Source of the DNA: Minisyncoccota bacterium
Lineage (GTDB): Bacteria; Patescibacteriota; Minisyncoccia; Phycocordibacterales; UBA12079
Assembly (NCBI GenBank): GCA_023140255.1
Contig: JAGLLX010000001.1
Location: 27,861-91,860, forward strand
Reading direction: 5' to 3'
Length of the DNA stretch: 64,000 nucleotides
A model generated the notes under the pieces. It was not told the DNA's origin. It was given only the letters and a program-made list of their open reading frames with translations, and ran no database searches. The number at the start of each line of letters is the position of its first letter. The first letter of the stretch is position 1. This document shows positions 1-64,000 of the stretch, one piece after another. Made by a program: the position numbers and the translations under genes.

Positions 1-558
1 CAACCTTATTCCAAATACTTGATTTTGTTTCTTGCTTATATAAACACAAAGAATTACATCTAAAAATAAGATTTTCTTTTACACTATTCAGTTCTTCTTT
101 AATTTTTTTAAATTCATTTTTAGGTATCCTTTCCGCAATTGTTAAATGAGGATTAAATTCTTTAATAGACATCCTATAATCACTATAAACATCCTCTACT
201 TTATCTTTTAAAGATTCTATTACTTTCAAAAAAACTTGTTTTATAAAAATATCAGAATTTTTATCAGGAGCAAAAAAGCAACGTTATTCCCTTCTTCAAA
301 ATATTTTATAGAATTAAAATTTAAAGAAAAATTATTTACATCTTTTAAAGAACTTTTTAATAAATTTAGGATTTCTTTTTCTGATATTTGTTTTAAATAA
401 AAAGGTGGATAAATAGTTATATGTGGAGATATTTTATAAGTAGTAAACTTAGCGTATTTATTTCTATACTTATTTACTATTTCATTAATATTTTTAGAAG
501 GATTAATTGTAATTAAATATGAATTCATCCCAAAAGTATACCAAAATAAATTAAACAC
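1..558 (-). pseudogene. 2H phosphoesterase (LigT/ThpR-like RNA 2',3'-cyclic phosphodiesterase), reading frame interrupted
   Basis: ORF 241..558 carries the first H-x-T motif (SPHITIYPP). The second motif (NPHLTIAER) is encoded at about 110..160 in a different frame, after a T/A homopolymer run near 238-250. The gene runs off the window start. Confidence 0.5.
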
Positions 559-600
559 CCCAACTTAAATTCTAAGTTAGGGTGTTTAATTTATATAATC

Positions 601-675
601 TGGGCGGTGTACGGGGATTGAACCCGTGACGACAGTACCACAAACTGTAATGTTACCACTACACCAACACCGCCA
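601..675 (-). tRNA. tRNA-His (anticodon GTG)
   Basis: Cloverleaf readable on the minus strand. Anticodon loop TTGTGGT, T-loop TTCAATC, encoded CCA. Exact 5' boundary (G-1) uncertain. Confidence 0.8.
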
Positions 676-1156
676 TAAATTTATCTCTACCTTCTTTATA
701 ATGATGAACGAGATGATGGCAATTATGACATAACCACACTAAATTTTCAACATTGTTGTTATACCTATTTTTATCTAAATGATGAACAGCCATAACTCTT
801 TCGTCCTTATTTCCACACAACTTACAAATCTTAGGTATTTTATTTCTAGTTAAAACACTTTTATAGGAAGACTTTCCCCCATTCCAGTTAGCATGTTTAG
901 GACCAATAAATTCTTGATTTCTCCATTTAGTCTGACAAGATTTACTACAAAAAAATTTACCACTTTTTGATCTACTTAAATTTACCTTACTTTTATAAGA
1001 TGGTTCTCCACATAAAAAACATTTAATTTCTTTACCTTTTCTTAAACTTATACCTCGACATTTTGCTGAACAAAATCTCCCTTGACCCTTAATAACATGT
1101 GAAGGTTTTGTTTGAAACTTTTTATTGCAGATTTCGCATTTTTTTATTAATGGCAT
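659..1156 (-). CDS. HNH endonuclease with multiple CxxC zinc-finger repeats
   Basis: C-terminal HHLDKNRYNNNVENLVWLCHNCHHLVHH HNH motif; several CxxC...CxxC pairs upstream; 3' end overlaps tRNA-His. Confidence 0.75.
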   Translation of the reverse strand: MPLIKKCEICNKKFQTKPSHVIKGQGRFCSAKCRGISLRKGKEIKCFLCGEPSYKSKVNLSRSKSGKFFCSKSCQTKWRNQEFIGPKHANWNGGKSSYKSVLTRNKIPKICKLCGNKDERVMAVHHLDKNRYNNNVENLVWLCHNCHHLVHHYKEGRDKFMAVLV

Positions 1157-1286
1157 TAACTTAATTATACTAAATAGACACGCTTTAGTAAATTAGCCTA
1201 GTTGTGGAGATAAACCACAAACATATATATACTTAATTTTAATATAAATAAAAAGTGTCGGCTTTTACCGACACTTTTTAGTTTAT

Positions 1287-1859
1287 TTATTTTTTCTCTT
1301 CTTCTTTTTCTGAACTTTCTGTTTCTACTGGTGTTTCAACAGGAGCGTCCATGTTTTCTTCTACAGGAGTCTCTTCTTTTACCTGATCTTCAGCCTTAGC
1401 TTTTTCCTCTTCCTCTTTTACCTTTCTTTCAGCTTCTTCTTTTTCACTCTTAGTTGAAAGAGTTACTATCTTCATCTTTCTCATTTGTCTTTTAATTTCT
1501 CTAGCTACTTTTTCTCTAATGAAATAAAGTTTTGATCTTCTTACTCTAGATCGTTTAATGATTTCAATCTTATCAATTATAGGAGAAAATAGAGGAAAAA
1601 TTCTCTCTACCCCAACTCCACTAGCTACTTTTCGAACTGTAAATGTAGCACCTGCTTCATTTCCGTGTTTTCTAGCTAATACTAAACCTTCAAAAGCCTG
1701 AGTACGAATTTTTCCTTTTTCTTCAATTTTCACCCAAACACGAACAGTGTCACCAGCTCTTATACCAAGAGCCTTTCTGTCTTCTATATTTACTGATGAA
1801 ATTTTAATAGTTTCTAAAATCATATTAATATTTTTATTTATACCGCCAAACTTTATCAT
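1287..1859 (-). CDS. rplS: 50S ribosomal protein bL19 with a long Lys/Glu-rich C-terminal extension
   Basis: Core GDTVRV...AFEGLV...FTVRK...GVERIFP matches bL19. Residues about 120-190 are a KE-rich tail. The true start may be the internal Met (MILETIK). Confidence 0.85.
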
Positions 1860-1887
1860 AATATGAATTAAGTATCAAGCGATAATA

Positions 1888-2940
1888 CTATTTTTTTATT
1901 ATTTTCAAAGCTTCCTCAAAATCTTCTGGTAAATCAGCTTCTACTTTTATTTTTTCTCCATTTAGTAAAAAAAATTCTATTAAATAAGCGTGTAGAGCTA
2001 CTCTAGTAAAATCTAAAGCAAAATCTCGTTTAGGAGCATATAATTTATCCCCTACCACTGGATTATTTATAGCTTTCATATGTACTCTAATTTGATGAGT
2101 CCTTCCTGTTTTTAAATTTATTTCTAAATAAGAAAACTCTTCATTAAAATTTAAAACTTTATATTCCGTAATGGCTTCTCTTAATTTTCCTTTAGCACCC
2201 CTTTGAGCTGACCATTGACGAAAATCTTTAGAACTTTTTCCTATTTGTCTATTAATAATTCCTTCGTCATCTTTTAATTTTCCCCAAACAAAAGTTTTAT
2301 AAATTTTCTTTATTTCTTTATTTTGAAATTGTTCTTTTAAATTTAAAAAGGCGTCTTGTGTTTTCGCTACAATTAAAGCTCCGCTAGTCTCCCTATCCAA
2401 ACGATGAACAATTCCTGGGCGCTTAATTTTTGTACCGTCTTGTAAGACCAGTGGTTCTCCAACATTTTCTACTTCTGGATAATTTTCTAAAACCCAATCA
2501 CATAAATTAGGTTCTTCCGTTCGTCCGTCAAAATGCACAACTAAACCTACTGGTTTATTCACCGCCACAACTTCACTATTTTCAAATAATTTTTCTATTT
2601 GCAAATTACTTTTTTTAAAATCATTTTTATTAATAATTCTTATTCCTTTAACCCCAATAATAAACAAACCTAAAATTAATATTTTTAATATATAATAGTC
2701 ATTTATATTAATAAAGTCTCTAGTCATAGGAGTGATTTCTCCAATAATCAAATGAATGAAAATGCTAATTGGTAGAGTTAAAAACAGCCAATTTTGCTTA
2801 GGTATATTAATTCTAATTTTCAAAAATATTTTTGATAATGAAGAAGAGAGTAGATAAATTCCTAAAAAAGCTATTATAAAATCAAAAATAGCATATTCAT
2901 AAAAACGAAATTGTCTAAGAAATTCTATTAAAATCATAGT
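1888..2940 (-). CDS. RluA-family pseudouridine synthase with an N-terminal multi-pass membrane domain
   Basis: HRLDRETSGALIVAKT catalytic motif; N-terminal about 130 aa hydrophobic. The track ORF start at 3030 overlaps tRNA-Val, so the start was moved to internal Met at 2940. Confidence 0.7.
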   Translation of the reverse strand, partial: TMILIEFLRQFRFYEYAIFDFIIAFLGIYLLSSSLSKIFLKIRINIPKQNWLFLTLPISIFIHLIIGEITPMTRDFININDYYILKILILGLFIIGVKGIRIINKNDFKKSNLQIEKLFENSEVVAVNKPVGLVVHFDGRTEEPNLCDWVLENYPEVENVGEPLVLQDGTKIKRPGIVHRLDRETSGALIVAKTQDAFLNLKEQFQNKEIKKIYKTFVWGKLKDDEGIINRQIGKSSKDFRQWSAQRGAKGKLREAITEYKVLNFNEEFSYLEINLKTGRTHQIRVHMKAINNPVVGDKLYAPKRDFALDFTRVALHAYLIEFFLLNGEKIKVEADLPEDFEEALKIIKK

Positions 2941-2972
2941 ATTGAATAGTAAATTACTACTACTTAGTTTTG

Positions 2973-3045
2973 TGGGCGATGAGGGATTTGAACCCCCGAC
3001 CTTCGCAGTGTAAATGCGCTGCTCTACCAACTGAGCTAATCGCCC
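2973..3045 (-). tRNA. tRNA-Val (anticodon TAC)
   Basis: GGGCGATTAGCTCAGTTGGTAGAGC... ; anticodon loop TTTACAC; T-loop TTCAAAT. Confidence 0.8.
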
Positions 3046-3111
3046 TTTGTTTAATTAACCATATATTATATTTTTTTATAAAAAAATACAAGTTTATTTA
3101 TTACCTTATTG

Positions 3112-3183
3112 TGCCCCCGGTAGGAATCGAACCTACATCGAGAGATTAGAAAACTCTTGTTCTATCCATTGAACTACGGGGAC
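3112..3183 (-). tRNA. tRNA-Arg (anticodon TCT)
   Basis: GTCCCCGTAGTTCAATGGATAGAAC... ; anticodon loop TTTCTAA; T-loop TTCGATT; 31:39 is a T:T mismatch. Confidence 0.75.
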
Positions 3184-3240
3184 AATTTTTACCTATTTTA
3201 AACACCCAAAATATACCACTAATTAACCTTTAAATCAACA

Positions 3241-3828
3241 TTAAACGAACACTACCCACACAAGTAAAGCTACAATTAAAAGAGTTATGTAATTAAAATA
3301 TTTAAAAGCATAATGAGCCATTTGTTTTCCAAATAATTTTACTAAATAACCCACAATAAAGAATCTTAAACCTCTTCCAATTAAAGAAGCTCCAAAAAAA
3401 GTTAAAATATTTATGTGAAAAAAACCTGCTGAAAGTGTAAAAACCTTAAATGGAATTGGAGTAAAAGCTGAAATGAAAATAGCCCAGAAAGCGTTCTCTT
3501 GAAATAAAGTAGAAACAACCACCATTTGAGTCTGAAGGTTATAGGTATTAATCAAAAACTCCCCTACTAAATCAAAAAAGAAAAACCCAAAAACATAACC
3601 TAAGAGACCACCTAGAACAGAAGCAATTGTAGTTAAGAAAGAATAATATATCCACTTAGATCCATTATTTATTAAAATAGCTAATAAGAAAATATCTGGT
3701 GGAATAATAAAAAAAGAGGCTTCTGTAAATGAAAAAATAGCTAACCATAATTTAGCATTTTCTCCGTGAGAGTGATTGTATGACCAATCTTTCAAAGACT
3801 GCTTAGCTTTATTTAAATATTTAATCAT
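3241..3828 (-). CDS. DedA/SNARE-associated family membrane protein
   Basis: Polytopic protein; FFIIPPDIFLLA-type DedA motif. Confidence 0.5.
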   Translation of the reverse strand: MIKYLNKAKQSLKDWSYNHSHGENAKLWLAIFSFTEASFFIIPPDIFLLAILINNGSKWIYYSFLTTIASVLGGLLGYVFGFFFFDLVGEFLINTYNLQTQMVVVSTLFQENAFWAIFISAFTPIPFKVFTLSAGFFHINILTFFGASLIGRGLRFFIVGYLVKLFGKQMAHYAFKYFNYITLLIVALLVWVVFV

Positions 3829-4255
3829 TATTTTGTTTCTCTAAAAATCTATTTAAAATCAAAGCAGCCGCAGAAGCATCATTTTTCTGTAATTTAACTT
3901 TAGCATGGATCCTATCTTTTTTTCTAATATTTCTTAAATTTTCTCCTTGAATTCTATCAGCTTCTGCACTAGTTAAAAACTCTGGTTCTAAATGTATTGG
4001 TATTTTAACACTTTTTTCTAAGGCTCGCTTAAATTCCAAAATCTTTTTTTGGATAAGGTTGTCTTCTCCGTTTAAATTTTTTGACTCCCCTATTACAATC
4101 ATCTCAATTCTATCTTCTTCACATATTTTCAAAATATTTTCTAAAAGTTTTTTATCATTATCTAAAACTATTTTAGCAAAAGCTAAATTTCCTTCATCAT
4201 CAGAGACGGCGATCCCAATATTTTTTCCCCCATAATCAATTCCTAAATATTTCAT
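3821..4255 (-). CDS. ruvX: Holliday junction resolvase-like protein RuvX/YqgF
   Basis: MKYLGIDYGGKNIGIAVSD N-terminus typical of YqgF. Confidence 0.8.
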   Translation of the reverse strand: MKYLGIDYGGKNIGIAVSDDEGNLAFAKIVLDNDKKLLENILKICEEDRIEMIVIGESKNLNGEDNLIQKKILEFKRALEKSVKIPIHLEPEFLTSAEADRIQGENLRNIRKKDRIHAKVKLQKNDASAAALILNRFLEKQNND

Positions 4256-4752
4256 ACTATTTTACTTAATATAAATTCTAATGAGCCCTCTATCTTTTTA
4301 TTATTATTTAAAATAATCTCATCTTCAATTTCTATTTCTATTATTTCCTTTTCTAATTTTTCAAAATCTACTTTAGTATTTTTTATTTTTCGTTCTCTAC
4401 TTTCTTCAATCTCTAAAAGTTTTTCTATATCTCTTTCAATAAAAAAGCTTTTTATATTAATATTATTTTCCTTACAAAACTCTTTTATTTTATCTACTAA
4501 ATTTTTATCGTTAAAAAGTTCTTCAGTTATGATTCTTTTGTTTCCATTTTCAAACAACTCTTTAATTTTTTCAAAAATTTTTATATAAGAATACTGATAC
4601 ATCTCTTTATTTTCAAAACTAGAATTACTTTTCATAAACTCTCTTTTAAAAAAATCTCCAAAAACTACAGGAGCATCTAATCGCCCACCTAATTTTTCAG
4701 CTATAGTTGATTTACCACAACCAGGTAAACCTCTCAAAATAATTAACTCCAT
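4252..4752 (-). CDS. P-loop NTPase/kinase (AAA_33-like)
   Basis: Walker A GLPGCGKST at the N-terminus; overlaps neighbouring genes by 4 nt (operon). Confidence 0.5.
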   Translation of the reverse strand: MELIILRGLPGCGKSTIAEKLGGRLDAPVVFGDFFKREFMKSNSSFENKEMYQYSYIKIFEKIKELFENGNKRIITEELFNDKNLVDKIKEFCKENNINIKSFFIERDIEKLLEIEESRERKIKNTKVDFEKLEKEIIEIEIEDEIILNNNKKIEGSLEFILSKIV

Positions 4753-4782
4753 ACTTTCTATTCTACCATAATTTAAAACCTT

Positions 4783-5361
4783 CTACTTTTGAATATAAAC
4801 CAAATACTCTTTATTTTTACCCTTTTGACCTAAAATTGGAGATTCTATTATTTCAGAAAAATTTAATCCCAATTCTACAAAATCTTTTTTAATTTTATCA
4901 ATAACCTCCATTAAAAATTCTTCAGGAACCTTTCCTTTTTTTAATAAAGCCTTGTCTATTTCGTAATGCGGTTTTATTAAAGAAATTATCTCCCCTTTAT
5001 CCTTTAATAAAGACAAGGCTTTAGGAATTATTAATCTTTGAGGAGTCCAACTTACATCAATAGAAATAAAATCAACTTTCTCTGGTAATTCTACATGAAG
5101 CGCGTTAACCCCTCCAAGAAATTCAACTCTTTCGTCCTCTTTTATTTTCCATTCTAGAATATTTTTACCAGTATCAACTGAATAAACTTTTTTAGCTCCA
5201 TTTTGTAATAGACAATCAGTAAAACCTCCAACACTGCAACCTAAATCAGCACAAATTTTTCCCTCAACATTTATATTAAATTTTTCCAAAGCAAATTTAA
5301 GTTTCTCTCCTCCTCTAGAAACAAATTCTGGTATCTTTATATTATCTAAAAATTTATTCAT
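4783..5361 (-). CDS. tlyA: TlyA-family rRNA 2'-O-methyltransferase (FtsJ-like, no S4 domain)
   Basis: SRGGEKL ... DLGCSVGGFTD SAM-MTase motifs. Confidence 0.7.
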   Translation of the reverse strand: MNKFLDNIKIPEFVSRGGEKLKFALEKFNINVEGKICADLGCSVGGFTDCLLQNGAKKVYSVDTGKNILEWKIKEDERVEFLGGVNALHVELPEKVDFISIDVSWTPQRLIIPKALSLLKDKGEIISLIKPHYEIDKALLKKGKVPEEFLMEVIDKIKKDFVELGLNFSEIIESPILGQKGKNKEYLVYIQK

Positions 5362-5480
5362 TCCGTTAGAGCTACTTTATTAAAAGTATCTCTAACGGGA
5401 CAAGTCCCTTACTTTTAATAAATATCTTTAAAATTAAATTAGTAATTTTTAACCCCGCCAAATCTCTAACGGGATTCATC
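5362..5480. repeat. Structured repeat/leader element (CCGTTAGAG / CTCTAACGG family), copy A
   Basis: Outer stem CCGTTAGAG...CTCTAACGG encloses inner hairpin TACTTTATTAAAAGTA, then GGGACAAGTCCC and a second CTCTAACGGGA. About 90% identical to 11780..11900. Confidence 0.55.
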
Positions 5481-6647
5481 TTAAAAAACCAAAAGATTTG
5501 GAGCTATTAAAAGCAAAACTCCAAGTATAATCATCAACACACCTCCTATTAAAGAAGATAAGTTTGAATACTTCTGCCCTACTGCATAAAATTTACTAAA
5601 ACCATACAAAGCTAACCCTAAGATTAAAAAATCATCAATCATATATGAAAAAGTGTACAAGAAAATATAAAATTGTTCAGTTAATAAACTGAGATTATTT
5701 AATTCTAAGATTTTAGTGAAAGCCTGAGGAATTCCGATAGAACAAGCAAACTCAATAATATTTACAGAAAAAGCTACTCCAATTATTCCTATAGCAGTTA
5801 AAATACTCATTGGTTTATTTACTAAATTTCGGATTTTTCCTTCTGTTTTAGATTGTTTTTCTAAATCAGTATCACATACTAATTTCCCACGATTCTTCCA
5901 ATACCTATACACAAAATAAATCCCTGAACTTATCGCCAACACCCCAATCGCAGGAGTTATAATTTGATCTAAACCAATAAAATCCCAAGTTCTAAACCAA
6001 AAATTTAAAATTACCCAGTACATTACAGCTTCAGCAAAAATAAACAATCCCGCTACTTGAAACATTTTTTTCTTGTCTTTAATCTGCCATAAAATCAATA
6101 AAAAAGTCATCAATACCCACATAGCACAAGGATTAAAACCATCAACTAGACCTAAAGTAAAAGATAAAGAAAAAAGAGAAAAGTCCTTTAAATTTACAAT
6201 TCCAATAAAAGGTAATTTAAACTCAAAACTTTGTTCTGGGTTAATGTTAATTTGAGGATCTTGATTAATTAAATTATTATTTTTATCAATTAAAGCAATT
6301 ATTTGCTTACCTGTTATCTCATCAGAAGCAAAACCTTGAAAAATATCTTGTCCTATTATAGTGGTTGGTGTAACTTTTGGTAAATTATATTTTTCAGTTA
6401 TAAAATCAAATTGCTGTTTATTCCCTTCCTGAAGCACATCAACTATTATTAAATTAAAATCATCTCGTTCTTGAATTAAATTTTCAAAAAAAACTAGTTC
6501 TTTAGTACAATGAGAACAACCCTCTCTTTCAAAAAGATAAATATCTACTTTATTAACCTCTTTAACTTGAATATCTTCTGCTTTAGAAACTTGAGGTAGA
6601 AAGAAAACCTGAATCAAAAACAATCCTAAAAATATCTTTTTTATCAT
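5481..6647 (-). CDS. Secreted thioredoxin-fold (CxxC) domain fused to a polytopic membrane domain with conserved Cys (DsbD/CcdA-like thiol-disulfide oxidoreductase)
   Basis: Signal peptide; EREGCSHCTKE CxxC; membrane domain with GFNPCAMW and EFACSIG cysteines. Confidence 0.45.
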   Translation of the reverse strand: MIKKIFLGLFLIQVFFLPQVSKAEDIQVKEVNKVDIYLFEREGCSHCTKELVFFENLIQERDDFNLIIVDVLQEGNKQQFDFITEKYNLPKVTPTTIIGQDIFQGFASDEITGKQIIALIDKNNNLINQDPQININPEQSFEFKLPFIGIVNLKDFSLFSLSFTLGLVDGFNPCAMWVLMTFLLILWQIKDKKKMFQVAGLFIFAEAVMYWVILNFWFRTWDFIGLDQIITPAIGVLAISSGIYFVYRYWKNRGKLVCDTDLEKQSKTEGKIRNLVNKPMSILTAIGIIGVAFSVNIIEFACSIGIPQAFTKILELNNLSLLTEQFYIFLYTFSYMIDDFLILGLALYGFSKFYAVGQKYSNLSSLIGGVLMIILGVLLLIAPNLLVF

Positions 6648-6742
6648 GAAGCCATCATATCATTATTGTTTTAAATAAGGAACTAAGATAAAATTAGATT
6701 AAATAGCTTTTAAAATTACTAATTTAATAAAAAAATAAAAAT

Positions 6743-6955
6743 ATGAATTTATTAACATCAAATTTAGAAACTGCACCTATTCCTGTGTGGGCTTTATTAT
6801 TAATAATGTTATGGGTTTTACCTTGGAAAGGTTATGCTATGTGGTTAGCAGTAAAAAATAACCAAAGAAATTGGTTTATTGCATTATTAATACTAAACAC
6901 ATTAGCTATCTTAGATATTATCTATATTTTCTTTGTGAATAAAAAGAAAAAATAA
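6743..6955 (+). CDS. Small two-helix membrane protein
   Basis: 70-aa ORF with two hydrophobic segments, located between a divergent gene and tRNA-Ser. Confidence 0.3.
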   Translation: MNLLTSNLETAPIPVWALLLIMLWVLPWKGYAMWLAVKNNQRNWFIALLILNTLAILDIIYIFFVNKKKK

Positions 6956-7018
6956 AGGTAGATTTTTTGTTGAAATTTTGATAGGATAATCTCTGTAATC
7001 GACATATAAACTCTACAT

Positions 7019-7105
7019 GGAGAGGTGGCAGAGAGGTCGAATGCACCAGTCTTGAAAACTGGAGTGCCTTAACGGGTACCGAGGGTTCGAATCCCTCCCT
7101 CTCCG
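7019..7105 (+). tRNA. tRNA-Ser (anticodon TGA)
   Basis: GGAGAGGTGGCAGAG... ; anticodon loop CTTGAAA; long variable arm; acceptor GGAGAGG/CCTCTCC. Confidence 0.85.
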
Positions 7106-7118
7106 CACAACACAAATT

Positions 7119-7150
7119 AAAAACACCAACTTGAGTTGGTGTTTTTAATT
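7119..7150 (+). terminator. Rho-independent terminator after tRNA-Ser
   Basis: AAAAACACCAAC-TTGA-GTTGGTGTTTTT hairpin followed by T-run. Confidence 0.6.
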
Positions 7151-7181
7151 TTTAAATCTAATTTTATGCTAAAATATCTAT

Positions 7182-7631
7182 ATGGAAAATGAAATTTCAT
7201 GGGAAGCTTTTGAGTATGAATTTAACCCTAAATCTAATAATTGGTTTTGGGTTATTTGGATTTTAGCTCTTGGTCTTTCTGTTATGTTTTATTTGCTTGG
7301 TAATATAGTATTTGGAATACTTATATTAGTAGCAGTTTTTTCTATTTCTGTTTTTGCTAGCCGCAAACCAGATTTAATGATAATTAGACTTAACTCTAAA
7401 AAAATAATTATTAAAAACAAAGAAATTGATCTTGATGATCTAGAGTCTTTTTGGATTGAAAATCAAAAAATTTTATTTAAATCTTTAAAAAAATTAAGTC
7501 CTTATATTATAATCCCTTTGAGCTCAAGAGCTGATGTAGAAGAAATACGAGATTATTTACTAGAATATTTAGAAGAGGAAGAACTCCATGAATCAATTCT
7601 ACAAATTTTTTTAGAAAAGATTTGGTCATAA
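7182..7631 (+). CDS. Hypothetical membrane protein
   Basis: 149-aa ORF, two TM helices near the N-terminus, acidic C-terminus. Confidence 0.4.
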   Translation: MENEISWEAFEYEFNPKSNNWFWVIWILALGLSVMFYLLGNIVFGILILVAVFSISVFASRKPDLMIIRLNSKKIIIKNKEIDLDDLESFWIENQKILFKSLKKLSPYIIIPLSSRADVEEIRDYLLEYLEEEELHESILQIFLEKIWS

Positions 7632-7639
7632 AAATTTTT

Positions 7640-7711
7640 GTCCTCGTAGTTCAATGGATAGAATATAACTTTGCGGAAGTTAGGACGTAGGTTCGATTCC
7701 TACCGAGGGCA
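7640..7711 (+). tRNA. tRNA-Arg (anticodon GCG)
   Basis: GTCCTCGTAGTTCAATGGATAGAAT... ; anticodon stem TAACT/AGTTA, loop TTGCGGA gives G34C35G36; backbone nearly identical to the TCT isoacceptor. Confidence 0.7.
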
Positions 7712-7775
7712 CAAATTTAAAAAACCCCTAGTTAAATTACTACTAGGAGTTCTTCTCTTAAGAACAAGTTTTTTG

Positions 7776-7964
7776 TTATTTTTTAGCAAGAGTAATAGCA
7801 ATAGCACCTAAAAAAGAAACCTTAGCCACTTCTATCAACATCGAGGATGTCGTTGCTAACTGCTCACTAACAGACTCTAAAAAGAACAACGGTATAAACA
7901 ATATAACAATAATCGCAAAGAGTGTTCCACCAACCCAAAGCATAAAATTTCCAAAATCCTTCAT
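7776..7964 (-). CDS. Small hydrophobic protein (62 aa)
   Basis: ORF with two hydrophobic segments. Confidence 0.3.
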   Translation of the reverse strand: MKDFGNFMLWVGGTLFAIIVILFIPLFFLESVSEQLATTSSMLIEVAKVSFLGAIAITLAKK

Positions 7965-8058
7965 AACAACCTCCTTCTCCTTTATTTTTTAATTATTATT
8001 ACTTATCTAATTCATAATTTACATGAATAATAATATAATGTCAATAAAAACAAACAGC

Positions 8059-8080
8059 TCATCTGCCAGCTGGCAGATGA
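8059..8080. terminator. Palindromic hairpin downstream of rpsT
   Basis: TCATCTGCCAGCTGGCAGATGA perfect palindrome flanked by T-rich sequence on both strands. Confidence 0.5.
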
Positions 8081-8100
8081 TCTGTTATTTTTATATTATC

Positions 8101-8373
8101 TTATTTAGAAATATTTTTGATTGACCGTGAAAGAGTAGATTTTTTTCGAGCAGCTGTATTTTTCTTTAAAATACCTCTTTTTACAGCTTTATCAATTGCT
8201 TTATAAGCTTTTGATAATTCCTCATTAGCTTCTTTAGTTTTTTTAATAGATACTAATTTAACTACAGTGTTAACTGCATCTTTCATTGTTCTTTTTTTCC
8301 GCAAATTAAAAATTCTTTTTCTTTCTGAACCTCTAAGTGCTTTTTTTGCTGATTTAATTACTGGCATATGCAA
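8101..8373 (-). CDS. rpsT: 30S ribosomal protein bS20
   Basis: Basic 90-aa protein, SAKKALRGSERKR... typical of S20. Confidence 0.85.
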   Translation of the reverse strand: MHMPVIKSAKKALRGSERKRIFNLRKKRTMKDAVNTVVKLVSIKKTKEANEELSKAYKAIDKAVKRGILKKNTAARKKSTLSRSIKNISK

Positions 8374-8473
8374 GTATACTACCCCAATCTATCTTAAAAA
8401 TCAACTGTTTTAAATTTATTAATTTCTACTAAAATACTGGATACAAAATACCGAATACAGTATACTGTAATTA

Positions 8474-9046
8474 ATGATCTCACAATTAACAGGAGAAATA
8501 TCTTTTCAGGACGAAAATTATATTATTTTAAATGTATCTGGAGTAGGTTATAAATTATTTATAAGCACAGAAACTTTTAAATCTTTAAAAAATACCGTAA
8601 AAGTATTAACTTTTTGGACTCATTTAGCTGTTAGAGAAAATTCTATGGATTTATATGGTTTTTTAGAAAAATCAGAAATGAACTTTTTTGCTTTACTTAT
8701 CACTATTTCAGGAATTGGTCCTAAAACAGCTTTGGGAATTTTAAATGTAGCAAATGTAGATACTTTAATTTCAGCTATTTCCTCTGAAGACACAAGTTAT
8801 TTAACTAAAGTATCAGGAATTGGACAAAAAAATGCCCAAAAAATTATTCTAGAATTAAAAAATAAAATATCAAAAATTGAAAGTACTACTTCAAGTGATA
8901 TTCAAGGAGATATAGATGTAATTGAAGCTCTTCAAGCACTTGGTTATAATCCTCAAGAAGCAAAAAAAGCTCTCCAGCAAACTGATAAAAAAATTACAGA
9001 TGTTGGTAAAAAAATCAAAGAAGCTATTAAATTTTTAGGAAAATAA
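8474..9046 (+). CDS. ruvA: Holliday junction DNA helicase RuvA
   Basis: N-terminal OB domain, ISGIGPKTALGIL helix-hairpin-helix, C-terminal domain III. Confidence 0.85.
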   Translation: MISQLTGEISFQDENYIILNVSGVGYKLFISTETFKSLKNTVKVLTFWTHLAVRENSMDLYGFLEKSEMNFFALLITISGIGPKTALGILNVANVDTLISAISSEDTSYLTKVSGIGQKNAQKIILELKNKISKIESTTSSDIQGDIDVIEALQALGYNPQEAKKALQQTDKKITDVGKKIKEAIKFLGK

Positions 9047-9050
9047 ATTT

Positions 9051-10307
9051 ATGGATAATATTTTATTTCAAATCAAAAAAATAATTCCCACTAAATTATT
9101 TAAATTAGGACAGCCTGCCTATCATTATATACTTGCTTTAACTGGAGCTGTTATTTATCGTTTCCCTTCTCGTAAAATATCTGTGATTGGAATAACTGGA
9201 ACAAAAGGAAAGACCTCTGTGGCTGAATTTGTAAATGTGATTTTAGAAGAAGCTGGTTATAAGACAGCTTTAGCTGGAACTTTACGTTTTAAAATAGGAA
9301 AAGAATCTATTCCAAATAAATTCAAAATGACAATGCCTGGAAGATTTTTTATCCAAAATTTTATTAGAAAAGCTGTAAATAAAAAATGTGATTATGTAAT
9401 CCTAGAAATGACATCTGAAGGAACAAAACAATTTAGACATAAATTTATATCACTTAATTCTTTAATTTTTACAAATTTAGCCCCTGAACATATAGAATCA
9501 CACGGTTCTTATGAAAATTATTTAAAAGCTAAGTTAAAAATTATCCAAGCTTTAGAAAGATCTCCTAAAAAAAATAAATCTATAATTGTAAATTCAGATG
9601 ATAAAGAGGGTTTTAAATTTTTAAATATAAATATTGAAAATAAAATATCTTATTCCCTTTCTGAAATTGAACCTTTTGAATTAAAAAAAGATGGTTTAAG
9701 TTTTACTTACCAAAACACAAAAATAGAATCCCCTCTTTCAGGAGAGTTTAATATTTATAATATTTTATCTGCAATTAAATTTGCAGAAACTCAAAAAGTA
9801 GATATTAATATAATTAAAAAAGCAATTAAGAATTTTGAAATTATTAGAGGTAGAGTTGAAAAAATAAACGAAGGGCAAGATTTTGAAATAATAGTTGATT
9901 ATGCTCATACTCCAGATTCATTAGAGAAACTTTATCAAGCTTTCCCAAATTCAAATAAAATTTGTATTCTAGGAAACACAGGAGGAGGAAGAGATATTTG
10001 GAAAAGAAAAGTAATGGGATCAATTGCTGATAAATATTGTTCTAAAATTATATTAACAAACGAGGACCCTTATGATGAAGATCCTTTGAAAATACTTAAG
10101 GATGTTGCTGAAGGGGTTTCTAATATAAAATATGAAACTATTCTGGATAGGAAAGAAGCAATTAAAAAAGCAATTTCTCTTGCTCAGACAGGAGATACAA
10201 TTTTAATTTCAGGAAAAGGAACTGACCCTTATATAATGGGCCCAAATAATAGTAAAATTGAATGGGATGATGCAAGTGTTGTAAGAGAAATTCTTATTAG
10301 TGAATAA
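9051..10307 (+). CDS. Mur ligase family protein (MurE/cyanophycin-synthetase-like, short form)
   Basis: GITGTKGKTS ATP-binding motif; DYAHTPDSL C-terminal Mur-ligase motif. Confidence 0.65.
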   Translation: MDNILFQIKKIIPTKLFKLGQPAYHYILALTGAVIYRFPSRKISVIGITGTKGKTSVAEFVNVILEEAGYKTALAGTLRFKIGKESIPNKFKMTMPGRFFIQNFIRKAVNKKCDYVILEMTSEGTKQFRHKFISLNSLIFTNLAPEHIESHGSYENYLKAKLKIIQALERSPKKNKSIIVNSDDKEGFKFLNINIENKISYSLSEIEPFELKKDGLSFTYQNTKIESPLSGEFNIYNILSAIKFAETQKVDINIIKKAIKNFEIIRGRVEKINEGQDFEIIVDYAHTPDSLEKLYQAFPNSNKICILGNTGGGRDIWKRKVMGSIADKYCSKIILTNEDPYDEDPLKILKDVAEGVSNIKYETILDRKEAIKKAISLAQTGDTILISGKGTDPYIMGPNNSKIEWDDASVVREILISE

Positions 10308-10349
10308 GGTTTCTTTTTTATTCCTTTTTGTTTTATAATAAATTTAATT

Positions 10350-11309
10350 ATGGATGACGCTGCAAAATCAATACTTTTTATATTACTAGGTTTAGGATTA
10401 TTTTGGTTTATTACCGGTGGTCTTAATCGTATGGAAGAAGGTATGTTTATAACTCCCCCAACTTTTGAAAAACCAAGTGAAGTTTATGGAGAAGTTCCTT
10501 CTTTTTGGGATTTCTTAAAAAGACCTGCTTCTGAACAAAATCTTTCCCCTGAAGAAAAACTTCAATTAGAAATAGAGCAAGCTAAAAAAGAAGCTGATCA
10601 AATAGAATATGATTTAGAAAAAATTAAAGAATTAGAAGATACATCTATTTATAAAAACAAAATAGAAATTAGTAGAAGTTACGGATCTCGTTCTAATGTA
10701 AACGAAGAATATATTAAATTAAAAGTAAATAATCTTGGTGGAGAAAAATTACAAATTTCTGACTGGACATTAAAAAGTAAAATGACTGGACAAGAAATTT
10801 CTTTAGGAAAAGTAGTTAAATTACCTTATACCTCACAAAATAATTACCTTCAAACTCTTTTTGTTTCTGGAGGTGAAGAAATAATTGTAATGAGTGGAAG
10901 ATCTCCAATCGGTTTTTCTTTTCAGATTAATAAATGTTCAGGATATTTAGAACAATTCCAAGATTTTGAACCAAGAATATCTAAAAATTGTCCTTTAATT
11001 GAAGATGAAAATTTACCGATTATAGGACCAAATGCTTTTAATGACGCTTGTTTAGATTTTATTGATGATATCTCTAGATGCGAAACACCTTTAAATTACC
11101 CTCTAGATATGCAAGGTGAATGTAGGAATTATTTAATAACAAATGCCAATCATAATACTTGTATAACTAATTATAAAAATGATTCTAATTTTTATAAAGC
11201 AGAATGGAGAATTTTCTTAAATAGAACACAAGAGTTGTGGAAAAAAGATAGAGAGATTATTGAATTACGAGATAACCAAGGTAAATTGGTTGATTCTTAT
11301 TCTTATTAA
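10350..11309 (+). CDS. Membrane-anchored protein with lamin-tail-domain (LTD)-like region
   Basis: N-terminal TM; coiled-coil; EEYIKLKVNNLGGEKLQISDWTLKS resembles the LTD signature. Confidence 0.45.
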   Translation: MDDAAKSILFILLGLGLFWFITGGLNRMEEGMFITPPTFEKPSEVYGEVPSFWDFLKRPASEQNLSPEEKLQLEIEQAKKEADQIEYDLEKIKELEDTSIYKNKIEISRSYGSRSNVNEEYIKLKVNNLGGEKLQISDWTLKSKMTGQEISLGKVVKLPYTSQNNYLQTLFVSGGEEIIVMSGRSPIGFSFQINKCSGYLEQFQDFEPRISKNCPLIEDENLPIIGPNAFNDACLDFIDDISRCETPLNYPLDMQGECRNYLITNANHNTCITNYKNDSNFYKAEWRIFLNRTQELWKKDREIIELRDNQGKLVDSYSY

Positions 11310-11779
11310 ATATTCAAAATTCTAAATAAAGCAATTCCTGTCGTTACAGAAACATTCAAAGATTCTTTATTTCCTTTCATTGGGATTTCTGCAATTTTAT
11401 CGCACTTCTGAAGAAGTTGTTTTGAAATTCCCTTTACCTCATTACCTACTATAAAAGCAGTGGATTTTTTTATTTTGATTTTTTTATAATCAATAGATTT
11501 TTTATCTTGTTCTATTCCAATTATTTCTACCCCTTCTTTTTTTAATTTATCAATTATTTTATTTGGCTGAGAAAAATATTCCCATTCAATATCTTTTTCT
11601 GCTCCAAGAGCTGTTTTTGAAATAGCTGAAACTTCCCTTCCAAATCTATCTATTGGTTTTGGTGTATAACCACTTAAAAATATTTTTGAAATACCACAAG
11701 CGTCTGCAGTTCTAAAAATAGAACCTACATTTTGAGCACTTCTAATGTTATGTAAAATAAGATAATATTTTTGTTTCAT
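11306..11779 (-). CDS. SpoU/TrmH-family RNA 2'-O-methyltransferase (TrmL-like)
   Basis: NVGSIFRTADACG ... VGNEVKGIS motifs. Confidence 0.75.
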   Translation of the reverse strand: MKQKYYLILHNIRSAQNVGSIFRTADACGISKIFLSGYTPKPIDRFGREVSAISKTALGAEKDIEWEYFSQPNKIIDKLKKEGVEIIGIEQDKKSIDYKKIKIKKSTAFIVGNEVKGISKQLLQKCDKIAEIPMKGNKESLNVSVTTGIALFRILNI

Positions 11780-11900
11780 CCTGTTAGAGATACTTTATTA
11801 AAAGTCTTTCTAACGGGACAAATCCCTTACTTTTAATAAATATCTTTAAATTAAATTATTAATCTTTTTCCCGCCAGATCTCTAACGGGATTCATTTTTT
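11780..11900. repeat. Structured repeat/leader element (CCGTTAGAG family), copy B
   Basis: About 90% identical to 5362..5480; same position immediately 5' of a minus-strand RNA methyltransferase start codon. Confidence 0.55.
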
Positions 11901-11956
11901 TAGTATAAAAAAATAGTGCGAGTTTTACAACCCGCACTATATACTAACACCTCTTT

Positions 11957-12421
11957 TTAATAAACAGAGGTATCAACAGGACTACTTTCAAGAATAAAAG
12001 AATTTGTTCCTTTATTCTCTTTTTTCCCCATCATCGTCCTCCTCATAGTTTCGGCCGCTGCAATTCCCTCTTTTTCCTTTTTTGTAAAAAGGTTTTCGGG
12101 AACTTTATACCCATTAATTACAATAGGTACTCCAGCAATCAATTTTAACTTTGCATTTTGGGGATCAAACTCAATCCCCATCTGTCTTGCAAGCTCACAT
12201 ACTCGTGCAGAAACACGAAAGTATTCAGCTTGCCTTTTAAGACTTTTGCAACGACGTCTTTCCCTCCGTGCTATAACACGAGATTTCTGAACTACTGATA
12301 CCTTTGACACCTTAGGAGGAACTGAATCGGGCACCAAAACATCTATGGCAGCTAAAGCACCTATAAAAATAACAATGAGCCCGACAAAAATAATCCCAAC
12401 AACCTTAATCATCTTTTTCAT
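11957..12421 (-). CDS. Hypothetical membrane-anchored protein (locally GC-rich)
   Basis: 154-aa ORF with N-terminal TM, noticeably higher GC than surroundings, hairpin terminator at 11913..11940. Confidence 0.35.
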   Translation of the reverse strand: MKKMIKVVGIIFVGLIVIFIGALAAIDVLVPDSVPPKVSKVSVVQKSRVIARRERRRCKSLKRQAEYFRVSARVCELARQMGIEFDPQNAKLKLIAGVPIVINGYKVPENLFTKKEKEGIAAAETMRRTMMGKKENKGTNSFILESSPVDTSVY

Positions 12422-12523
12422 TCTCCTTCTCCTTTTTTATTTAAATTAAATTATTTTAAACTTCTCTATATATAGAGTACCATTAATACATAGCAAGTGT
12501 CAAATTATATAATCAAAGCCTAA

Positions 12524-12578
12524 TTTCTTTTTGTTAAAATAGTAGACATCCGATGTCTACTATTTTAACAAAAAGAAA
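12524..12578. repeat. Near-perfect 55-bp palindrome (25-27-bp arms, 3-nt spacer)
   Basis: TTCTTTTTGTTAAAATAGTAGACAT-CCG-ATGTCTACTATTTTAACAAAAAGAA in a divergent intergenic region. Confidence 0.6.
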
Positions 12579-12629
12579 AGGTAATATTTTCCCTATACTC
12601 TATTCTACTTATTATGTTATAATAAAAAA

Positions 12630-12998
12630 ATGTTAAACACGTTTCCGGATTTACTAACCTTATCTTTTATAGCTCCTCTTATCTTAAGGATTTTTTTAGG
12701 TATTTATTTAATTAAAAACGGATGGAAAGAGATATCCACATACAAAAATAGAAATTTTAGTTATATTAGACTTTTTAAATTATTAAAAGTTTTAGGTGCT
12801 TTTTTACTTATTTTAGGATTCCTTACTCAAATAACTAGTCTTTTCTTAATGTTAATAATTCTTTTTGATATTAGTTTTAAAATTAAAAATAATAAATTAG
12901 AAAAAAAAGAATTGGATTTATATATTATTATCTTTGGAGTTTTATTGTCTTTAATTCTTTCTGGAGCTGGGTTTTTAGCTATTGATATACCTTTGTAG
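12630..12998 (+). CDS. DoxX-like small membrane protein
   Basis: 122 aa, 3-4 TM helices. Confidence 0.4.
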   Translation: MLNTFPDLLTLSFIAPLILRIFLGIYLIKNGWKEISTYKNRNFSYIRLFKLLKVLGAFLLILGFLTQITSLFLMLIILFDISFKIKNNKLEKKELDLYIIIFGVLLSLILSGAGFLAIDIPL

Positions 12999-13194
12999 GA
13001 AAATTCTATTGGACTTTTCCTGTTTTTTTGATATTATCTTTTTGTGTTTACATATTATATCCGCCCGTACTTGCCTACCGGCATAGGCAGGGCTCAGGGG
13101 TGGAGATGAAAGCGATGTTTAAGAGCTTCCATGGCTTTTAAGTTCATTTAAAAGGTTGTGGAAAATAGTTGAAAACAAAATACAAAATATATAT

Positions 13195-13267
13195 CCGCCC
13201 GTAGCTCAGATGGTAGAGCAGCAGCCTTTTAAGCTGACGGTCGCAGGTTCGATCCCTGCCGGGCGGA
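13195..13267 (+). tRNA. tRNA-Lys (anticodon TTT)
   Basis: CCGCCCGTAGCTCAGATGGTAGAGCA... ; anticodon loop CTTTTAA; C1:G72 acceptor; T-loop TTCGATC. Confidence 0.8.
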
Positions 13268-13271
13268 CATG

Positions 13272-13314
13272 AAATACTTAACCCTAAAGCGCCTAGCTTT
13301 AGGGTTAAGTATTT
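13272..13314. terminator. 19-bp-stem hairpin between tRNA-Lys and holA
   Basis: AAATACTTAACCCTAAAGC-GCCTA-GCTTTAGGGTTAAGTATTT, T-rich flanks. Confidence 0.55.
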
Positions 13315-13322
13315 TACTGCTT

Positions 13323-14108
13323 TTAAATCTCTAAAATAAATTTTTCTAAAGCTAAATCAAATTCACACAAACCTCTTCGTGCATCATGATAAATAGTGAC
13401 TAAATCTGAACTAATTTTTTTCAATTCTTCTTCTGAATATTTTTTTAAATAACTTTCAGCTTTATTAAACACAAAAGGTTTTAAATTTGCCTCAACAGCA
13501 TTTTTTGAATTTAAAGCCTGAAACATCACCCTTAATTGCCAAAAAAGAATACCACTTACTTCTTCAGTAGAAATATTTTTGTTTTTTGTTTTTTGATACA
13601 AAACCCATAAATCTTTTTTATTTCTGTTTCCAAAACAAGTAGCTAAATCAAAAATATTAAAATCATTAATTTGAAAATCTCCATTTCTAGTAGCAAAAGT
13701 TCTTCCTCCATTCTCTTTTAGTGAAAATTCCTGAACTTTTGTAGCATATTTCTCAATCTTCTTTAAAATAGGTTTATTGATTTTTTTCTCTTTAAATAAA
13801 AAGATATTTTCTGACTCTGATATTTCTTTCAATTTATTTAAAATAAAATCTTGAGTATCTTTATCTTCAAACAAAAAATCCATTTGAATAATATATTTTT
13901 GTTCAAATAAACCTTGCCCAAATAACAATTCTTCTAATTTACTTTCATTAAAATTATCTAAATCTAATTTAAAAAAACTAGCATTTGGTTTTTTAATAAA
14001 TAATAAATCCAATAAAGAATCTAGTTTTTTCTTAGCTTTTTGAGTATTATTTCCGTACAAAAAATATAACATATTCCTTAAGTATAAAATAAAAAAAAGT
14101 AATCGCAA
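13323..14108 (-). CDS. holA: DNA polymerase III delta subunit (HolA)-like
   Basis: MLYFLYGNN... N-terminus and overall length/pattern of HolA; low sequence conservation. Confidence 0.5.
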   Translation of the reverse strand: MRLLFFILYLRNMLYFLYGNNTQKAKKKLDSLLDLLFIKKPNASFFKLDLDNFNESKLEELLFGQGLFEQKYIIQMDFLFEDKDTQDFILNKLKEISESENIFLFKEKKINKPILKKIEKYATKVQEFSLKENGGRTFATRNGDFQINDFNIFDLATCFGNRNKKDLWVLYQKTKNKNISTEEVSGILFWQLRVMFQALNSKNAVEANLKPFVFNKAESYLKKYSEEELKKISSDLVTIYHDARRGLCEFDLALEKFILEI

Positions 14109-14139
14109 AGCGACTACTTAAATCTTTTATTTTTAATAA

Positions 14140-14616
14140 TTACCACCTCTCTGAATAATTAGTAAAACATTCTTCTTTATCATTTTGGATTCTGTTTTTA
14201 TCTTTTAATTTATGAGGAGAAATTTGATTTTCACACTCACCTACTTCAAATAATTTATCTCCATTTAAACTTAAATCTAAAGAAATACACTTACCTAAAA
14301 CTTTATCGTAATGAATTAATAACTCTTCCCATTCATTTTCAACTTTCATTAAACACTCATTTAACAAAACTCTATTTACAGAATTATTATTTAAAAAATT
14401 CGTGATAGTAGCTGTATTTTTATATTCTTCTTTTTTAAATAAATCTTCAATAAAATTAAAAACTTTATTTAAAGAGGCACTTTCTAACCCTATATCTTCT
14501 TTTTGTAAATATGAATTTTCTGCTCGTGTAACAGCAGCATAATAAATTACTGTAAATATAATTACTAAAATTAAAAAAACAATAAATATAAATTTTAAAA
14601 TCTTTTTATAATCCAT
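14140..14616 (-). CDS. Hypothetical membrane-anchored protein
   Basis: 158 aa, N-terminal TM helix. Confidence 0.35.
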   Translation of the reverse strand: MDYKKILKFIFIVFLILVIIFTVIYYAAVTRAENSYLQKEDIGLESASLNKVFNFIEDLFKKEEYKNTATITNFLNNNSVNRVLLNECLMKVENEWEELLIHYDKVLGKCISLDLSLNGDKLFEVGECENQISPHKLKDKNRIQNDKEECFTNYSERW

Positions 14617-14737
14617 AAAAACAAAAAACTTTTGTATATAAATACATACAAAAGATTTATTAAATTATTTTAAACAATTATTAATAAAGAACTGCTTAAG
14701 ACAATTATTTTAAACGAAAGGATTTGATTATGCAAAT

Positions 14738-17158
14738 TTAACCAAGGGATAAGTCAAAATTAACTAGATTCCCCCAGCTTTTACCTTGCTTAACACTCAC
14801 TTGAAAAGTGATTCCATAACTCTGGTCTAATGGTATTATTGTTTCCATTATCTCTTTTATTTTTAAAATATATTTTTTATCAACACCTTCTTTAATTTCA
14901 AAAATTAATTCATCATGAACCTGAAGAAGTAATTTAATATCTTTTTCTAATTTATTTTCAGTAATATATTTATTAATTCTTATCATTGCTATTTTTAAGA
15001 TATCAGCGCTTGTCCCTTGCACAGGAGCGTTAATAGCCATTCTTTCTGCCATTGCTTTAATAAAAGGTATTTTTGATTTTATTCCTTCAAAATAACGCAT
15101 TCTTCCAAAAAAAGTTTTAGTGTAGCCTGTTTTTGATGCATCATTCTTAACTTTTTCTAAATAACTAGCTACTGTTTTAAAAGTCTCAAAATATTTATTA
15201 TAAAAATCTTGTGCCTCTTTACGAGTTATTTTTTCTAACCCACCAGAAGCATCTTCCATATTTTGTCTTAAAGAATTAACACCCATCCCATAAATCATTC
15301 CAAAGTTCACAGTTTTTGCTTTTCTTCTCATCCCATCATTTACTTTTTCTAAAGGTACTCCAAAAATTTTAGAAGCTACAGCAGAATGAACATCATCTCC
15401 TTTTTTAAAAATCTCTATCATATTTTTATCCTCTGACAACATAGCCACAACCCTTAATTCTACTTGTGAATAATCAAAAGCAACTAAGTCAAAACCTTCT
15501 TGAGATTTAAAAGCCTCTCTTATTTTTCTTCCTTGTTCTGTTTTGATAGGAATATTTTGTAGGTTAGGGTGATTAGATGAAATTCTCCCAGTAGTCGTTC
15601 CTGTTTGTAAAAAAGTAGTGTGAATCAAACTTTTCTGATCAGTTAATTTAGGTAAACTATCAATATAAGTTGATAATAATTTCTTTAACTCTCTGTATTT
15701 TAAAATATTTCCAATAACAGGGTGAACTTCTATCATTTTTTGCAACTCAGATTCTTTAGTTGAACGCATTCCTGTTGAAGTTTTTTTTCTACTTTTAGTT
15801 TCTAGATTCATTTTTTCAAAAAGAACTTCTGATAATTGTTTAGGAGAGTTTATGTTAAATTCCTCCCCTGTTTGCTTCCAAATTTCTTTTTCTAAAATAT
15901 TTAATTTTTTTGTATAATCAACAGACAACTCTTTTAAATATTTTAAATCTAATTTAATTCCATTTTCCTTCATCTTCTTAAAAATCGGAATAAGTGGAAT
16001 TTCAATATTATTATAAACTTCTTCTAAATTATTTTTTTTAATTTCTTCTAAAATTTTTTCTTGAGCCTTTTTAAAAGTTTTTTCTCCTATATAATCTTTT
16101 ATTTCTTCAATAGAAGTTTTTGTTTTATCAGAGTTTAACAACCACAAAGCAATTGCTGTTTTTTCAAAATCTGAATCACTTACCACTTCTTCTGGTTCCT
16201 TAGATTTAGAAATATTTTCTGATTCTTGTCTCCCTTCTTCTTGATTAAAAAATAATGTTCTAGCTCTTTGTAAAAGGGTTCTAAAACCTAAATCTTGGAA
16301 TAAAGAAATTATTTTTTCCTCACTAACTCCTTCTTTCCAAATTTTTTTTGGTAAAATAAATTTAATAGGAACATTTAATTGAATAGTTGCTAGTTCTTTT
16401 GAAAAAAGAGCTTCTTCTTTATTATCTTTTAGTAAATTAATAATTCTTGGCTTAATTCCTTTATCTAAAAAAACATCTTCATCTTTTTCTAGTTTTTTAT
16501 AGATATCTTCAATAGTCCCAAAATTACAAACCAAAATAGTTGCTATTTTATCTCCTATCCCTTTAATTCCTTTAATATTATCTGAGGGGTCTCCTCTTAA
16601 TCCTTTATAATCTATCAATATTTTAGGACCAAAACCAAATCTGTCTACAACCGCCTTTTCATCATATAAAATAACATTATTAATTCCTGTTTTAAGAGTA
16701 TAAACCTGCACTTTTTTATTATCTACTAATTGTAAAGTGTCCATATCTCCAGAAGCAATAATGACATCAATATCTTTGTCTTTTAATTGCTCAGCGATTG
16801 TCCCTAAAATATCATCAGCTTCAAAACCCTCTTTCTCATAAATAGGAATATTAAAAACTTTAAAAATATCCCTAGATCTTTCTATTTGAGAAATTAATTC
16901 TTCATCAGGTTTTTTTCTTCCAGCTTTATAATCTTTATAAATTTCATGTCTATAAGTTTTTTTAGGTAAATCATAACAAGCCACAATATAATCTGGGCTA
17001 AAATCAGAAATTATTTTTAATAACATTGAAGAAACCCCATATAAAGCACCTGTTGGCTCTCCTTTACTTGAACTGAAATCAGGAAGAGCATGATAGGCTC
17101 TATGTAGAATTGCGTAAGCATCCAGAAGAACTATTTTTTTTGTATTTTCTTTAGTCAT
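14738..17158 (-). CDS. polA: DNA polymerase I (5'-3' exonuclease + polymerase domains)
   Basis: N-terminal FEN-like domain; C-terminal motifs DYSQVELRV, RRKAKTVNFGMIYG, LQVHDEL. Confidence 0.9.
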   Translation of the reverse strand: MTKENTKKIVLLDAYAILHRAYHALPDFSSSKGEPTGALYGVSSMLLKIISDFSPDYIVACYDLPKKTYRHEIYKDYKAGRKKPDEELISQIERSRDIFKVFNIPIYEKEGFEADDILGTIAEQLKDKDIDVIIASGDMDTLQLVDNKKVQVYTLKTGINNVILYDEKAVVDRFGFGPKILIDYKGLRGDPSDNIKGIKGIGDKIATILVCNFGTIEDIYKKLEKDEDVFLDKGIKPRIINLLKDNKEEALFSKELATIQLNVPIKFILPKKIWKEGVSEEKIISLFQDLGFRTLLQRARTLFFNQEEGRQESENISKSKEPEEVVSDSDFEKTAIALWLLNSDKTKTSIEEIKDYIGEKTFKKAQEKILEEIKKNNLEEVYNNIEIPLIPIFKKMKENGIKLDLKYLKELSVDYTKKLNILEKEIWKQTGEEFNINSPKQLSEVLFEKMNLETKSRKKTSTGMRSTKESELQKMIEVHPVIGNILKYRELKKLLSTYIDSLPKLTDQKSLIHTTFLQTGTTTGRISSNHPNLQNIPIKTEQGRKIREAFKSQEGFDLVAFDYSQVELRVVAMLSEDKNMIEIFKKGDDVHSAVASKIFGVPLEKVNDGMRRKAKTVNFGMIYGMGVNSLRQNMEDASGGLEKITRKEAQDFYNKYFETFKTVASYLEKVKNDASKTGYTKTFFGRMRYFEGIKSKIPFIKAMAERMAINAPVQGTSADILKIAMIRINKYITENKLEKDIKLLLQVHDELIFEIKEGVDKKYILKIKEIMETIIPLDQSYGITFQVSVKQGKSWGNLVNFDLSLG

Positions 17159-17594
17159 AAATTATTTCTCTTTTATTTTCATCTATAAATTTAAAACTTA
17201 TTTTCTTTACTTTTTTAGGTAGAACTTCTTTCACCCTTTCTGGCCATTCTATAAAAATAATATTTCTATTATCTTGAATATTTTCTCTCCAATTTAAATT
17301 TAATAATTCTTCTCCTGACTCTAACCTATAAGCATCAATATGAATTAAATTTTCAAAACCTAAATTATTATCTTCAATTTTATATTGTTTTTGAATTACA
17401 AAGGTTGGACTAGTAATATAATCTTTGATTTTAAAAAAATTTGCTACCGCTTGAGTAAAAGTAGTCTTTCCTGAACCTAAATCACCTGTCAATATTATTA
17501 TTTCAGCTCTATTTTGCTCCTTTTTTAAATTTTTAACATAAAAATCAGCAAAATCCCTCATTTCTTCTATATTTTTTATAATTTTCTTTTCCAT
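17151..17594 (-). CDS. tsaE: tRNA t6A biosynthesis protein TsaE (YjeE)
   Basis: LTGDLGSGKTTFTQ P-loop; overlaps polA start by 8 nt. Confidence 0.75.
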   Translation of the reverse strand: MEKKIIKNIEEMRDFADFYVKNLKKEQNRAEIIILTGDLGSGKTTFTQAVANFFKIKDYITSPTFVIQKQYKIEDNNLGFENLIHIDAYRLESGEELLNLNWRENIQDNRNIIFIEWPERVKEVLPKKVKKISFKFIDENKREIIYD

Positions 17595-17683
17595 TACCTA
17601 TTAATAATACCATATTCCCTCTTACTCTCCACATTTTAAGTACTACTTTCCAATCAATCTCTGATATAATATTAACTAAGATT

Positions 17684-19354
17684 ATGTTTGATTTAAAAAA
17701 TATAAAGGAACAAAAAGATGTCCAATTATTACGCGAACAAGAAGAGGAAGAATTAGCTAAAATTCTTTCTGTTAAATATGATGTTCGTTATATAAACTTA
17801 AAAACAGTTTCAATTAAAACAGATGCTCTTAAAATTGTTCCTGAAAAAAAATCACGAGAACTTAAAATAATTGTTTTTGAAAAAGTTGGTAAAAAAATTA
17901 AAGTTGCTGTTATTTCACCTAAAGAAACTGAAACCGTTGTATATTTAAAAAAATTAGAAGAAAAAGGCTATTCCTTAACTATTTATATGGTTTCTCATAA
18001 AAGTATTGAAAAAGCATGGTCTCGTTATGCTGAAATGTCTTACAATACAAAAACAACAGCTGGATTGGTTGATATTGTTCCAGAAAATGTAGAAAATATT
18101 TTTAGTAAAACAACTAATTTAGAAGACCTTAAAGAAATATTAAAAGATATTTTAAATAGTAAAGTTCAACATATTACTTCTCGTTTTTTTGAAGCGATAT
18201 TAGCAGGAGCTTTAGCTACAGGAGCTTCTGATATTCATATTGAACCTGAAGAAGATTTTATTACATTAAGATTTCGTTTAGATGGTGTATTGGTTGTAGT
18301 CGCTAAATTTAAAAAACATTTATATAAATTACTTCTTTCACGAATTAAATTAATTTCAGGATTGAAATTAAATGTAACTAAAAAACCACAAGACGGACGT
18401 TTAAGTATTAAATTACAAGAAAAAAGTGTTGAAATAAGAGTTTCTGTTCTCCCTGACGCTTATGGAGAATCTATTGTATTAAGATTATTAGATCCAGCTA
18501 ATATTTCAGTAACAATAAAAGATTTAGGAATAGAAAAGAATCTTTTTGAAATACTAAATAAAGAAATTCATAGGCCTAATGGAATGATTTTAAATACAGG
18601 TCCTACCGGATCAGGAAAAACTACTAGTCTTTATGCTTTTTTAAGGAAAATACATACCCCTGAAAATAAAATAATTACAATTGAAAATCCTATTGAGTAT
18701 CATTTACCAGGAATTGTCCAAACTCAAATAAATATAGATAAAGGTTATACTTTTCTTGAGGGATTAAAATCTTCATTAAGACAAGACCCTGATATAATAA
18801 TGGTGGGTGAGATCCGTGATACAGACACAGCAAAAGTTGCAGTTAACTCTGCTTTAACTGGCCATCTTGTTTTCTCTACCCTACACACAAATAATGCAGT
18901 TGGAACTTTTTATCGTTTAATAGATTTAGGAATACAAGCAAATATTATTAGTACTGCTATAAATATAATAATCGCGCAAAGACTTGTAAGGAAACCTTGT
19001 GAGCATTGTAAAAAAGAAGTTTTAATTGAAGAAAAAGACAAAGAAGAAATTTCTAAGATCTTAGGAGAGATAGATAATGTTGAAAAATATACAACTAATA
19101 CAGAAAAAATGTTTGTTCCTGTTGGATGTGATGAATGTAATAATACTGGGTATAAAGGAAGGATTGGAATTTTTGAAGCAATTTTAGTTAACGCTGAAAT
19201 CTCAAAATTACTAGAACAAAATCCTGGAAAAGAAGTTATAAAAACAATCTTCAAACAGCAAGGATTATTATCATTAGCTCAAGATGGAGTTATAAAAGTC
19301 TTGAACGGAGATACAACATTAGATGAATTACGAAGGGTTATTGATTTAGAATAA
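17684..19354 (+). CDS. pilB: Type IV pilus/type II secretion assembly ATPase (PilB/GspE family)
   Basis: GPTGSGKTT Walker A, Asp box, His box, C-terminal CxxC...CxxC zinc motif. Confidence 0.85.
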   Translation: MFDLKNIKEQKDVQLLREQEEEELAKILSVKYDVRYINLKTVSIKTDALKIVPEKKSRELKIIVFEKVGKKIKVAVISPKETETVVYLKKLEEKGYSLTIYMVSHKSIEKAWSRYAEMSYNTKTTAGLVDIVPENVENIFSKTTNLEDLKEILKDILNSKVQHITSRFFEAILAGALATGASDIHIEPEEDFITLRFRLDGVLVVVAKFKKHLYKLLLSRIKLISGLKLNVTKKPQDGRLSIKLQEKSVEIRVSVLPDAYGESIVLRLLDPANISVTIKDLGIEKNLFEILNKEIHRPNGMILNTGPTGSGKTTSLYAFLRKIHTPENKIITIENPIEYHLPGIVQTQINIDKGYTFLEGLKSSLRQDPDIIMVGEIRDTDTAKVAVNSALTGHLVFSTLHTNNAVGTFYRLIDLGIQANIISTAINIIIAQRLVRKPCEHCKKEVLIEEKDKEEISKILGEIDNVEKYTTNTEKMFVPVGCDECNNTGYKGRIGIFEAILVNAEISKLLEQNPGKEVIKTIFKQQGLLSLAQDGVIKVLNGDTTLDELRRVIDLE

Positions 19355-19388
19355 AATTTATGTTTAGATAGGAGATAAGTACAAAATT

Positions 19389-19518
19389 AAAAACACAATT
19401 CTCTAAGTAAAACAAATGCAAAATATTTTTCTAAGGACTTTTTTTAGAAATATTAGTTAAACTAATCACCGAAAAAAACCTCAATCAATACCTTATATTA
19501 CTTAGAGAATTGTGTTTT
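19389..19518. repeat. 21-bp perfect inverted repeats separated by about 87 bp
   Basis: AAAACACAATTCTCTAAGTAA ... TTACTTAGAGAATTGTGTTTT with a nested AT-rich hairpin. Confidence 0.5.
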
Positions 19519-19621
19519 CAATAACAAAATACTAACTTAATACATAAATTAACATATATATAAAAATATGTCAAGATTTTAGCTTTCAATTTTCTATTAT
19601 ATGAGTTTTTAACTAATTATT

Positions 19622-20638
19622 ATGTCTTCTCTTAAAGAAATAAAAGAAAATTCAGAAAACGATACTAAAGAGGTATTTTTAGACCAAACTCTACGTCCTG
19701 ACACATGGGATGAATATATTGGGCAAGAAAGTATTAAAAATAATGTTTTTATTTTACTTAAAGCAGCTAAAGAAAGGAAACAACAACCTGAACATATTCT
19801 ATTTTACGGACCTCCAGGATTAGGGAAAACTACTTTAGCTTATTTAATCTCAAAAGAGACAGACCATAATATAAAAATCACATCAGGACCAGCTATAGAA
19901 AAAGTTGGTGATTTAGCTTCAATTTTAACAAACCTAAGTCCAGGAGATATACTTTTTATTGATGAAATTCATCGTTTAAATAAAAATATTGAAGAAATTC
20001 TTTACCCAGCAATGGAGTCAGGTTCTTTAGATATTATTATTGGAAAAGGTCCTTCCGCAAGAACAATTCAATTAGAACTTCCTCCTTTTACTTTAATTGC
20101 AGCCACTACAAGAATTTCAATGTTATCTGCTCCCCTACGCTCTCGTTTTTCAGGGGGAACTTTTAGGCTAGAATTTTATTCTGATGATGAAATTGCAAAA
20201 ATAATAGAACGTTCAGCTTCAATATTAGAAGTAGATATTAATAAAGAAACATCTTTAGAGATAGCAAAACGAAGCCGTTTTACACCAAGAACTGCTAATT
20301 TTCTTTTAAAGAGATGTCGCGATTTGGCTCAAGTGAATAAAAATAACTTAGATGAAAAAATAGTTAACGAAACTTTAGAAATGTTAGGAATTGATACTTT
20401 AGGACTATCTCAATTAGACAGACAAATTTTAGAAACAATTATTGAAAAATTTAAAGGAGGCCCTGTTGGACTAGGAACTATTGCTGCTTCCCTTTCAGAA
20501 GAAGCTTCCACACTGGAAGAAGTAAATGAACCTTATTTAATTCAACTAGGTTTAATTGAAAGAACTCCTCGAGGTCGTTCAGTTACTGAAAAAGCTTACC
20601 AGCATTTTAATATTGATTATCCTGAAAATAAACGATAA
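19622..20638 (+). CDS. ruvB: Holliday junction DNA helicase RuvB
   Basis: GPPGLGKTTLA Walker A, DEIHRL, sensor motifs. Confidence 0.9.
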   Translation: MSSLKEIKENSENDTKEVFLDQTLRPDTWDEYIGQESIKNNVFILLKAAKERKQQPEHILFYGPPGLGKTTLAYLISKETDHNIKITSGPAIEKVGDLASILTNLSPGDILFIDEIHRLNKNIEEILYPAMESGSLDIIIGKGPSARTIQLELPPFTLIAATTRISMLSAPLRSRFSGGTFRLEFYSDDEIAKIIERSASILEVDINKETSLEIAKRSRFTPRTANFLLKRCRDLAQVNKNNLDEKIVNETLEMLGIDTLGLSQLDRQILETIIEKFKGGPVGLGTIAASLSEEASTLEEVNEPYLIQLGLIERTPRGRSVTEKAYQHFNIDYPENKR

Positions 20639-20710
20639 TTTAATTGAAAAAACACTAAAATTCAGTATACTTAATACATAATATTTAATACTTAATATAC
20701 ACATATAATC

Positions 20711-21250
20711 ATGTCTGGACATAATAAATGGTCAAAAATTAAACATAAAAAAGCAGCCACTGACGCTAAGAGATCAAAAATATTTTCAAAACATTCAAAA
20801 TTAATTACTGTTGAGTCTAAATTAGTTGATGGAGATATAAATTCCCCCGCTTTAAAATCGGCTATTGATCAAGCAAAAGCAGTAAATATGCCTGCTGATA
20901 ATATTACCCGTGCAGTAAAAAAAGGGACAAGTGCTGACGCTGTTAGTATGGAGGCTATTACTTATGAAGCTTATGGTCCTGGAGGTTGTGCTTTTATTAT
21001 TGAAGCCTTAACTGATTCTAAAAATAGAGCAGCGGCAGAAGTTCGTCATACACTTTCAAAAAACGGGGGTTATGAATTAGCAGGAATAGGTGCTGTTACA
21101 TGGGCTTTTACTAAAGAAGGTAATAAATGGACAGCCCAAAACACAGTTCCTCTTTCTGATGAGGATATGGAAAAAGCTGCCAAACTAATTGATTTATTAG
21201 AAGACAATGATGATGTGCAAGAGGTTTTTACAAACATTAGCGAAGACTAA
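20711..21250 (+). CDS. YebC/PmpR-family transcriptional regulator (short form)
   Basis: MSGHNKWSKIKHKKAATDAKRSKIF N-terminus. Confidence 0.7.
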   Translation: MSGHNKWSKIKHKKAATDAKRSKIFSKHSKLITVESKLVDGDINSPALKSAIDQAKAVNMPADNITRAVKKGTSADAVSMEAITYEAYGPGGCAFIIEALTDSKNRAAAEVRHTLSKNGGYELAGIGAVTWAFTKEGNKWTAQNTVPLSDEDMEKAAKLIDLLEDNDDVQEVFTNISED

Positions 21251-21433
21251 TGTTTGTAAAAACCTTAATTTTCAATTTCTAATTTCTAATGATTTAATTT
21301 CTAATGTTTGAAACATTTATTCATTGATACATTTTGTCATTGTTTGAAAATTGAAAATTGAGAATTGAAAATTTATTTATCTAAAAACTCTATTCCGTTT
21401 TAATTTATCTAAAAACATCTTATACTTATATCT

Positions 21434-21916
21434 ATGCGAATTATATCAATTGATCCTGGATACGAACGAGTTGGAATAGCTATTTTAGAAAAAGAAACTT
21501 CTTCTAGTAAGGAAATTTTACTTTATTCTGATTGTTTTCAGACTGACAAAAAAGATTCTTTTGAAACTCGTTTAAAATTTATCGGGGAAGAACTTGAAAA
21601 ATTAATTAAAGAATATAAACCAAAAGCTCTCGCTATTGAATCTTTATTTTTTAATTCCAACCAAAAAACAGCTTTAAAAGTTTCAGAAGCAAAAGGAGTT
21701 ATAAAATATATGGCTTTAGCCCAAGGATTAGGAATTACAGAATTCACTCCTCTTCAAATTAAAATAGCTATTACTGGATATGGGCGAAGTGATAAAAATC
21801 AAGTAACCACGATGCTCCCCCATTTAATAAATATTGAAAAAAAGGTAAAATATGATGATGAGTATGATGCGATTGCAATAGGACTTACTTATTTTGCGTG
21901 TAATCCAAATAAATAA
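21434..21916 (+). CDS. ruvC: Crossover junction endodeoxyribonuclease RuvC
   Basis: MRIISIDPGYERVGIAI ... catalytic D/E residues; follows ruvB-yebC. Confidence 0.85.
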   Translation: MRIISIDPGYERVGIAILEKETSSSKEILLYSDCFQTDKKDSFETRLKFIGEELEKLIKEYKPKALAIESLFFNSNQKTALKVSEAKGVIKYMALAQGLGITEFTPLQIKIAITGYGRSDKNQVTTMLPHLINIEKKVKYDDEYDAIAIGLTYFACNPNK

Positions 21917-22301
21917 TATGGAGAAAATAAATTTTTATTCAAATACACTTACTTTAATAATTATAGTTATTATAGGTTTTTATCTAGCTTATTTATACGG
22001 AAGAAAAACTAAAACATTTAAATGGAATGAATATATTGCGTTAGTTATTCCCCCAACATTAATAGTTGTTTTTTATTTATACCTAGAAGGTATTAATATA
22101 ATTAAATTATATTTTATAAGTGCTATTATTGGATCAATATTAGAATATTGTTTAGGTTTAGCTTATCATAAAACCCTTAATAAAAGACTTTGGACTTATA
22201 ATAAATTAACAAAAAATGGTTACACTAGTTTATTATCAATTCCTTTTTGGGGAGCTGCGGGAATTTTATTTTGGAGACTAAGTGTTATAGTAGGATTATA
22301 A
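21894..22301 (+). CDS. Hypothetical polytopic membrane protein
   Basis: 135 aa, 4 TM helices. Confidence 0.35.
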   Translation: MRVIQINNMEKINFYSNTLTLIIIVIIGFYLAYLYGRKTKTFKWNEYIALVIPPTLIVVFYLYLEGINIIKLYFISAIIGSILEYCLGLAYHKTLNKRLWTYNKLTKNGYTSLLSIPFWGAAGILFWRLSVIVGL

Positions 22302-22311
22302 AAAATTAATA

Positions 22312-24813
22312 ATGAAAAAAGATTTAACAAAAAAAATAATAGTCCTTTTATTTATTTTCTCAATGTTTTTTGGAGGAATAATTTTTTTATGGGTTTCCAC
22401 TTTTAAAATTCCTGACTTAGATACTATTTCAGAAAGAAGAATATCTGAATCAACAAAAATTTACGACCGCACAGGAGAAGTTCTTTTGTATGACTTACAT
22501 AAAGATACTAAGAGAACAATAATTCCTTACTCTGAAATTTCTTCTTTTATTAAAAACGCTACTGTCGCTATTGAAGATGCTGAATTTTATCAACATAATG
22601 GAGTAAAACCAATGGCTTTTTTACGGTCAGTTTTAGCTAACTTAAAAACAATGAGTTTTAGCCAAGGAGGTTCTACGATTACTCAACAAGTAGTTAAAAA
22701 TTCAATCTTAACCACAGAGAAAAAAATCACCCGTAAATTAAAAGAGTGGGTTTTAGCTTATAAACTAGAACAAATAATGACTAAAGACGAAATTCTCGCT
22801 TTATATTTAAACGAAGCTCCTTATGGTGGAAATATTTATGGAATTGAAGAAGCCTCATTAACTTTTTTTGGTAAAAACTCAAAAGATTTAACATTAATTG
22901 AGTCAGCTTATTTAGCAGCTATTCCTCAAGCCCCAACTTTTTATTCTCCTTATGGAAATAACAGAGACCGATTAGAAGTTAGAAAAAATTTAGTTCTTTC
23001 TCAGATGTTTAAAAATAATTTCATAAATGAAGAAGATTATTTAGAAGCTATAAAAACCGAATTAGAATTTAAGAAGCAAGAAGTAATGGGAATTCGCGCT
23101 CCTCATTTTGTAATGTATATTAAAGGATATTTAGAAAATAGATATGGAAAAAATGTAACAGAGGAAGGTTTAAAAGTTATCACAACTTTAGATTATGACC
23201 TCCAAGAAAAAGGTGAGGAAATTGCAAAAAGATATGCTTTAGAAAATACAGAAAAATTTAATGCTGAAAATGCTTCCTTAGTAGCGATTGATTCTAAAAC
23301 AGGACAAATTTTAACAATGGTTGGTTCTCGTGATTATTTTGATAAAAATATTGAAGGTAATTTTAATATTGCTTTAGCCCATCGCCAACCAGGGTCAGCC
23401 TTTAAACCTTTTGTTTATGCAACTGCTTTTAATAAAGGATACACGCCAGAAACAATAGTTTTTGACTTACAAACAGAATTTTCAACAACTTGTAACCCAG
23501 ACGGAACTCCTATAAATCCAGATGAAACTGAGGAAGATAATACTTGTTACTCCCCCACTAACTATGATGATATTTTTCGCGGACCTGTTTCTTTTAGAAA
23601 CGCCTTAGCCCAATCAATCAACATTCCTGCTATTAAAGCTCTTTATTTAGCAGGTCTATCAGATTCTTTGCAGGTAGCTAAAGATATGGGGATTGAAAAA
23701 TTAGGAGATATAAATCAATATGGTTTAACTTTAGTATTAGGAGGTGGTGAAGTTTCTTTATTAGATATCACAAATGCTTATGCAACTTTTTCTAACCAAG
23801 GAGTTAAAAACCCTACAGTAGGAATTTTAAAAATTGAAGATAAAAATGGATCTATAATTGAAGAATTTAAATCTTACCCAAGAAGAGTTTTACCTGAGCA
23901 AACAGCCTTAATGATTTCTGATGTTTTGTCTGATAATAAAGCAAGGACTCCTGCTTTTGGAGCTTATTCTCCACTTTATTTTGGAAATCAAAGCGTTGCT
24001 GCAAAAACAGGAACAACTAATGATTATCGTGATGCTTGGATAATTGGATATAGTGATAAAATAGCTTTTGGAGCTTGGGCAGGAAATAATGATAATACAT
24101 CAATGGAGAAAAAAGTAGCTGGTTTTGTGGTCGCTCCTATGTGGCACGATTTTGTAGTGGAAGTATTAAAAAAATACCCAGCAGAAAATTTTGAACAAGC
24201 TAAAAAATTACCTTTAGATGAAATTAAACCTGTTTTAAGAGGTATTTGGTTAGGAGGAGAAACTTATGTTATAGATAAAATATCAGGTAAATTAGTTAGT
24301 GAATATACTCCTGAAGAATTATATGAAGAAAAGGTTGTGCAAAATATTCATTCTATTTTATATTGGGTAGATAAAAATAACCCTCTAGGTCCAAAACCGA
24401 CAGCTCCTGAAAATGATATGCAATTTGAGAGATGGGAATATAGAGTAGCTGAATGGGCCTTAGATAATAATTTTAGCACTTCTACCGTTACTCAAATACC
24501 GACAAGTTATGACGATATTCACAAACCTGAATACCTGCCTAGATTTGATATTATTACTCCAAATACAATGATAACTTATGATAAAAATAACCAAATTAAT
24601 GTAATTATTTCTAAAACATACTCCAAATACCCTATTCTTAAAAAAGAATTTTATATTAATGGAATTTTTATTGGATCTACACAAGCAAATAAAAATTTCT
24701 CATTTATTCCAAATAATATTATTAATATAAAATCAGTAAATACATTAAAGATAGTTTTAATTGACTCTGTTTATAACAAATCAATTAAAACTATTGAATT
24801 TAAAGTACAATAA
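22312..24813 (+). CDS. Class A penicillin-binding protein (transglycosylase + transpeptidase) with C-terminal extension
   Basis: GT51 motifs EDAEFYQH, GGSTITQQ; TP motifs SAFKPF (SxxK), SxN, KTGT. Confidence 0.85.
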   Translation: MKKDLTKKIIVLLFIFSMFFGGIIFLWVSTFKIPDLDTISERRISESTKIYDRTGEVLLYDLHKDTKRTIIPYSEISSFIKNATVAIEDAEFYQHNGVKPMAFLRSVLANLKTMSFSQGGSTITQQVVKNSILTTEKKITRKLKEWVLAYKLEQIMTKDEILALYLNEAPYGGNIYGIEEASLTFFGKNSKDLTLIESAYLAAIPQAPTFYSPYGNNRDRLEVRKNLVLSQMFKNNFINEEDYLEAIKTELEFKKQEVMGIRAPHFVMYIKGYLENRYGKNVTEEGLKVITTLDYDLQEKGEEIAKRYALENTEKFNAENASLVAIDSKTGQILTMVGSRDYFDKNIEGNFNIALAHRQPGSAFKPFVYATAFNKGYTPETIVFDLQTEFSTTCNPDGTPINPDETEEDNTCYSPTNYDDIFRGPVSFRNALAQSINIPAIKALYLAGLSDSLQVAKDMGIEKLGDINQYGLTLVLGGGEVSLLDITNAYATFSNQGVKNPTVGILKIEDKNGSIIEEFKSYPRRVLPEQTALMISDVLSDNKARTPAFGAYSPLYFGNQSVAAKTGTTNDYRDAWIIGYSDKIAFGAWAGNNDNTSMEKKVAGFVVAPMWHDFVVEVLKKYPAENFEQAKKLPLDEIKPVLRGIWLGGETYVIDKISGKLVSEYTPEELYEEKVVQNIHSILYWVDKNNPLGPKPTAPENDMQFERWEYRVAEWALDNNFSTSTVTQIPTSYDDIHKPEYLPRFDIITPNTMITYDKNNQINVIISKTYSKYPILKKEFYINGIFIGSTQANKNFSFIPNNIINIKSVNTLKIVLIDSVYNKSIKTIEFKVQ

Positions 24814-24835
24814 TAATTTAAATTAATATTAAATA

Positions 24836-24866
24836 AAAGGTCGGAGCAAAGCTCCGACCTTTTATT
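24836..24866 (+). terminator. Rho-independent terminator after PBP gene
   Basis: AAAGGTCGGAGC-AAA-GCTCCGACCTTTT + T-run. Confidence 0.65.
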
Positions 24867-24912
24867 TATCCTTATTTTAAGCCCTGCTAAATGGCTCACT
24901 TTTTTGAGCCAT

Positions 24913-25194
24913 TTAATTTATCTTTTGATAATATACTGAACGTCCAATTTCTCCCTTTTGCTCAATTAATTTTTTATCTTCTAATTTTTGAAGATATCTA
25001 GTAGCTGTAGAATCTGAAACATCTAATAATTCCTCTACATCGTTATTAGCTACTCTACTTTTTTCGTTTATTAGGTCTAAAATCTTTTCTTCTTTTGTGC
25101 CTAGATTATTATCTTTAGAAAACTTACCTTTATTTAAATAAACAAAGACTCCATAACCGATTATTATCCCTAATATTATATAAATTAATATCAT
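24913..25194 (-). CDS. Membrane-anchored winged-helix DNA-binding protein
   Basis: N-terminal TM; LDLINEKSRVANNDVEELLDVSDSTATRYLQKLEDKKLIE HTH. Confidence 0.45.
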   Translation of the reverse strand: MILIYIILGIIIGYGVFVYLNKGKFSKDNNLGTKEEKILDLINEKSRVANNDVEELLDVSDSTATRYLQKLEDKKLIEQKGEIGRSVYYQKIN

Positions 25195-25196
25195 TA

Positions 25197-26294
25197 TTAT
25201 TTATTCATTGGCATCACTAGATATAAAAATTGATTATCTGATACTCCTCTAATGATCATAGGTTTACCTATATTATTAAACTGAAGAACTATAGAATCAG
25301 TATGAATAGATTGGAAACAATCTGTTATATATTTATAATTAAAATTAATGTTTAAATCATCTCCTGACAAAGAAGCTGATAAATTATTTACATTTTCCCC
25401 TACTTCGTCACTCTTTGATTTTATTTCAAACTTCTTATTATTAGGTTCAATATTAAAATTAACTTGATTAAACTTATCTGAAAAAATATTTATTATTTTA
25501 AAAACTCTTATAAAATCTTCCATTAAAACTACAACTTCAGTAGTAAATTCTTTAGGAATTAATTGTTTATAATCAGGAAAAGAACCTTCAATAACTCTAG
25601 AAGTTAAATAAATATTATCATAATTAAAAGAAATCTGATTTTTACTTATTTCAATATCAATATCTCCTTCAACATCTTCAAATATTTTAATTATTTCGGG
25701 AACATTTTTAAAAGGTATTAAAATATTATTAATTTTCTCTTTTGAGATTATAGGAATTTTAGTTTCAGCTAATCTAAATGAATCTGTGGCCACAAAATAA
25801 ACAAAATCTTCCTCAATATTTATACAAACACTTGATAACTCTGGTTTTATACTAGAAATAGAAGAACTATACCAAACTGATTTAAGACCTTTGATTAATT
25901 TTTTAGAATCTAAAGATATTTTGTTATCCCCTTTTATTTTAGGTATGGAAGGAAAATCTTCACTTGTCTGAGTTTTAATAGTAGAAGTATTACTATCAGT
26001 AATAATATATAGGTTATTATTTTTAATTTCTAAATTAATTTTTTCATCAGAAATATTAGATAATAAATTTTTAAATATAGCTCCAGGAACAGCTATAATA
26101 CCTTCTTCTGCAATTTCAGTATTAATTGATATTTCTATTCCTAAATCTAAATTAGTAGCTTTAAAAATTAATTTATTTTCTTTAGCTTCTAGTAAAAGAA
26201 AATTTAAAATTTCTAAATTTAAATTTTTACCAACAATTTTCTCTGTCTTAGAAACTGCGTTTATTATTTTTTTTGTAATACATTTTAATTTCAT
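25197..26294 (-). CDS. dnaN: DNA polymerase III beta subunit (sliding clamp)
   Basis: Three-domain clamp of about 365 aa, directly downstream of dnaA. Confidence 0.85.
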   Translation of the reverse strand: MKLKCITKKIINAVSKTEKIVGKNLNLEILNFLLLEAKENKLIFKATNLDLGIEISINTEIAEEGIIAVPGAIFKNLLSNISDEKINLEIKNNNLYIITDSNTSTIKTQTSEDFPSIPKIKGDNKISLDSKKLIKGLKSVWYSSSISSIKPELSSVCINIEEDFVYFVATDSFRLAETKIPIISKEKINNILIPFKNVPEIIKIFEDVEGDIDIEISKNQISFNYDNIYLTSRVIEGSFPDYKQLIPKEFTTEVVVLMEDFIRVFKIINIFSDKFNQVNFNIEPNNKKFEIKSKSDEVGENVNNLSASLSGDDLNINFNYKYITDCFQSIHTDSIVLQFNNIGKPMIIRGVSDNQFLYLVMPMNK

Positions 26295-26518
26295 AATATG
26301 TTTATATTATATATATATTATATTTATTATATATATAGACTGTGAATAACTGGATAAGTCTATTTTTCTTTTATTTTATATACTCATTTAATGATTTATT
26401 TAGTTGATAAGTATATGAACTACTTTTAATTAAAGGTGGATAATTTAAAAAATGATAACTTTTAAATACTTTTTACTTTAATTAAGAACACTTTATCAGT
26501 AAGTTATAAACAGGTTTA
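26295..26518. promoter_or_regulatory. Putative oriC segment (AT-rich unwinding region + DnaA boxes) between dnaA and dnaN
   Basis: (AT)n-rich stretch 26295..26340; DnaA-box-like 9-mers at 26350..26358 (CTTATCCAG) and 26435..26443 (TTATCCACC). Confidence 0.5.
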
Positions 26519-27868
26519 TTAACTAAACATTGAACGAATTTGTTCTAACTCTTGTGATAATAAATTATTATTTTTTAAATTATTTCTAATTTTATCACAG
26601 GAATGTATAACAGTTGTGTGATCACGTCCTCCTAATTTCTCCCCTATTGATGGATAAGATACATTAAAATCTTCTCTTAATATATACATTATTAATTGTC
26701 TTGGTCTAACTATTTCTTTTTTACGAGTTTTCTTACATATCATATCTTCCTCTACATTATAGAAATTTGCTACAGTTTTAATAATTTCTTTTATAGAAAC
26801 ATTTTTATTAGAATTTATGTTAATTTTAATTAAATTACGAACTTCTTGTAAAGATAATTCTTTCTTCTTTAGTTGTGATTGGCACATAATTGAGTTAAAA
26901 ATACCTTCTAACTCACGAATATTACCTTTAACTTCTAAAGCAACATGATTAATTACTATATCTTCTAAGTGGAAATTATTTAGTTTAGTTTTAGATTTTA
27001 TAATAGCTATTCTTGATTCCGTATCAGGAACTTGAATATCAACAGTCATTCCAGCACTAAATCTAGATTTTAATCTATCAGCTATATCAGCTATATGATT
27101 AGGATGTCTATCTGATGAAAATATAATTTGTTTATTGTTATCATATAGATAATTAAAAAGATGGAATAATTCTTCTTGAGTTCTTTCTTTATGAGTTAAA
27201 AATTGAATATCATCCATAATTAAAATATCATATTTACGATACTTTTCTTTAAATAAATTGATTTTATTTTGTTGAATAGACTGGATACAATCCATTGAAA
27301 ATTTTTCAGATGTTGTGTAAAAAACTTTTTTGTTTAATTTTTTGAATTCATTCCCTAATGCTTGTATTAAATGTGTTTTACCATAACCAGTTTTTCCATA
27401 TACAAAAAGAGGGTTGTACACAACTCCTTGTTTCTTTAAAACAGTTTGAGAAGCTACATAAGCTAACTCATTAAAAGTTCCCACTATAAAATTATTAAAA
27501 GTATAACGAGGGTTTAAGTTATCTTTTTTATTAATAGATATAGTTTCTAAAGGTAGTTTGTTATTAATACTTATATATTGTTTAGTTAAATCCTTATTGT
27601 CTTTTGTTTGAGCGTTATTTATAATATATTCAACTGCTCGTATGTTGTTTTCTATATTTCTTAGTATTTTTAAAATATATTTATTATATTTTTCATATAA
27701 CCAGTTTTTAACAAATTCATTAGGAACTCCTATAAAAATAATTCCACCTTCATACTTAATTATAGTAGTATCTTTAAACCATGTATTAAAGTTTGCTTTA
27801 GAAAGTTCTAACTCTAAACTATTTAATACTTCTTCCCATATTTTTTTATTTTCTGCAGAAGGTTCCAT
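26519..27868 (-). CDS. dnaA: Chromosomal replication initiator DnaA
   Basis: AAA+ Walker A GKTGYGKTHL, box VII, C-terminal DNA-binding domain. Confidence 0.9.
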   Translation of the reverse strand: MEPSAENKKIWEEVLNSLELELSKANFNTWFKDTTIIKYEGGIIFIGVPNEFVKNWLYEKYNKYILKILRNIENNIRAVEYIINNAQTKDNKDLTKQYISINNKLPLETISINKKDNLNPRYTFNNFIVGTFNELAYVASQTVLKKQGVVYNPLFVYGKTGYGKTHLIQALGNEFKKLNKKVFYTTSEKFSMDCIQSIQQNKINLFKEKYRKYDILIMDDIQFLTHKERTQEELFHLFNYLYDNNKQIIFSSDRHPNHIADIADRLKSRFSAGMTVDIQVPDTESRIAIIKSKTKLNNFHLEDIVINHVALEVKGNIRELEGIFNSIMCQSQLKKKELSLQEVRNLIKININSNKNVSIKEIIKTVANFYNVEEDMICKKTRKKEIVRPRQLIMYILREDFNVSYPSIGEKLGGRDHTTVIHSCDKIRNNLKNNNLLSQELEQIRSMFS

Positions 27869-27926
27869 ACTTTTATTTTAAAATAAATTATATTATTAAT
27901 TTCAGTATTATAGAACTAGTAAAAAG

Positions 27927-27956
27927 TGGATTAACATGTTCTTAAGTTGTGGATAA
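27927..27956. promoter_or_regulatory. DnaA boxes upstream of dnaA
   Basis: Perfect TTATCCACA (27948..27956, minus orientation) and TTAATCCAC (27927..27935). Confidence 0.5.
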
Positions 27957-28057
27957 CTTTTATAAGAACAAAAAACTATTAAGATTTATAAAGTTAAAAA
28001 TAAAAAAATAACAAGCTTTTACTTGTTATTTCTTATGTATTTGAATTAAATTAAAAA

Positions 28058-28192
28058 CTAAACAGAAATTTTAGATCTTCCCTTTCTTCTTCTATTTTTA
28101 AGTATTTTTCTACCAGCTTTAGAAGCGCTTCTTACTAAAAAGCCGTGAGTTTTATTTCTTTTTCTGTTTTTTGGTTGGTATGTTTGTGACAT
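28058..28192 (-). CDS. rpmH: 50S ribosomal protein bL34
   Basis: Hand-translated 44-aa [47 protein letters not shown]; too short for the ORF track. Confidence 0.8.
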
Positions 28193-28280
28193 AGTGGTGG
28201 AAAGTATAATGTAAAATAGTAAAAAAAACAAGGGTTTTATTTACTTTTAACTTTTAACTTTTTACTTTATACTTAATTTA

Positions 28281-28610
28281 ATGTTATCTAAAGAAAAAAG
28301 AATAAATACTATTTTATTTGATGAAATATTAAAATTAGGAAATAAAAGATATTTTAAATATTTCTATATTTTGGTTTTAGAAAATGATAAACAAAAAAAT
28401 AGTCATATAGCTTTTGTTGTGCCAAAAAAACAATTTAAAAAAGCAATAGATAGAAATAATATAAAAAGAAAATGTTCAGGGATAATAAAGGATATTTATT
28501 TAAATATTCCCTCTTCTTTAAATATTATCTTTTTTTTAAAAAAAGAAATAGAAGAATTAAATTTTCAAGAGTTACAAAGTGAAATAACAAATAGTTTAAA
28601 TGATTTTTAA
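28281..28610 (+). CDS. rnpA: Ribonuclease P protein component
   Basis: Basic 109-aa protein; position between rpmH and yidC; RNR-like basic patch. Confidence 0.7.
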   Translation: MLSKEKRINTILFDEILKLGNKRYFKYFYILVLENDKQKNSHIAFVVPKKQFKKAIDRNNIKRKCSGIIKDIYLNIPSSLNIIFFLKKEIEELNFQELQSEITNSLNDF

Positions 28611-28786
28611 TTTTTTTTACTCTCTCACTATTATTAATTTTGTTTAAATAACCTGAAAACAATATTTTTAATAAATTTATATAATATTACTTTATCATTT
28701 TCTATATTAATAATAGTGAGGGGCTGCAAGATTTTTGTATTAAAAATCTTTTGCTTTTTAGGTGTGAATGAGATATTATAATCTCT

Positions 28787-29521
28787 ATGATATCTAATTT
28801 ATTTAATACATTATTTTTTAATCCTATTTACAATGGATTAATTTTTTTAATGTCCAGTTTTTCTTGGTTAGACATGGGAATGGCTGTGATATTAGTAACT
28901 ATTTTAGTTAAATTATTAATATTTCCTTTAACTAAGAAGTCTATACAATTACAAATTGCTCAAAAAAAGATAGAACCAGAAATTAAAAAAATTAAAGAAG
29001 AATTTAAAAATAAAAAAGAAGAGCAAGCAATGAAAATAATGGAATTATATAAGGAAAACAACCTTAATCCTCTTTCAGGTATTTTAATTATGTTTATTCA
29101 AATTCCTATTATTTTTGCTTTATATTTTGTATTTCTGAAAGGAGGTTTACCTGAAATTAACACTGATATTCTTTATTCTTTTATAAAAATTCCAAGTGAT
29201 GTACACACAATTTTTCTTGGGATTATAGATATAACAGAAAAAAGTTTATTTTTAGCTATTTTAGCTGGTATCTCTCAATATATTCAAATTCAATTAATAT
29301 TACCTAATATTAGCTTAAAATCTAATAATAAAGAAAGAGATTTTAAAGAGGATTTAATGAAAAGTATGAGTTTACAGATGAAGTACGTAATGCCTGTAAT
29401 AATTGTATTAATTGCTTATAATTTACCCTCAGCTATTGCATTATACTGGATAACAAGTAATATATTTATGATAAGTCAGGAAATTTTTGTTAAAAGAAAG
29501 ATGGAAGCAGTAGAAAATTAA
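28787..29521 (+). CDS. yidC: Membrane protein insertase YidC (short YidC/Oxa1 type)
   Basis: 244 aa, 5 TM; conserved hydrophilic groove residues; synteny rnpA-yidC-jag. Confidence 0.75.
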   Translation: MISNLFNTLFFNPIYNGLIFLMSSFSWLDMGMAVILVTILVKLLIFPLTKKSIQLQIAQKKIEPEIKKIKEEFKNKKEEQAMKIMELYKENNLNPLSGILIMFIQIPIIFALYFVFLKGGLPEINTDILYSFIKIPSDVHTIFLGIIDITEKSLFLAILAGISQYIQIQLILPNISLKSNNKERDFKEDLMKSMSLQMKYVMPVIIVLIAYNLPSAIALYWITSNIFMISQEIFVKRKMEAVEN

Positions 29522-29639
29522 AAATTTTCAGATTTAGGATTTAGGAATTAAGAAATAAAAAATCGCAAAGCGATTTTTATCCTAAATATTAAATCCTAAA
29601 TCTTGAATCTATCTATCGATAGGTAGATAATTAAATAAT

Positions 29640-30110
29640 ATGGAAAAGCAGATAGATATAATAAAAGAGAATATTGAATTGGTTCTAAATAAATTATGTA
29701 TAGATTTTGATGAAATTCAGTTTGTTGAAAAAAATGATTTTAATAAAGGTTTTAAATTTATTATTAAAACAAATGATTCAGGTATCTTAATTGGAAATGA
29801 AGGAGCTAATATTTATGCTTTTAATCATGTTGTTAAAAAGATAATTTGGAAAAAAACTTCAGAATTTAATGAAAAGATTAATTTTTTTATAGATGTAAAT
29901 GATTATCAAAGTAATAATATTGATAAAATTAAGAAAGAAGCATTAAATGTTGCTACAAAAACAGATTTATTTAAAAGAGATATAGAAATGCCAGCAGCTA
30001 ATTCTTATGAAAGAATGATTATCCATGCGACTCTAGTTGATAATGATAAGGTTTATACAGAATCTATTGGTGAAGGAGAATTCAGAAGAGTGGTAGTTAA
30101 ACCGAGATAA
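29640..30110 (+). CDS. Jag/KhpB-like RNA-binding protein (KH + R3H)
   Basis: C-terminal R3H motif ERMIIHATL; follows yidC. Confidence 0.65.
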   Translation: MEKQIDIIKENIELVLNKLCIDFDEIQFVEKNDFNKGFKFIIKTNDSGILIGNEGANIYAFNHVVKKIIWKKTSEFNEKINFFIDVNDYQSNNIDKIKKEALNVATKTDLFKRDIEMPAANSYERMIIHATLVDNDKVYTESIGEGEFRRVVVKPR

Positions 30111-30179
30111 GACTTAAAATTCAAGATTTAGGATTTAAAAAATAGGCTTTGGCCTATTTTTAAAAATTAAGAATTTAAT

Positions 30180-31427
30180 TTATTCTCCCGCTAAAGTTCC
30201 AGAGAATACTTGTAACCCCCATAAAGAGAAATCTTTTTTATTAATAAAGATTAAATAATCATCTTTATCTGTAATTTGTAATTGAGTAGCGTCTATTCCC
30301 CACCCCTCAGAGTCTGTTAAAGAAACAATTTTAATTGGTTTATTTGTTTCAGTATTTATAGACCATATTTCATCAGAAAATAAGATATTTCCTTTATACC
30401 AATTTTCTAAACTATAATTATAGATTTTTTGAGAAGGAATACCACAATATAGATTCGGAGTATCTTTTCCCCAAACACATTTTTCAGGGAATGTTCTGAT
30501 AGGAAGATCTGTATTTGTTTCGCTTTCAAAATCATAAAGAGATAAAGTTAATCCAAGTTTTGTATTTTGAGAATACAAAATATCTAAATCTTCATTTAAG
30601 AGAGTAGAAAGATTTGTTCTTTTTCCTAAAATTTTACTAAATTTCTTAGTTATAGAATCATAGATGAATAAATATCCTAATATATTTTCTGTTGATTTTG
30701 TTGTGAAAGCTATTCTTCTATCATCTATATTATCTATTCCCCATTCTCTCAGTGGTGACGTGAATAATTGTTTTGGTTTTGTGTTTTCTATATCAGTAAG
30801 TATCACATCTGAATTAGAACCAGAATCTACTAAATAAAATAAATCATCATTAATATATGTAATGTTTTGTATATTATCTTGTAAATAAACTCCATCTAAG
30901 TCCATATTAGTGCTAGTAGCGTTAGATGTCAGAGTGGCTGAATAAGTTTTTATTACATCATTATCTAAATAATTAAAGAATAATGTATTTTCATCTAACC
31001 AAGTTGTTGTATTTATTTTAGGGATAGTTTTGTTTGAAATTCTTTCTAAAGTTAATGAATTTGTTTTAGTTTCATAAATATGTCCTGTCATTTTTTCCAT
31101 ATAACGGATAGTATAAAAATCATCTTTTTCTATAGTTTGTTTAAAAATAATTGCTCCTGCAACAGGGTTGTCTGATATTTTTCTTAAGATTGGTATTGGG
31201 TTATTTGGATCTTGGTTATTTAAATAATCAGGATTGTTTCCTAAATTACCCCAGTCGTTCCCTAAACTTATATTTTGAACTTCATCCACCGGAAAAGATC
31301 CTATATTATCTGAACTTTGGTCATTATTATTTTCTTTGTTAAAAAAAATAAAGTAACTAAAAATTCCTACTATAAGTAAAATTATAGTTACTGTAATTAT
31401 TATTTTTTTAATATTTTCATTTTGCAT
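30180..31427 (-). CDS. Hypothetical membrane-anchored protein (last gene of T4SS-like operon)
   Basis: 415 aa, N-terminal TM, Trp/Gly-rich repeats. Confidence 0.35.
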   Translation of the reverse strand: MQNENIKKIIITVTIILLIVGIFSYFIFFNKENNNDQSSDNIGSFPVDEVQNISLGNDWGNLGNNPDYLNNQDPNNPIPILRKISDNPVAGAIIFKQTIEKDDFYTIRYMEKMTGHIYETKTNSLTLERISNKTIPKINTTTWLDENTLFFNYLDNDVIKTYSATLTSNATSTNMDLDGVYLQDNIQNITYINDDLFYLVDSGSNSDVILTDIENTKPKQLFTSPLREWGIDNIDDRRIAFTTKSTENILGYLFIYDSITKKFSKILGKRTNLSTLLNEDLDILYSQNTKLGLTLSLYDFESETNTDLPIRTFPEKCVWGKDTPNLYCGIPSQKIYNYSLENWYKGNILFSDEIWSINTETNKPIKIVSLTDSEGWGIDATQLQITDKDDYLIFINKKDFSLWGLQVFSGTLAGE

Positions 31428-31437
31428 TAATTTAATA

Positions 31438-32268
31438 TTAATTAGAAGGATTAGTTAACATCATTTGGGCATATTTAATAGCATTAATATAACTAATTTC
31501 TTCACTAGAAAGTAAATTTAAAGGAACTGTAATTCTATTAATTTCTATTGGAACATTACCTGTAGCTTTAATACTTAAAGGGGTTTTAATATTTATACTA
31601 CCAGTGTGTACTTTCCAAACAGGAATACCTAATTGACTAGCTAATTCTTCAGCTCTTGTGGAAGTGTTATAGTCTGATGAATTAGGGTCTGTAGATGCAT
31701 TGGTATTATTATTTTTAAGATCAAAATCATCCGTGTTGTTTGGGTTTTTGTAAGGGTTTGTCGGATCAGTATTTGTTTGATTATCTACATTTGGATTGTT
31801 TGTTGGGTTATCTTGTGGGTCTGGGGGAGGAGTAGTTCCTACAGGTGTTCCTCCTGGTTTATCTAAGTTAAGATTAAAATCTGTTAAACTAGTATTAATT
31901 GTTTTTAAGATTAAAAAGGCGGCTAAGGCGACTAGTAAACCTAACAAAGCATCTTGTATCTGTTTCTTAGCGTCATTTTTTGTATACATTGTTTCTGAAA
32001 TAATATATTTAAAACCTCCCATTACTATCATTAATACAGCTAAAACAGAAGCTAAACCTATCGCTAAATTAAATATATTTTTTAAATAATCTCCCAAAGC
32101 AGCATCACTAGTTACTTTAGTAGGACCACCAGGTAACGGTGTTAGTAATTCATATTCAGCAGCAGAATCAACAAGTAAAGGATTAACTGAAAAAACACCA
32201 AATAATACTATTATTATAATAAGTATTTTAGAAAAATTTAATATTTTTATTTTATTTTTTAAAATCAT
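31438..32268 (-). CDS. Putative T4SS pilin-like protein (TrbC/VirB2-like hydrophobic hairpin) with Pro/Thr/Asn-rich tail
   Basis: Signal/TM, then LPGGPT, two hydrophobic helices separated by a short polar loop, long low-complexity C-terminus. Confidence 0.4.
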   Translation of the reverse strand: MILKNKIKILNFSKILIIIIVLFGVFSVNPLLVDSAAEYELLTPLPGGPTKVTSDAALGDYLKNIFNLAIGLASVLAVLMIVMGGFKYIISETMYTKNDAKKQIQDALLGLLVALAAFLILKTINTSLTDFNLNLDKPGGTPVGTTPPPDPQDNPTNNPNVDNQTNTDPTNPYKNPNNTDDFDLKNNNTNASTDPNSSDYNTSTRAEELASQLGIPVWKVHTGSINIKTPLSIKATGNVPIEINRITVPLNLLSSEEISYINAIKYAQMMLTNPSN

Positions 32269-32271
32269 ATT

Positions 32272-33270
32272 TTATTTAAAATTTAATTGAAAGTCATTTT
32301 CAGTAAATAATTGGAATTTTTTTATATCTGAAATTTTAAAAGATATAAAATAAGACTCTGTCCCCTCTCCCTCTCTACGTAGAGTAATATCTTCTTTGAA
32401 ATCATAAACTGGTTTATTGTTTACAAGCCATTCGTATTTAATATTATCTTTATTATATAATGAAAAATAGAAAGGATAAACTTTTATTTTTATTTCTTCA
32501 GAATATGTATTAGAGACAGGAAAGTATTTTAAATTTCTATTATTTAATATTCCTAATAAAGGGTGGTTTTCGTAGAAAATTACTTCTGGAATATTATTTC
32601 GTATTAAAATACTTTTTTTGTTTTTAATTATTCCGTCTAGAGTTGTTACTTCAACTGAAATCATATTATCTTTAAATAACCCAGGTCCTACAATAGAAAA
32701 AGAATCTTTTCCATAACCAGAATCACTATTGGATATTTTCCAATCTTTTTTCCATAAATAAATTAATTCTTTAGGGTCTATTTTAACACCATTATTATTT
32801 ATAAAATTAGGAATAGCCACTATTTTAACCGTAGATTCGTGGGTATTTAAAGCTTTTCCTTTATAGAAAGGAGGAGTAAATGTATCTGTTTCCCAAATTA
32901 AATCTAATTCAGTAGGAATAATCTTAAATGTTTTTATTAATTGACCTATATCTGAAGAAGTTACCTGAACACTTAGGTTTGTAGTTTCTCCAAAATTTTT
33001 AGTTCTAAAATTAAATTCTTTATTTCCTATTCCTTCTGATTTTAAAACTCCATCAATAAACCAAGAAATTTTTGCTTTATAAATATCAGTTATATATATT
33101 TCTGTTGTAACAGTAACGTTTTGGTAAGCTGAAGGAAATGCAGGGTTTAATTTAATGTTTATGTCTTGATTATTCATATCTAAATCAGCTTTAGATATTG
33201 AAAATAATCCTAATAATAAAATTATTATAAAAGATTTACATATTATTTTTTTAAGTTTTGAATTAAGCAT
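32272..33270 (-). CDS. Hypothetical secreted protein
   Basis: 332 aa with signal peptide. Confidence 0.35.
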   Translation of the reverse strand: MLNSKLKKIICKSFIIILLLGLFSISKADLDMNNQDINIKLNPAFPSAYQNVTVTTEIYITDIYKAKISWFIDGVLKSEGIGNKEFNFRTKNFGETTNLSVQVTSSDIGQLIKTFKIIPTELDLIWETDTFTPPFYKGKALNTHESTVKIVAIPNFINNNGVKIDPKELIYLWKKDWKISNSDSGYGKDSFSIVGPGLFKDNMISVEVTTLDGIIKNKKSILIRNNIPEVIFYENHPLLGILNNRNLKYFPVSNTYSEEIKIKVYPFYFSLYNKDNIKYEWLVNNKPVYDFKEDITLRREGEGTESYFISFKISDIKKFQLFTENDFQLNFK

Positions 33271-33664
33271 TATTTTTTAAAGTTTTTGTAAGTAGTCCTC
33301 CTATTTTATCTTGATTTTCTCTTGATAATATTTCCTTTCTATCTAGTTCATCATCTACTCTAACAATTACATAAGTTAATACTATCATAATAGTTAATCC
33401 AGGGAAAAAACTAAAAGTAACCTCTATCATTGGTGTTATTGTCCAAAGTGCTAACATCCTTAACCCTCTATCAAGAAGACCTACTCCTTTTATTTTAAGC
33501 CATATCCAAAAAATAAGAAATGCTGGGATAGCTAATAAAGAAGATAATATCCAACCTAAAAAAGGGATAAGATCTAATAGAGCTTGAATTCCGTCAATAG
33601 TCATAGCTGTTAAAAGCATAAGAATGAAACTTATTTTACTTATTCTGTAATTATATTCTTCCAT
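33263..33664 (-). CDS. Small polytopic membrane protein (T4SS-associated)
   Basis: 133 aa, 3 TM, directly downstream of VirB4. Confidence 0.35.
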   Translation of the reverse strand: MEEYNYRISKISFILMLLTAMTIDGIQALLDLIPFLGWILSSLLAIPAFLIFWIWLKIKGVGLLDRGLRMLALWTITPMIEVTFSFFPGLTIMIVLTYVIVRVDDELDRKEILSRENQDKIGGLLTKTLKNNA

Positions 33665-33700
33665 AATTTTAAATAAAGATTATATATTTGTTTTATATAA

Positions 33701-35518
33701 TTATTTTTGTGCTTCTTCTAATTCTTTCTTTGCTTTTTTAATATTTAATATTTGTGAAGGATCAGAAGTAATAATTTGATCTTCTGTATATGAAGCAAAA
33801 ATTTGAATAGCAATATGCTTCATTCCCACAAAGAAGATGCCCTCTCCTACTTTTGATTCCAATAATAAATATTTTTCTTCATCCGTTAAATTAAATGTTT
33901 TTTGAACTAAATCAATACTTGTTGGGGATTGTTTTAAGAGTAATTGAATAGATGAGTTTGTGATAATCGGCATTCCATAAGGAGAAGATAAAAAGTCATT
34001 TACATCTTGAGTGACAGTTGATATCCCTAAATAATACTTTCGTCCTCTTTTAGCTAACCCAAATAAGAAAGAAGCTGTGTCTTCTGTTTTCATCATCCAC
34101 CAAGCTTCTTCAATTACCAATAATCTCTTTTTCAAATTCTTTCGGATAGCACTCCAAATATATTGAGTAATAATATACATTGCTACAGGTTTTAATTCAT
34201 CCTCCATATCTCGTAGAGAAAAGACAATAAATTTTCTTTCAATATCTACATTTGTTGGTTGATTAATAAATCCAGACCATGTTCCTTTTGTATATTTAGC
34301 TAGTTTTTGAAGAAGATTGTCTGTATTTTCCATTCCAGCTAAAACTAATTCAAAATCAGATAATAAAGGTGCGTCTATATTTGAAAAATCAGAATCAGGA
34401 GTAATATCTTTAAGAGCATAAGTTTCTGTAATAGCCCTGTCAATAATAGAGTCTTCCTCTGGGCTAAGCCCTCCAAACATTACCCTAAATAAACCAACTA
34501 AGTTAATGATATTAGAACGAAGAACATTTGCTTGAGACTCATCTTCTCTGGCTTGAGGTAAATCAAAAGGATTAATATGGTGTTCGGAAGTTAGAGAAAT
34601 ATTAAAATATCGTCCATCCATTGCTTCAGATAAATATTCATATTCTTTTTCTGGGTCAATAACCATTACATCAATATCAAACATTAATGAACGTAAAATT
34701 TCTAATTTAACAGCATAAGATTTTCCTGATCCTGATTTCGCAAAGGTAACTGAATTATAGTTTGGAAGTGAATATCTATCAAAAAGAATCAAACTAGAAT
34801 TATGACGGTTAATTCCATATAAAATACCTTTATCTGATGTTAAATCTGAAGAGATAAAAGGAAATATACTGGAAAGAGGGGCAGAATTTAATTTAGAAGA
34901 AACTCCTAAAAGGTTTTGGTTCAAAGGTAATGTACTTTTAAACCCTTGTTCTTGTTGAAATAATGAAGGGCGAATATAAATCATTTTTGATTCTAAAATT
35001 GAACGGATTTCATTTTCAGTTCTATCTAACTCTTCTTCTGAGTCTCCATAAATAGAAACATAAACACTAACATCAAATAATTTTTCTTGGGCTTGTTGAA
35101 GTTTATCTCTTAAACTTTCTAAATTTTGATAAGCTGAATCCAAAGCTGGGTCTCTTACCAACCCTTTATTCTCTCTCATTATAATTTGGCTTTGAACCTC
35201 AGCTACTTTTTTTTGGAATTTTCTTAAAACCTTAGATGTTTCTATAGGATGAATAAAAATAGAAACATTGAATTCTTTATCTAAATTTATAACAGGAGAA
35301 AACCAATTATCAGTTAAAAATTTCGGATAAGAAATAACAAAAAAAGTTCTAATAATTTTTTCTCCTAAATGAGTTTCTTTTGGAGTTATTTTTAAAGCAG
35401 AAGGAGCAATAATATCCTTTAGTTCTAAAACTCCTGCATCATAGATTTCTTGAGGTAAAATCGGATCTATTTGTAGTTCTTTTTCTTTTTTATTTAATAT
35501 TTTATTTAAAAAATTCAT
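33701..35518 (-). CDS. virB4: VirB4/TrbE/CagE-family type IV secretion ATPase
   Basis: Walker A FAKSGSGKS, Walker B VIDPEKEY, RGRKYYLGISTVTQD C-terminal motif. Confidence 0.8.
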   Translation of the reverse strand: MNFLNKILNKKEKELQIDPILPQEIYDAGVLELKDIIAPSALKITPKETHLGEKIIRTFFVISYPKFLTDNWFSPVINLDKEFNVSIFIHPIETSKVLRKFQKKVAEVQSQIIMRENKGLVRDPALDSAYQNLESLRDKLQQAQEKLFDVSVYVSIYGDSEEELDRTENEIRSILESKMIYIRPSLFQQEQGFKSTLPLNQNLLGVSSKLNSAPLSSIFPFISSDLTSDKGILYGINRHNSSLILFDRYSLPNYNSVTFAKSGSGKSYAVKLEILRSLMFDIDVMVIDPEKEYEYLSEAMDGRYFNISLTSEHHINPFDLPQAREDESQANVLRSNIINLVGLFRVMFGGLSPEEDSIIDRAITETYALKDITPDSDFSNIDAPLLSDFELVLAGMENTDNLLQKLAKYTKGTWSGFINQPTNVDIERKFIVFSLRDMEDELKPVAMYIITQYIWSAIRKNLKKRLLVIEEAWWMMKTEDTASFLFGLAKRGRKYYLGISTVTQDVNDFLSSPYGMPIITNSSIQLLLKQSPTSIDLVQKTFNLTDEEKYLLLESKVGEGIFFVGMKHIAIQIFASYTEDQIITSDPSQILNIKKAKKELEEAQK

Positions 35519-35523
35519 ATTTT

Positions 35524-36171
35524 TTATGATAAATTAACAGGTTTCTCTGATTCACCAGGATTGAATAATTTATAAAGTAATTCAACCATCTCTTCTGTTC
35601 CTAGTTTTACTAAACGAACTCCTGTTCTTGTTAACCCACTTTTTATTATATTAGCTCTTTGTTCTAATTGTGTTCTATTTTCTTCAAATTCAATAGATTT
35701 ATCTTGTATAGAAATAGTTTTTTTTGAAATAAAAGGGTTTAAACTTTTTTTTGTATTCATTATTGGTGGGTTATAAGATATTATTACAAAAAAAGATTTT
35801 GTCATTATATTTGTTTTATTGGTAAAACTTTTTATAAAATTAATATATTCTTTAGTTTGAATTTTTATTAATTCATTTACTTGTTGTTTTTGTCTATCCT
35901 CCATCATTGTAACGTAAGGGCGAATATCTAATTTTTGAGATTGAATAAATATTTGAACTGGAAATTCAATAGAGTTAAGAAAATTCTGGAATTGTAATAT
36001 TATTGCTTGTTGCTCATCTGCTGACTTTAAAGCCAAGTTAATAGAAGATACCATTAATATAGTTGATAATGATCCGTCTTTTTGAATTATTACACCATCA
36101 CGAATTTCTTTTATTGTAACAAAGTCTTGTGTTTTTTTTGCATTTTTTGTATCCATAATAATATGATTCAA
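35524..36171 (-). CDS. Hypothetical protein (T4SS operon)
   Basis: 215 aa, no TM. Confidence 0.35.
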   Translation of the reverse strand: MNHIIMDTKNAKKTQDFVTIKEIRDGVIIQKDGSLSTILMVSSINLALKSADEQQAIILQFQNFLNSIEFPVQIFIQSQKLDIRPYVTMMEDRQKQQVNELIKIQTKEYINFIKSFTNKTNIMTKSFFVIISYNPPIMNTKKSLNPFISKKTISIQDKSIEFEENRTQLEQRANIIKSGLTRTGVRLVKLGTEEMVELLYKLFNPGESEKPVNLS

Positions 36172-36264
36172 GATTCAAGATTTATGATTTAGGAGGAAAA
36201 TCGTTTTATGATTTTTTCATTTCTTAAATCCTAAATCTTAAATCTGAAAATTTTTTAATTTTTA

Positions 36265-36660
36265 CTACTTATCTTTTATATCTAATTCCCAACTTATTTC
36301 TTTTAATTTACTATCTGATAAACGAGGAATATTTAATTGAGAAACTACATTTGTTTTTTCTACTTTCTCTTTTTTCTTTTTAGAATCTTTTTTCCATATA
36401 TATAATTTACTTGATGCCCAATATTTAAAAGCTGATTCTAAAAGATAAACAAAAGGTTTATTATTTTTTTTATAAAAAGCTAATGCTCCTGAAAAAATCA
36501 TTATTACTATTATTAAAATAATAGAGATGAATTTAGGTAATATTGTATAAAAAGTAAAAGAGATACCTGCTCCCCCGGCTAAATATATAAATTGTTTGAA
36601 AGTTAAAGGTCCAAATATTTTGTCTTCAACCTCAATAAATTGTGGTACTTGAAATTTCAT
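36265..36660 (-). CDS. PrgI/VirB3-like small membrane protein
   Basis: 131 aa, two TM helices, lies upstream of VirB4 as in Gram-positive-type T4SS. Confidence 0.35.
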   Translation of the reverse strand: MKFQVPQFIEVEDKIFGPLTFKQFIYLAGGAGISFTFYTILPKFISIILIIVIMIFSGALAFYKKNNKPFVYLLESAFKYWASSKLYIWKKDSKKKKEKVEKTNVVSQLNIPRLSDSKLKEISWELDIKDK

Positions 36661-36687
36661 TTTATAAAAATTGTTATAATAAATTTA

Positions 36688-37254
36688 TTATTCAATTGGT
36701 TCTCTATATGGGTCTATTGTATAACTTTTTTCATCTTTTTGCTTTTCTAAAACTGGGGATTGTTGATCCTTCTCTCTTGCTTCTGTCTTTTCTTGTTTTA
36801 ATGTTTTAATGTTTTCATGTTCTAGTGAATTTTTAGGTGTTTCAACTAAATCAGTAATTTCTTTTTGAGGATTTGATAATTCATTTAATAACTCTTCTCG
36901 CACTAAATCTTCATCTAAATCCTCAGCATCTTCATCAACTGTATTATGGATTTTCCTTAATGACTCTCTAATGTCTGCAAAAATAGTGTTATTAATTTCT
37001 TCTGCTAATTTTTTAGCTTTTTCAGAATTTAATTCAGTTACTGTTTGAACATTTTTAACAAAATTTGTTCTAGGTTTTAATCCAAGCATTATATAACCAA
37101 TTTCTTTAGTTAATTCTTCAGCTTCATCAAATTGGAGTTTATATTCATTAGCTAAAATTAAAAGTCTTTCATTAACTTTGTTAGATGAAATAGCTTCCCT
37201 AATATCTTCAGGAATACTTAAAAATTTTTCTTCTAGTTGTTTAAATGCGAACAT
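36688..37254 (-). CDS. Hypothetical acidic coiled-coil protein
   Basis: 188 aa. Confidence 0.35.
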   Translation of the reverse strand: MFAFKQLEEKFLSIPEDIREAISSNKVNERLLILANEYKLQFDEAEELTKEIGYIMLGLKPRTNFVKNVQTVTELNSEKAKKLAEEINNTIFADIRESLRKIHNTVDEDAEDLDEDLVREELLNELSNPQKEITDLVETPKNSLEHENIKTLKQEKTEAREKDQQSPVLEKQKDEKSYTIDPYREPIE

Positions 37255-37259
37255 AATAA

Positions 37260-39293
37260 TTATTTTTTATCCTTACTTGAATCTTTTGTTTTACTTTTAT
37301 CTTTAGTACTATCTTTAATTTTTGTAATTTTACCTTTAATTTTTTCTATTTCGTCTTCCATTTTTTCTATCTCATCTTTTTTGTCATTTATTCTATTTTT
37401 GTAATTCAGCACTTCCGATTCCTTTGATGACATCATTCCATTATCTATAGCCTTTTCGTAAGATACATAATCCTTATTGATATTTTCTAATTCTCTTTTC
37501 TCTCTTTTTAATTTATTTTTTGCGGTTTCCATTTCTCTTTCATGTTTAGGTAAATTAACTAATGCTTTAGCTGCGGCCACATCTCCTTCATGATTTCTGA
37601 ACATTGTAGTAAATATTGAAGCATTTCTACCTCTACTTTCTGTTTTATCTTTAAGACTTTGTCCATAAGCTTCAGTTCTAGAGATTTTATTTCCAGCTGA
37701 ATCAGTAATATCTCCCTTTAATGCTTGAGCAAATTTGATTTGAGATTTTCTTCTTTCGTCCACTTTTGTTTTATAACCACCTTTAATTCCCTCACCTACT
37801 CCTCCAGGAATTTTTCCTAAAGTAGCTTTGCCAACTTCAGTGTTTCTTGCATCAAAACTTGAATCGGCCACATTACGTAGTCCTTTCAGACCCATTTTAC
37901 CATACCATTTTGAAGCATGGTCAGAGTTTCCAAGATTCTCAGCTCCCTTACTAGCTAATGCCCCAACTGTATTTCTTCCTAATCTTCCTGCAGCTCCGAA
38001 AGTAGCAGCTCCAGCTCTTCCTTGTCCCCATTTTTGCACACCTTCTCCTATTTTTATTACACTACTAGCACCTTTTGCTCCAAGACTTTTAGCTGAAATT
38101 AAAGCCCCTACCATGAAAAAAGTAATTAATATAAAATTAAAAATTACTATCATAGAACCTCCTCCAGCAAATGCTTCTGCAAAATTATTATTTCCAGCAT
38201 CACCTAACGATTGACTGAATGCTGGGTCGTTTATCCCTTTAGCTACTATATAAACAAACATTAGGTAAATTGGAGCAAAAAAAGCCTGACTAAATAATTC
38301 ATTCCACCATTTTTTAGTTAGACCTCCTGTTTTAGGTAAAATCATTCCTATAAAAGCGAGGGGTGAGAGCATCATTAAAAACATCAAACTAACTATTCTA
38401 ACAACAAATAAAATAGCCGCAGCGAAAAATACAAAGGCAGTAATTAATAAAAAGATAGAACCAAATATAGCAATTGTGAAAATCTTTTTATTAGCATCTC
38501 CCTCTGCTAGTTTCCCATCATAAATGGTTTCTAAGTTTAGTGCTTGAGAAAAAGTAGCGGAAATTCCTTTATCCATCCTTGCAAAACCACTATCCATAAA
38601 TGAAAGATCTGAACTTGCTTTTTCTTGAGTTATAGCATTATAAAATCCAATACCGATGATATTAGAAGTATCAATTATTACACTAGTAAAAAATAAAGAA
38701 AAATTTATAAGTAAAGCAACTATAATAATATTTTTAAGAGAATTTTTAATATTATAACTAGAAAGACCTAAGATTGTTCCAATTGATATAAAAAGTAAAA
38801 GGAATATAAAAATCATATTAGAAAGGTCTCTAATAATACTCCACCCTATATTAACCATACCTAATTGATCTACTAAATTTTTAAAGTTAAGGGTGTATTC
38901 TAAAGAAATATTAAATAAAATCCCTGCTATAGCTAAAACTTGAGCACTTAATTTAAGTATAGTATTCCCTATAGAAGTAAGAGCTTTATCAATCCATGTG
39001 GATGGATTTAACATCGTTCCTAAATTAGATATTTGGGCAGCGAAAGTGTTTTGAGGGTCAACTTTTGTATAATCAGGCATTGGTGTAAATGAACCGTCTT
39101 CACCAACTTTATTACCATTATTAACATCTTGATTCCACCAATCAGCAAAACCAGATAAAAATGATCCATTATTTTCATCAGCCGCAAAAGTAGTACTATT
39201 AAAACCAACTGATCCTAAAAATATTAAGATAATTAAAAAAGAAAGAAAACCAGTTTTAAATATTAATTTATTTTTTTTAAAAATATTTAGCAT
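37260..39293 (-). CDS. VirB6/TrbL-like polytopic membrane protein with charged coiled-coil C-terminus
   Basis: Signal peptide, 6 or more TM helices in centre, Gly-rich loops, KE-rich tail. Confidence 0.45.
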   Translation of the reverse strand: MLNIFKKNKLIFKTGFLSFLIILIFLGSVGFNSTTFAADENNGSFLSGFADWWNQDVNNGNKVGEDGSFTPMPDYTKVDPQNTFAAQISNLGTMLNPSTWIDKALTSIGNTILKLSAQVLAIAGILFNISLEYTLNFKNLVDQLGMVNIGWSIIRDLSNMIFIFLLLFISIGTILGLSSYNIKNSLKNIIIVALLINFSLFFTSVIIDTSNIIGIGFYNAITQEKASSDLSFMDSGFARMDKGISATFSQALNLETIYDGKLAEGDANKKIFTIAIFGSIFLLITAFVFFAAAILFVVRIVSLMFLMMLSPLAFIGMILPKTGGLTKKWWNELFSQAFFAPIYLMFVYIVAKGINDPAFSQSLGDAGNNNFAEAFAGGGSMIVIFNFILITFFMVGALISAKSLGAKGASSVIKIGEGVQKWGQGRAGAATFGAAGRLGRNTVGALASKGAENLGNSDHASKWYGKMGLKGLRNVADSSFDARNTEVGKATLGKIPGGVGEGIKGGYKTKVDERRKSQIKFAQALKGDITDSAGNKISRTEAYGQSLKDKTESRGRNASIFTTMFRNHEGDVAAAKALVNLPKHEREMETAKNKLKREKRELENINKDYVSYEKAIDNGMMSSKESEVLNYKNRINDKKDEIEKMEDEIEKIKGKITKIKDSTKDKSKTKDSSKDKK

Positions 39294-39309
39294 TTATTTA
39301 TTAGAATAA

Positions 39310-40878
39310 TTATTCTCTTATAGTACAGGTATTAGAATCTTTACATAAAATACATTCGTCATATCTTTGTTGAATACCTTTATTAGTTTCAGGAATATAA
39401 TAATCATAATTAGATATGCGAGTATTTATTAATCTATTGATGTCATAACTAATTCCCATTGGTAATCCAGATGCTGAAGTACCATAACCATCCCTTTCTA
39501 TTTCTGCATCAGAAATTTCTATAAGACCGTGTACATAAGGTGCCAAAGTACCATATTTAACCATTATTTCATTTAATTGATTAGCAGTATTTGATAATAA
39601 AGTTTCGTCTTTAAATGTATTTAATACCAGAATAATTTCATCTGATTCTACGATATCATTATAGAGATTATTTTCTAATGTATATAGATCTATAGTAAAT
39701 GAGGGTTGAGTAAAGATAATTGGTTCTGTCAAAAGTTTATTAGCTAAATCAAGTTTATCTGTTTCGTGAGTTACAGTTAAGCAATCTATTAAATCAAGAA
39801 TTAAGTCTCTAGCTCCTAATATTAATCTGTAAGAATCATTTTTAATTTTGTTATATTCTACTTCAAAAGCCAAAGAATCATTTATTTTACTATTAATATT
39901 AGTTTTTATAGAACCTAGGCTTTGTGAATTGTCGTAAGAAGACATATCATTTTGTCCTAACAAACCAGTAGTACTCATTATACTCTTTACTAATTGCATG
40001 AATAATGCCCCTGCAACTTCATTAAATTCATCAGCAGTAACAAGAGAATCTTCAGTTAAACCTAAAGTATGATTTAATTTTGATTCAAGAACTGACCCAG
40101 GAGTTTTTATTTCACAATGTTCTACTTGGTTGCATTGACCGTCTTCACAATCTGCTCCATCCCACATCTCACAGTCTTCCCAAGATAAAAATCCTTCTCC
40201 CCAATTAGCTTGAGTTTTCATTTTTTCTGTTGCTGCAAAAATTTCATCTAATATTTCAGATTCAGCCTGTAAATAAGCTCCATAAGTATTGTTATTATCT
40301 TCAGTTGTCATTTCTATCCATGTTCCCCAACGAAAATCATTTTCTAAAGAAGTTAAAGCTCCTCCCGCATTATCTATAATATCAGATAAAGTACAACTAG
40401 GAGCATCACTTTCATAAAAGGTATTCCATAAAGCTAATTTAATATCAATACTAAAAGGATCGCATAAGAAAGCTAAGTCTGTTCCTTCAATATACTCTCC
40501 AATTACTTGGTCAGCAATATTAAATAACATATCCTCAAGATTTGTTACAAAAAGAGGTCCCTCAAAACCATTATTTATCCAATTTACTATTGAGGTTGTC
40601 ATCTGTCTAATAAGTAATTTAGCGGCGGTCCATGCTAAACCATCTAATACAAACTCTTTATTCTCAGTAGCCCAAGCTGCAGCTGAGGCAATCTTATCAA
40701 AACCTACTGAAATACCATTTTTTATCATATTTATAATACTTATTCCAGTATTTCCAGGGTCTGTAACTGTCGTAGCAGCATCAACTTTATTTGGTTGTGT
40801 AAATAATAAAGAAGGAACTAAAAATGAAGTAACTAAAAAAATTGAAATTATTTTTTTATATTTTTTATTGAAAAACAT
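39310..40878 (-). CDS. Secreted cysteine-rich hypothetical protein
   Basis: Signal peptide; 522 aa. Confidence 0.35.
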   Translation of the reverse strand: MFFNKKYKKIISIFLVTSFLVPSLLFTQPNKVDAATTVTDPGNTGISIINMIKNGISVGFDKIASAAAWATENKEFVLDGLAWTAAKLLIRQMTTSIVNWINNGFEGPLFVTNLEDMLFNIADQVIGEYIEGTDLAFLCDPFSIDIKLALWNTFYESDAPSCTLSDIIDNAGGALTSLENDFRWGTWIEMTTEDNNNTYGAYLQAESEILDEIFAATEKMKTQANWGEGFLSWEDCEMWDGADCEDGQCNQVEHCEIKTPGSVLESKLNHTLGLTEDSLVTADEFNEVAGALFMQLVKSIMSTTGLLGQNDMSSYDNSQSLGSIKTNINSKINDSLAFEVEYNKIKNDSYRLILGARDLILDLIDCLTVTHETDKLDLANKLLTEPIIFTQPSFTIDLYTLENNLYNDIVESDEIILVLNTFKDETLLSNTANQLNEIMVKYGTLAPYVHGLIEISDAEIERDGYGTSASGLPMGISYDINRLINTRISNYDYYIPETNKGIQQRYDECILCKDSNTCTIRE

Positions 40879-40894
40879 TATATTAATTATTTAA

Positions 40895-41818
40895 TTAAAA
40901 GTTAATATTATTTTGTTTAAAAAATTCTCCTATCTTAACTGAAATATTTAGTATTTCCTCCATAGTTTCGTAATATTGTTTAGCTCCAAGTAATGCAGAG
41001 AGAGGGTCTGTAAATATTTTAATTAATTGTTCGGTATTTACTGTTGTTTTAATAAGTAAATTAGTTAAAGTTAAATGTTTGTTTTGTAAAACTAGAGGTG
41101 TTCTCATTTTTGTTAAATTATCTACAAGTTCTTCATAAAAAATTGTATTTGATTTTATTTCTTCTAATATTTCAGGTGAATTATTATCTAATGCTTCTTT
41201 TAAAATTAAATTATCATCTCTTAATTCAGGAATTCCAGAAAGTACCTGATTTAATTCCAATGCGTATCTTTGTAAGGATTCAGTGGATGAGTCTTCTATA
41301 ATATTTAAATCATTTAAAGTGATAAGGTTAAACTCTGGTTCATAACTTAACTTATCATAAGCAATCATTTGAATAAGGTCTTCTTGTTCTTGTGTTCCTA
41401 AAGTACCACTTTGTTTCAAGGCTACATAACTTGTAAATATTTCTCTTGCTAATATATCAGTTTGGGTTAATTCAGTTTGAGGTGTTTGTGTAGGTTCTTT
41501 TTCTTTAAAAATTATTTTATTTAAATTACCTTCCCCTTTAATTAAAGGATCTCTATTTGCTAAAATTTCATCATTATCGTTCATTCCATCATTATCAGTA
41601 TCTATATTATTTGGATCAGTTTTCCATAATACTTCCTCCCAATCTTTTAACCCGTCACCATCAGAATCTTTTTGGATAATTTGGGTAGTAATTTCTTGAG
41701 TATCAGAATCATCTATTGAAATATTTTCTGAATTATTGTTATTAAAAATAATAAAGATAACAAAAAATACCAAAATAACACCAGAAGTCATTAATAGTTT
41801 TTTGTTCCAAAAATCCAT
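40895..41818 (-). CDS. Membrane-anchored protein with thrombospondin-type-3-like Ca-binding repeats (DxDxDG)
   Basis: DSDGDGLKDWEE ... DTDNDGMNDNDE; first gene of operon. Confidence 0.4.
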   Translation of the reverse strand: MDFWNKKLLMTSGVILVFFVIFIIFNNNNSENISIDDSDTQEITTQIIQKDSDGDGLKDWEEVLWKTDPNNIDTDNDGMNDNDEILANRDPLIKGEGNLNKIIFKEKEPTQTPQTELTQTDILAREIFTSYVALKQSGTLGTQEQEDLIQMIAYDKLSYEPEFNLITLNDLNIIEDSSTESLQRYALELNQVLSGIPELRDDNLILKEALDNNSPEILEEIKSNTIFYEELVDNLTKMRTPLVLQNKHLTLTNLLIKTTVNTEQLIKIFTDPLSALLGAKQYYETMEEILNISVKIGEFFKQNNINF

Positions 41819-42084
41819 ATTTATTTTAGTAGAATAAAATAAATTTAAAATATTTTATCCTTATTAATTAATATTATATTAATAATATATACGAACTAAC
41901 CCGAAATTTTAGACGGAATTCATATTACTAAAATTGTAGCATTTTTTAGCATTTTTTTTAGAAAATTTGTGGATAAAAAATAATTGAAAGTTCGTAAAGT
42001 TTATAAGGTCCGTAAAGTCAAAGATTTAGGTCTATTTATTAATAATATATTCAGAAATTCTAAGTTTTTTAGACTAATTACGAC

Positions 42085-42891
42085 TTAATTAAATAATTTA
42101 TTATATAAATTTTGCCAATCTTCTAAAGATAGGTCTTCTGCCCTAATTTTTGTTGAGATATTTAAATCTTCTAAGATTTTAATAAGCTCTTTTTTAGGAA
42201 TTAAAGATATATTATTTAAAAGCATCTTTCTTTTACTTGAAAAGGCTTGGTGAATTAAGTTAAAAAATTTTTCTTCATTAATTTTTTCAAAATACTTTGT
42301 TGAAATATTATCAATCAAAAGAATTGCTGAGTCTACTTTTGGTTGAGGTGAAAAATATTTAGCAGGAATAGTTTTTATATATTTAGGGTTAGCATAGACT
42401 TTTATACTTAAAGATAAAATACTTTCTTTTGGTTTCTTTTTTGATTTTTTTGTTTTATCGGTAGAAGTAATACGTTGGGCAACTTCTTTTTGAAGCATAA
42501 GAATCATTTGTGATGGTTGAAAATCTGAAGATAAGAATTTTCTAATTAATTTTCCAGTAATATAATATGGAATATTAGCTACAATTTTATAATTATTTAA
42601 ATTTAATGTTTCTATATCTATATCTAAAATATCGTTGTGAATTAAGGTTAATTTCCCACTTTTTAATTCTTCAGCAAATTTTTCTTGTAAAAACTCAATT
42701 AAACGATTATCTTTTTCAATAGCAATCACAGAACCTGATTTCTCTAAAAGTTTCTCAGTTAAAGATCCTTTTCCTGGACCAACTTCTAATACAATATCTT
42801 CTTTTTGAAGACTTGCTGTTTCAATTATTTTGTCTAAAATTTCTGAAGAATTTAGAAAATTTTGTCCTAATGATTTTTTTGCTTTGAACAT
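42085..42891 (-). CDS. rsmA: 16S rRNA (adenine1518/1519-N6)-dimethyltransferase RsmA/KsgA
   Basis: GQNFL..., VLEVGPGKGSLT, NIPY motifs. Confidence 0.85.
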   Translation of the reverse strand: MFKAKKSLGQNFLNSSEILDKIIETASLQKEDIVLEVGPGKGSLTEKLLEKSGSVIAIEKDNRLIEFLQEKFAEELKSGKLTLIHNDILDIDIETLNLNNYKIVANIPYYITGKLIRKFLSSDFQPSQMILMLQKEVAQRITSTDKTKKSKKKPKESILSLSIKVYANPKYIKTIPAKYFSPQPKVDSAILLIDNISTKYFEKINEEKFFNLIHQAFSSKRKMLLNNISLIPKKELIKILEDLNISTKIRAEDLSLEDWQNLYNKLFN

Positions 42892-43060
42892 ATGTAAGTA
42901 TTATGTATTATGTATAAAAAATTCTCTTTGAGAATTTTTTTTGATACTTAATATATATTATATAATATTAAAAAATAAAGCGAGGAAATATGATATTAAA
43001 GGTTTTTTCTTGATACTTGTCTGCCGGCAGGTAGGCTTACTACTTAATACATAATACTGA

Positions 43061-43120
43061 AAAACAAAATAAGAGCCAACTATTCCATTTAAATGGAATA
43101 GTTGGCTCTTATTTTGTTTT
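43061..43120. terminator. 60-bp perfect palindrome downstream of uvrD
   Basis: AAAACAAAATAAGAGCCAACTATTCCATTT|AAATGGAATAGTTGGCTCTTATTTTGTTTT, adjacent to CTGCCGGCAGG at 43021. Confidence 0.6.
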
Positions 43121-43122
43121 TC

Positions 43123-45105
43123 TTACCATTCAAGATATTCAATTTTTTCGTCTCCTGTATCTTGAGAAATAGTATCTCCTAATGAATCTGTATATTCAAT
43201 TAAATTTTCATCAATATCAGTTACAAATTCAGAAACAGTATTTGTTCGACGGGATCCAAAAATAGTTCTCATTGAAGCGTAAGCTAAAAATAATTTTTTT
43301 CTAGCTCTGGTTAATGCTACATAAAACAGCCTTCTCTCCTCTTCTGCTTTACTGGTACTATTTTCACCCATCATTTTACTAGGAAATAATCCATCTTCAA
43401 GCCCTGTAATAAAAACATAATCAAATTCTAGGCCTTTTGCTGAATGGATTGTCATTAGTCTTACTGCTCCAACATTATCATCTATTTCATCTTGGTCGCT
43501 AGATAAAACTACTTCTTCTAATAACTTTTCTAACCCTTCTCCTAACGGTAATTTATCATATTTTATAGCTAAAGAAACAAGTTCTTTTATATTTGAAAGT
43601 CTTTCTAGATCATCTTCAGTCCCTTTTAATTTATATTGTTCGGCAATTTTACTTTCAGAGATAATAAATTTTATTAGGTCTGAGGGTTTCAATTTTTGAG
43701 AATTTTCTGAAATTTTAGTTAAAATGTCTCTGTAATTTTGTACTTTTGTTTTTATAGTTGAGCTTAATTCCTCTTCTTTTCCTGTTGTTATTTTAATTAA
43801 AGTTACTTTCCCAATTCCTCGAGCAGGGGTATTGATAGTTCTTTTCAAACTAGTTAAATCTTTAGAATTCAAGGCTATTTTAAGGTAAGCGATAATATCT
43901 TTAATTTCTTTTCGGTCAAAAAATTTAGTTCCTAGAACTTGGTATGGAACATTTGCATTTAAAAAAGCTTCTTCTAATATTCTTGACTGGAAATTAGTTC
44001 TATATAAAACAGCAATTTCTTTTGGTGAAACTTTCTCATCTTCAATTAAATTTTTAGATTTTTGGGCTACGAAATTAGCTTCATCTCCTTCATTATAAGC
44101 TAAATAAGTGCCTATTTTCTCCCCTTCTATGTTTTTAGTAAAAAGATTTTTTTCTTGACGTTCTAGATTTTTTTGAATTATCTGATTAGCTGCACTCAAA
44201 ATATTTTGGGTAGAACGATAATTTTCTTCTAATAAAATAGTTTCTGCATTTTTAAAATCTTTTTCAAAATTTAAAATATTTTGAATATTAGCTCCTCGCC
44301 AAGAGTAAATATTTTGATCAGCATCTCCTACTACGCATAGATTCTGGTGTTTTTTTGAAAGTAATTGAACAATTTTATATTGAACTTTATTAGTGTCTTG
44401 ATATTCATCAATATGAATTTGTTGCCACTGGTCTTGGTATTTTTTTAATACATCTTTATTTGTTTGTAATAAAGAAGCTGTTTTTAAAAGAAGATCATCA
44501 AAGTCTAGAGATCCTTCTTCTTCAAGTCTTTCTTCATATCTTTTCCAAACTTGAGCTGTAACTTTTAGTAAATATTCATTTCCTTGTTGGCTAGAGTTGC
44601 TTATTTTATCTATAAAAGATGAAATTGTAATAAATTTTCCTTTTTGGCGAGAAATAATACCTAGAATTTTTTTAGGTTCAAATTGTTTAGGGTCTAAATC
44701 AAGAGAAGTAATTATTTCTTTGATAATTTTTTGAGAATCATTTTTATCTAAAATAGAAAAATTTTTAAGAATTTTTAATTCTTTAAAATTTTCACGCAGA
44801 ATATATACTCCTAAAGAGTGAAATGTTTTTATAAATGGTTGTTTATGAAAAGAAATAGGAAGATTCAACTCTTTATCTTTTCGGAGAAGTTCTAAAACTT
44901 TCTCTTTCATCTCCTTAGCTGTTTTATTAGTGAAGGTAACCGCTAAGATATTTTCAGGCGCTACCCCATTTTTAATGAGATGTAAAATACGATAAGTAAT
45001 TGTTCGTGTCTTCCCTGCTCCAGCACCTGCTAAAATTAAAAGAGGACCTTTTTTATGCAAAACTGCCCTTTTTTGTTCAGAATTTAACTCTTCAAGATAT
45101 TTCAT
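43123..45105 (-). CDS. ATP-dependent DNA helicase UvrD/PcrA family
   Basis: GAGAGKTRTIT Walker A, DEYQDTN, helicase motifs III-VI. Confidence 0.9.
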   Translation of the reverse strand: MKYLEELNSEQKRAVLHKKGPLLILAGAGAGKTRTITYRILHLIKNGVAPENILAVTFTNKTAKEMKEKVLELLRKDKELNLPISFHKQPFIKTFHSLGVYILRENFKELKILKNFSILDKNDSQKIIKEIITSLDLDPKQFEPKKILGIISRQKGKFITISSFIDKISNSSQQGNEYLLKVTAQVWKRYEERLEEEGSLDFDDLLLKTASLLQTNKDVLKKYQDQWQQIHIDEYQDTNKVQYKIVQLLSKKHQNLCVVGDADQNIYSWRGANIQNILNFEKDFKNAETILLEENYRSTQNILSAANQIIQKNLERQEKNLFTKNIEGEKIGTYLAYNEGDEANFVAQKSKNLIEDEKVSPKEIAVLYRTNFQSRILEEAFLNANVPYQVLGTKFFDRKEIKDIIAYLKIALNSKDLTSLKRTINTPARGIGKVTLIKITTGKEEELSSTIKTKVQNYRDILTKISENSQKLKPSDLIKFIISESKIAEQYKLKGTEDDLERLSNIKELVSLAIKYDKLPLGEGLEKLLEEVVLSSDQDEIDDNVGAVRLMTIHSAKGLEFDYVFITGLEDGLFPSKMMGENSTSKAEEERRLFYVALTRARKKLFLAYASMRTIFGSRRTNTVSEFVTDIDENLIEYTDSLGDTISQDTGDEKIEYLEW

Positions 45106-45400
45106 TACGAACAGTATAGCATAAATATATTATATATTTTTATCCCCAGAACTAGTAGACTAAGGGTCTTAAGTTGATATAATTTAGGTATCTTAAGTAA
45201 AAATATCTGAAAGGAAAAGTATTGACTTTCTAGTCTTTTTTTTATATGATATTGGGATATTTAAGTGATTTGGAGAGAATAGACGACGGCTGTGAGATCA
45301 GTAATTAACATTTAGGCTTATTATACACAACATAAAAGACCTTGTTTCTACGAAAATAAAGACGAAACAAGCGATTAAAACAGATATTAGTGTTTTTTTC

Positions 45401-46453
45401 TTGAAAAATGCTGGTTTTTTTATTGCTTTAAGCCTTATTTTAACACCTTCTATTGGGAATGCGGGTGTTTTTTCTTTATTTACAGGTTGGTTTGAGAATA
45501 ATGTAGAAAAAGTTGTTGTTTTAGTTGATAATGACTATAATTCACAAAATATGGCTCTATTACACACTTTTATAAATAGTAAGCCTAATTTAGCTCAAGG
45601 AGGCGGAGAAATTACGATTGTAGACGATTCTGCTCTCTCTTCAGAGGTTGGTCCTAGTGGAACTATGGCTAATATTAGAGAACTTTCTAATACTGACAGG
45701 ATTGCTACATATATTGTGCGAGAAGGAGATACTTTAGGTCAAATTGCGGAAATGTTTGGTGTTTCCGTAGGAACTATTATCTGGTCTAACGACATTAAAC
45801 AAGGAGATTTGATTAGAAATGGGCAAGTTTTAAGTATCTTACCTATTAGTGGGGTTAACCATAAAGTTGTAAAAGGTGAAACTTTAGCTTCTATTGTTAA
45901 AAAATACCAAGGAGACTTAAAAGAAACTCGTCAATATAATGATTTATTAAATGATGACACTCTTGCTGTTGGAGATGAAATAGTAATTCCGGGTGGAGTA
46001 GATGCCTTACCAACTACAATTACTAAAGCTACATCTTCTTTAGCTCAAAGTATTTTACGTAATCAACAAAATGTTAGAGGTACAGGAGGTCCTGATTATG
46101 GAAGTTATTATATAAGACCAATTTCAGGAGGAATAATCTCTCAAGATTTACATGGATATAATGCAATTGATTTCGCTGCACCTAAAGGAACACCAATTGT
46201 GGCAGCTGCTTCAGGAGAGGTAATTATTTCTAAAGATAATGGTTATTGGAACGGGGGTTACGGGAATTATATTGTAATTAAACATGATAATGGAACTCAG
46301 ACTTTGTATGCTCATAATAGTTCTAATATAGTTTGGGTAGGATATCGTGTTGTTCAAGGGCAGGTAATCGGATATCTTGGTTCAACAGGAAGATCTACTG
46401 GACCACACGTCCACTTTGAAGTACGTGGAGCTAAAAATCCTTTTGCTAGATAG
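45401..46453 (+). CDS. Secreted LysM-LysM-M23 peptidoglycan DD-metallopeptidase
   Basis: Signal peptide; two LysM; HxxxD and HxH (PHVHFEV) M23 motifs. Confidence 0.85.
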   Translation: MKNAGFFIALSLILTPSIGNAGVFSLFTGWFENNVEKVVVLVDNDYNSQNMALLHTFINSKPNLAQGGGEITIVDDSALSSEVGPSGTMANIRELSNTDRIATYIVREGDTLGQIAEMFGVSVGTIIWSNDIKQGDLIRNGQVLSILPISGVNHKVVKGETLASIVKKYQGDLKETRQYNDLLNDDTLAVGDEIVIPGGVDALPTTITKATSSLAQSILRNQQNVRGTGGPDYGSYYIRPISGGIISQDLHGYNAIDFAAPKGTPIVAAASGEVIISKDNGYWNGGYGNYIVIKHDNGTQTLYAHNSSNIVWVGYRVVQGQVIGYLGSTGRSTGPHVHFEVRGAKNPFAR

Positions 46454-46648
46454 GAAAGTAATTTCAAAGTGTTCCAAAATCCAAAGTATTCCAAATAAAA
46501 TCCAAATGACAAAATCTAAATTTTTAGATTTAAGATTTAAGACCTGCCTGCCGGCAGGTTTTTAATATTTTAATGAATTAATTTCTAAACTTTACTATTC
46601 CATTTAACTGGAATAGTAAGTCTTAAATAATGGCTTGAAATATAGCTA

Positions 46649-46690
46649 AAAACAAACGGCTGTGATTTCAAATCATGGCCGTTTGTTTTA
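46649..46690. terminator. Hairpin terminator
   Basis: AAAACAAACGGC ... GCCGTTTGTTTT with inner palindrome TGATTTCAAATCA. Confidence 0.5.
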
Positions 46691-46711
46691 TTGAAAACTC
46701 ATTTTTATTAA

Positions 46712-47029
46712 TTAAATTATATTGCTTTCTTTTAAAGCTTTTTCATAATCAGTTTTAATTTTTTGCAATTCACGACTTTGAGAAGTCTGCTCACTCTTTA
46801 TTTTAGTAATTTCTGTAATCACTCCTCCAGACCTTGCTTCAATTTCTCTTATTTCATTTTTTAAAGTTTGGATTTCAGATTCTTTTTGTTTTAAGCTTTG
46901 TTCTTTTTGCGTTTTTTTTGTTCGGAGAGTTTGCTTTTTTGTTTCTAATGTAGTTAATTCCGTTAGGGCTTTTTGTATTTCCTGCTGAAGTTGATCTAGT
47001 ACTATTTTAAGATTTATTGAATTTGACAT
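46712..47029 (-). CDS. Coiled-coil protein (ZapB/FtsB-like?)
   Basis: 105 aa, continuous heptad pattern. Confidence 0.35.
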   Translation of the reverse strand: MSNSINLKIVLDQLQQEIQKALTELTTLETKKQTLRTKKTQKEQSLKQKESEIQTLKNEIREIEARSGGVITEITKIKSEQTSQSRELQKIKTDYEKALKESNII

Positions 47030-47173
47030 AATATTATTTATATAAGTTATTAATTCAGTAATATTTTAACATTTAAGTTAATCTTTAGCAAAACTCTTTC
47101 TTTTCTTTAATATATAAGTATACTAAAGGAAGGTTGTTTAATTTTAAAAACTTTACATTTAAAGGAGTTTCTG

Positions 47174-47413
47174 ATGAGTATTGATGAAGTGAGGACTTTT
47201 TCAAAAGTTATTAAAAGTAGTGATATAAAAGCTTTTGATGATTTTGTGCAAGAAGTTTACTTGTACAACGGTGGAATAGGATATTTTGTTTCAAAGAGGC
47301 GTATTTGGACTGAAAGTTGTTTTATTCTTCAGCCACTTGGAAATGCTACTAGTAATGGTATGATGACTCACATTATGGCGATAGTGGAATGTGGAAAATT
47401 TCCGATTGACTAA
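47174..47413 (+). CDS. Hypothetical small protein
   Basis: 79-aa ORF preceded by GGAG SD and followed by a terminator. Confidence 0.3.
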   Translation: MSIDEVRTFSKVIKSSDIKAFDDFVQEVYLYNGGIGYFVSKRRIWTESCFILQPLGNATSNGMMTHIMAIVECGKFPID

Positions 47414-47428
47414 TTTTGCTATATTAAA

Positions 47429-47463
47429 CCCGTTCTTTCTGAGGAGAGAACGGGGATTTTTTT
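47429..47463. terminator. Bidirectional Rho-independent terminator
   Basis: CCCGTTCT...AGAACGGG + TTTTTTT. Confidence 0.55.
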
Positions 47464-49006
47464 AATAAGTTTTTTTAGGTCTATATTGGAGGGCTTCAAG
47501 AATATGTTCCGGTAGTATTTCTTTAATTTGGTTTAGGTCGGCTATAGTTTGAGCTAGTTTTATTATTTTATGATAAGCTCGGGCTGATAAATCTAATCGA
47601 CTAGCTGATGAAATTAAAACTTCTTTTGTTTTAGGGCTTAAAGGGATTAATGTTTCAATATCTTTAGCTGACATCCCGCTATTTGTATTTGTTTTAGTGT
47701 TTTCAAATCTTTTTATTTGAATTTCTCTAGCTTGAGCTACTCTCTTTTGAATATCTTGGCTTTTTTCTAAATTTTCATCTTTAGTTGATAGTTTTGAGTG
47801 TTCTATGTTTGAAACTTCTACCCACATATCAATCCTGTCTATAATCGGACCTGATAATTTTTTCTGGTAATTTATTATTTGAGTGGGTGTGCAAATACAT
47901 TCTTTTTTAGTTCCATAATTTCCACAAGGACAAGGATTCATTGTGGCAATTAAAATAAAATCAGCTGGGAAAGTGGCTGTACCTTTAGCACGAGAAATAT
48001 TTACTGTCCCATCTTCAAGAGGTTGGCGAAGGGCTTCAATTGATCTCTTTTCAAATTCAGGAAATTCATCCAAGAATAAAATTCCTTTATGAGCCAAAGT
48101 AACTTCTCCAGGTTTCGGACTGACGCCACCTCCTACTACAGATACATAAGAGGCTGTGTGGTGAGGTGAACGAAAAGGTGGGGAGATAACTAAATCTCCT
48201 TGAGATATTCCAGCCACTGAATGAATAGAAGTGGTTTCTAAAATATCTTCAAAAGAAAGATGAGGTAGTATTCCGCGAAAAGCTTTGGCTAACATAGATT
48301 TTCCTGTTCCTGGAGGTCCATACATCGCTATATTATGTCCACCCGAAGCTGCTATTTCTAAACCTCTTTTAGCTGATTCTTGTCCTTTTACATCAGCAAA
48401 ATCAATTTCAGGTATTAAATTTTTATATTCAATTTGGGTTTGGGGACTTTTTTTTAATTCGCAGATTATTTCTTGTTCATCATCTGTTAAATTTAAATGT
48501 CTAATTAATTGGGCTAAATTTTTTACTCCAAAAATTTTAATATCTTTAATTAAAGCTCCTTCCTCTGTATTTTCTAACGGAAGATAAACTTCTTCAAAAC
48601 CTTGTTTTTTAGCTTCGCGTACTAAAGAAAGTGTACCATCAATTTTTCTTAATTTCCCATCTAAAGTTAATTCCCCTAGAAAGATTTTTTTAGCAGGGTC
48701 AAAAATAATATCTTCAGAAGCCAAAAGATAAGCTAGTGCTATTCCTAAATCAAAATTTGGACCTTCTTTTTTAATATTAGCAGGAGCTAAAGAAGTGATT
48801 ACTTTTTGATTTCTGCTTTTTGGTGATTTAAAACCGCTATTTTTAATAGCTGCAGATACCCTATCTCGAGATTCTTCAATTGCTTTGTCTGGTAATCCTA
48901 CAATAGAAAAAGCATTTAATGTTTTTTTAGTAATATCAGTTTCAATATCAACAATATATGCTTTTAGCATATTTGTTTGAGCCGAATGTACTTTTGAGAA
49001 AAACAT
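47462..49006 (-). CDS. comM: Mg-chelatase-like AAA+ ATPase YifB/ComM
   Basis: N-terminal Lon-like domain, Walker A GPPGTGKSM, C-terminal Mg-chelatase C domain. Confidence 0.85.
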   Translation of the reverse strand: MFFSKVHSAQTNMLKAYIVDIETDITKKTLNAFSIVGLPDKAIEESRDRVSAAIKNSGFKSPKSRNQKVITSLAPANIKKEGPNFDLGIALAYLLASEDIIFDPAKKIFLGELTLDGKLRKIDGTLSLVREAKKQGFEEVYLPLENTEEGALIKDIKIFGVKNLAQLIRHLNLTDDEQEIICELKKSPQTQIEYKNLIPEIDFADVKGQESAKRGLEIAASGGHNIAMYGPPGTGKSMLAKAFRGILPHLSFEDILETTSIHSVAGISQGDLVISPPFRSPHHTASYVSVVGGGVSPKPGEVTLAHKGILFLDEFPEFEKRSIEALRQPLEDGTVNISRAKGTATFPADFILIATMNPCPCGNYGTKKECICTPTQIINYQKKLSGPIIDRIDMWVEVSNIEHSKLSTKDENLEKSQDIQKRVAQAREIQIKRFENTKTNTNSGMSAKDIETLIPLSPKTKEVLISSASRLDLSARAYHKIIKLAQTIADLNQIKEILPEHILEALQYRPKKTY

Positions 49007-49041
49007 AGATAAATATTATATATTAGAAATTGAAAATTTTA

Positions 49042-49407
49042 TTAGCTGTTCATATGTTTTATGCATGTTGGAGCTGCGGGATTTGCATTTAATCTCTCTT
49101 CTTCTATAAGTTCTTCACATACTTCACATTTTCCATATATACCGCCTTCAATTTTTTGTAAAGCTTTTTTAACATTATTGAAACGAATTTCTAAATCAGA
49201 AGTAATTGCATTTCTTTCTCCAAATTCTTCTTGGTCATCAGCATTATCATTAGGGTCTGAATGATCACTATCAGCGTTTGTTTCCTCATTTCCTTTAGTT
49301 ATCCAGTCATTAGGATTATTAGGATTTATTTGTCCAAGGCTTTTTAGTTCCTCGGTTAATAATTTTAATTCTTCTTTTAAATCTCTTTCGTATTTATTAA
49401 TATCCAT
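49042..49407 (-). CDS. DksA/TraR-family C4 zinc-finger protein
   Basis: CEVCEELIE...CIKH four-Cys finger, coiled-coil N-terminus. Confidence 0.65.
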   Translation of the reverse strand: MDINKYERDLKEELKLLTEELKSLGQINPNNPNDWITKGNEETNADSDHSDPNDNADDQEEFGERNAITSDLEIRFNNVKKALQKIEGGIYGKCEVCEELIEEERLNANPAAPTCIKHMNS

Positions 49408-49452
49408 GGTTTTTATTAATTAAAGTAATAATCTATATTGTAACATTTAATA

Positions 49453-50847
49453 TTACCTTTTTTGTGTTTTAAGTATTAGGCGGTTAGAAATTTCTTGCAA
49501 AACATTTTTATCTGTTGTTATTACTATCGTATTTTTATCTACAAAAGAGTAAATAAAGATTATTTCTCCAGAGTTATTTAGAATAGCTCGAGTATCTTTA
49601 TTTTTTATAACTAAATCTTTAAATTCAAATTCTCGTGTTCTAAGTTCACTAGACGGGATTGCTGGATTCTCTTCTATAAAAATAGGCCTTAAATCTTCAA
49701 TTAAATTCTTCTCCCACTTTAATATTTCAGGGAAAATATTATCAAAAGATCTTGTTTTTAAAATTAAGAAAGGATAAACATCTAAAGAAGAATAATAACC
49801 ATACATAAATTCAAGGTCTATAAATCTCAAAAAAGTTTCTGAAACTCTAGCTTCTAATAGAAAAAATAAATCATCAGTTGTCAATAATTTTTTACCCACA
49901 ATATTATTTTCTTTTAAATGTTTGTCTGTTAAATATAAATGTAATAAAGACCCTATTGGTAGATTTGTTTTACCTAATTCTGTCTTAATTAAACTAGTCA
50001 ATTTAAGTACATTTGATTTTTCTAAAAAGACTTCTTTTTGGTATTCAGAATCAATAAATGATTTTAGTTCTATTTCATCTATTTTTATAACAGGGATAGG
50101 TTTGTAATAATAAACAAAAAATACAACAGATATTCCTGAAATTACTAAAATTATACTTAATATACTCAAATATATATTTTTTTTAGTGCTTTTTTTGATT
50201 TTTGAAAACTTTTTTAATAGATTAGTATCTTTGTGTTCTTTCTCCATCATAACCGCTTGCGTCATTGATATCTTTTTTGTTTTTATAACATTAACTAAAT
50301 CATTTTGATAAGTTCTTACCATAGAAGAGTTCTTTTTATGTGTTTTTTCTTGAGAATTTGTTTCTTTTACTTTAGTATTTTTTTGAATTTTTGTTGAGAT
50401 AGGTGTTTCAATTGGAGCTTCAGGTGTTAAAGATATATTAGAAATTTGTTCTTGTAAATTTGTTTGTGGAATTTCCTCTGCTTTAAGTACTTTTGGATTT
50501 TCAAGTGTTTCTTTTTTAAGAGCACTTTGAGACATATCTTCTTCCTTAATTATTTCAACTACATCTTTTTCTTTTTGTAGAATATTTGTATCTTCTGTAG
50601 AAGATATTTTAGATAATTCAGCATTTAAGTCAGAGACAGACTCCTCTCTTGCTGTAGTGAGATTATTTTCTAGCTCCTCTTTGTTTTTGTCAGTATTTTC
50701 ACTATTTTTTGCTTCAAAAGGTTGCTGGGATATTATTTTTTCTCCTTGGTCAGTGATTGTTTTAATATCTAAGTTATTTTCTTGAGATTGTTCGTTAGGC
50801 AATGGGTTTAAATCTCCAGAAATTTGTCCCTGAGTTTTTTCTTCCAT
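49453..50847 (-). CDS. Hypothetical protein, acidic low-complexity N-terminus, central TM
   Basis: 464 aa. Confidence 0.35.
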   Translation of the reverse strand: MEEKTQGQISGDLNPLPNEQSQENNLDIKTITDQGEKIISQQPFEAKNSENTDKNKEELENNLTTAREESVSDLNAELSKISSTEDTNILQKEKDVVEIIKEEDMSQSALKKETLENPKVLKAEEIPQTNLQEQISNISLTPEAPIETPISTKIQKNTKVKETNSQEKTHKKNSSMVRTYQNDLVNVIKTKKISMTQAVMMEKEHKDTNLLKKFSKIKKSTKKNIYLSILSIILVISGISVVFFVYYYKPIPVIKIDEIELKSFIDSEYQKEVFLEKSNVLKLTSLIKTELGKTNLPIGSLLHLYLTDKHLKENNIVGKKLLTTDDLFFLLEARVSETFLRFIDLEFMYGYYSSLDVYPFLILKTRSFDNIFPEILKWEKNLIEDLRPIFIEENPAIPSSELRTREFEFKDLVIKNKDTRAILNNSGEIIFIYSFVDKNTIVITTDKNVLQEISNRLILKTQKR

Positions 50848-50902
50848 GTTAAAATTATAACATAGCTAGAGAATGGAAGGTAGAAAGTAGAATGTGGAAA
50901 TA

Positions 50903-50936
50903 AAAAAGGTGGGGAGGCTTTGCCTCCCCACCTTTA
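50903..50936. terminator. Hairpin terminator
   Basis: AAAGGTGGGGAGGC-TTT-GCCTCCCCACCTTT. Confidence 0.55.
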
Positions 50937-50948
50937 TGTAATAATAGT

Positions 50949-52202
50949 TTAGTTAATAAATTCAATAGAATCCCGTATTTTTTCCATTGTTTTTATAACA
51001 AAAACTTCTCGCAAAAGGTCAGACTTAGCTGTAGTTTTTAGATAATTTTCCCACTCGTTAAGAATATCTATTTTTTTATCAAAAAAGTTATTTCGGGGAC
51101 TATTATTTATTTTCCCAAAATCCTCTTTAAATTTTATTGTTAAAGGGTCTTTTGTTACACTAAATAGCATAATTGTTTGCCATAATTCCTCATTAGTTTT
51201 TCTTGCGGCGCGAAGAGAATGAACTTCTTTTTTTATAGAAGGGATGTTTTTATCAACCAGTTCAGTCGTTTGAATAGTTGTAGGTCCCCACTTGACCGTA
51301 TCTTTAGTTGTGTATTGATGGTGGCTATTTAATTGTGTTAAATAGTATTGGTCAGTATTAGTATATTTTGGAAATTTTGATGGTTTAGATATAGTTAACC
51401 TTATTGGTTCAGTCTTAGGATTTAGAGTAATAAGAATACCTTTCCCTGTCATATCATCACTGAAATGTATATTATCAATATAATAAAACTTTTTAGGATA
51501 GTTAAAAACAAGATTTTTATAATTAGTATTTGTTGGTTCATTTACTACATTGTTTACTACATAAGTATTCCAGTCATTGGTGTGAGTGTAATTATTAACG
51601 GAAGAGTTTTCAGTAGTAATTATTTTTATTGAGTTGAGGATTAATTCCATTTCTTCTAAGATAGAATAGAAATTTTTAGATTCGTTAGTTTCTAAATAAT
51701 TTTTCCAAGTTTCGGGGGTTTTTGAGAACGGCATCTGCCTACTTAGATGTAAGTATTCTGTGCTGCTGATTTTTTTAAATAAGGTTATTGTGTTTTCTAA
51801 AATATAATCTAATCTTTCTTCTTTACGAATATAGAAAGTATTGTTTGAATTTAGATTTTTTGAAAAATATTGGATATTATTATTATTTTTGGAATTTGTT
51901 AGGTAGCTGTTATCACCACCTGAATAATTTTTTGTATAGCTTAAATGCATAGGTTCATTTTTAGAAACAATTTTAATTTCATGTAAATTGTTTTGTTGAG
52001 ATGTGTTAAAGGTAGATTCCTTTACGTACATTGAATCAGGATATTTAAATTGAATATTTTGTGTCGCATATGTCTCCCAATTATCTGTATTTAAAATATT
52101 AACGGAGAGTTCTTTTTCTAGTATCGTAGATTTTTGAAAATAAAAATATCCTCCACTAAAGACAATTAATATTAAACTAATAATTATTTTTTTATTTTTC
52201 AT
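50949..52202 (-). CDS. Hypothetical secreted/membrane-anchored protein
   Basis: 417 aa, N-terminal TM. Confidence 0.35.
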   Translation of the reverse strand: MKNKKIIISLILIVFSGGYFYFQKSTILEKELSVNILNTDNWETYATQNIQFKYPDSMYVKESTFNTSQQNNLHEIKIVSKNEPMHLSYTKNYSGGDNSYLTNSKNNNNIQYFSKNLNSNNTFYIRKEERLDYILENTITLFKKISSTEYLHLSRQMPFSKTPETWKNYLETNESKNFYSILEEMELILNSIKIITTENSSVNNYTHTNDWNTYVVNNVVNEPTNTNYKNLVFNYPKKFYYIDNIHFSDDMTGKGILITLNPKTEPIRLTISKPSKFPKYTNTDQYYLTQLNSHHQYTTKDTVKWGPTTIQTTELVDKNIPSIKKEVHSLRAARKTNEELWQTIMLFSVTKDPLTIKFKEDFGKINNSPRNNFFDKKIDILNEWENYLKTTAKSDLLREVFVIKTMEKIRDSIEFIN

Positions 52203-52217
52203 AAGTTTTTAATTTTT

Positions 52218-54320
52218 TTAAACAGTTTTTTTAATAAAATTAGAATCAGCGTCTTTAATAGATAGTTTTAATTTGCCTCTATTATCTTTTTCTTTAATTA
52301 CTACAGGAACTTCCATTCCTTCTTTAAGAACTTTATTAATATCTTCAATTCTAAAAGGAGCTACTTCTGAAATATGAACCATCCCTTCTGTTTTTGCTCC
52401 AATTTCTACAATCGCTCCAAAATCAAACATTTTAATAATTTTCCCTGTAAACTTCTCCCCTACTTTATAATCTCTTGTTAATTCAGCAATAATTTTTTTC
52501 GCTTTTGTTGCTCCCTCTAATGACCCTGTTATGAAAACTTTTCCATCATCTTCAATATCAATTTCTACTCCAGTATCATCTTTAATTCCATTAATTACTT
52601 TTCCTCCAGAACCAATTACTCCTCCAATTTGTTCAGGTAAGATTTGCATTTGTAAAATTTGTGGAGCATTTGGAGATAATTCTTTTCTAGGTTCAGAAAT
52701 TTCTGCTTCAATTACATCTAAGATTTCAAATCTTGCTTTTTCAGCTTGAACTAATGCTTCAGAAAGAATTTTAATAGGTACTCCTTCTACTTTTACATCC
52801 ATTTGAATGGCTGTAACTCCATTTCGCGTACCTGTGACTTTCAAATCCATATCTCCGTAATGGTCTTCAGGTCCTTGAATATCTGTTAAAATTTTATAAT
52901 TATCTTTATCTTTCATCATTAACCCCATTGCAATTCCAGCTACTGGAGCTTTAATAGGAACTCCTGCGTCCATTAGTGCAATAGTGCTTCCGCAAGTAGA
53001 AGCCATTGAAGTTGATCCGTTAGAAGCCATTGCTTCTGAAACAATTCGTATTGTATAAGGAAATTCTTCTTCAGAAGGAAGCACTGCTAGTAAAGCTTTT
53101 TCAGCTAACATTCCGTGTCCGATCATTCTTCGGTTGAAGCCTCCTACTCTACCTGTTTCCCCTGTTGAAAATGGTGGGAAGTTATAATGATGAAAATATC
53201 TTTTTTCTTCTCCTTCATTTTCTATATTGTTTAACATTAATGTTTCTCTAGGACCTCCTAAAGTTAAGGCTGAGAATACATGAGTTTCTCCTCTATAAAA
53301 TACTCCTGTTCCATGAGCTGTGGGTGAAATTACTCCTGCTTTTGCTACTAAAGTTCGGATTTGATCCATGGATCTTCCGTCTACTCTCATATTTTCGTTT
53401 AAAGCTCTTTCATGAATAATTTCATCAGTACTATTTTCGTAAAGAGCTAAAGCTAAAGAAATATTTTCTCCCTCAAAATTTTCTTTGAATATTTTTAACC
53501 ATTCATTTTTAATTACTTCTATAGTTTTATTACTATTTTCTCCAAAAATTTCTTCTTTAGTTCTAGTCTGGAAGTTTTCTTGAAAATGTTTCAAAGCTTC
53601 AGCAGATAATTCTTCTTTTTCCATTACTATTTTTTCTTTTCCAATTTCTGAAATAATTTCTTTTTGCCAATTTTGGATTTTTTCAATTTCCTCAGAAGCT
53701 TTCAGAAAGGCCTGAGAATTTATTTCGTTTGAAACTTGATTAGCTCTAATTTCCATCATATTTAGATTCCCATCTTTCCCACAAGCTACTAAATCTAATT
53801 TTCTTTCTGTTTCATTTTCTATTTCAAAATTAGCAGTTAATTCATTTTGGTTATTTGCTGTAATACGAACAGCACTTACAGGACCTGACCAAGGAATGTT
53901 TGAAGTTCCTAATGTTAACGAAGCTCCGTTTATAGCTAAAATATCAGGACTACATTTTCCTAAAGATAGAACTGTAGCGATTACTTGAATTTCATTTCTA
54001 ATTGATGAATCAAAAAGTGGACGAATTGTTCTGTCAATCATTCTCCCTGTTAACACAGCATTAGTTGAAGGAGCCCCTTCTTTTCTCATAAAACGACCTC
54101 CTAAAATTTTCCCTACAGCATAAAATTTTTCTTCAAAATCTACTGAAAGTGGGAACCAATCTTGCCCCTCTCTTTTGTTTTGAGACATTACTGCTGTTAC
54201 CATTACTACTGTATTGTCACAACTTAAGATAACTGAGCCGTTAGCTTGGTTGGCTAGATCAGTAAATTGAGCTGTTAAGGTTTTACCACCTATATCTAAT
54301 GAATATTCTTTTGTTTCCAT
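52218..54320 (-). CDS. pnp: Polyribonucleotide nucleotidyltransferase (PNPase)
   Basis: Two RNase PH domains, KH, C-terminal S1. Confidence 0.9.
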   Translation of the reverse strand: METKEYSLDIGGKTLTAQFTDLANQANGSVILSCDNTVVMVTAVMSQNKREGQDWFPLSVDFEEKFYAVGKILGGRFMRKEGAPSTNAVLTGRMIDRTIRPLFDSSIRNEIQVIATVLSLGKCSPDILAINGASLTLGTSNIPWSGPVSAVRITANNQNELTANFEIENETERKLDLVACGKDGNLNMMEIRANQVSNEINSQAFLKASEEIEKIQNWQKEIISEIGKEKIVMEKEELSAEALKHFQENFQTRTKEEIFGENSNKTIEVIKNEWLKIFKENFEGENISLALALYENSTDEIIHERALNENMRVDGRSMDQIRTLVAKAGVISPTAHGTGVFYRGETHVFSALTLGGPRETLMLNNIENEGEEKRYFHHYNFPPFSTGETGRVGGFNRRMIGHGMLAEKALLAVLPSEEEFPYTIRIVSEAMASNGSTSMASTCGSTIALMDAGVPIKAPVAGIAMGLMMKDKDNYKILTDIQGPEDHYGDMDLKVTGTRNGVTAIQMDVKVEGVPIKILSEALVQAEKARFEILDVIEAEISEPRKELSPNAPQILQMQILPEQIGGVIGSGGKVINGIKDDTGVEIDIEDDGKVFITGSLEGATKAKKIIAELTRDYKVGEKFTGKIIKMFDFGAIVEIGAKTEGMVHISEVAPFRIEDINKVLKEGMEVPVVIKEKDNRGKLKLSIKDADSNFIKKTV

Positions 54321-54446
54321 ATTTATAGTTCTTTGGTATACCTTTCAGATTTTAGACTTGAAACACTTGCTTCAAACCTACCTATCTAAAAGGTAAGTTA
54401 TAATAATATTTTCAGTATACCAATTTTTACAGAAAATTCTAGTAAA

Positions 54447-54484
54447 AAATAAACGGCTCACCCAGGTGAGCCGTTTATTTTTTG
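54447..54484. terminator. Hairpin terminator
   Basis: AAATAAACGGCTCACC-CAG-GTGAGCCGTTTATTT + T-run. Confidence 0.55.
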
Positions 54485-54492
54485 AATTTTAA

Positions 54493-55062
54493 TTATTTTT
54501 TAGGAGACCTTTTTGTTTTTATAGGAGTTTTCCTACTTCTATTTTTATTTCCTCTGTATCCAATTAAATATTTTTTATGATCTTCGCCTAAGTCTAGGAA
54601 ATCGTCAGCTACTTCTCTTAATTTTGATGAAGATGATTTTCCAAAAGCTACTACTTCAACCTGACAACCTTCGTTTGTTTGTAAATATTCTACTAACGGA
54701 ATAAAGTCGCCATCTCCTGACACTAAAATAATAGTGTCTAATTTAGGTGCCATTTTAACAGCATCAATTGCCAAGCCTACATCCCAATCAGCTTTTTTAG
54801 CTCCTCCAAAAAAGATTTGTAAGTCTTTTGTTTTGGTTTCAATCCCGAGTTTTTCTAAGGCATCAAAAAAGACAGATTCTTCTCCTGATTCTGTGGTAAT
54901 TACATAAGCGATAGCTCTAATTAAAGCTCTCTCGCCTACCGAGCTCTCCATTATTTGCTTAAAATTTACTTTAGCAGAATAGAGATTTCTAGCGCTATGA
55001 TAAAGATTTTGGGCGTCTATAAAGACTCCAACTCTTTGTTCTTTGTGTTTTATTACAGTCAT
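54493..55062 (-). CDS. NYN-domain (LabA-like) ribonuclease-fold protein
   Basis: VGVFIDAQNLYHS ... ILVSGDGDFIPL motifs. Confidence 0.65.
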   Translation of the reverse strand: MTVIKHKEQRVGVFIDAQNLYHSARNLYSAKVNFKQIMESSVGERALIRAIAYVITTESGEESVFFDALEKLGIETKTKDLQIFFGGAKKADWDVGLAIDAVKMAPKLDTIILVSGDGDFIPLVEYLQTNEGCQVEVVAFGKSSSSKLREVADDFLDLGEDHKKYLIGYRGNKNRSRKTPIKTKRSPKK

Positions 55063-55098
55063 AAATATATTATGTGTTAAGTAGTAAGTGGATAATAG

Positions 55099-55127
55099 AA
55101 AGGGTGAGGCTTCGCCTCACCCTTTTA
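55099..55127. terminator. Hairpin terminator downstream of rpsO
   Basis: AAAGGGTGAGGC-TTCG-GCCTCACCCTTTT. Confidence 0.55.
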
Positions 55128-55133
55128 TAATTA

Positions 55134-55400
55134 TTATTTTTTTAGTCCTAGAGTTTTAATTACTTTATTGTAACGAGCAGTACTCTTTTTTTGTAAATAT
55201 TTTAAATGTTTTCTTCTATCAGCTACCATTTGTAATAAACCTTTTCTTGAATGTCTGTCTTTTCTATGAGTTTTTAAATGCATTGCTAATTCATCAATCT
55301 TTTTAGATAAAATAGAAACCTGTACTTCTGGAGAACCAGTATCAGCTTTGTGTTTCTGAACCTTCTTTATAGCGTTATCTTTTTTTACTTTTGTTAACAT
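55134..55400 (-). CDS. rpsO: 30S ribosomal protein uS15
   Basis: 88 aa, ...GSPEVQVSILSKKI...HLKTHRKDRHSRKGL... Confidence 0.9.
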   Translation of the reverse strand: MLTKVKKDNAIKKVQKHKADTGSPEVQVSILSKKIDELAMHLKTHRKDRHSRKGLLQMVADRRKHLKYLQKKSTARYNKVIKTLGLKK

Positions 55401-55446
55401 GATGCGAAAATAATAGCATTAATTATTAAAATTTGCAAGAAAATAA

Positions 55447-55631
55447 GGGTAAAATAGTGTATTTATGAGATATTTGATGGAATCTGATTTAACCTCCGAG
55501 GAAGGAGTTCTGCCGTTAGAAGTAAAAAACCAAAGGTTTTTGTCAGTTTTAACGGTAGATTTTATTGTTAAATAAATAACAACAAAAGATTAAATCTAAC
55601 TCCTTATCTCATAAATACACTATTTTACCGA
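55447..55631. mobile_element. MITE-like element with perfect 25-bp terminal inverted repeats
   Basis: GGTAAAATAGTGTATTTATGAGATA ... TATCTCATAAATACACTATTTTACC; the interior carries a CCGTTAGAAG...TTTTAACGG hairpin of the CCGTTAGAG family. Confidence 0.55.
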
Positions 55632-55723
55632 TATAATTCTATGAATTCACTAATTTTTTTAAATTAACGAATTCAATAGAATGGGTAAAGTGTTTGTTCT
55701 AAACACCTTACCCAGATGAGAAG

Positions 55724-56101
55724 TTACTCTTTAGGATTAAGAGCATCCTTCACTGCTCGGGCAAGGCCGGTATTGTATTGGCCTTTGTTTACTCGAGCAG
55801 CACCTTCAAAGGTTTTCCCGTTAATGGTTACGATTGTAACATCAACTTGGCGACCTCTGAAAGCTGAATCATTTTTCCCGAATCTGTCACGGAAGTTAAC
55901 TGCGACATTTTCGAAACCTTTTTCTTTAAGAAGCCCAAAAATCTGGAGCTTCTCAATTTTCGGAGGATCAAATGATCTGTAGTCCCATGAGAATTCAACA
56001 TTCTCTAGGCAGATACAGCTTTCTTCTGCATTTGCAGGTATAGTTGAAATAACAACTAACATTACCAAAACTACCAAAAAACTACCGATTAATTTCTTCA
56101 T
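55724..56101 (-). CDS. Small secreted protein (island gene A)
   Basis: Signal peptide MKKLIGSFLVVLVMLVVISTIPANA; GGAG SD; GC-elevated. Confidence 0.45.
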   Translation of the reverse strand: MKKLIGSFLVVLVMLVVISTIPANAEESCICLENVEFSWDYRSFDPPKIEKLQIFGLLKEKGFENVAVNFRDRFGKNDSAFRGRQVDVTIVTINGKTFEGAARVNKGQYNTGLARAVKDALNPKE

Positions 56102-56217
56102 CTTCTTTCTCCTTTCTCGGAATTTCCGAGATCTAGTTTTGTTATTATAACGTTAAGTTGATAGATTACTACCGCAAAACAAATAACGATAACGATAGTT
56201 AAGTATGCGATTTGCAT
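56098..56217 (-). CDS. Unannotated 39-aa single-TM peptide (island), translationally coupled to gene A
   Basis: Hand translation MQIAYLTIVIVICFAVVIYQLNVIITKLDLGNSEKGERR; SD AAAGGAGG; stop overlaps ATG of gene A (ATGA). Confidence 0.35.
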   Translation of the reverse strand: MQIAYLTIVIVICFAVVIYQLNVIITKLDLGNSEKGERR

Positions 56218-56252
56218 GATACCTTCCTCCTTTCTCGGAATCTCCGAGATAT

Positions 56253-56423
56253 GTAAACTTTATTTAAAGAACATCTACTATGAAACTTCAAACACTTTGT
56301 TTAAAATTTCAATAATAGGCTGGAGTGAGTATTTTTCAATAAACACTCCAGCGAACTTTGAACACTAAGTTTTTTGTCTAGGACTGGGGAACTTGGAAAC
56401 CTTTTTATTATTTAAGAACAACT
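56253..56423. repeat. Promoter/leader repeat module, copy 1
   Basis: Contains hairpin CTGGAGTG...CACTCCAG; on the minus strand TTGAAA-N16-TATTAT; palindrome GAAACTTCAAACACTTTGTTTAAAATTTC. About 99% identical to copy 3. Confidence 0.6.
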
Positions 56424-56810
56424 TCAGTCATAATCATGTCTGGTAGTGAAGAGCCTTGTTGCCTCAGTTTTGTTTTTTACAGAAATTGGTATATTACCAT
56501 CAATATACCACTGAGAGTGGTTAAATCTCTCAATAAATTCTTTCGTGCCTTTTTGCGGAGCTTCACAAGAATTTGTACACTTCTTGGAACAACCTTCGCA
56601 CATTTTTGTTGCTTCAAGCTGGCTTTTGATGTAGTCGAGGACTTTCTCGGCTTTTTCGGTGAGGTTGTCTTGAATAGTAGATGGATAATATATACATATC
56701 TCTATCCCATTCCCCCAGTTTAAATCTATTTGATATACACCATCTACCGACTGAATCAATGTATTGCTACATTGATTTGGAATTGGTATTTCAAATCCTC
56801 TTGTACTCAT
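56424..56810 (-). CDS. Small cysteine-rich protein (island gene B)
   Basis: 128 aa, CEGCSKKCTNSC cluster; SD GGAGAGGAG preceded by hairpin TCCGACAATGTCGGA. Confidence 0.45.
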   Translation of the reverse strand: MSTRGFEIPIPNQCSNTLIQSVDGVYQIDLNWGNGIEICIYYPSTIQDNLTEKAEKVLDYIKSQLEATKMCEGCSKKCTNSCEAPQKGTKEFIERFNHSQWYIDGNIPISVKNKTEATRLFTTRHDYD

Positions 56811-56845
56811 CTCTTTCTCCTCTCCGACATTGTCGGAATTTAAGT

Positions 56846-57022
56846 TATTTTCCCAAAAAACTTATATATTCAAATTTATTTAAAGAACTACTATGAAACT
56901 TCAAACACTTTGTTTAAAGTTTCAATAATAGGGGTGAGATACTTGCAAACTAAACAAGTCTCACCCTTTTGAACATTAAAGCTTTTTGATACCCAGAAGC
57001 TTTGGAGAACTTGGAAACCTTT
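56846..57022. repeat. Promoter/leader repeat module, copy 2 (diverged)
   Basis: Same block order as copy 1; hairpin stem replaced by GGGTGAGA...TCTCACCC (compensatory). Confidence 0.6.
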
Positions 57023-57274
57023 TTAAAGGTTAAGACTTTCTGTAAAATTGGAGTAATCACTCCAATCACAAGAACAACAGGACCGTTTTATTTGATACCT
57101 TCGGACCTGCACCCTTTTGTAAGGATAATTTGCCACGTAATTTCTTACGTGAACAATTTCCTTTGTTAATAGTATTTGTTCCTTTCTGACCCACCCCTCA
57201 CATTCAGGGCAGATATTTTTTGAAAGAGCCTCTTCTCTTAGGGCTTTTTCCAGTCTTTCCTTTGTATCATTCAT
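57023..57274 (-). CDS. Small zinc-ribbon-like protein (island gene C)
   Basis: 83 aa; CPEC ... CCSC; start overlaps end of gene D. Confidence 0.45.
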   Translation of the reverse strand: MNDTKERLEKALREEALSKNICPECEGWVRKEQILLTKEIVHVRNYVANYPYKRVQVRRYQIKRSCCSCDWSDYSNFTESLNL

Positions 57275-57452
57275 CTTCTCCTCCTTGTTTTATATATAAC
57301 TTCATTGTCAAAATATATGTTTGCCAGATTGGACAGCAGTTTTTATCGCAATAGACTTGAGTTGAAGCAGCTGCTCCCCTGTTTCCAGTTACAGTGAGAC
57401 CACATCCATCTCCTTTTTGAAATTGACACCTTAACTCGTTATTATTACTCAT
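57267..57452 (-). CDS. Small cysteine-rich peptide (island gene D, 61 aa from MSNNN)
   Basis: Start re-set to the Met preceded by SD GAAAGGAGACGGGG; 5 Cys; the C-terminus encodes the SD for gene C. Confidence 0.4.
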   Translation of the reverse strand: MSNNNELRCQFQKGDGCGLTVTGNRGAAASTQVYCDKNCCPIWQTYILTMKLYIKQGGEDE

Positions 57453-57492
57453 TCCCCGTCTCCTTTCTCGACATCGTCGAGATCTAGTATAT

Positions 57493-57647
57493 AAAACTTT
57501 ATTTAAAGAACATCTACTATGAAACTTCAAACACTTTGTTTAAAATTTCAATAATAGGCTGGAGTGAGTATTTTTCAATAAACACTCCAGCGAACTTTGA
57601 ACACCAAGTTTTTATACTAAGGCAGAAAACTTGGAAACCTTTCTATC
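57493..57647. repeat. Promoter/leader repeat module, copy 3
   Basis: About 125 bp essentially identical to copy 1. Confidence 0.6.
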
Positions 57648-58118
57648 TTATTTCAGACAGCGGATAGACAGGCCTAATTGTTTTCCACTTTTGCCTTGGG
57701 TACCCTTACAATTCAAATCAGTAATATCTCTCCTGTTAGCCCAAGCAAGATCTTCATTTATAGAAGAAGATGACCAGAAAAAAGCAGTATAATAAAAATT
57801 GAGAAGGTTGACGTAACCGTAAGAGAAACGTACTCCTGCAAAAAATAAGTTGGGGATACTTTCCCTACCCTTTTCTCCAAGGATAGACCATTCTTCAACA
57901 GTCGGTATCTGCTTTCCAGCTTTTTTGGTTTCTCGTATTGCAGCAGAAAAGGTAAATAATTGTTGGCCTGCAGTATTATATACCCCAGTACCACCAACAT
58001 ACTCCCAAATATCCTTTTCAGGATTTTGGAGATAAACAACTCCGTTATTGTCGGTAAATTGTTCCCAACCACTAGAGTCAACCTTGAAATTTTCGTTTTC
58101 CAGCTGAAGATTACTCAT
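57648..58118 (-). CDS. FISUMP-domain protein (Fibrobacter succinogenes major paralogous domain)
   Basis: ...IPTVEEWSIL..., AGVRFSYGYVNLLNFYYTAFFWSSSS, GLSIRCLK C-terminus; SD GGGGAAGGAG preceded by hairpin CCCGATGATTTCGGG. Confidence 0.55.
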   Translation of the reverse strand: MSNLQLENENFKVDSSGWEQFTDNNGVVYLQNPEKDIWEYVGGTGVYNTAGQQLFTFSAAIRETKKAGKQIPTVEEWSILGEKGRESIPNLFFAGVRFSYGYVNLLNFYYTAFFWSSSSINEDLAWANRRDITDLNCKGTQGKSGKQLGLSIRCLK

Positions 58119-58279
58119 TTCCCTTCTCCTTCCCCGAAATCATCGGGTTAGTTTAAAATTGACAACAAAAAGAAAATTATTCCCAAAAAACTTGATATTT
58201 AATTGTAAAGAACATCTTTTTCTCTTTATTAAGAGAGTGGAAAATACGAAACTTCATATTTTTTTCTCTCTAAACAAAA

Positions 58280-58323
58280 AATTGGTCGTTTAATTCTTTC
58301 GGAAAAGAATTAAACGACCAATT
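58280..58323. terminator. 20-bp-stem hairpin bounding the island
   Basis: AATTGGTCGTTTAATTCTTT-CGGA-AAAGAATTAAACGACCAATT with T-run on the minus-strand side. Confidence 0.5.
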
Positions 58324-58354
58324 TCTGATCTTTTAAACTCCTTCCTCAAAAAGC

Positions 58355-58472
58355 TTGTCCTGTTAGAGGTAAGAAACTGAAAATTTCTGTAAGCTCTAAT
58401 AGGATTTTTTATTTATCCCGTTAGAAGTAAAAAATCGTAGATTTTCGTCAGTTCTAATGGGATTTAGTTTTT
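58355..58472. repeat. Two tandem hairpin units of the CCGTTAGAG family
   Basis: CCTGTTAGAGG...CTCTAATAGGA and CCCGTTAGAAG...TTCTAATGGGA; the second is about 80% identical to the MITE interior at 55525..55575. Confidence 0.45.
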
Positions 58473-58700
58473 AAAATGTTTCCGTCTCTTTCTTAACTGT
58501 ATTTATAGTATCATAACTAATATAATTTGTCAAGGGATTTAGTTTGCTTAAGTTATTTTTAATTTTTTAATCCCCTTTCCTTAATTACGAATACTATATC
58601 ATATTGTAAATAACTTGTCAAGCTTTGTTTAAAATAATTTAGAAATCCAACTTTCGTTATGTCGCACAATATTTTTTATGATTATGATATAATTTAAGGA

Positions 58701-59594
58701 ATGAAAGGTTTAAAACAATTAAAAAATGAGTTTCTGGAATATCTAGAGATTGAAAAAGGGCGAAGTCTTAAAACTGTTGAGAATTATGATCGCTACTTAA
58801 GTCGTTTTTTGGGTTATCTAGAATCAGACTTCCCTTCTGCTATTACTGATGAAAAAATGAGAAAGTATCGTTTATGGTTAAATCGTCAACCAACTGGAAA
58901 TAATTCAGAAACATTAAAAAAGAGAACTCAGAATTATTATTTAATCGCTTTACGAGGTTTTTTAAAATATTTAGTCAAAAGAGAAATAAAATCTTTTGCT
59001 CCAGAAAAAATAGAACTAGCTAAAGTCGGAGAAAGGTCTTTAGATTTAATTTCGGCAGAAGAATTAAAAAGATTATTAAATATATCAAAAGGAAAAGATT
59101 TAAAAGATTTAAGAGACAAAGCTATTTTAGAATTACTCTATTCTACAGGATTAAGAGTTTCAGAATTATGTGCTTTAAATTCTGATATTGATTTAAGAAA
59201 AGATGAAATGTCAGTTCGCGGAAAAGGAGATAAGGTACGAGTGGTTTTCTTTTCTCATTCAGCCAAAAAAGCAATTAAAGAATATCTTGATGCAAGAAAA
59301 GATATGGACGAAGCTTTGTTTACTTCATTGAGTAAAGATAAAGCTAGTCGTTTAACTACAAGGTCTGTGGAGAGATTAGTTAAACAATTAGCCATTAAAG
59401 CTGGGATTACAAAGAAGGTTACTCCCCATATTATTAGGCATTCCTTCGCTACTGACTTGTTAGAGAATGGGGCTGATTTAAGATCAGTGCAAATGATGTT
59501 GGGTCATTCTGATATCTCTACTACTCAAATTTATACCCATATGACAGATAAACATTTAAAAGATATACATAAAAAATTTCATAATAAGAAATAA
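58701..59594 (+). CDS. xerC: Tyrosine recombinase XerC/XerD family
   Basis: N-terminal SAM-like domain; catalytic R..HxxR..Y (HIIRHSFAT ... TQIYTH). Confidence 0.85.
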   Translation: MKGLKQLKNEFLEYLEIEKGRSLKTVENYDRYLSRFLGYLESDFPSAITDEKMRKYRLWLNRQPTGNNSETLKKRTQNYYLIALRGFLKYLVKREIKSFAPEKIELAKVGERSLDLISAEELKRLLNISKGKDLKDLRDKAILELLYSTGLRVSELCALNSDIDLRKDEMSVRGKGDKVRVVFFSHSAKKAIKEYLDARKDMDEALFTSLSKDKASRLTTRSVERLVKQLAIKAGITKKVTPHIIRHSFATDLLENGADLRSVQMMLGHSDISTTQIYTHMTDKHLKDIHKKFHNKK

Positions 59595-59655
59595 TTGGTT
59601 AGGGTCATTGCGAGATTTTTATTTAATTCAAACAAAAATCATGGCAATCTAAAAT

Positions 59656-59955
59656 ATGATATATTCTAAAATTCCATGTGTCTATATACTTACAAATAAG
59701 AAAGATGGGGTCTTGTATACTGGAGTAACTAGTAATTTAGAAAAAAGAATTTTTGAACATAAAAATAAATTAGTTTCTGGTTTTAGTAAAAAATATAATT
59801 TACATATTTTAGTTTATTACGAACAAGGGGAAGATATGACAAGTGTTATTTATAGAGAAAAACAAATTAAATCTGGTTCAAGAGAAAAAAAGATCAAGTT
59901 AATTATAAAGATAAACCCAGAATGGAAAGATTTATCAAAAAACTTATTTATTTAG
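59656..59955 (+). CDS. GIY-YIG nuclease superfamily protein (UPF0213-like)
   Basis: CVYILTNKKDGVLYTGVTSNLEKRIFEHK. Confidence 0.8.
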   Translation: MIYSKIPCVYILTNKKDGVLYTGVTSNLEKRIFEHKNKLVSGFSKKYNLHILVYYEQGEDMTSVIYREKQIKSGSREKKIKLIIKINPEWKDLSKNLFI

Positions 59956-60273
59956 ATTGCTTCGTCATTTCGCTATCGCTCTATTCCTCGCAATGACGGT
60001 GACGGTTTGTTAGATTTAATATTAGCAGAGGTAGGTTAAAAATTTTAATAATGTTATAAAAGACATTTTTAAGTTATCCACATTGTGTCCTTTACAATGT
60101 CCTTTATATAAATTATCATAAAGGACAGTTAGTTCTTTGAAAATTTTAGATTTGTTTTTTGTTCTTTATAGATGTGTTTAAAAGGAAACCTCTGTTTTCT
60201 TTTGTAAAAGTGTTTGGCTCTCGTTCATTAATTTGTTCGGGGGCCTTTTTAATTCTAAAGAGATAGGTAATTT

Positions 60274-60304
60274 AAAAACAGACCATTAGGTCTGTTTTTT
60301 ATTT
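60274..60304. terminator. Hairpin terminator after cca
   Basis: AAAAACAGACC-ATTA-GGTCTGTTTTTT. Confidence 0.55.
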
Positions 60305-61780
60305 TTATTTAACATGATGTTTGTCTCTAATTTCCTTCAACTCTTTTTCTTCTTGAGCGGTTTTCTTTTCTATGCCTTTTTGACTTAATTGTATTAATTC
60401 TTTTTCTGATAATTTTATAAGTTCAAGAGTCTTTGTTTCTAGATATTCTTCGGTGTTTAGTTTAGGGTTATCTAAGACTTCTTCCATTAAAGCATTTAAA
60501 ACTAAGCCTATTTTAGGTCCTGGTTTTTCATTTATTATCTCCATAATACGATTCCCGTTTATTTTAAGCATTTTTACAGAAACAGGGTCTTTCATAGCTT
60601 CTTCTATCATAGCCATGTATTTTCTTAGTCTATAAGGCTTTTCTTTAGGTACACCCATTCCTATTCTATCGCAAGTTCTTAATTTCATTAAATCCCATAC
60701 GTTTTCAGGTCCTACATTAGCTATAATTCGTCTTACAGCTGATAAAGTAATCTGATCAATATCTGAAAAGAATAAGTGATTTCTTACTAATTTAGGAACA
60801 ACGTCTATTATTTTTCCAGAAAACTTTAATCTTTTTAATATTTCACGAGAAACTCTTTCGCCCACTACATCATGTCCGTAAAAAGTCCACTCCTTTTTTT
60901 CTTTATGCCATCTTTTTGTGTGTGGCTTGGCTATATCATGTAATAAAGCGGATAAACGAAGGTGTAAGGGCATTTCTTTGTCTGCTGAGTGCTGCAAGGT
61001 TCTTAAGTTGTGCTCCCAAATAGTATAAATATGGGCTCCTTTTTGTTTTTCATCCATTCCCATCTCTAATTCAGGCATAATATATTTCAAAAGTCCTAGT
61101 TTTTGGCTTAAAATAACACCGTCCATAGGGTTTTTAGACATTATAATCTTTGTAAATTCATCTCTAATTCTTTCTTGAGAGATATTTTCTAGGTTATTAG
61201 AAAATTTGATAATAGATTTTTGGGTTTCAATTTCTATTGAAAAATCTAATTCAGTAGCAAAACGCACAGCTCGTAGTATTCTTAAGGTATCTTCATTAAA
61301 TCTATCTTCAGAATTCCCTACTGTTTTTATGATTTTGTCTTTTAAGTCTTTTTGTCCGTTATATAAATCAACCAATGTTTCAGATGAAACATTATAAGCT
61401 ATCGCATTTATAGTAAAATCACGTCTTTTCAAGTCATCTTCTAGTTTATCGCTAAAAATAACAGTATCTGGGTGTCTTTCGTCAGAATAAGCACTTTCTA
61501 AACGATATGGGGTTACTTCTATTGTTTTGAGTGTTTCGTCTAATGTTTCATCTGAAACAATTCCTACTGTTCCAAAGGGGTTTTCATAAAAAGTATGCTC
61601 AAAAAGCTCTTGAATTTCTTCTGGTTTTGCATTTGTAGTAACATCCCAATCTTTCGGGGTTCTTTCTAAAAGAAGATCCCTCACACAACCACCAACTAAA
61701 TAAGCCTCGAAACCAGCTTTTTCGAGAGTTAATGTTACATGTGTAACTTCTTTTGGGATTTTTGTTTGTATATTTTCCAT
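60305..61780 (-). CDS. cca: CCA-adding tRNA nucleotidyltransferase / poly(A) polymerase family with HD domain
   Basis: GGCVRDLLL...DWD head motif; HD domain (LHDIAKP). Confidence 0.8.
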   Translation of the reverse strand: MENIQTKIPKEVTHVTLTLEKAGFEAYLVGGCVRDLLLERTPKDWDVTTNAKPEEIQELFEHTFYENPFGTVGIVSDETLDETLKTIEVTPYRLESAYSDERHPDTVIFSDKLEDDLKRRDFTINAIAYNVSSETLVDLYNGQKDLKDKIIKTVGNSEDRFNEDTLRILRAVRFATELDFSIEIETQKSIIKFSNNLENISQERIRDEFTKIIMSKNPMDGVILSQKLGLLKYIMPELEMGMDEKQKGAHIYTIWEHNLRTLQHSADKEMPLHLRLSALLHDIAKPHTKRWHKEKKEWTFYGHDVVGERVSREILKRLKFSGKIIDVVPKLVRNHLFFSDIDQITLSAVRRIIANVGPENVWDLMKLRTCDRIGMGVPKEKPYRLRKYMAMIEEAMKDPVSVKMLKINGNRIMEIINEKPGPKIGLVLNALMEEVLDNPKLNTEEYLETKTLELIKLSEKELIQLSQKGIEKKTAQEEKELKEIRDKHHVK

Positions 61781-61812
61781 AATATTAATGTTTCAGATGA
61801 AACTTTTTTGTG

Positions 61813-61833
61813 TAAATTTGTGTCCCCGGCAGT
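61813..61833. repeat. Displaced copy of tRNA-Arg(TCG) 3' end plus flank (att-like direct repeat)
   Basis: TAAATTTGTGTCCCCGGCAG identical to 62021..62040. Confidence 0.5.
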
Positions 61834-62027
61834 TCGGTCACAGGTTTCTAAATGAAATATTTCGCTATGGCTCATATTTCATTAAGAACCTTCGACCCCG
61901 TCTCATTATCGTTCCGTTTCTTTCGCTATCGCTCAGGAATACTCACGATATGCTCTGATTTTCGAATCCTGACGAAAGCAAAGAGATTTGCTTTCTCCGG
62001 AAACACAAATTTACTCCATAAATTTGT

Positions 62028-62099
62028 GTCCCCGGCAGGATTCGAACCCGCAATAACGGTTCCGAAGACCGTTGTGATATCCATTTCACCACAGGGACA
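62028..62099 (-). tRNA. tRNA-Arg (anticodon TCG)
   Basis: GTCCCTGTGGTGAAATGGATATCAC... ; anticodon loop CTTCGGA; T-loop TTCGAAT. Confidence 0.75.
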
Positions 62100-62197
62100 T
62101 ATAAGTATATATTATACACTATTACCTTTTAAAACAAAGTTTTGTGTTTTTATTTAAATATGATAAAATAGTCATTGTTATATAAAATAAAAGTTCC

Positions 62198-62268
62198 GCG
62201 GGTATAGTTTAGTGGTAGAACAACTGCCTTCCAAGCAGTAAACGAGAGTTCGATTCTCTCTACCCGCA
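62198..62268 (+). tRNA. tRNA-Gly (anticodon TCC)
   Basis: GCGGGTATAGTTTAGTGGTAGAAC... ; anticodon loop CTTCCAA. Confidence 0.85.
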
Positions 62269-62321
62269 CAAAATACTTAAAAATACCCAGAAAGATACAT
62301 AGTATTTTCGCAAGGTATTTT

Positions 62322-62389
62322 TAGTGGTAGAACAACTGCCTTCCAAGCAGTAAACGAGAGTTCGATTCTCTCTACCCGCACAAAATACA
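62322..62389 (+). repeat. 5'-truncated duplicate of tRNA-Gly(TCC) (positions about 13-73 + 3' flank)
   Basis: 68-bp identity to 62210..62277, including downstream CAAAATAC. Confidence 0.6.
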
Positions 62390-62402
62390 AAAAACAAAAA
62401 AC

Positions 62403-62434
62403 AAAAAACAAGGCATTTGCCTTGTTTTTTGTTT
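62403..62434 (+). terminator. Hairpin terminator preceded by (AAAAACA)3
   Basis: AAAAAACAAGGC-ATTT-GCCTTGTTTTTT. Confidence 0.55.
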
Positions 62435-62914
62435 AAATAATGTTTCATCTGAAACATTTAAGAACTTTAGCTGTGTATAATTGTGGATAAAACAGTGGAT
62501 AAAATGATAACTTGACCTTTAAAATTTTAGTGTTTTTTATAAGATATTTGTCTTTTTTAGATTAAATATGGTTTGATTAAAGGGTTTATATAAAAGTCTT
62601 GTAAAAAGGACAGATAATTTAAAATGTAAAAAATTGTAAAATAATGCTTTATAAACAAAAAATAATCTATCTTTAGTTATTAAAGAAAAGTTACTAAAAA
62701 TCTTAAAATTGTTTATATTTATGATTTATTTGCATTAAATAAAGATATGTTACTAAGTAACATAGTGCTACTATATAATAAATTTAAGAAATAAATATAA
62801 AAGCAGTGCTTGGAGTGCTGATTTGTAGATTAGTGCTCTTCTCAAAGTCATTAGATCATTTATTATTTAAATTATATTTTATTAGATATTTTAATATTGG
62901 TGTATAATTAAAAT

Positions 62915-63376
62915 ATGACCAAAACTTACAAAAGAAAAATAGGAGATTATGGTGAAGAATTAGCTTCTAAATTTTTAAAAAGAAAAGGTTTAAAAATTCA
63001 AGATAGAAATTATTTAAAAAAATGGGGTGAAATAGATATCATAGCTGTTAAGAAAAAAGGGTTTTTATGGCGAGAAATAGAGAAATTACATTTTATAGAA
63101 GTAAAAACAGTTTCATGTGAAACTAGACAGGGAACTAATAAAGAAATAATAGATGATTATTTACTAAGTGATAATATCCATGGTTGGAAATTACAACGAT
63201 TAAAAAGAGTTTTTCAGACATATTTAAGAGATGAAGATGTTTCAGATGAAACAAATTGGCAATTTGATATAATAATCGTCTTTATAAATCTAAAGGACAT
63301 TTCTATAAAGGACACAAATAAGCAGTATTCAGGTAAAAATTATTATATTGAGTATATAGAAGATGTTATTGTTTAA
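62915..63376 (+). CDS. YraN-family (UPF0102) endonuclease-fold protein
   Basis: GDYGEELASKFLKRKGLKI ... EIDIIAV ... FIEVKT motifs. Confidence 0.7.
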   Translation: MTKTYKRKIGDYGEELASKFLKRKGLKIQDRNYLKKWGEIDIIAVKKKGFLWREIEKLHFIEVKTVSCETRQGTNKEIIDDYLLSDNIHGWKLQRLKRVFQTYLRDEDVSDETNWQFDIIIVFINLKDISIKDTNKQYSGKNYYIEYIEDVIV

Positions 63377-63467
63377 ATAACAACAGGTACTTGATTGTTT
63401 TTATAATTTAATGTATAGTATTCCACAGGTTATACGTTCTTTTAATATTTTAAAAGAGGTGAAGGAA

Positions 63468-64000
63468 GATGAAAATGAGAAAGATTTTTACATTGGTTAT
63501 GGTGATGTTTATTCTTGGAATTTTTACAACCACAGTATTTGCCGGATCCCTGAAAACAGAGATGAATAACGTAAACTGGGTAAGGGCTGAACAAGGTATT
63601 CAGCTGAACGAAAGAGATTCAGAAATACCTAATGTAATGGATGACGTAACAGAAATAATTGTTTCTCCTATTGATGCTTGGTTTGGGTGGTGCCAAAGTA
63701 AGAGTGGGGAGTGTGAAATAAGTTTTTTCATTAATGAGGTTCCTGCTAGAGGTAATGTTTGTCTTATTGTTAATGGAGAACGAGTTTCGCAGATAACACC
63801 TACAAGGACTAAATCATTAAGAAGTAGTTTCAAGATTGTTCTTCATCAGGAAGTTCAAGGGGGTGTTATTGTTAGCGCTCCGGGGGAGTATAGTTTAGAA
63901 CTACAGGTTTGTGAAAGGGGGAAAAGAGAATGTTCATCGTATAAACAGACGATATTTATACCAAGTATTCAAGTTTATTTATCTTCTGTTTGTCAAAACA
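63468..64000 (+). CDS. Secreted hypothetical protein, 3'-truncated by window end (GC-elevated)
   Basis: SD AAAGAGGTGAAGGAAG; signal peptide MKMRKIFTLVMVMFILGIFTTTVFA; ORF open to 64000; not in the track because no stop. Confidence 0.4.

Follow-up and report, generated by a model that had tools for sequence, protein, structure and literature searches.

A probable parS cluster with variant centres at the origin-proximal cca–tRNA–yraN locus of a Patescibacteria genome

The consensus for the parS site, which is bound by ParB, is TGTTTCAC-GTGAAACA (Jalal et al.). The site recognized by B. subtilis Spo0J and C. crescentus ParB, TGTTNCACGTGAAACA, is a 16-bp inverted repeat with two 7-base arms, and chromosomal parS occur in several copies near the origin, some of them inside genes. 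C. glutamicum carries ten parS in 35 kb, located 73 kb from oriC and with one site in coding sequence; this cluster acts both as the ParB nucleation zone and as the SMC loading site, and no recruitment of ParB was seen at sites with at least three mismatches (PMC7083940). Another 16-bp palindrome, the Noc-binding site (NBS) of Firmicutes, TATTTCCC-GGGAAATA, is read by a paralogue of ParB. It differs from parS at half-site positions 1 and 6 and illustrates how specificity in the ParB family can be shifted by a few bases. To our knowledge, the chromosome biology of Patescibacteria is essentially unstudied. In the papers searched for parS or ParB in Patescibacteria, Saccharibacteria, Parcubacteria, or the CPR, neither anything relevant nor the GA/TC variant string described below was found.

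The DNA analyzed here, referred to as the window, is a 64-kb stretch of a Patescibacteria genome. It contains the near-palindrome TGTTTCA-GA/TC-TGAAACA, in which a non-palindromic central GA lies between two perfect 7-base arms. Four copies are exact and read TGTTTCAGATGAAACA or its reverse complement, TGTTTCATCTGAAACA, one matches at 15/16 positions, and one is degenerate (AGTTTCATGTGAAACT). All six copies fall between positions 61376 and 63253 (about 1.9 kb), and the remaining ~61 kb of the window and the 10 kb past its end contain no further full-motif copy, which leaves ~72 kb of the 74 kb of continuous sequence without one. All six copies contain an exact 14-base core, GTTTCANNTGAAAC. At a tolerance of one mismatch, this core has seven matches in the window, namely the six copies and a 1-mismatch match at 17807, whereas 0.34 matches are expected from dinucleotide-preserving shuffles, none of which reached seven. 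An earlier note on this DNA had reported five copies of the near-palindrome and held that their clustering was not due to chance. Each of its copies is real, the clustering is borne out by the shuffles, and it had correctly placed two copies in cca, one before cca, one after the tRNA-Gly duplicate, and one in yraN, as well as the encoded VSDET/VSSET (cca) and VSDET (yraN, site 5). Its coordinates were off by 0–6 bases, its lengths were slightly wrong, and the sixth copy, inside yraN, was overlooked. The probable identity of the motif as parS with an altered central dinucleotide had also gone unnoticed.

Table 1. Positions of the parS-like sites and neighbouring features in the window.
Feature	Position	Strand	Sequence	Context
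parS-like site 1	61376–61391	.	TGTTTCAGATGAAACA, exact	Inside cca; V-S-S-E-T, CCA residues ~131–135
parS-like site 2	61544–61559	.	TGTTTCATCTGAAACA on + strand, exact	Inside cca; V-S-D-E-T
parS-like site 3	61789–61804	.	TGTTTCAGATGAAACT, 15/16	Intergenic, 9 nt upstream of cca start codon
parS-like site 4	62441–62456	.	TGTTTCATCTGAAACA, exact	Intergenic
Three tandem DnaA boxes	62472–62502	minus	TTATACACA, TTATCCACA, TTATCCACT	
Degenerate parS-like site 6	63109–63124	.	AGTTTCATGTGAAACT	Inside yraN; T-V-S-C-E-T right after EVK motif
parS-like site 5	63238–63253	.	TGTTTCAGATGAAACA, exact	Inside yraN; D-V-S-D-E-T
cca	60305–61780	minus		Holds sites 1 and 2
yraN	62915–63376			Holds sites 5 and 6
Tyrosine recombinase (XerD-like)	58701–59594			Neighbour of cca
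GIY-YIG protein gene	59656–59955			Neighbour of cca

The peptide of site 2 sits in a variable loop of CCA after FGTVG, and relatives that lack the site read VNDETE or VNEETE there. Site 4 comes directly past a terminator hairpin (62399–62434) that follows the partial copy of tRNA-Gly, and it precedes the DnaA-box trio by 16 bp. Both the 3' end of tRNA-Arg and tRNA-Gly are partly duplicated within the cluster. The longest similarity between any copies of the motif is 22 nt, shared by sites 1 and 4. An Rfam search of the region returned only tRNAs. A hairpin or terminator function of the motif was considered and rejected: the 20-mer around it folds at only −5.9 kcal/mol, this weak fold follows from the palindromy, and no terminator was called at any of the six sites.

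The motif agrees with canonical parS at 14/16 positions, with both 7-base arms intact and only the central CG altered. The arms conform to TGTTNCA/TGNAACA, including G1 and A6 of the half-site, the bases that separate parS from the Noc site, except at one outer base of site 3 and at two of site 6. A Noc-binding site was therefore rejected as a candidate, since its half-site (TATTTCCC) has A1 and C6 where the window sites have G and A; in the latter, only the innermost base of the half-site motif is changed. The innermost base pair of parS is usually treated as a fixed CG. The canonical CG (CACGTG core) is absent from the window sites, where the non-palindromic GA/TC takes its place in five and TG in one, and the favoured centre varies between related genomes. 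Mismatches to canonical parS number two each in sites 1, 2, 4, and 5, three in site 3, and four in site 6. Binding of ParB at sites 3 and 6 is uncertain because in C. glutamicum sites with at least three mismatches were unbound. The window resembles C. glutamicum in having one tight, one-sided, multi-site cluster near, but not at, dnaA/oriC, although this cluster is far tighter (1.9 kb), consists of fewer and mostly coding sites, and uses a variant centre. Compared with chromosomal parS in general, it is further set apart by sites that lie away from parAB, by a coding share of two thirds, and by its anchoring to the conserved cca–tRNA–yraN locus.

Like parS, the sites are origin-proximal and restricted in location. 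The dnaA–dnaN genes lie at 25.2–27.9 kb and yidC–jag at 28.8–30.1 kb of the window, and the distance from the cluster to dnaA is about 33.5 kb. The DnaA-box trio is the sole cluster of at least three boxes in the window and is separated from yraN by an AT-rich spacer of ~410 bp; dnaA has one or two DnaA boxes of its own. In 14 of 15 genomes, the cca–yraN interval contains a perfect DnaA box (P about 5e-12). The trio and the spacer inside the cluster may be regarded as a candidate oriC or DnaA-box cluster. Such an array and spacer within a group of sites is also seen in oriC regions flanked by parS, whereas in the window dnaA lies ~34 kb from the candidate origin. Over 73 kb, GC skew and AT skew follow the gene strand and give no origin position.

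A genome scan with the exact 16-mer selected for the GA variant, and centre statistics from the loci it yielded are biased for this reason. At least 16 Patescibacteria loci are among the matches listed for the 16-mer. Among those listed, all ten loci with CCA or YraN matches are located at cca–tRNA–yraN (CCA 52–63% identical), and each of them carries at least one further parS-like site. Relatives found by protein alone have clusters at the same locus too. Altogether, parS-like clusters are present at the orthologous xerD–cca–tRNA-Arg–tRNA-Gly–yraN locus in 17/17 other distinct Patescibacteria loci examined; with the codon test described below, this conservation exceeds coding constraint. In relative loci of 17–21 kb, the sites are confined to the yraN–cca segment (2–4 kb), against 0.06 expected. 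The centres found at this locus across relatives include CG, GG/CC, CA/TG, GA/TC, and TA. Canonical CACGTG-centred parS occur there in Campbellbacteria (L136/137), Taylorbacteria, and Saccharibacteria, GG/CC centres in L132, and CA/TG and other centres in L134, while three relatives (L260–L262) have weak sites only, with 1–2 mismatches. In other phyla, the GA variant is mixed with canonical parS in a Spirochaetota locus with six sites (L013), including TGTTCCACGTGAAACA, and in Mesonia (L098), and it lies 620 bp upstream of parA–parB in Rickettsiales (L108). Four TG/CA-centred sites precede parA–parB in L221. Non-Patescibacteria matches to the exact 16-mer, among those listed, are mostly single and at chance level.

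Four of the six sites are coding, and they are read in one frame that always gives V-S-x-E-T. The central dinucleotide sets residue x, with GA giving Asp, TC giving Ser, and TG giving Cys. Only two reading frames are open to a parS inside a gene, as TGA occurs in the third. A scan of 63,359 residues placed all 36 VSxET peptides in CCA or YraN, compared to 0.9 expected, and 27 of the 36 use the exact codons GTT-TCA-NNT-GAA-ACA, compared to ~1% expected from codon usage. The confinement of V-S-x-E-T to these two proteins, nearly always with parS codons, indicates selection on the DNA. Orthologues differ in the number and placement of their sites, which are found in variable loops and in insertions; in Saccharibacteria CCA, loop insertions are built of 3–4 VSxET modules. 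The position orthologous to site 5 is occupied in Minisyncoccia, Saccharibacteria, Taylorbacteria, and other genomes, with an aligned nvsdet/dvsdet column in the window, L134, L078, L079, L097, and L056. Some coding sites fall where the ancestral protein read V-[NS]-[DE]-E-T or V-S-R-E. Part of the coding similarity could be protein-driven, especially at site 6, which has an intact 14-base core, a TG centre, and changed outer bases. This site is the weakest, and its match is explained in part by the YraN motif (T/S)V(S/T)R(E), which is conserved there.

Judged from sequence, the six sites are most probably a centre-variant, origin-proximal chromosomal parS cluster of a Parcubacteria-type Patescibacteria genome. 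We infer that this genome encodes a ParB and that this protein binds the GA-centred sites. By analogy with studied ParABS systems, a ParB dimer would recognize both GTTTCA arms via its helix-turn-helix. ParB (Spo0J) is a CTPase, and in its CTP-bound form it would close as a clamp and slide onto flanking DNA. Sliding may then build a single partition complex across the ~2-kb origin-proximal locus, to be segregated by ParA and to serve also as the loading point of SMC–ScpAB. The kind of element is ordinary, and what is unusual is its centre, its embedding in two genes, and its conservation at one locus across Patescibacteria, whose cells are tiny. A parS cluster at this position would locate the centromere-like sites in a large phylum of uncultured bacteria with reduced genomes and suggests a possible position of the replication origin. 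Being anchored to one locus, it could also be used as a marker when origins are called and replication rates estimated in metagenome-assembled genomes of Patescibacteria. The VSxET loops of CCA and YraN would be a clear natural case in which protein sequence is constrained by a DNA-binding site, and a variable parS centre matters for motif-based parS/oriC prediction that assumes CACGTG.

A broader scenario, in which three propositions hold jointly, is possible but rather doubtful. The origin/DnaA control region of Patescibacteria would lie in cca–tRNA–yraN and not beside dnaA; parS would have been held there since the early radiation of the phylum, partly as V-S-x-E-T loops that were even expanded to gain more sites; and the parS centre would drift by lineage while being homogenized in each genome. 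Such drift and homogenization would point to co-evolving ParB specificity or to concerted evolution of centromere sites.

Instead of parS, the sites might be operators bound by another palindrome-recognizing protein, for example an origin-specific factor or a local transcriptional regulator that controls cca, the tRNAs, and yraN, with a coincidental or convergent likeness to parS. The placement of site 3 just before cca and of site 4 in the upstream region of yraN, the adjoining DnaA boxes, and the failure to find a ParB gene in the window and the flanks searched would all suit such a protein. It is nevertheless an unlikely explanation, as both 7-base arms are those of parS, canonical parS occupy the same locus in relatives, the exact variant occurs among canonical parS and beside parAB in other phyla, and four of the six sites lie deep in coding sequence, which is unusual for operators. 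Alternatively, a V-S-x-E-T peptide that is functionally important to CCA and YraN might have given rise to the motif as a by-product, as the coding copies have one frame and one peptide, and similar residues (VNDET, ISDET, VSRE) occur at two positions in site-less relatives. This is already largely refuted, and what chance it retains is slim in the extreme: two copies are intergenic, one exact codon set predominates, the sites shift between orthologues, the unrelated CCA and YraN share the peptide only when flanking this locus, and VSxET is absent from ~63,000 other residues.

The earlier note had proposed a protein recognition site (Xer/dif-like, or a restriction-modification or uptake-type signal) or the footprint of a small mobile sequence. 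The general idea of a recognition site survives in the match to parS, but each specific candidate falls away. Mobile-element remnants or integration scars, with a dif-type site as a variant, would fit the tyrosine recombinase and GIY-YIG gene next to cca, the duplicated tRNA ends within the cluster, and the 22 nt common to sites 1 and 4. However, similarity between copies stops at 16–22 nt, the flanks are unrelated, and terminal repeats and target duplications are absent; in-frame sites also stand at orthologous positions, although CCA and YraN are 36–63% identical to those of the window, and the recombinase is syntenic in relatives and resembles housekeeping XerC/D. Known dif sites are single, lie at the terminus, and span ~28 bp, with a 6–8 bp spacer between two ~11-bp arms, unlike the six 16-bp copies beside DnaA boxes and 33.5 kb from dnaA. 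An origin from mobile DNA or dif is thus very unlikely. Many uptake and restriction-modification signals are short palindromes as well, but these are expected to be spread through the genome. With every copy in 1.9 kb of 74 kb and the sites of relatives kept to the same 2–4 kb, a genome-wide signal that is dense here by chance is hardly credible at all.

With regard to the ParB that a parS cluster would require, neither the window nor the 10 kb past its end nor the ~4 kb before its start yielded a ParA or ParB gene, and the hits of a homology search with Spo0J were all Bacillus proteins. Within two ParB-positive Patescibacteria genomes, no parS-like sites occur within ~10 kb of parAB, which is consistent with parS located elsewhere. 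Canonical ParA–ParB (PF02195 + PF17762 + PF23552) is present in Parcubacteria-group relatives within Patescibacteria, namely in Kuenen-, Kerfeld-, Falkow-, Komeili-, and Magasanikbacteria and in 'Candidatus Parcubacteria', which may not share the class of the window genome; the named ParB-positive relatives are mostly Kuenenbacteria/Falkowbacteria-type lineages. ScpAB is also found in related lineages. Among the Patescibacteria ParBs examined, R173 is retained throughout and G201 in most, and the Noc-type lysines K179/K184 are absent.

The palindromic 16-mer that the earlier note had described in five copies is a genuine repeat. A window search placed exact matches to TGTTTCAGATGAAACA or its reverse complement TGTTTCATCTGAAACA at four positions and a 15/16 match at a fifth, and added a sixth copy, AGTTTCATGTGAAACT, that had been overlooked (see the table). 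All six share the 14-base core GTTTCANNTGAAAC without a mismatch; when up to one mismatch is allowed, the window has seven matches (the six copies and another at 17807), whereas 0.34 would be expected by chance. Neither the rest of the window nor the 10 kb past its end (L001, the sequence that extends it) contains a further copy. The gene assignments made for the copies also agree with the gene calls (cca, tRNA-Arg, tRNA-Gly with its partial copy, and yraN).

Features of the motif cluster and its surroundings, in window positions
Feature	Position	Strand	Remark
dnaN	25197-26294	minus
dnaA	26519-27868	minus
Secretion-like cluster	30180-41818	minus	directly after yidC-jag
cca	60305-61780	minus	gene call
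Site 1	61376 (start)		exact
Site 2	61544 (start)		exact
Site 3	61789 (start)		15/16
Repeat pair TAAATTTGTGTCCCCGGCAG	61813-62038		206 bp apart
tRNA-Arg(tcg)	62026-62098	minus
tRNA-Gly(tcc)	62198-62269
tRNA-Gly partial copy	62320-62394
Site 4	62441 (start)		exact
DnaA boxes TTATACACA, TTATCCACA, TTATCCACT	62472-62502		tandem; 16 bp from site 4
AT-rich spacer	62503-62914		about 410 bp
yraN/UPF0102	62915-63376		gene call
Site 6	63109 (start)		AGTTTCATGTGAAACT
Site 5	63238 (start)		exact

In structural work the consensus of parS, the centromere site bound by ParB, is TGTTTCAC-GTGAAACA, and it is told apart from the Noc site, TATTTCCC-GGGAAATA, by the half-site bases G1 and A6 (Jalal et al.). Both 7-base arms, G1 and A6 included, are intact in the window motif, whose sole difference from parS lies in the two innermost bases (the centre). 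We consider it quite probable that the 16-mers are centre-variant parS sites clustered near the origin. This kind of element is already known; what is new is a centre that varies and is specific to the lineage, the deep conservation of the predicted sites at cca-tRNA-yraN, partly within genes, and the association of such a cluster with conserved DnaA boxes that are distant from dnaA.

Given the position of dnaA, the cluster lies 33.5 kb from that gene; yidC and jag come next after dnaA/dnaN, on the plus strand. A useful comparator is C. glutamicum, whose ten parS sites occupy 35 kb at a distance of 73 kb from oriC and where ParB is not recruited to sites that have at least three mismatches (PMC7083940). 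GC skew over 73 kb tracked gene orientation and did not locate the origin. The DnaA-box trio is the only spot in the 64 kb with three boxes within 80 bp, and the AT-rich spacer comes next. In 14 of 15 Patescibacteria genomes the cca-yraN interval contains a perfect TTATCCACA, usually with a second box 10-21 bp off, at a density of 0.66/kb within the interval versus 0.048/kb outside (14-fold, P about 5e-12). The cluster is therefore predicted to surround a conserved DnaA-binding element, possibly an oriC at a distance of 34 kb from dnaA.

The window CCA is 100% identical to an NCBI protein labelled 'MAG: Candidatus Pacebacteria bacterium', the closest relatives with names come from Campbellbacteria and Nomurabacteria, and the gene order PNPase-NYN-S15-xerD-cca-tRNA-Arg-tRNA-Gly-yraN-(tRNA-Pro) is widely conserved in Patescibacteria. 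The exact 16-mer was scanned in one genome per species. Among the matches listed, those outside Patescibacteria were mostly single, and at least 16 Patescibacteria loci carried the 16-mer, 10 of them with CCA or YraN matches. All ten of these fetched loci (L021, L050, L054, L056, L066, L078, L079, L090, L097 and L122) represent the orthologous cca-yraN locus, with CCA 52-63% and YraN 36-52% identical to the window proteins. Each has at least one additional parS-like site, canonical-centre ones included: L056 carries AGTTTCACGTGAAACT and three GA/TC sites, TGTTTCACGTGAAACG adjoins a TC site in L021, and L097 has five full-pattern sites within 860 bp. Four of the six other listed Patescibacteria loci were inspected; L064 and L070 have one exact match each plus at most a weak 2-mismatch site, and the Saccharibacteria MAGs L041 and L092 have their sites at another locus. 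There, AA- and GA-centred sites lie 343 bp apart (1049-1407 and 36-394, respectively) within an O-antigen-ligase-like gene, adjoining rlmH, DUF4446 and a bactofilin gene.

Relatives picked by protein only, and hence unbiased for the motif, have the same site pattern with other centres. L132/133 (77% CCA identity) carries three GG/CC sites and one CG site, all within cca; L134 (86% identity) has CA/TG, GG/CC and TA centres, some with G for A beside the centre; Campbellbacteria GW2011_OD1_34_28 (L136/137) has five sites in and beside yraN, four of them CACGTG-centred; and in L260-L262 the sites are fewer and weaker. Across these 17-21 kb loci, sites were confined to the yraN-cca segment in every case (0.06 expected by chance). 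Centres are more uniform within than between genomes (permutation p = 0.002).

Read from its first T, parS is TGT-TTC-ANN-TGA, which contains a stop codon whichever strand is read; coding sites therefore have just two open frames. Nearly all use x-GTT-TCA-NNT-GAA-ACA, which encodes V-S-x-E-T. This peptide occurs 36 times in 63,359 residues of Patescibacteria loci (0.9 expected), always in CCA or YraN; 27 of the 36 have exact parS codons, where codon usage would predict about 1%, and the remaining nine are one or two bases off. The coding copies are under selection at the DNA level. Their positions vary between orthologues and fall in variable loops. In the Saccharibacteria CCAs of L021 and L122, the loop after the FGTV motif has a 40-60 residue insertion with three or four [D/N]VSxET modules that are parS-like sites, as though the protein loop had been enlarged to accommodate DNA sites. 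At two positions siteless relatives read VNDET/ISDET or VSRE; therefore, sites were gained, or have decayed, at places that the protein can spare for them. At CCA residue ~305-325 of L132, L134, L260 and L261, a conserved HD-domain peptide, R-V-S-R-E/K, is encoded in several relatives by GTTTCACGTGAAAT or GTTTCACGTAAAAC, a near-canonical parS core; at this position the window CCA has no parS-like match within two mismatches.

Other readings of the repeat were weighed. The earlier note had offered a protein recognition site or the footprint of a small mobile sequence. The first survives as a parS-type site, with good confidence; its Xer/dif, restriction-modification and uptake-signal forms failed direct tests, the last two with copies confined to the cluster in the window and the following 10 kb. 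The second was abandoned, as the longest similarity between copies is 22 nt (AATGTTTCA..TGAAACATTA) and their flanks show no other relationship. G1 and A6 rule out a Noc site, and a terminator hairpin also failed a direct test. A by-product of a protein motif is contradicted by the codon choice at VSxET, and site 6 especially may owe part of its sequence to the protein. That the sites are operators of an unrelated protein is unlikely, because relatives have canonical parS at the same locus.

The parS reading brings in the partner protein. No ParA or ParB genes were found in the window, 10 kb past its end or ~4 kb before its start by signature scan, Pfam, gene tables and tblastn. When metagenomes were scanned for AT-rich-coded GERR...ENxQR, 103 ParB loci turned up, and one of them (L179, Hainich groundwater) has genes for both ParA and ParB. 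This ParB shares 100% identity with an NCBI 'Patescibacteria group bacterium' protein and has homologues in Kuenen-, Kerfeld-, Falkow-, Komeili- and Magasanikbacteria and 'Candidatus Parcubacteria', each with ParB_N, HTH_ParB and ParB_C; in the NCBI taxonomy, Kuenenbacteria and Campbellbacteria both belong to the Parcubacteria group. A 744-kb Patescibacteria contig carries parA-parB with scpA-scpB 5 kb off. In the alignment, Patescibacteria ParBs keep R173 and mostly G201, and Noc-type lysines are absent. Two ParB-carrying Patescibacteria genomes have no parS-like sites closer than about 10 kb to parAB, which fits parS being elsewhere.

Outside the phylum, sequence context suggests that the GA variant behaves as an ordinary parS. 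It is paired with a canonical site in Mesonia (L098) and lies 620 bp upstream of parA-parB in Rickettsiales (L108); four CA/TG-centred sites are upstream of parA-parB in an AT-rich metagenome contig (L221). In a Spirochaetota genome (L013, MAG CBDFMP010000046.1, 6168-7633), TGTTCCACGTGAAACA and TGTTTCACGTGGAACA are mixed with GA/TC sites among six non-coding sites about 290 bp apart. These CG and GA/TC centres recur every ~280-320 bp across a 1.9-kb non-coding stretch that lies downstream of flgI and of a gene for a FlgJ-like rod-binding protein, and the even spacing suggests a repeated unit. A Verrucomicrobiales MAG (L039, JAQGOU010000376.1, 1-420) has seven GA-centred parS-like sites at the contig start, with a period of mostly 41 bp and one larger gap, resembling a plasmid-type centromere or iteron array.

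The tRNA genes have features of their own. The 3'-terminal 20 nt of tRNA-Arg(tcg) is directly repeated, with a decayed T-arm-like piece in the intervening segment; the pair resembles an att-type integration scar but spans too little DNA for an element. The partial tRNA-Gly copy (75 nt, 97% identical, 5' end missing), 112 nt after tRNA-Gly(tcc), scores 42.8 bits as an Rfam tRNA and received no ARAGORN call. Near dnaA, the secretion-like cluster resembles a type IV secretion/conjugation-like system, with a TraG/VirB4 P-loop ATPase, PrgI, a T4SS pilin and several large proteins without a Pfam match.

Follow-up and report, generated by a model that had tools for sequence, protein, structure and literature searches.

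Repeated tRNA 3' ends in a Minisyncoccota contig and a candidate family of small structured elements behind tRNA genes

What do direct repeats of tRNA 3' ends record when almost nothing lies between them? The stretch of DNA analysed here (64,000 nucleotides of a Minisyncoccota contig, hereafter the window) carries two such duplications, at the genes for tRNA-Arg(TCG) and tRNA-Gly(TCC). Direct repeats of tRNA 3' parts that start in the T-loop are reportedly the classic product of integrase-mediated insertion, and the original prediction read both sites as attL/attR scars whose tiny intervening DNA was left by excised or decayed elements. Our analysis supports repeats linked to insertion, but not scars of excised integrase elements. 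We put at about one in two the reading that both duplications belong to a single family of small (about 90–200 nt) non-coding structured elements on the 3' side of Patescibacteria tRNA genes, and that these are selfish mobile elements. The family is apparently widespread and not described before; literature searches found no description of such an element.

At tRNA-Arg(TCG), an exact 20-nt direct repeat (TAAATTTGTGTCCCCGGCAG) occupies positions 61813–61832 and 62019–62038. The duplication itself had been recognised correctly, but its coordinates (61813–61833 and 62021–62040) were 1–2 nt off. The number of such matches expected by chance is zero, and elsewhere in the 64 kb only the 3' end of tRNA-Arg(GCG) comes near, at 3 mismatches. 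The element copies the 3' part of tRNA-Arg from T-loop C56 onward. The repeats enclose 186 nt with a G+C content of 40–46%, compared with 18–33% in the flanks, and with GAGCGATAGCGAA and GAGCCATAGCGAA motifs, in agreement with the GC-richer segment of about 185 bp described before.

Read on the minus strand, this segment resolves into the parts listed in Table 1. The inverted copy of the tRNA end (S') comes in two pieces around a hairpin, P1.1, of a type also present at loci L003 and L055 and in many metagenome copies. Judged by its inverted repeats and fold, the first piece (S'ext+S'a) can pair with either direct copy (S), and the second (S'b) is complementary to tRNA-Arg at 13/14 positions. 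Within the family core, conservation is highest in P3 with its junction, which has G.U pairs and a bulged A; in P2 the window copy reads GAAAA-UC-AGAG, a degraded version of the family consensus GAAAG-NC-GGAG. The second direct copy is missing 2 nt of the T-loop and is adjoined by native flank.

Table 1 Features of the two repeat loci and neighbouring genes in the window.
Feature	Position	Strand	Basis or remark
XerC-like gene	58701-59594		gene near Arg/Gly repeats
GIY-YIG gene	59656-59955		gene near Arg/Gly repeats
Complete Arg copy of the element	61813-62018	-	anatomy and family model
S_right, second direct copy of tRNA 3' part (CGAA--CTGCCGGGGACA + trailer CAAATTTA)	61813..61836	-	exact repeat; L004 empty-site comparison
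J2/3 + P3 (CGGGGTCGAAGG ... CCTGTGAC)	61837..61900	-	family comparison
J1/2 + P2, long hairpin with GAGCGATAGCGAA loops	61901..61960	-	fold, family comparison
S'b (GTCAGGATTCGAA), inverted copy of T-stem 3' strand + half T-loop	61961..61973	-	inverted repeat
P1.1, element-borne hairpin between acceptor-complement and T-stem-complement	61974..61996	-	fold, locus comparison
S'ext+S'a, inverted copy of trailer + acceptor 3' strand	61997..62013	-	inverted repeats, fold
Loop, 5 nt, between S_left and S'ext+S'a	62014-62018	-	coordinates
S_left, direct repeat copy 1	62019..62038	-	tRNA-Arg last 12 nt + 8 nt trailer; exact 20-nt repeat
tRNA-Arg(TCG), intact	62027..62098	-	ARAGORN; Rfam tRNA 62.9 bits
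tRNA-Gly(TCC), intact	62198..62268	+	ARAGORN; Rfam 77.9 bits
Spacer, 43 nt	62277..62319	+	alignment to L004 P0 region
Pseudo-tRNA, exact 69-nt copy of tRNA-Gly positions 11-71 + 8-nt trailer	62320..62388	+	exact repeat
tRNA-Gly native intrinsic terminator	62399..62434	+	inverted repeat; L003 comparison

We defined a family member as a full-length match to the R1 family model, at most 400 nt downstream of a co-oriented tRNA, that ends in a copy of that tRNA's 3' part. The window copy matches R1 over its full length at 61826–61975 on the minus strand (model positions 1–94; 29.3 bits, E = 9e-6; 17.8 bits and E = 0.005 with filters off), stands directly behind tRNA-Arg and ends in the exact 20-nt copy of S; its fold has a z-score of -6.85. 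The 186-nt segment is a diverged full-length family member, not decayed DNA. The Rfam 15 covariance models gave nothing overlapping the window module at E up to 10, and no match reaching the gathering threshold in the modules of L041, L052, L008 and L011; the best Rfam score for modules was 15.5 bits (Pab19), against a threshold of 55.

The same layout recurs behind many tRNA genes: an intact tRNA, a hairpin, S' (an inverted copy of the tRNA's last 20–30 nt), a three-way-junction core, S (a direct copy from T-loop C56) and native flank. It occurs behind tRNAs of at least 29 anticodons, at more than 120 metagenome loci and in several Patescibacteria genomes. The metagenome scan yielded at least 120 loci, picked by a pattern that contains the most conserved core words, and its counts apply among the matches listed: a tRNA lies 60–300 nt upstream in 80 of 122 (29 anticodons), and in 46 of 78 cases S is identical to tRNA positions 56–73. 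Family-wide, the repeat starts at C56 and is about 8 to 55 nt long. Modules stand behind tRNA-Arg(TCG) in L003, L002, L055, L008 and L041, each with an S that matches its own genome's tRNA, and the same core lies behind tRNA-Pro in L052.

On the tRNA-sense strand, S' and S are predicted to form a duplicate of the acceptor/T-stem helix that closes the core, within which P2 carries a K-turn-like loop and P3 conserved G.U pairs; such a P2 would predict a protein binder of the L7Ae/YbxF type. Scored at informative positions, S' equals the Watson-Crick complement of S in 33 cases and looks like the tRNA 5' strand in 4; it complements S exactly, trailer included, and eliminates tRNA identity features such as G3.U70. 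The seed alignment has a covariation score of 0.391, compared with 0.168 when shuffled and at most 0.127 in slid controls, and an alignment of 112 hits, itself fitted to the model, scores 0.436 against 0.153. All four Watson-Crick pairs are represented in P2a among these hits, and one pair is G.U in 105 of 110 sequences. The structure is strand-specific: the sense-strand fold is the better one in 106/106 modules, with a mean advantage of 12.3 kcal/mol, G.U pairs outnumber A.C in P3 (200:10), P2 (47:11) and P1 (95:63), and every module examined for orientation (86/86) points the same way as the tRNA ahead of it. The T-loop hexamer TTCGAA, its own reverse complement, sits exactly at both core junctions. 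Loops of the GCGAAGC type, which are unusually stable as DNA mini-hairpins, are frequent among modules. The hairpin between tRNA and module resembles an intrinsic terminator in 39 of 88 cases, which makes expression of the module uncertain.

At tRNA-Gly(TCC) the downstream copy is an exact duplicate, as originally stated, but comprises 69 nt (source 62208–62276, duplicate 62320–62388) starting 51 nt past the tRNA, rather than 68 nt after 53. Rfam scores the second copy as a tRNA (62310–62380, 42.8 bits, gathering score 29), and ARAGORN calls no tRNA there; in the Rfam alignment, from 62310, its acceptor and D stems are broken, with non-standard pairs and indels, and it lacks the paired acceptor and D stems of a complete cloverleaf. 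The 43-nt spacer aligns to the P0 region behind the tRNA-Gly of L004 (score 26, with 1/300 shuffles as high) and is probably the remnant of a former module's post-tRNA hairpin (P0). Full modules stand at tRNA-Gly in L002, L008 and L055, and L004 retains an S-S'-S arrangement with the core lost. The window's pseudo-copy is probably a former module that was overwritten by gene conversion from the adjacent tRNA.

The distribution of the family is patchy. In the comparison with empty sites that had been suggested, L004 is empty at tRNA-Arg and continues with the same downstream flank as the window, and L003 is empty at tRNA-Gly, with the same terminator directly 3' of the tRNA. Copies also decay: the L004 Gly copy is coreless, S is truncated in several copies, and mutations have hit consensus positions of the window copy. 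On the other hand, lineages as far apart as the window, L041 and L016 have kept the module behind tRNA-Arg(TCG), each with an S that follows its own tRNA; this persistence across a deep divergence (63% CCA-enzyme identity) fits selection or gene conversion. A look-up by identical CCA enzyme recovered the window's arrangement in L280 and L281, and L282 keeps tRNA-Arg and the module with a different sequence upstream of the tRNA. We saw no filled/empty site pair among near-identical strains, and no excised or circular form of the element.

Several copies may share a neighbourhood. Two or more were found at 17 loci, and five, the maximum, on one 12-kb contig, two of them with identical cores at two different Ser tRNAs. 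Among core pairs of at least 85% identity, 15 are at different tRNAs and 5 at the same tRNA. More than 90% of copies have no cargo. Kilobase cargo (5.5 kb) lies between tRNA and repeat at two related loci only, L178 with a type III restriction-modification system and L189 with a large serine recombinase and a Schlafen-like ATPase; together with L200 and L184 these two exemplify cargo-bearing copies and tandem arrays. In the window, the 186-nt and 43-nt segments are too short for any gene, and kilobase cargo is absent.

No recombinase, transposase or reverse transcriptase is consistently found near module loci. Large serine recombinase matches occur at only 4 of 120, and the commonest neighbouring protein family, at 9 of 117, is a housekeeping one. 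The XerC-like and GIY-YIG genes near the window's repeats are present as described, but neither could be tied to them, and both were rejected as the mobilising enzyme. Relatives with and without the module alike have XerC in synteny with cca, so it is a housekeeping neighbour; no XerC-like gene turned up in 735 kb of module loci, and no XerC-like match at 120 such loci. GIY-YIG and LAGLIDADG ORFs recur in just 3–7 of 117 module loci, with no consistent association.

The explanation we favour, to which the estimate of about one in two applies as a whole, is that the element would be a selfish, non-autonomous mobile element. Its entry point in tRNA genes would be the conserved T-loop box, and the topology would be that of integrase-type integration; it would bring a replacement tRNA 3' end and often a terminator too, and the original 3' end, thereby displaced, would become the downstream repeat. 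The folded module itself would be the unit that persists and spreads, mobilised in trans. While single-stranded, either as read-through RNA or as lagging-strand-template DNA, it would use its S'/S helix as an attachment site or a tRNA mimic. We infer mobility in trans, a single-stranded active form and crossover in the T-loop. Two points count against such integration: a T-loop-crossover jump to another tRNA should give a chimeric tRNA, which is not observed, and a target-matched S' flanking an element-borne hairpin is hard to make in a single insertion step. Tentatively, and at somewhat longer odds, the elements may form a new class of tRNA parasites in CPR bacteria, in which a three-way junction clamped between inverted and direct copies of the host tRNA 3' end mimics a tRNA minihelix, is handled single-stranded by the tRNA-maturation or replication machinery and spreads among tRNA genes without an enzyme of its own. 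The single strand could be an RNA trimmed or even circularised at tRNA processing sites, or lagging-strand DNA forming a folded attachment site.

It is possible, though doubtful, that the module is a host-beneficial structured RNA, transcribed with the tRNA or read through from it, whose closing helix would mimic an acceptor/T-stem minihelix, be trimmed by RNase Z, RNase P or the CCA-adding enzyme, and serve as a tRNA-end decoy, regulator or protein scaffold. Gene conversion or selection would preserve the identity between repeat and tRNA, and patchiness would reflect easy loss through repeat recombination. Strict co-orientation, the preference for the sense strand, and the conserved G.U pairs and K-turn-like loop, which recall protein-binding RNAs, all suit this reading, as does the long retention behind tRNA-Arg(TCG) with S tracking each tRNA; the S copy with its trailer would also supply the same 3' processing signal as the tRNA. 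Like mascRNA, bacterial YrlA/Y RNA and the tRNA-like domain of tmRNA, the element has an acceptor/T-stem-like helix with the tRNA's own 3' strand and trailer, which by analogy might be a substrate for RNase Z or RNase P cleavage and for CCA addition. Unlike them, it has no T-loop, D-arm or elbow, its 5' strand is a plain complement lacking identity elements, and it has no Rfam match. A host function is disfavoured by the absence of identity features such as G3.U70 from S', by the terminator-like hairpin often ahead of the module, by empty sites in close relatives and visibly decaying copies, and by the occupied tRNA, which differs from genome to genome, with near-identical cores at different tRNAs on multi-copy contigs.

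We consider it quite unlikely that a cassette-type integration system uses the module as its folded single-strand attachment site, in the manner of the integron attC or the attP hairpin of CTX phage. Here S' and S would rebuild the duplex tRNA-gene target, either on the template of the lagging strand or on single-stranded DNA that has been transferred, a host-encoded recombinase would exchange one strand, and replication would resolve the product into the order tRNA, (cargo), S', core, S. Every copy fits this order, and the fold is strand-specific, the strand being presumably the lagging-strand template where tRNA genes are co-directional; cargo-bearing copies, tandem arrays and the common GCGAAGC-type loops are also in its favour. 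The resemblance extends to an imperfect inverted repeat that folds on one strand, a stem that reproduces the target duplex and a site at the distal end of the inserted unit. However, the target is a tRNA gene, most units are empty, no integron-type or other tyrosine recombinase is linked to them, and dependence on IntI or Xer is only hypothetical. Between the arms, the element has a strongly conserved three-way junction with invariant G.U pairs, which is unusual among known folded att sites, in place of variable sequence, and the helix leaves out the 5' half of the T-stem, which a symmetric core site should contain.

The reading from which we started, ordinary attL/attR scars of a larger integrase-inserted prophage or island that was later imprecisely excised or decayed to almost nothing, is now very unlikely and largely refuted. 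Part of it stands: the repeats are tied to inserted DNA, as indicated by the relatives with empty sites and by the 5.5-kb cargo at two loci, one with a serine recombinase, and repeats of tRNA 3' parts from the T-loop are what integration classically leaves. As in tRNA-integrating prophages and islands of the T-loop type, an intact tRNA lies upstream and a displaced 3' copy, from the T-loop onward, lies downstream before the native flank, with occasional cargo between the repeats. Elements of 9–23 kb with tRNA fragments at their ends have been reported (PMC9897764). Unlike these systems, the element contains no integrase and usually spans just 90–200 nt, and it has a conserved folded core, with one and the same core at 29 tRNA types, together with an inverted tRNA-end copy that is foreign to such scars. 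What the repeats enclose is a conserved, covarying module common to more than 120 loci rather than a random residue, and decaying unrelated prophages cannot converge upon one core sequence. XerC is a syntenic housekeeping gene. The presence of the module behind many tRNAs in distant relatives without a nearby recombinase likewise counts against the classic reading, judged by the criterion that came with the original prediction.

Scarcely credible is a functionless by-product of replication, in which fold-back template switching at the palindromic TTCGAA and the terminator hairpin gives a direct-inverted-direct triplication and the tRNA-Gly copy arises by simple tandem duplication: it accounts for TTCGAA exactly at both core junctions, for the coreless S-S'-S of L004-Gly and for an S' that exactly complements S with its trailer, but leaves unexplained the covarying core between S' and S and the spread to 29 tRNA types, coreless structures are rare relative to core-bearing ones, and the Gly copy is not a clean tandem unit, since 69 nt are repeated around 43 unique nt that are homologous to the module hairpin.

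The favoured mobile element can also be set beside two other groups. With MITEs, REP/BIME, Correia and Rickettsia palindromic elements it shares a short, non-coding, multi-copy, strongly folding sequence that is patchy among relatives; unlike theirs, its inverted arms copy the local target (33:4) and not the element's own sequence, it has no fixed-length target duplication and no autonomous parent, and it keeps strictly to one location and orientation with respect to tRNA genes. It resembles the TnpB/IscB omega-RNA at IS200/IS605 ends in having a structured scaffold at the element end with host-flank sequence directly after it, but a TnpB or IscB gene is absent and the flank-derived segment is base-paired inside the fold instead of forming a free guide.

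Other candidates were rejected. A tmRNA, two-piece tmRNA or Y RNA was suggested by the word GGATTCGAA and the tRNA-like 3' end; neither ARAGORN nor Rfam detects one, and GGATTCGAA is the T-loop complement. A degenerate tRNA duplicate with a T-loop insertion (a sense copy) fails because S' follows the complement of S, trailer included, and not the tRNA 5' strand. Hammerhead, box C/D and H/ACA motifs, considered for GAUGAG/GAAAG, misfit in junction order and have insignificant scores. A viral origin was dismissed as well: a loose pattern gave 99 viral matches, of which those inspected were chance matches in GC-rich coding DNA, and BLAST of the element against cultured phages and plasmids gave no match. 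A leader or regulator of cca is excluded since the module lies upstream of cca in the window lineage only and elsewhere stands behind tRNAs in other contexts.

If the family holds, it is an abundant uncatalogued structured element of Patescibacteria that exploits tRNA genes in a new way, the novelty being a tRNA end copied in both orientations around a conserved core. It is a candidate for a new RNA motif with a K-turn-like loop or for a new folded attachment site, and it opens a test of how a non-coding element retargets to about 30 different tRNAs. Fragments of tRNAs and pseudo-tRNAs in CPR genomes would then not necessarily imply prophage scars. The repeats also bear on genome plasticity and assembly. 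An identical CCA enzyme occurs in another sample, where one contig breaks off within the tRNA-Gly repeat and a second contig loses synteny at the 5' end of tRNA-Arg.

The duplication of the tRNA-Arg(TCG) end, as originally predicted, is borne out by an exact 20-nt direct repeat (table), for which the chance expectation is zero matches. Given the position of the tRNA gene, the repeat therefore consists of its last 12 nt and 8 nt of trailer. The 186 nt between the two copies are indeed richer in G+C than their surroundings. On the tRNA-sense strand this insert folds into a multi-branched rod (-74.1 kcal/mol, z = -6.85), closed by pairing between S, a direct copy of the tRNA 3' part from T-loop C56, and S', which repeats the tRNA 3' end in inverted orientation; the opposite strand folds 11 kcal/mol more weakly. 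An Rfam search of the insert matched no family. The same trailer, CAAATTTA, ends tRNA-Arg(GCG) at 7700-7719 and appears common to the Arg tRNA genes of this genome.

Coordinates in the window of the tRNA genes, their repeats and the parts of the Arg insert, the latter in tRNA-sense order
Feature	Position	Strand
tRNA-Arg(TCG)	62027-62098	minus
20-mer TAAATTTGTGTCCCCGGCAG, exact direct repeat	61813-61832 and 62019-62038	
8-nt trailer, then 5-nt loop	after tRNA-Arg	minus
S'a, inverted copy of trailer and acceptor 3' strand	61997-62013, following the 5-nt loop	minus
Hairpin, 23 nt	between S'a and S'b	minus
S'b, inverted copy of T-stem 3' strand and half of T-loop	61961-61973	minus
Two long hairpins around words CGGGGTCG and TGTGACCGAA	after S'b	minus
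S, second copy of tRNA-Arg 3' end	last part of insert	minus
tRNA-Gly(TCC)	62198-62268	
Exact 69-nt copy of tRNA-Gly positions 11-71 and 8-nt trailer	62320-62388	

The CCA-enzyme gene assigns the window to Patescibacteria (Paceibacterota/Campbellbacteria relatives). Homologous inserts lie 3' of tRNA-Arg(TCG) in related loci L001, L002, L003, L005, L008, L041, L046, L055 and L016, and each ends in a copy of its own genome's tRNA 3' end, despite acceptor and T-stem sequences that differ between lineages. L052 has the same core behind tRNA-Pro, terminating in the 3' end of tRNA-Pro. The comparison for empty sites proposed with the original prediction yielded two unoccupied tRNAs, L004 (Arg) and L003 (Gly). 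L004 is an empty site: its tRNA-Arg directly abuts the flank that the window has after S (CAAATTTACA followed by a parS-like palindrome). In L282 (1-180), from a further sample whose CCA enzyme is identical, the sequence preceding the tRNA-Arg 5' end is wholly different; either synteny breaks exactly at the tRNA or the assembly is chimeric there.

To define the extent of the family, metagenome contigs were scanned with an exact pattern of two core words and CGAWTCY, giving at least 120 loci. A few of these matches arose by chance in GC-rich coding DNA, as inspection confirmed for L194, L197 and L204. A same-strand tRNA lies 60-300 nt upstream in 80 of the 122 matches listed, with 29 anticodons represented, and the bases 3' of the pattern, unspecified in the search, copy that tRNA. 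Among the matches listed, S is identical to tRNA positions 56-73 in 46 of 78 cases. S' pairs with S in the metagenome modules, and at wobble or mismatch positions of the tRNA it complements S by Watson-Crick pairing in 33 instances and resembles the tRNA 5' strand in 4. S' is therefore an inverted copy; these counts rule out a relic of the tRNA 5' half.

A covariance model (R1), derived from 29 short copies, picks up the window Arg copy over its whole length (29.3 bits, E = 9e-6; without filters, 17.8 bits). It also finds further copies within loci, including tandem pairs and up to five on one 12-kb contig (L244). Wherever an R1 match has an upstream tRNA no more than 400 nt away, the two share their orientation (86 of 86). 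At least two other core types with the S-S'-core-S layout, GAGCCGCG and others, are missed by R1 (L001 208-380, L005 behind tRNA-Arg, L012 1646-1947 and the middle copy of L200); the family is wider than the CGGGGTCG/TGTGACCGA core type. A palindrome of about 20 nt, CCTGCCTRCYGGCAGGCAGG, is inserted at differing places in several modules (L008 3100-3125 and 2180-2205, L271, L279); it may represent another inserted repeat, smaller still.

Three helices meet in the core to form a three-way junction, and P1 is S'/S. The base of P2 has 3 bp (G-N-C / G-N-C), the N pair being seen as C-G, A-U, G-C and U-A, and is topped by a K-turn-like GGA bulge and G.A pair. P3 (GUCGCGG/CUGUGAC) contains two G.U pairs and a bulged A; the most conserved G.U pair is G.U in 105 of 110 sequences. 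The covariation score of the seed alignment is 0.391, against 0.168 shuffled and at most 0.127 slid; for 112 matches, in a model-fitted alignment, it is 0.436 against 0.153 shuffled. The sense strand folds better in 106 of 106 modules, by a mean of 12.3 kcal/mol, and G.U exceed A.C oppositions in P3 (200 : 10), P2 (47 : 11) and P1 (95 : 63). Taken together, covariation, sense-strand folding and the G.U excess therefore indicate selection on a single-stranded form of the tRNA-sense strand. This form could be RNA or, since tRNA genes are normally co-directional with replication, the lagging-strand template.

Several observations point to mobility: empty sites in relatives, an occupied tRNA that differs from genome to genome, and multiple copies per contig. 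Two copies in L244 have identical cores at two different Ser tRNAs, and core pairs at least 85% identical stand at different tRNAs 15 times versus 5 at the same tRNA. Decay is also visible, with the core lost at the L004 tRNA-Gly and S copies truncated. In two loci, cargo separates the tRNA from an intact module. L178 (2437-7873) has a type III restriction-modification pair (Mod, Res) there, and L189 (430-5900) a large serine recombinase with a Schlafen/AlbA_2 (Schlafen-like) ATPase. A further module, degenerate and in tandem, is present in L178.

The order found is tRNA 1-55, S, trailer/hairpin, optional cargo, S', core, S and native flank. A T-loop crossover of the tRNA gene with an element, circular or folded, that bears S', core, S and trailer would yield this order, and exactly the same product would result from attC/CTX-type integration of a single-strand hairpin. 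Because the order fits both routes, we favour a selfish element mobilised in trans, with the folded S'/S helix as its working part. A serious rival explanation is a tRNA-mimic RNA retained for its function; the hairpin between tRNA and module is terminator-like in 39 of 88 cases, so their co-transcription is not assured.

Williams reportedly described classic tRNA att scars in 2002 as flanking kilobase elements with integrases. The original prediction placed the repeats in this class and pointed to the xerC upstream. We found no linked recombinase: 735 kb of module loci hold no XerC-like match, a large serine recombinase occurs in 4 module loci at inconsistent positions, and the window XerC is syntenic with cca in relatives both with and without a module. 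Two defining features of classic scars, which flank kilobase elements with integrases (PMC9897764), fail here. No neighbouring protein family recurs in more than 9 of 117 loci, and those recurring are housekeeping. Free-standing LAGLIDADG-like and ~95-aa GIY-YIG ORFs adjoin module-bearing tRNAs in 7, 3 and 4 of 117 loci (L176, L168, L206, L212, L250, L191, L046; window 59656-59955), too rarely for an association.

Both the terminal inverted repeats and the target-site duplication of MITEs fail for the module. The topology of folded att sites fits, though a recombinase is not known. No Rfam family fits, and a literature search found no paper describing the element. We file it with tRNA-targeting insertions and small structured repeats, and see a substantial probability that it forms a separate class.

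At tRNA-Gly(TCC), the predicted truncated exact copy is real; its length and position are corrected from 68 nt at 62322-62389 (table). Rfam scores it as a damaged tRNA (42.8 bits, acceptor and D stems broken), and ARAGORN does not call it. A full module sits behind this tRNA-Gly in L002, where the tRNA sequence is identical, and in L008 and L055; L004 has a coreless remnant there. In L003 it has no module, and the terminator after it is that found after the second copy in the window. The 43-nt window spacer aligns, at a score of 26 reached by 1 of 300 shuffles, with the hairpin region behind the tRNA in L004. The S' of L004-Gly (TAGCGGGTAGGGAGAA) resembles the tRNA D-arm (TAGTGGTAGAACAA), where the window copy begins. 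On the simplest reading, to which we give even odds, gene conversion from the neighbouring tRNA wrote over a former module; S'/D-arm microhomology would set the left boundary and S the right. One contig ends within the tRNA-Gly repeat (L281 start).

Adjoining the tRNA repeats, 62440-62900 is a probable chromosomal replication origin, with three DnaA-box-like 9-mers within 31 bp (62472-62502), a very AT-rich stretch (62500-62900, 14-25% G+C) and a local GC skew that changes sign, negative to positive, around 62.4 kb. In L005, L055, L206 and L010, too, tRNA-Gly is followed by this DnaA-box-like cluster. The parS-like (ParB site) palindrome GTTTCANNTGAAAC has six exact copies in 1.9 kb (61377-63252) and none elsewhere in the 64 kb, with 0.34 expected; some fall within the coding sequences of cca and UPF0102, and one lies shortly before the start of cca. 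The tRNAs of relatives are flanked by similar parS-like sites.
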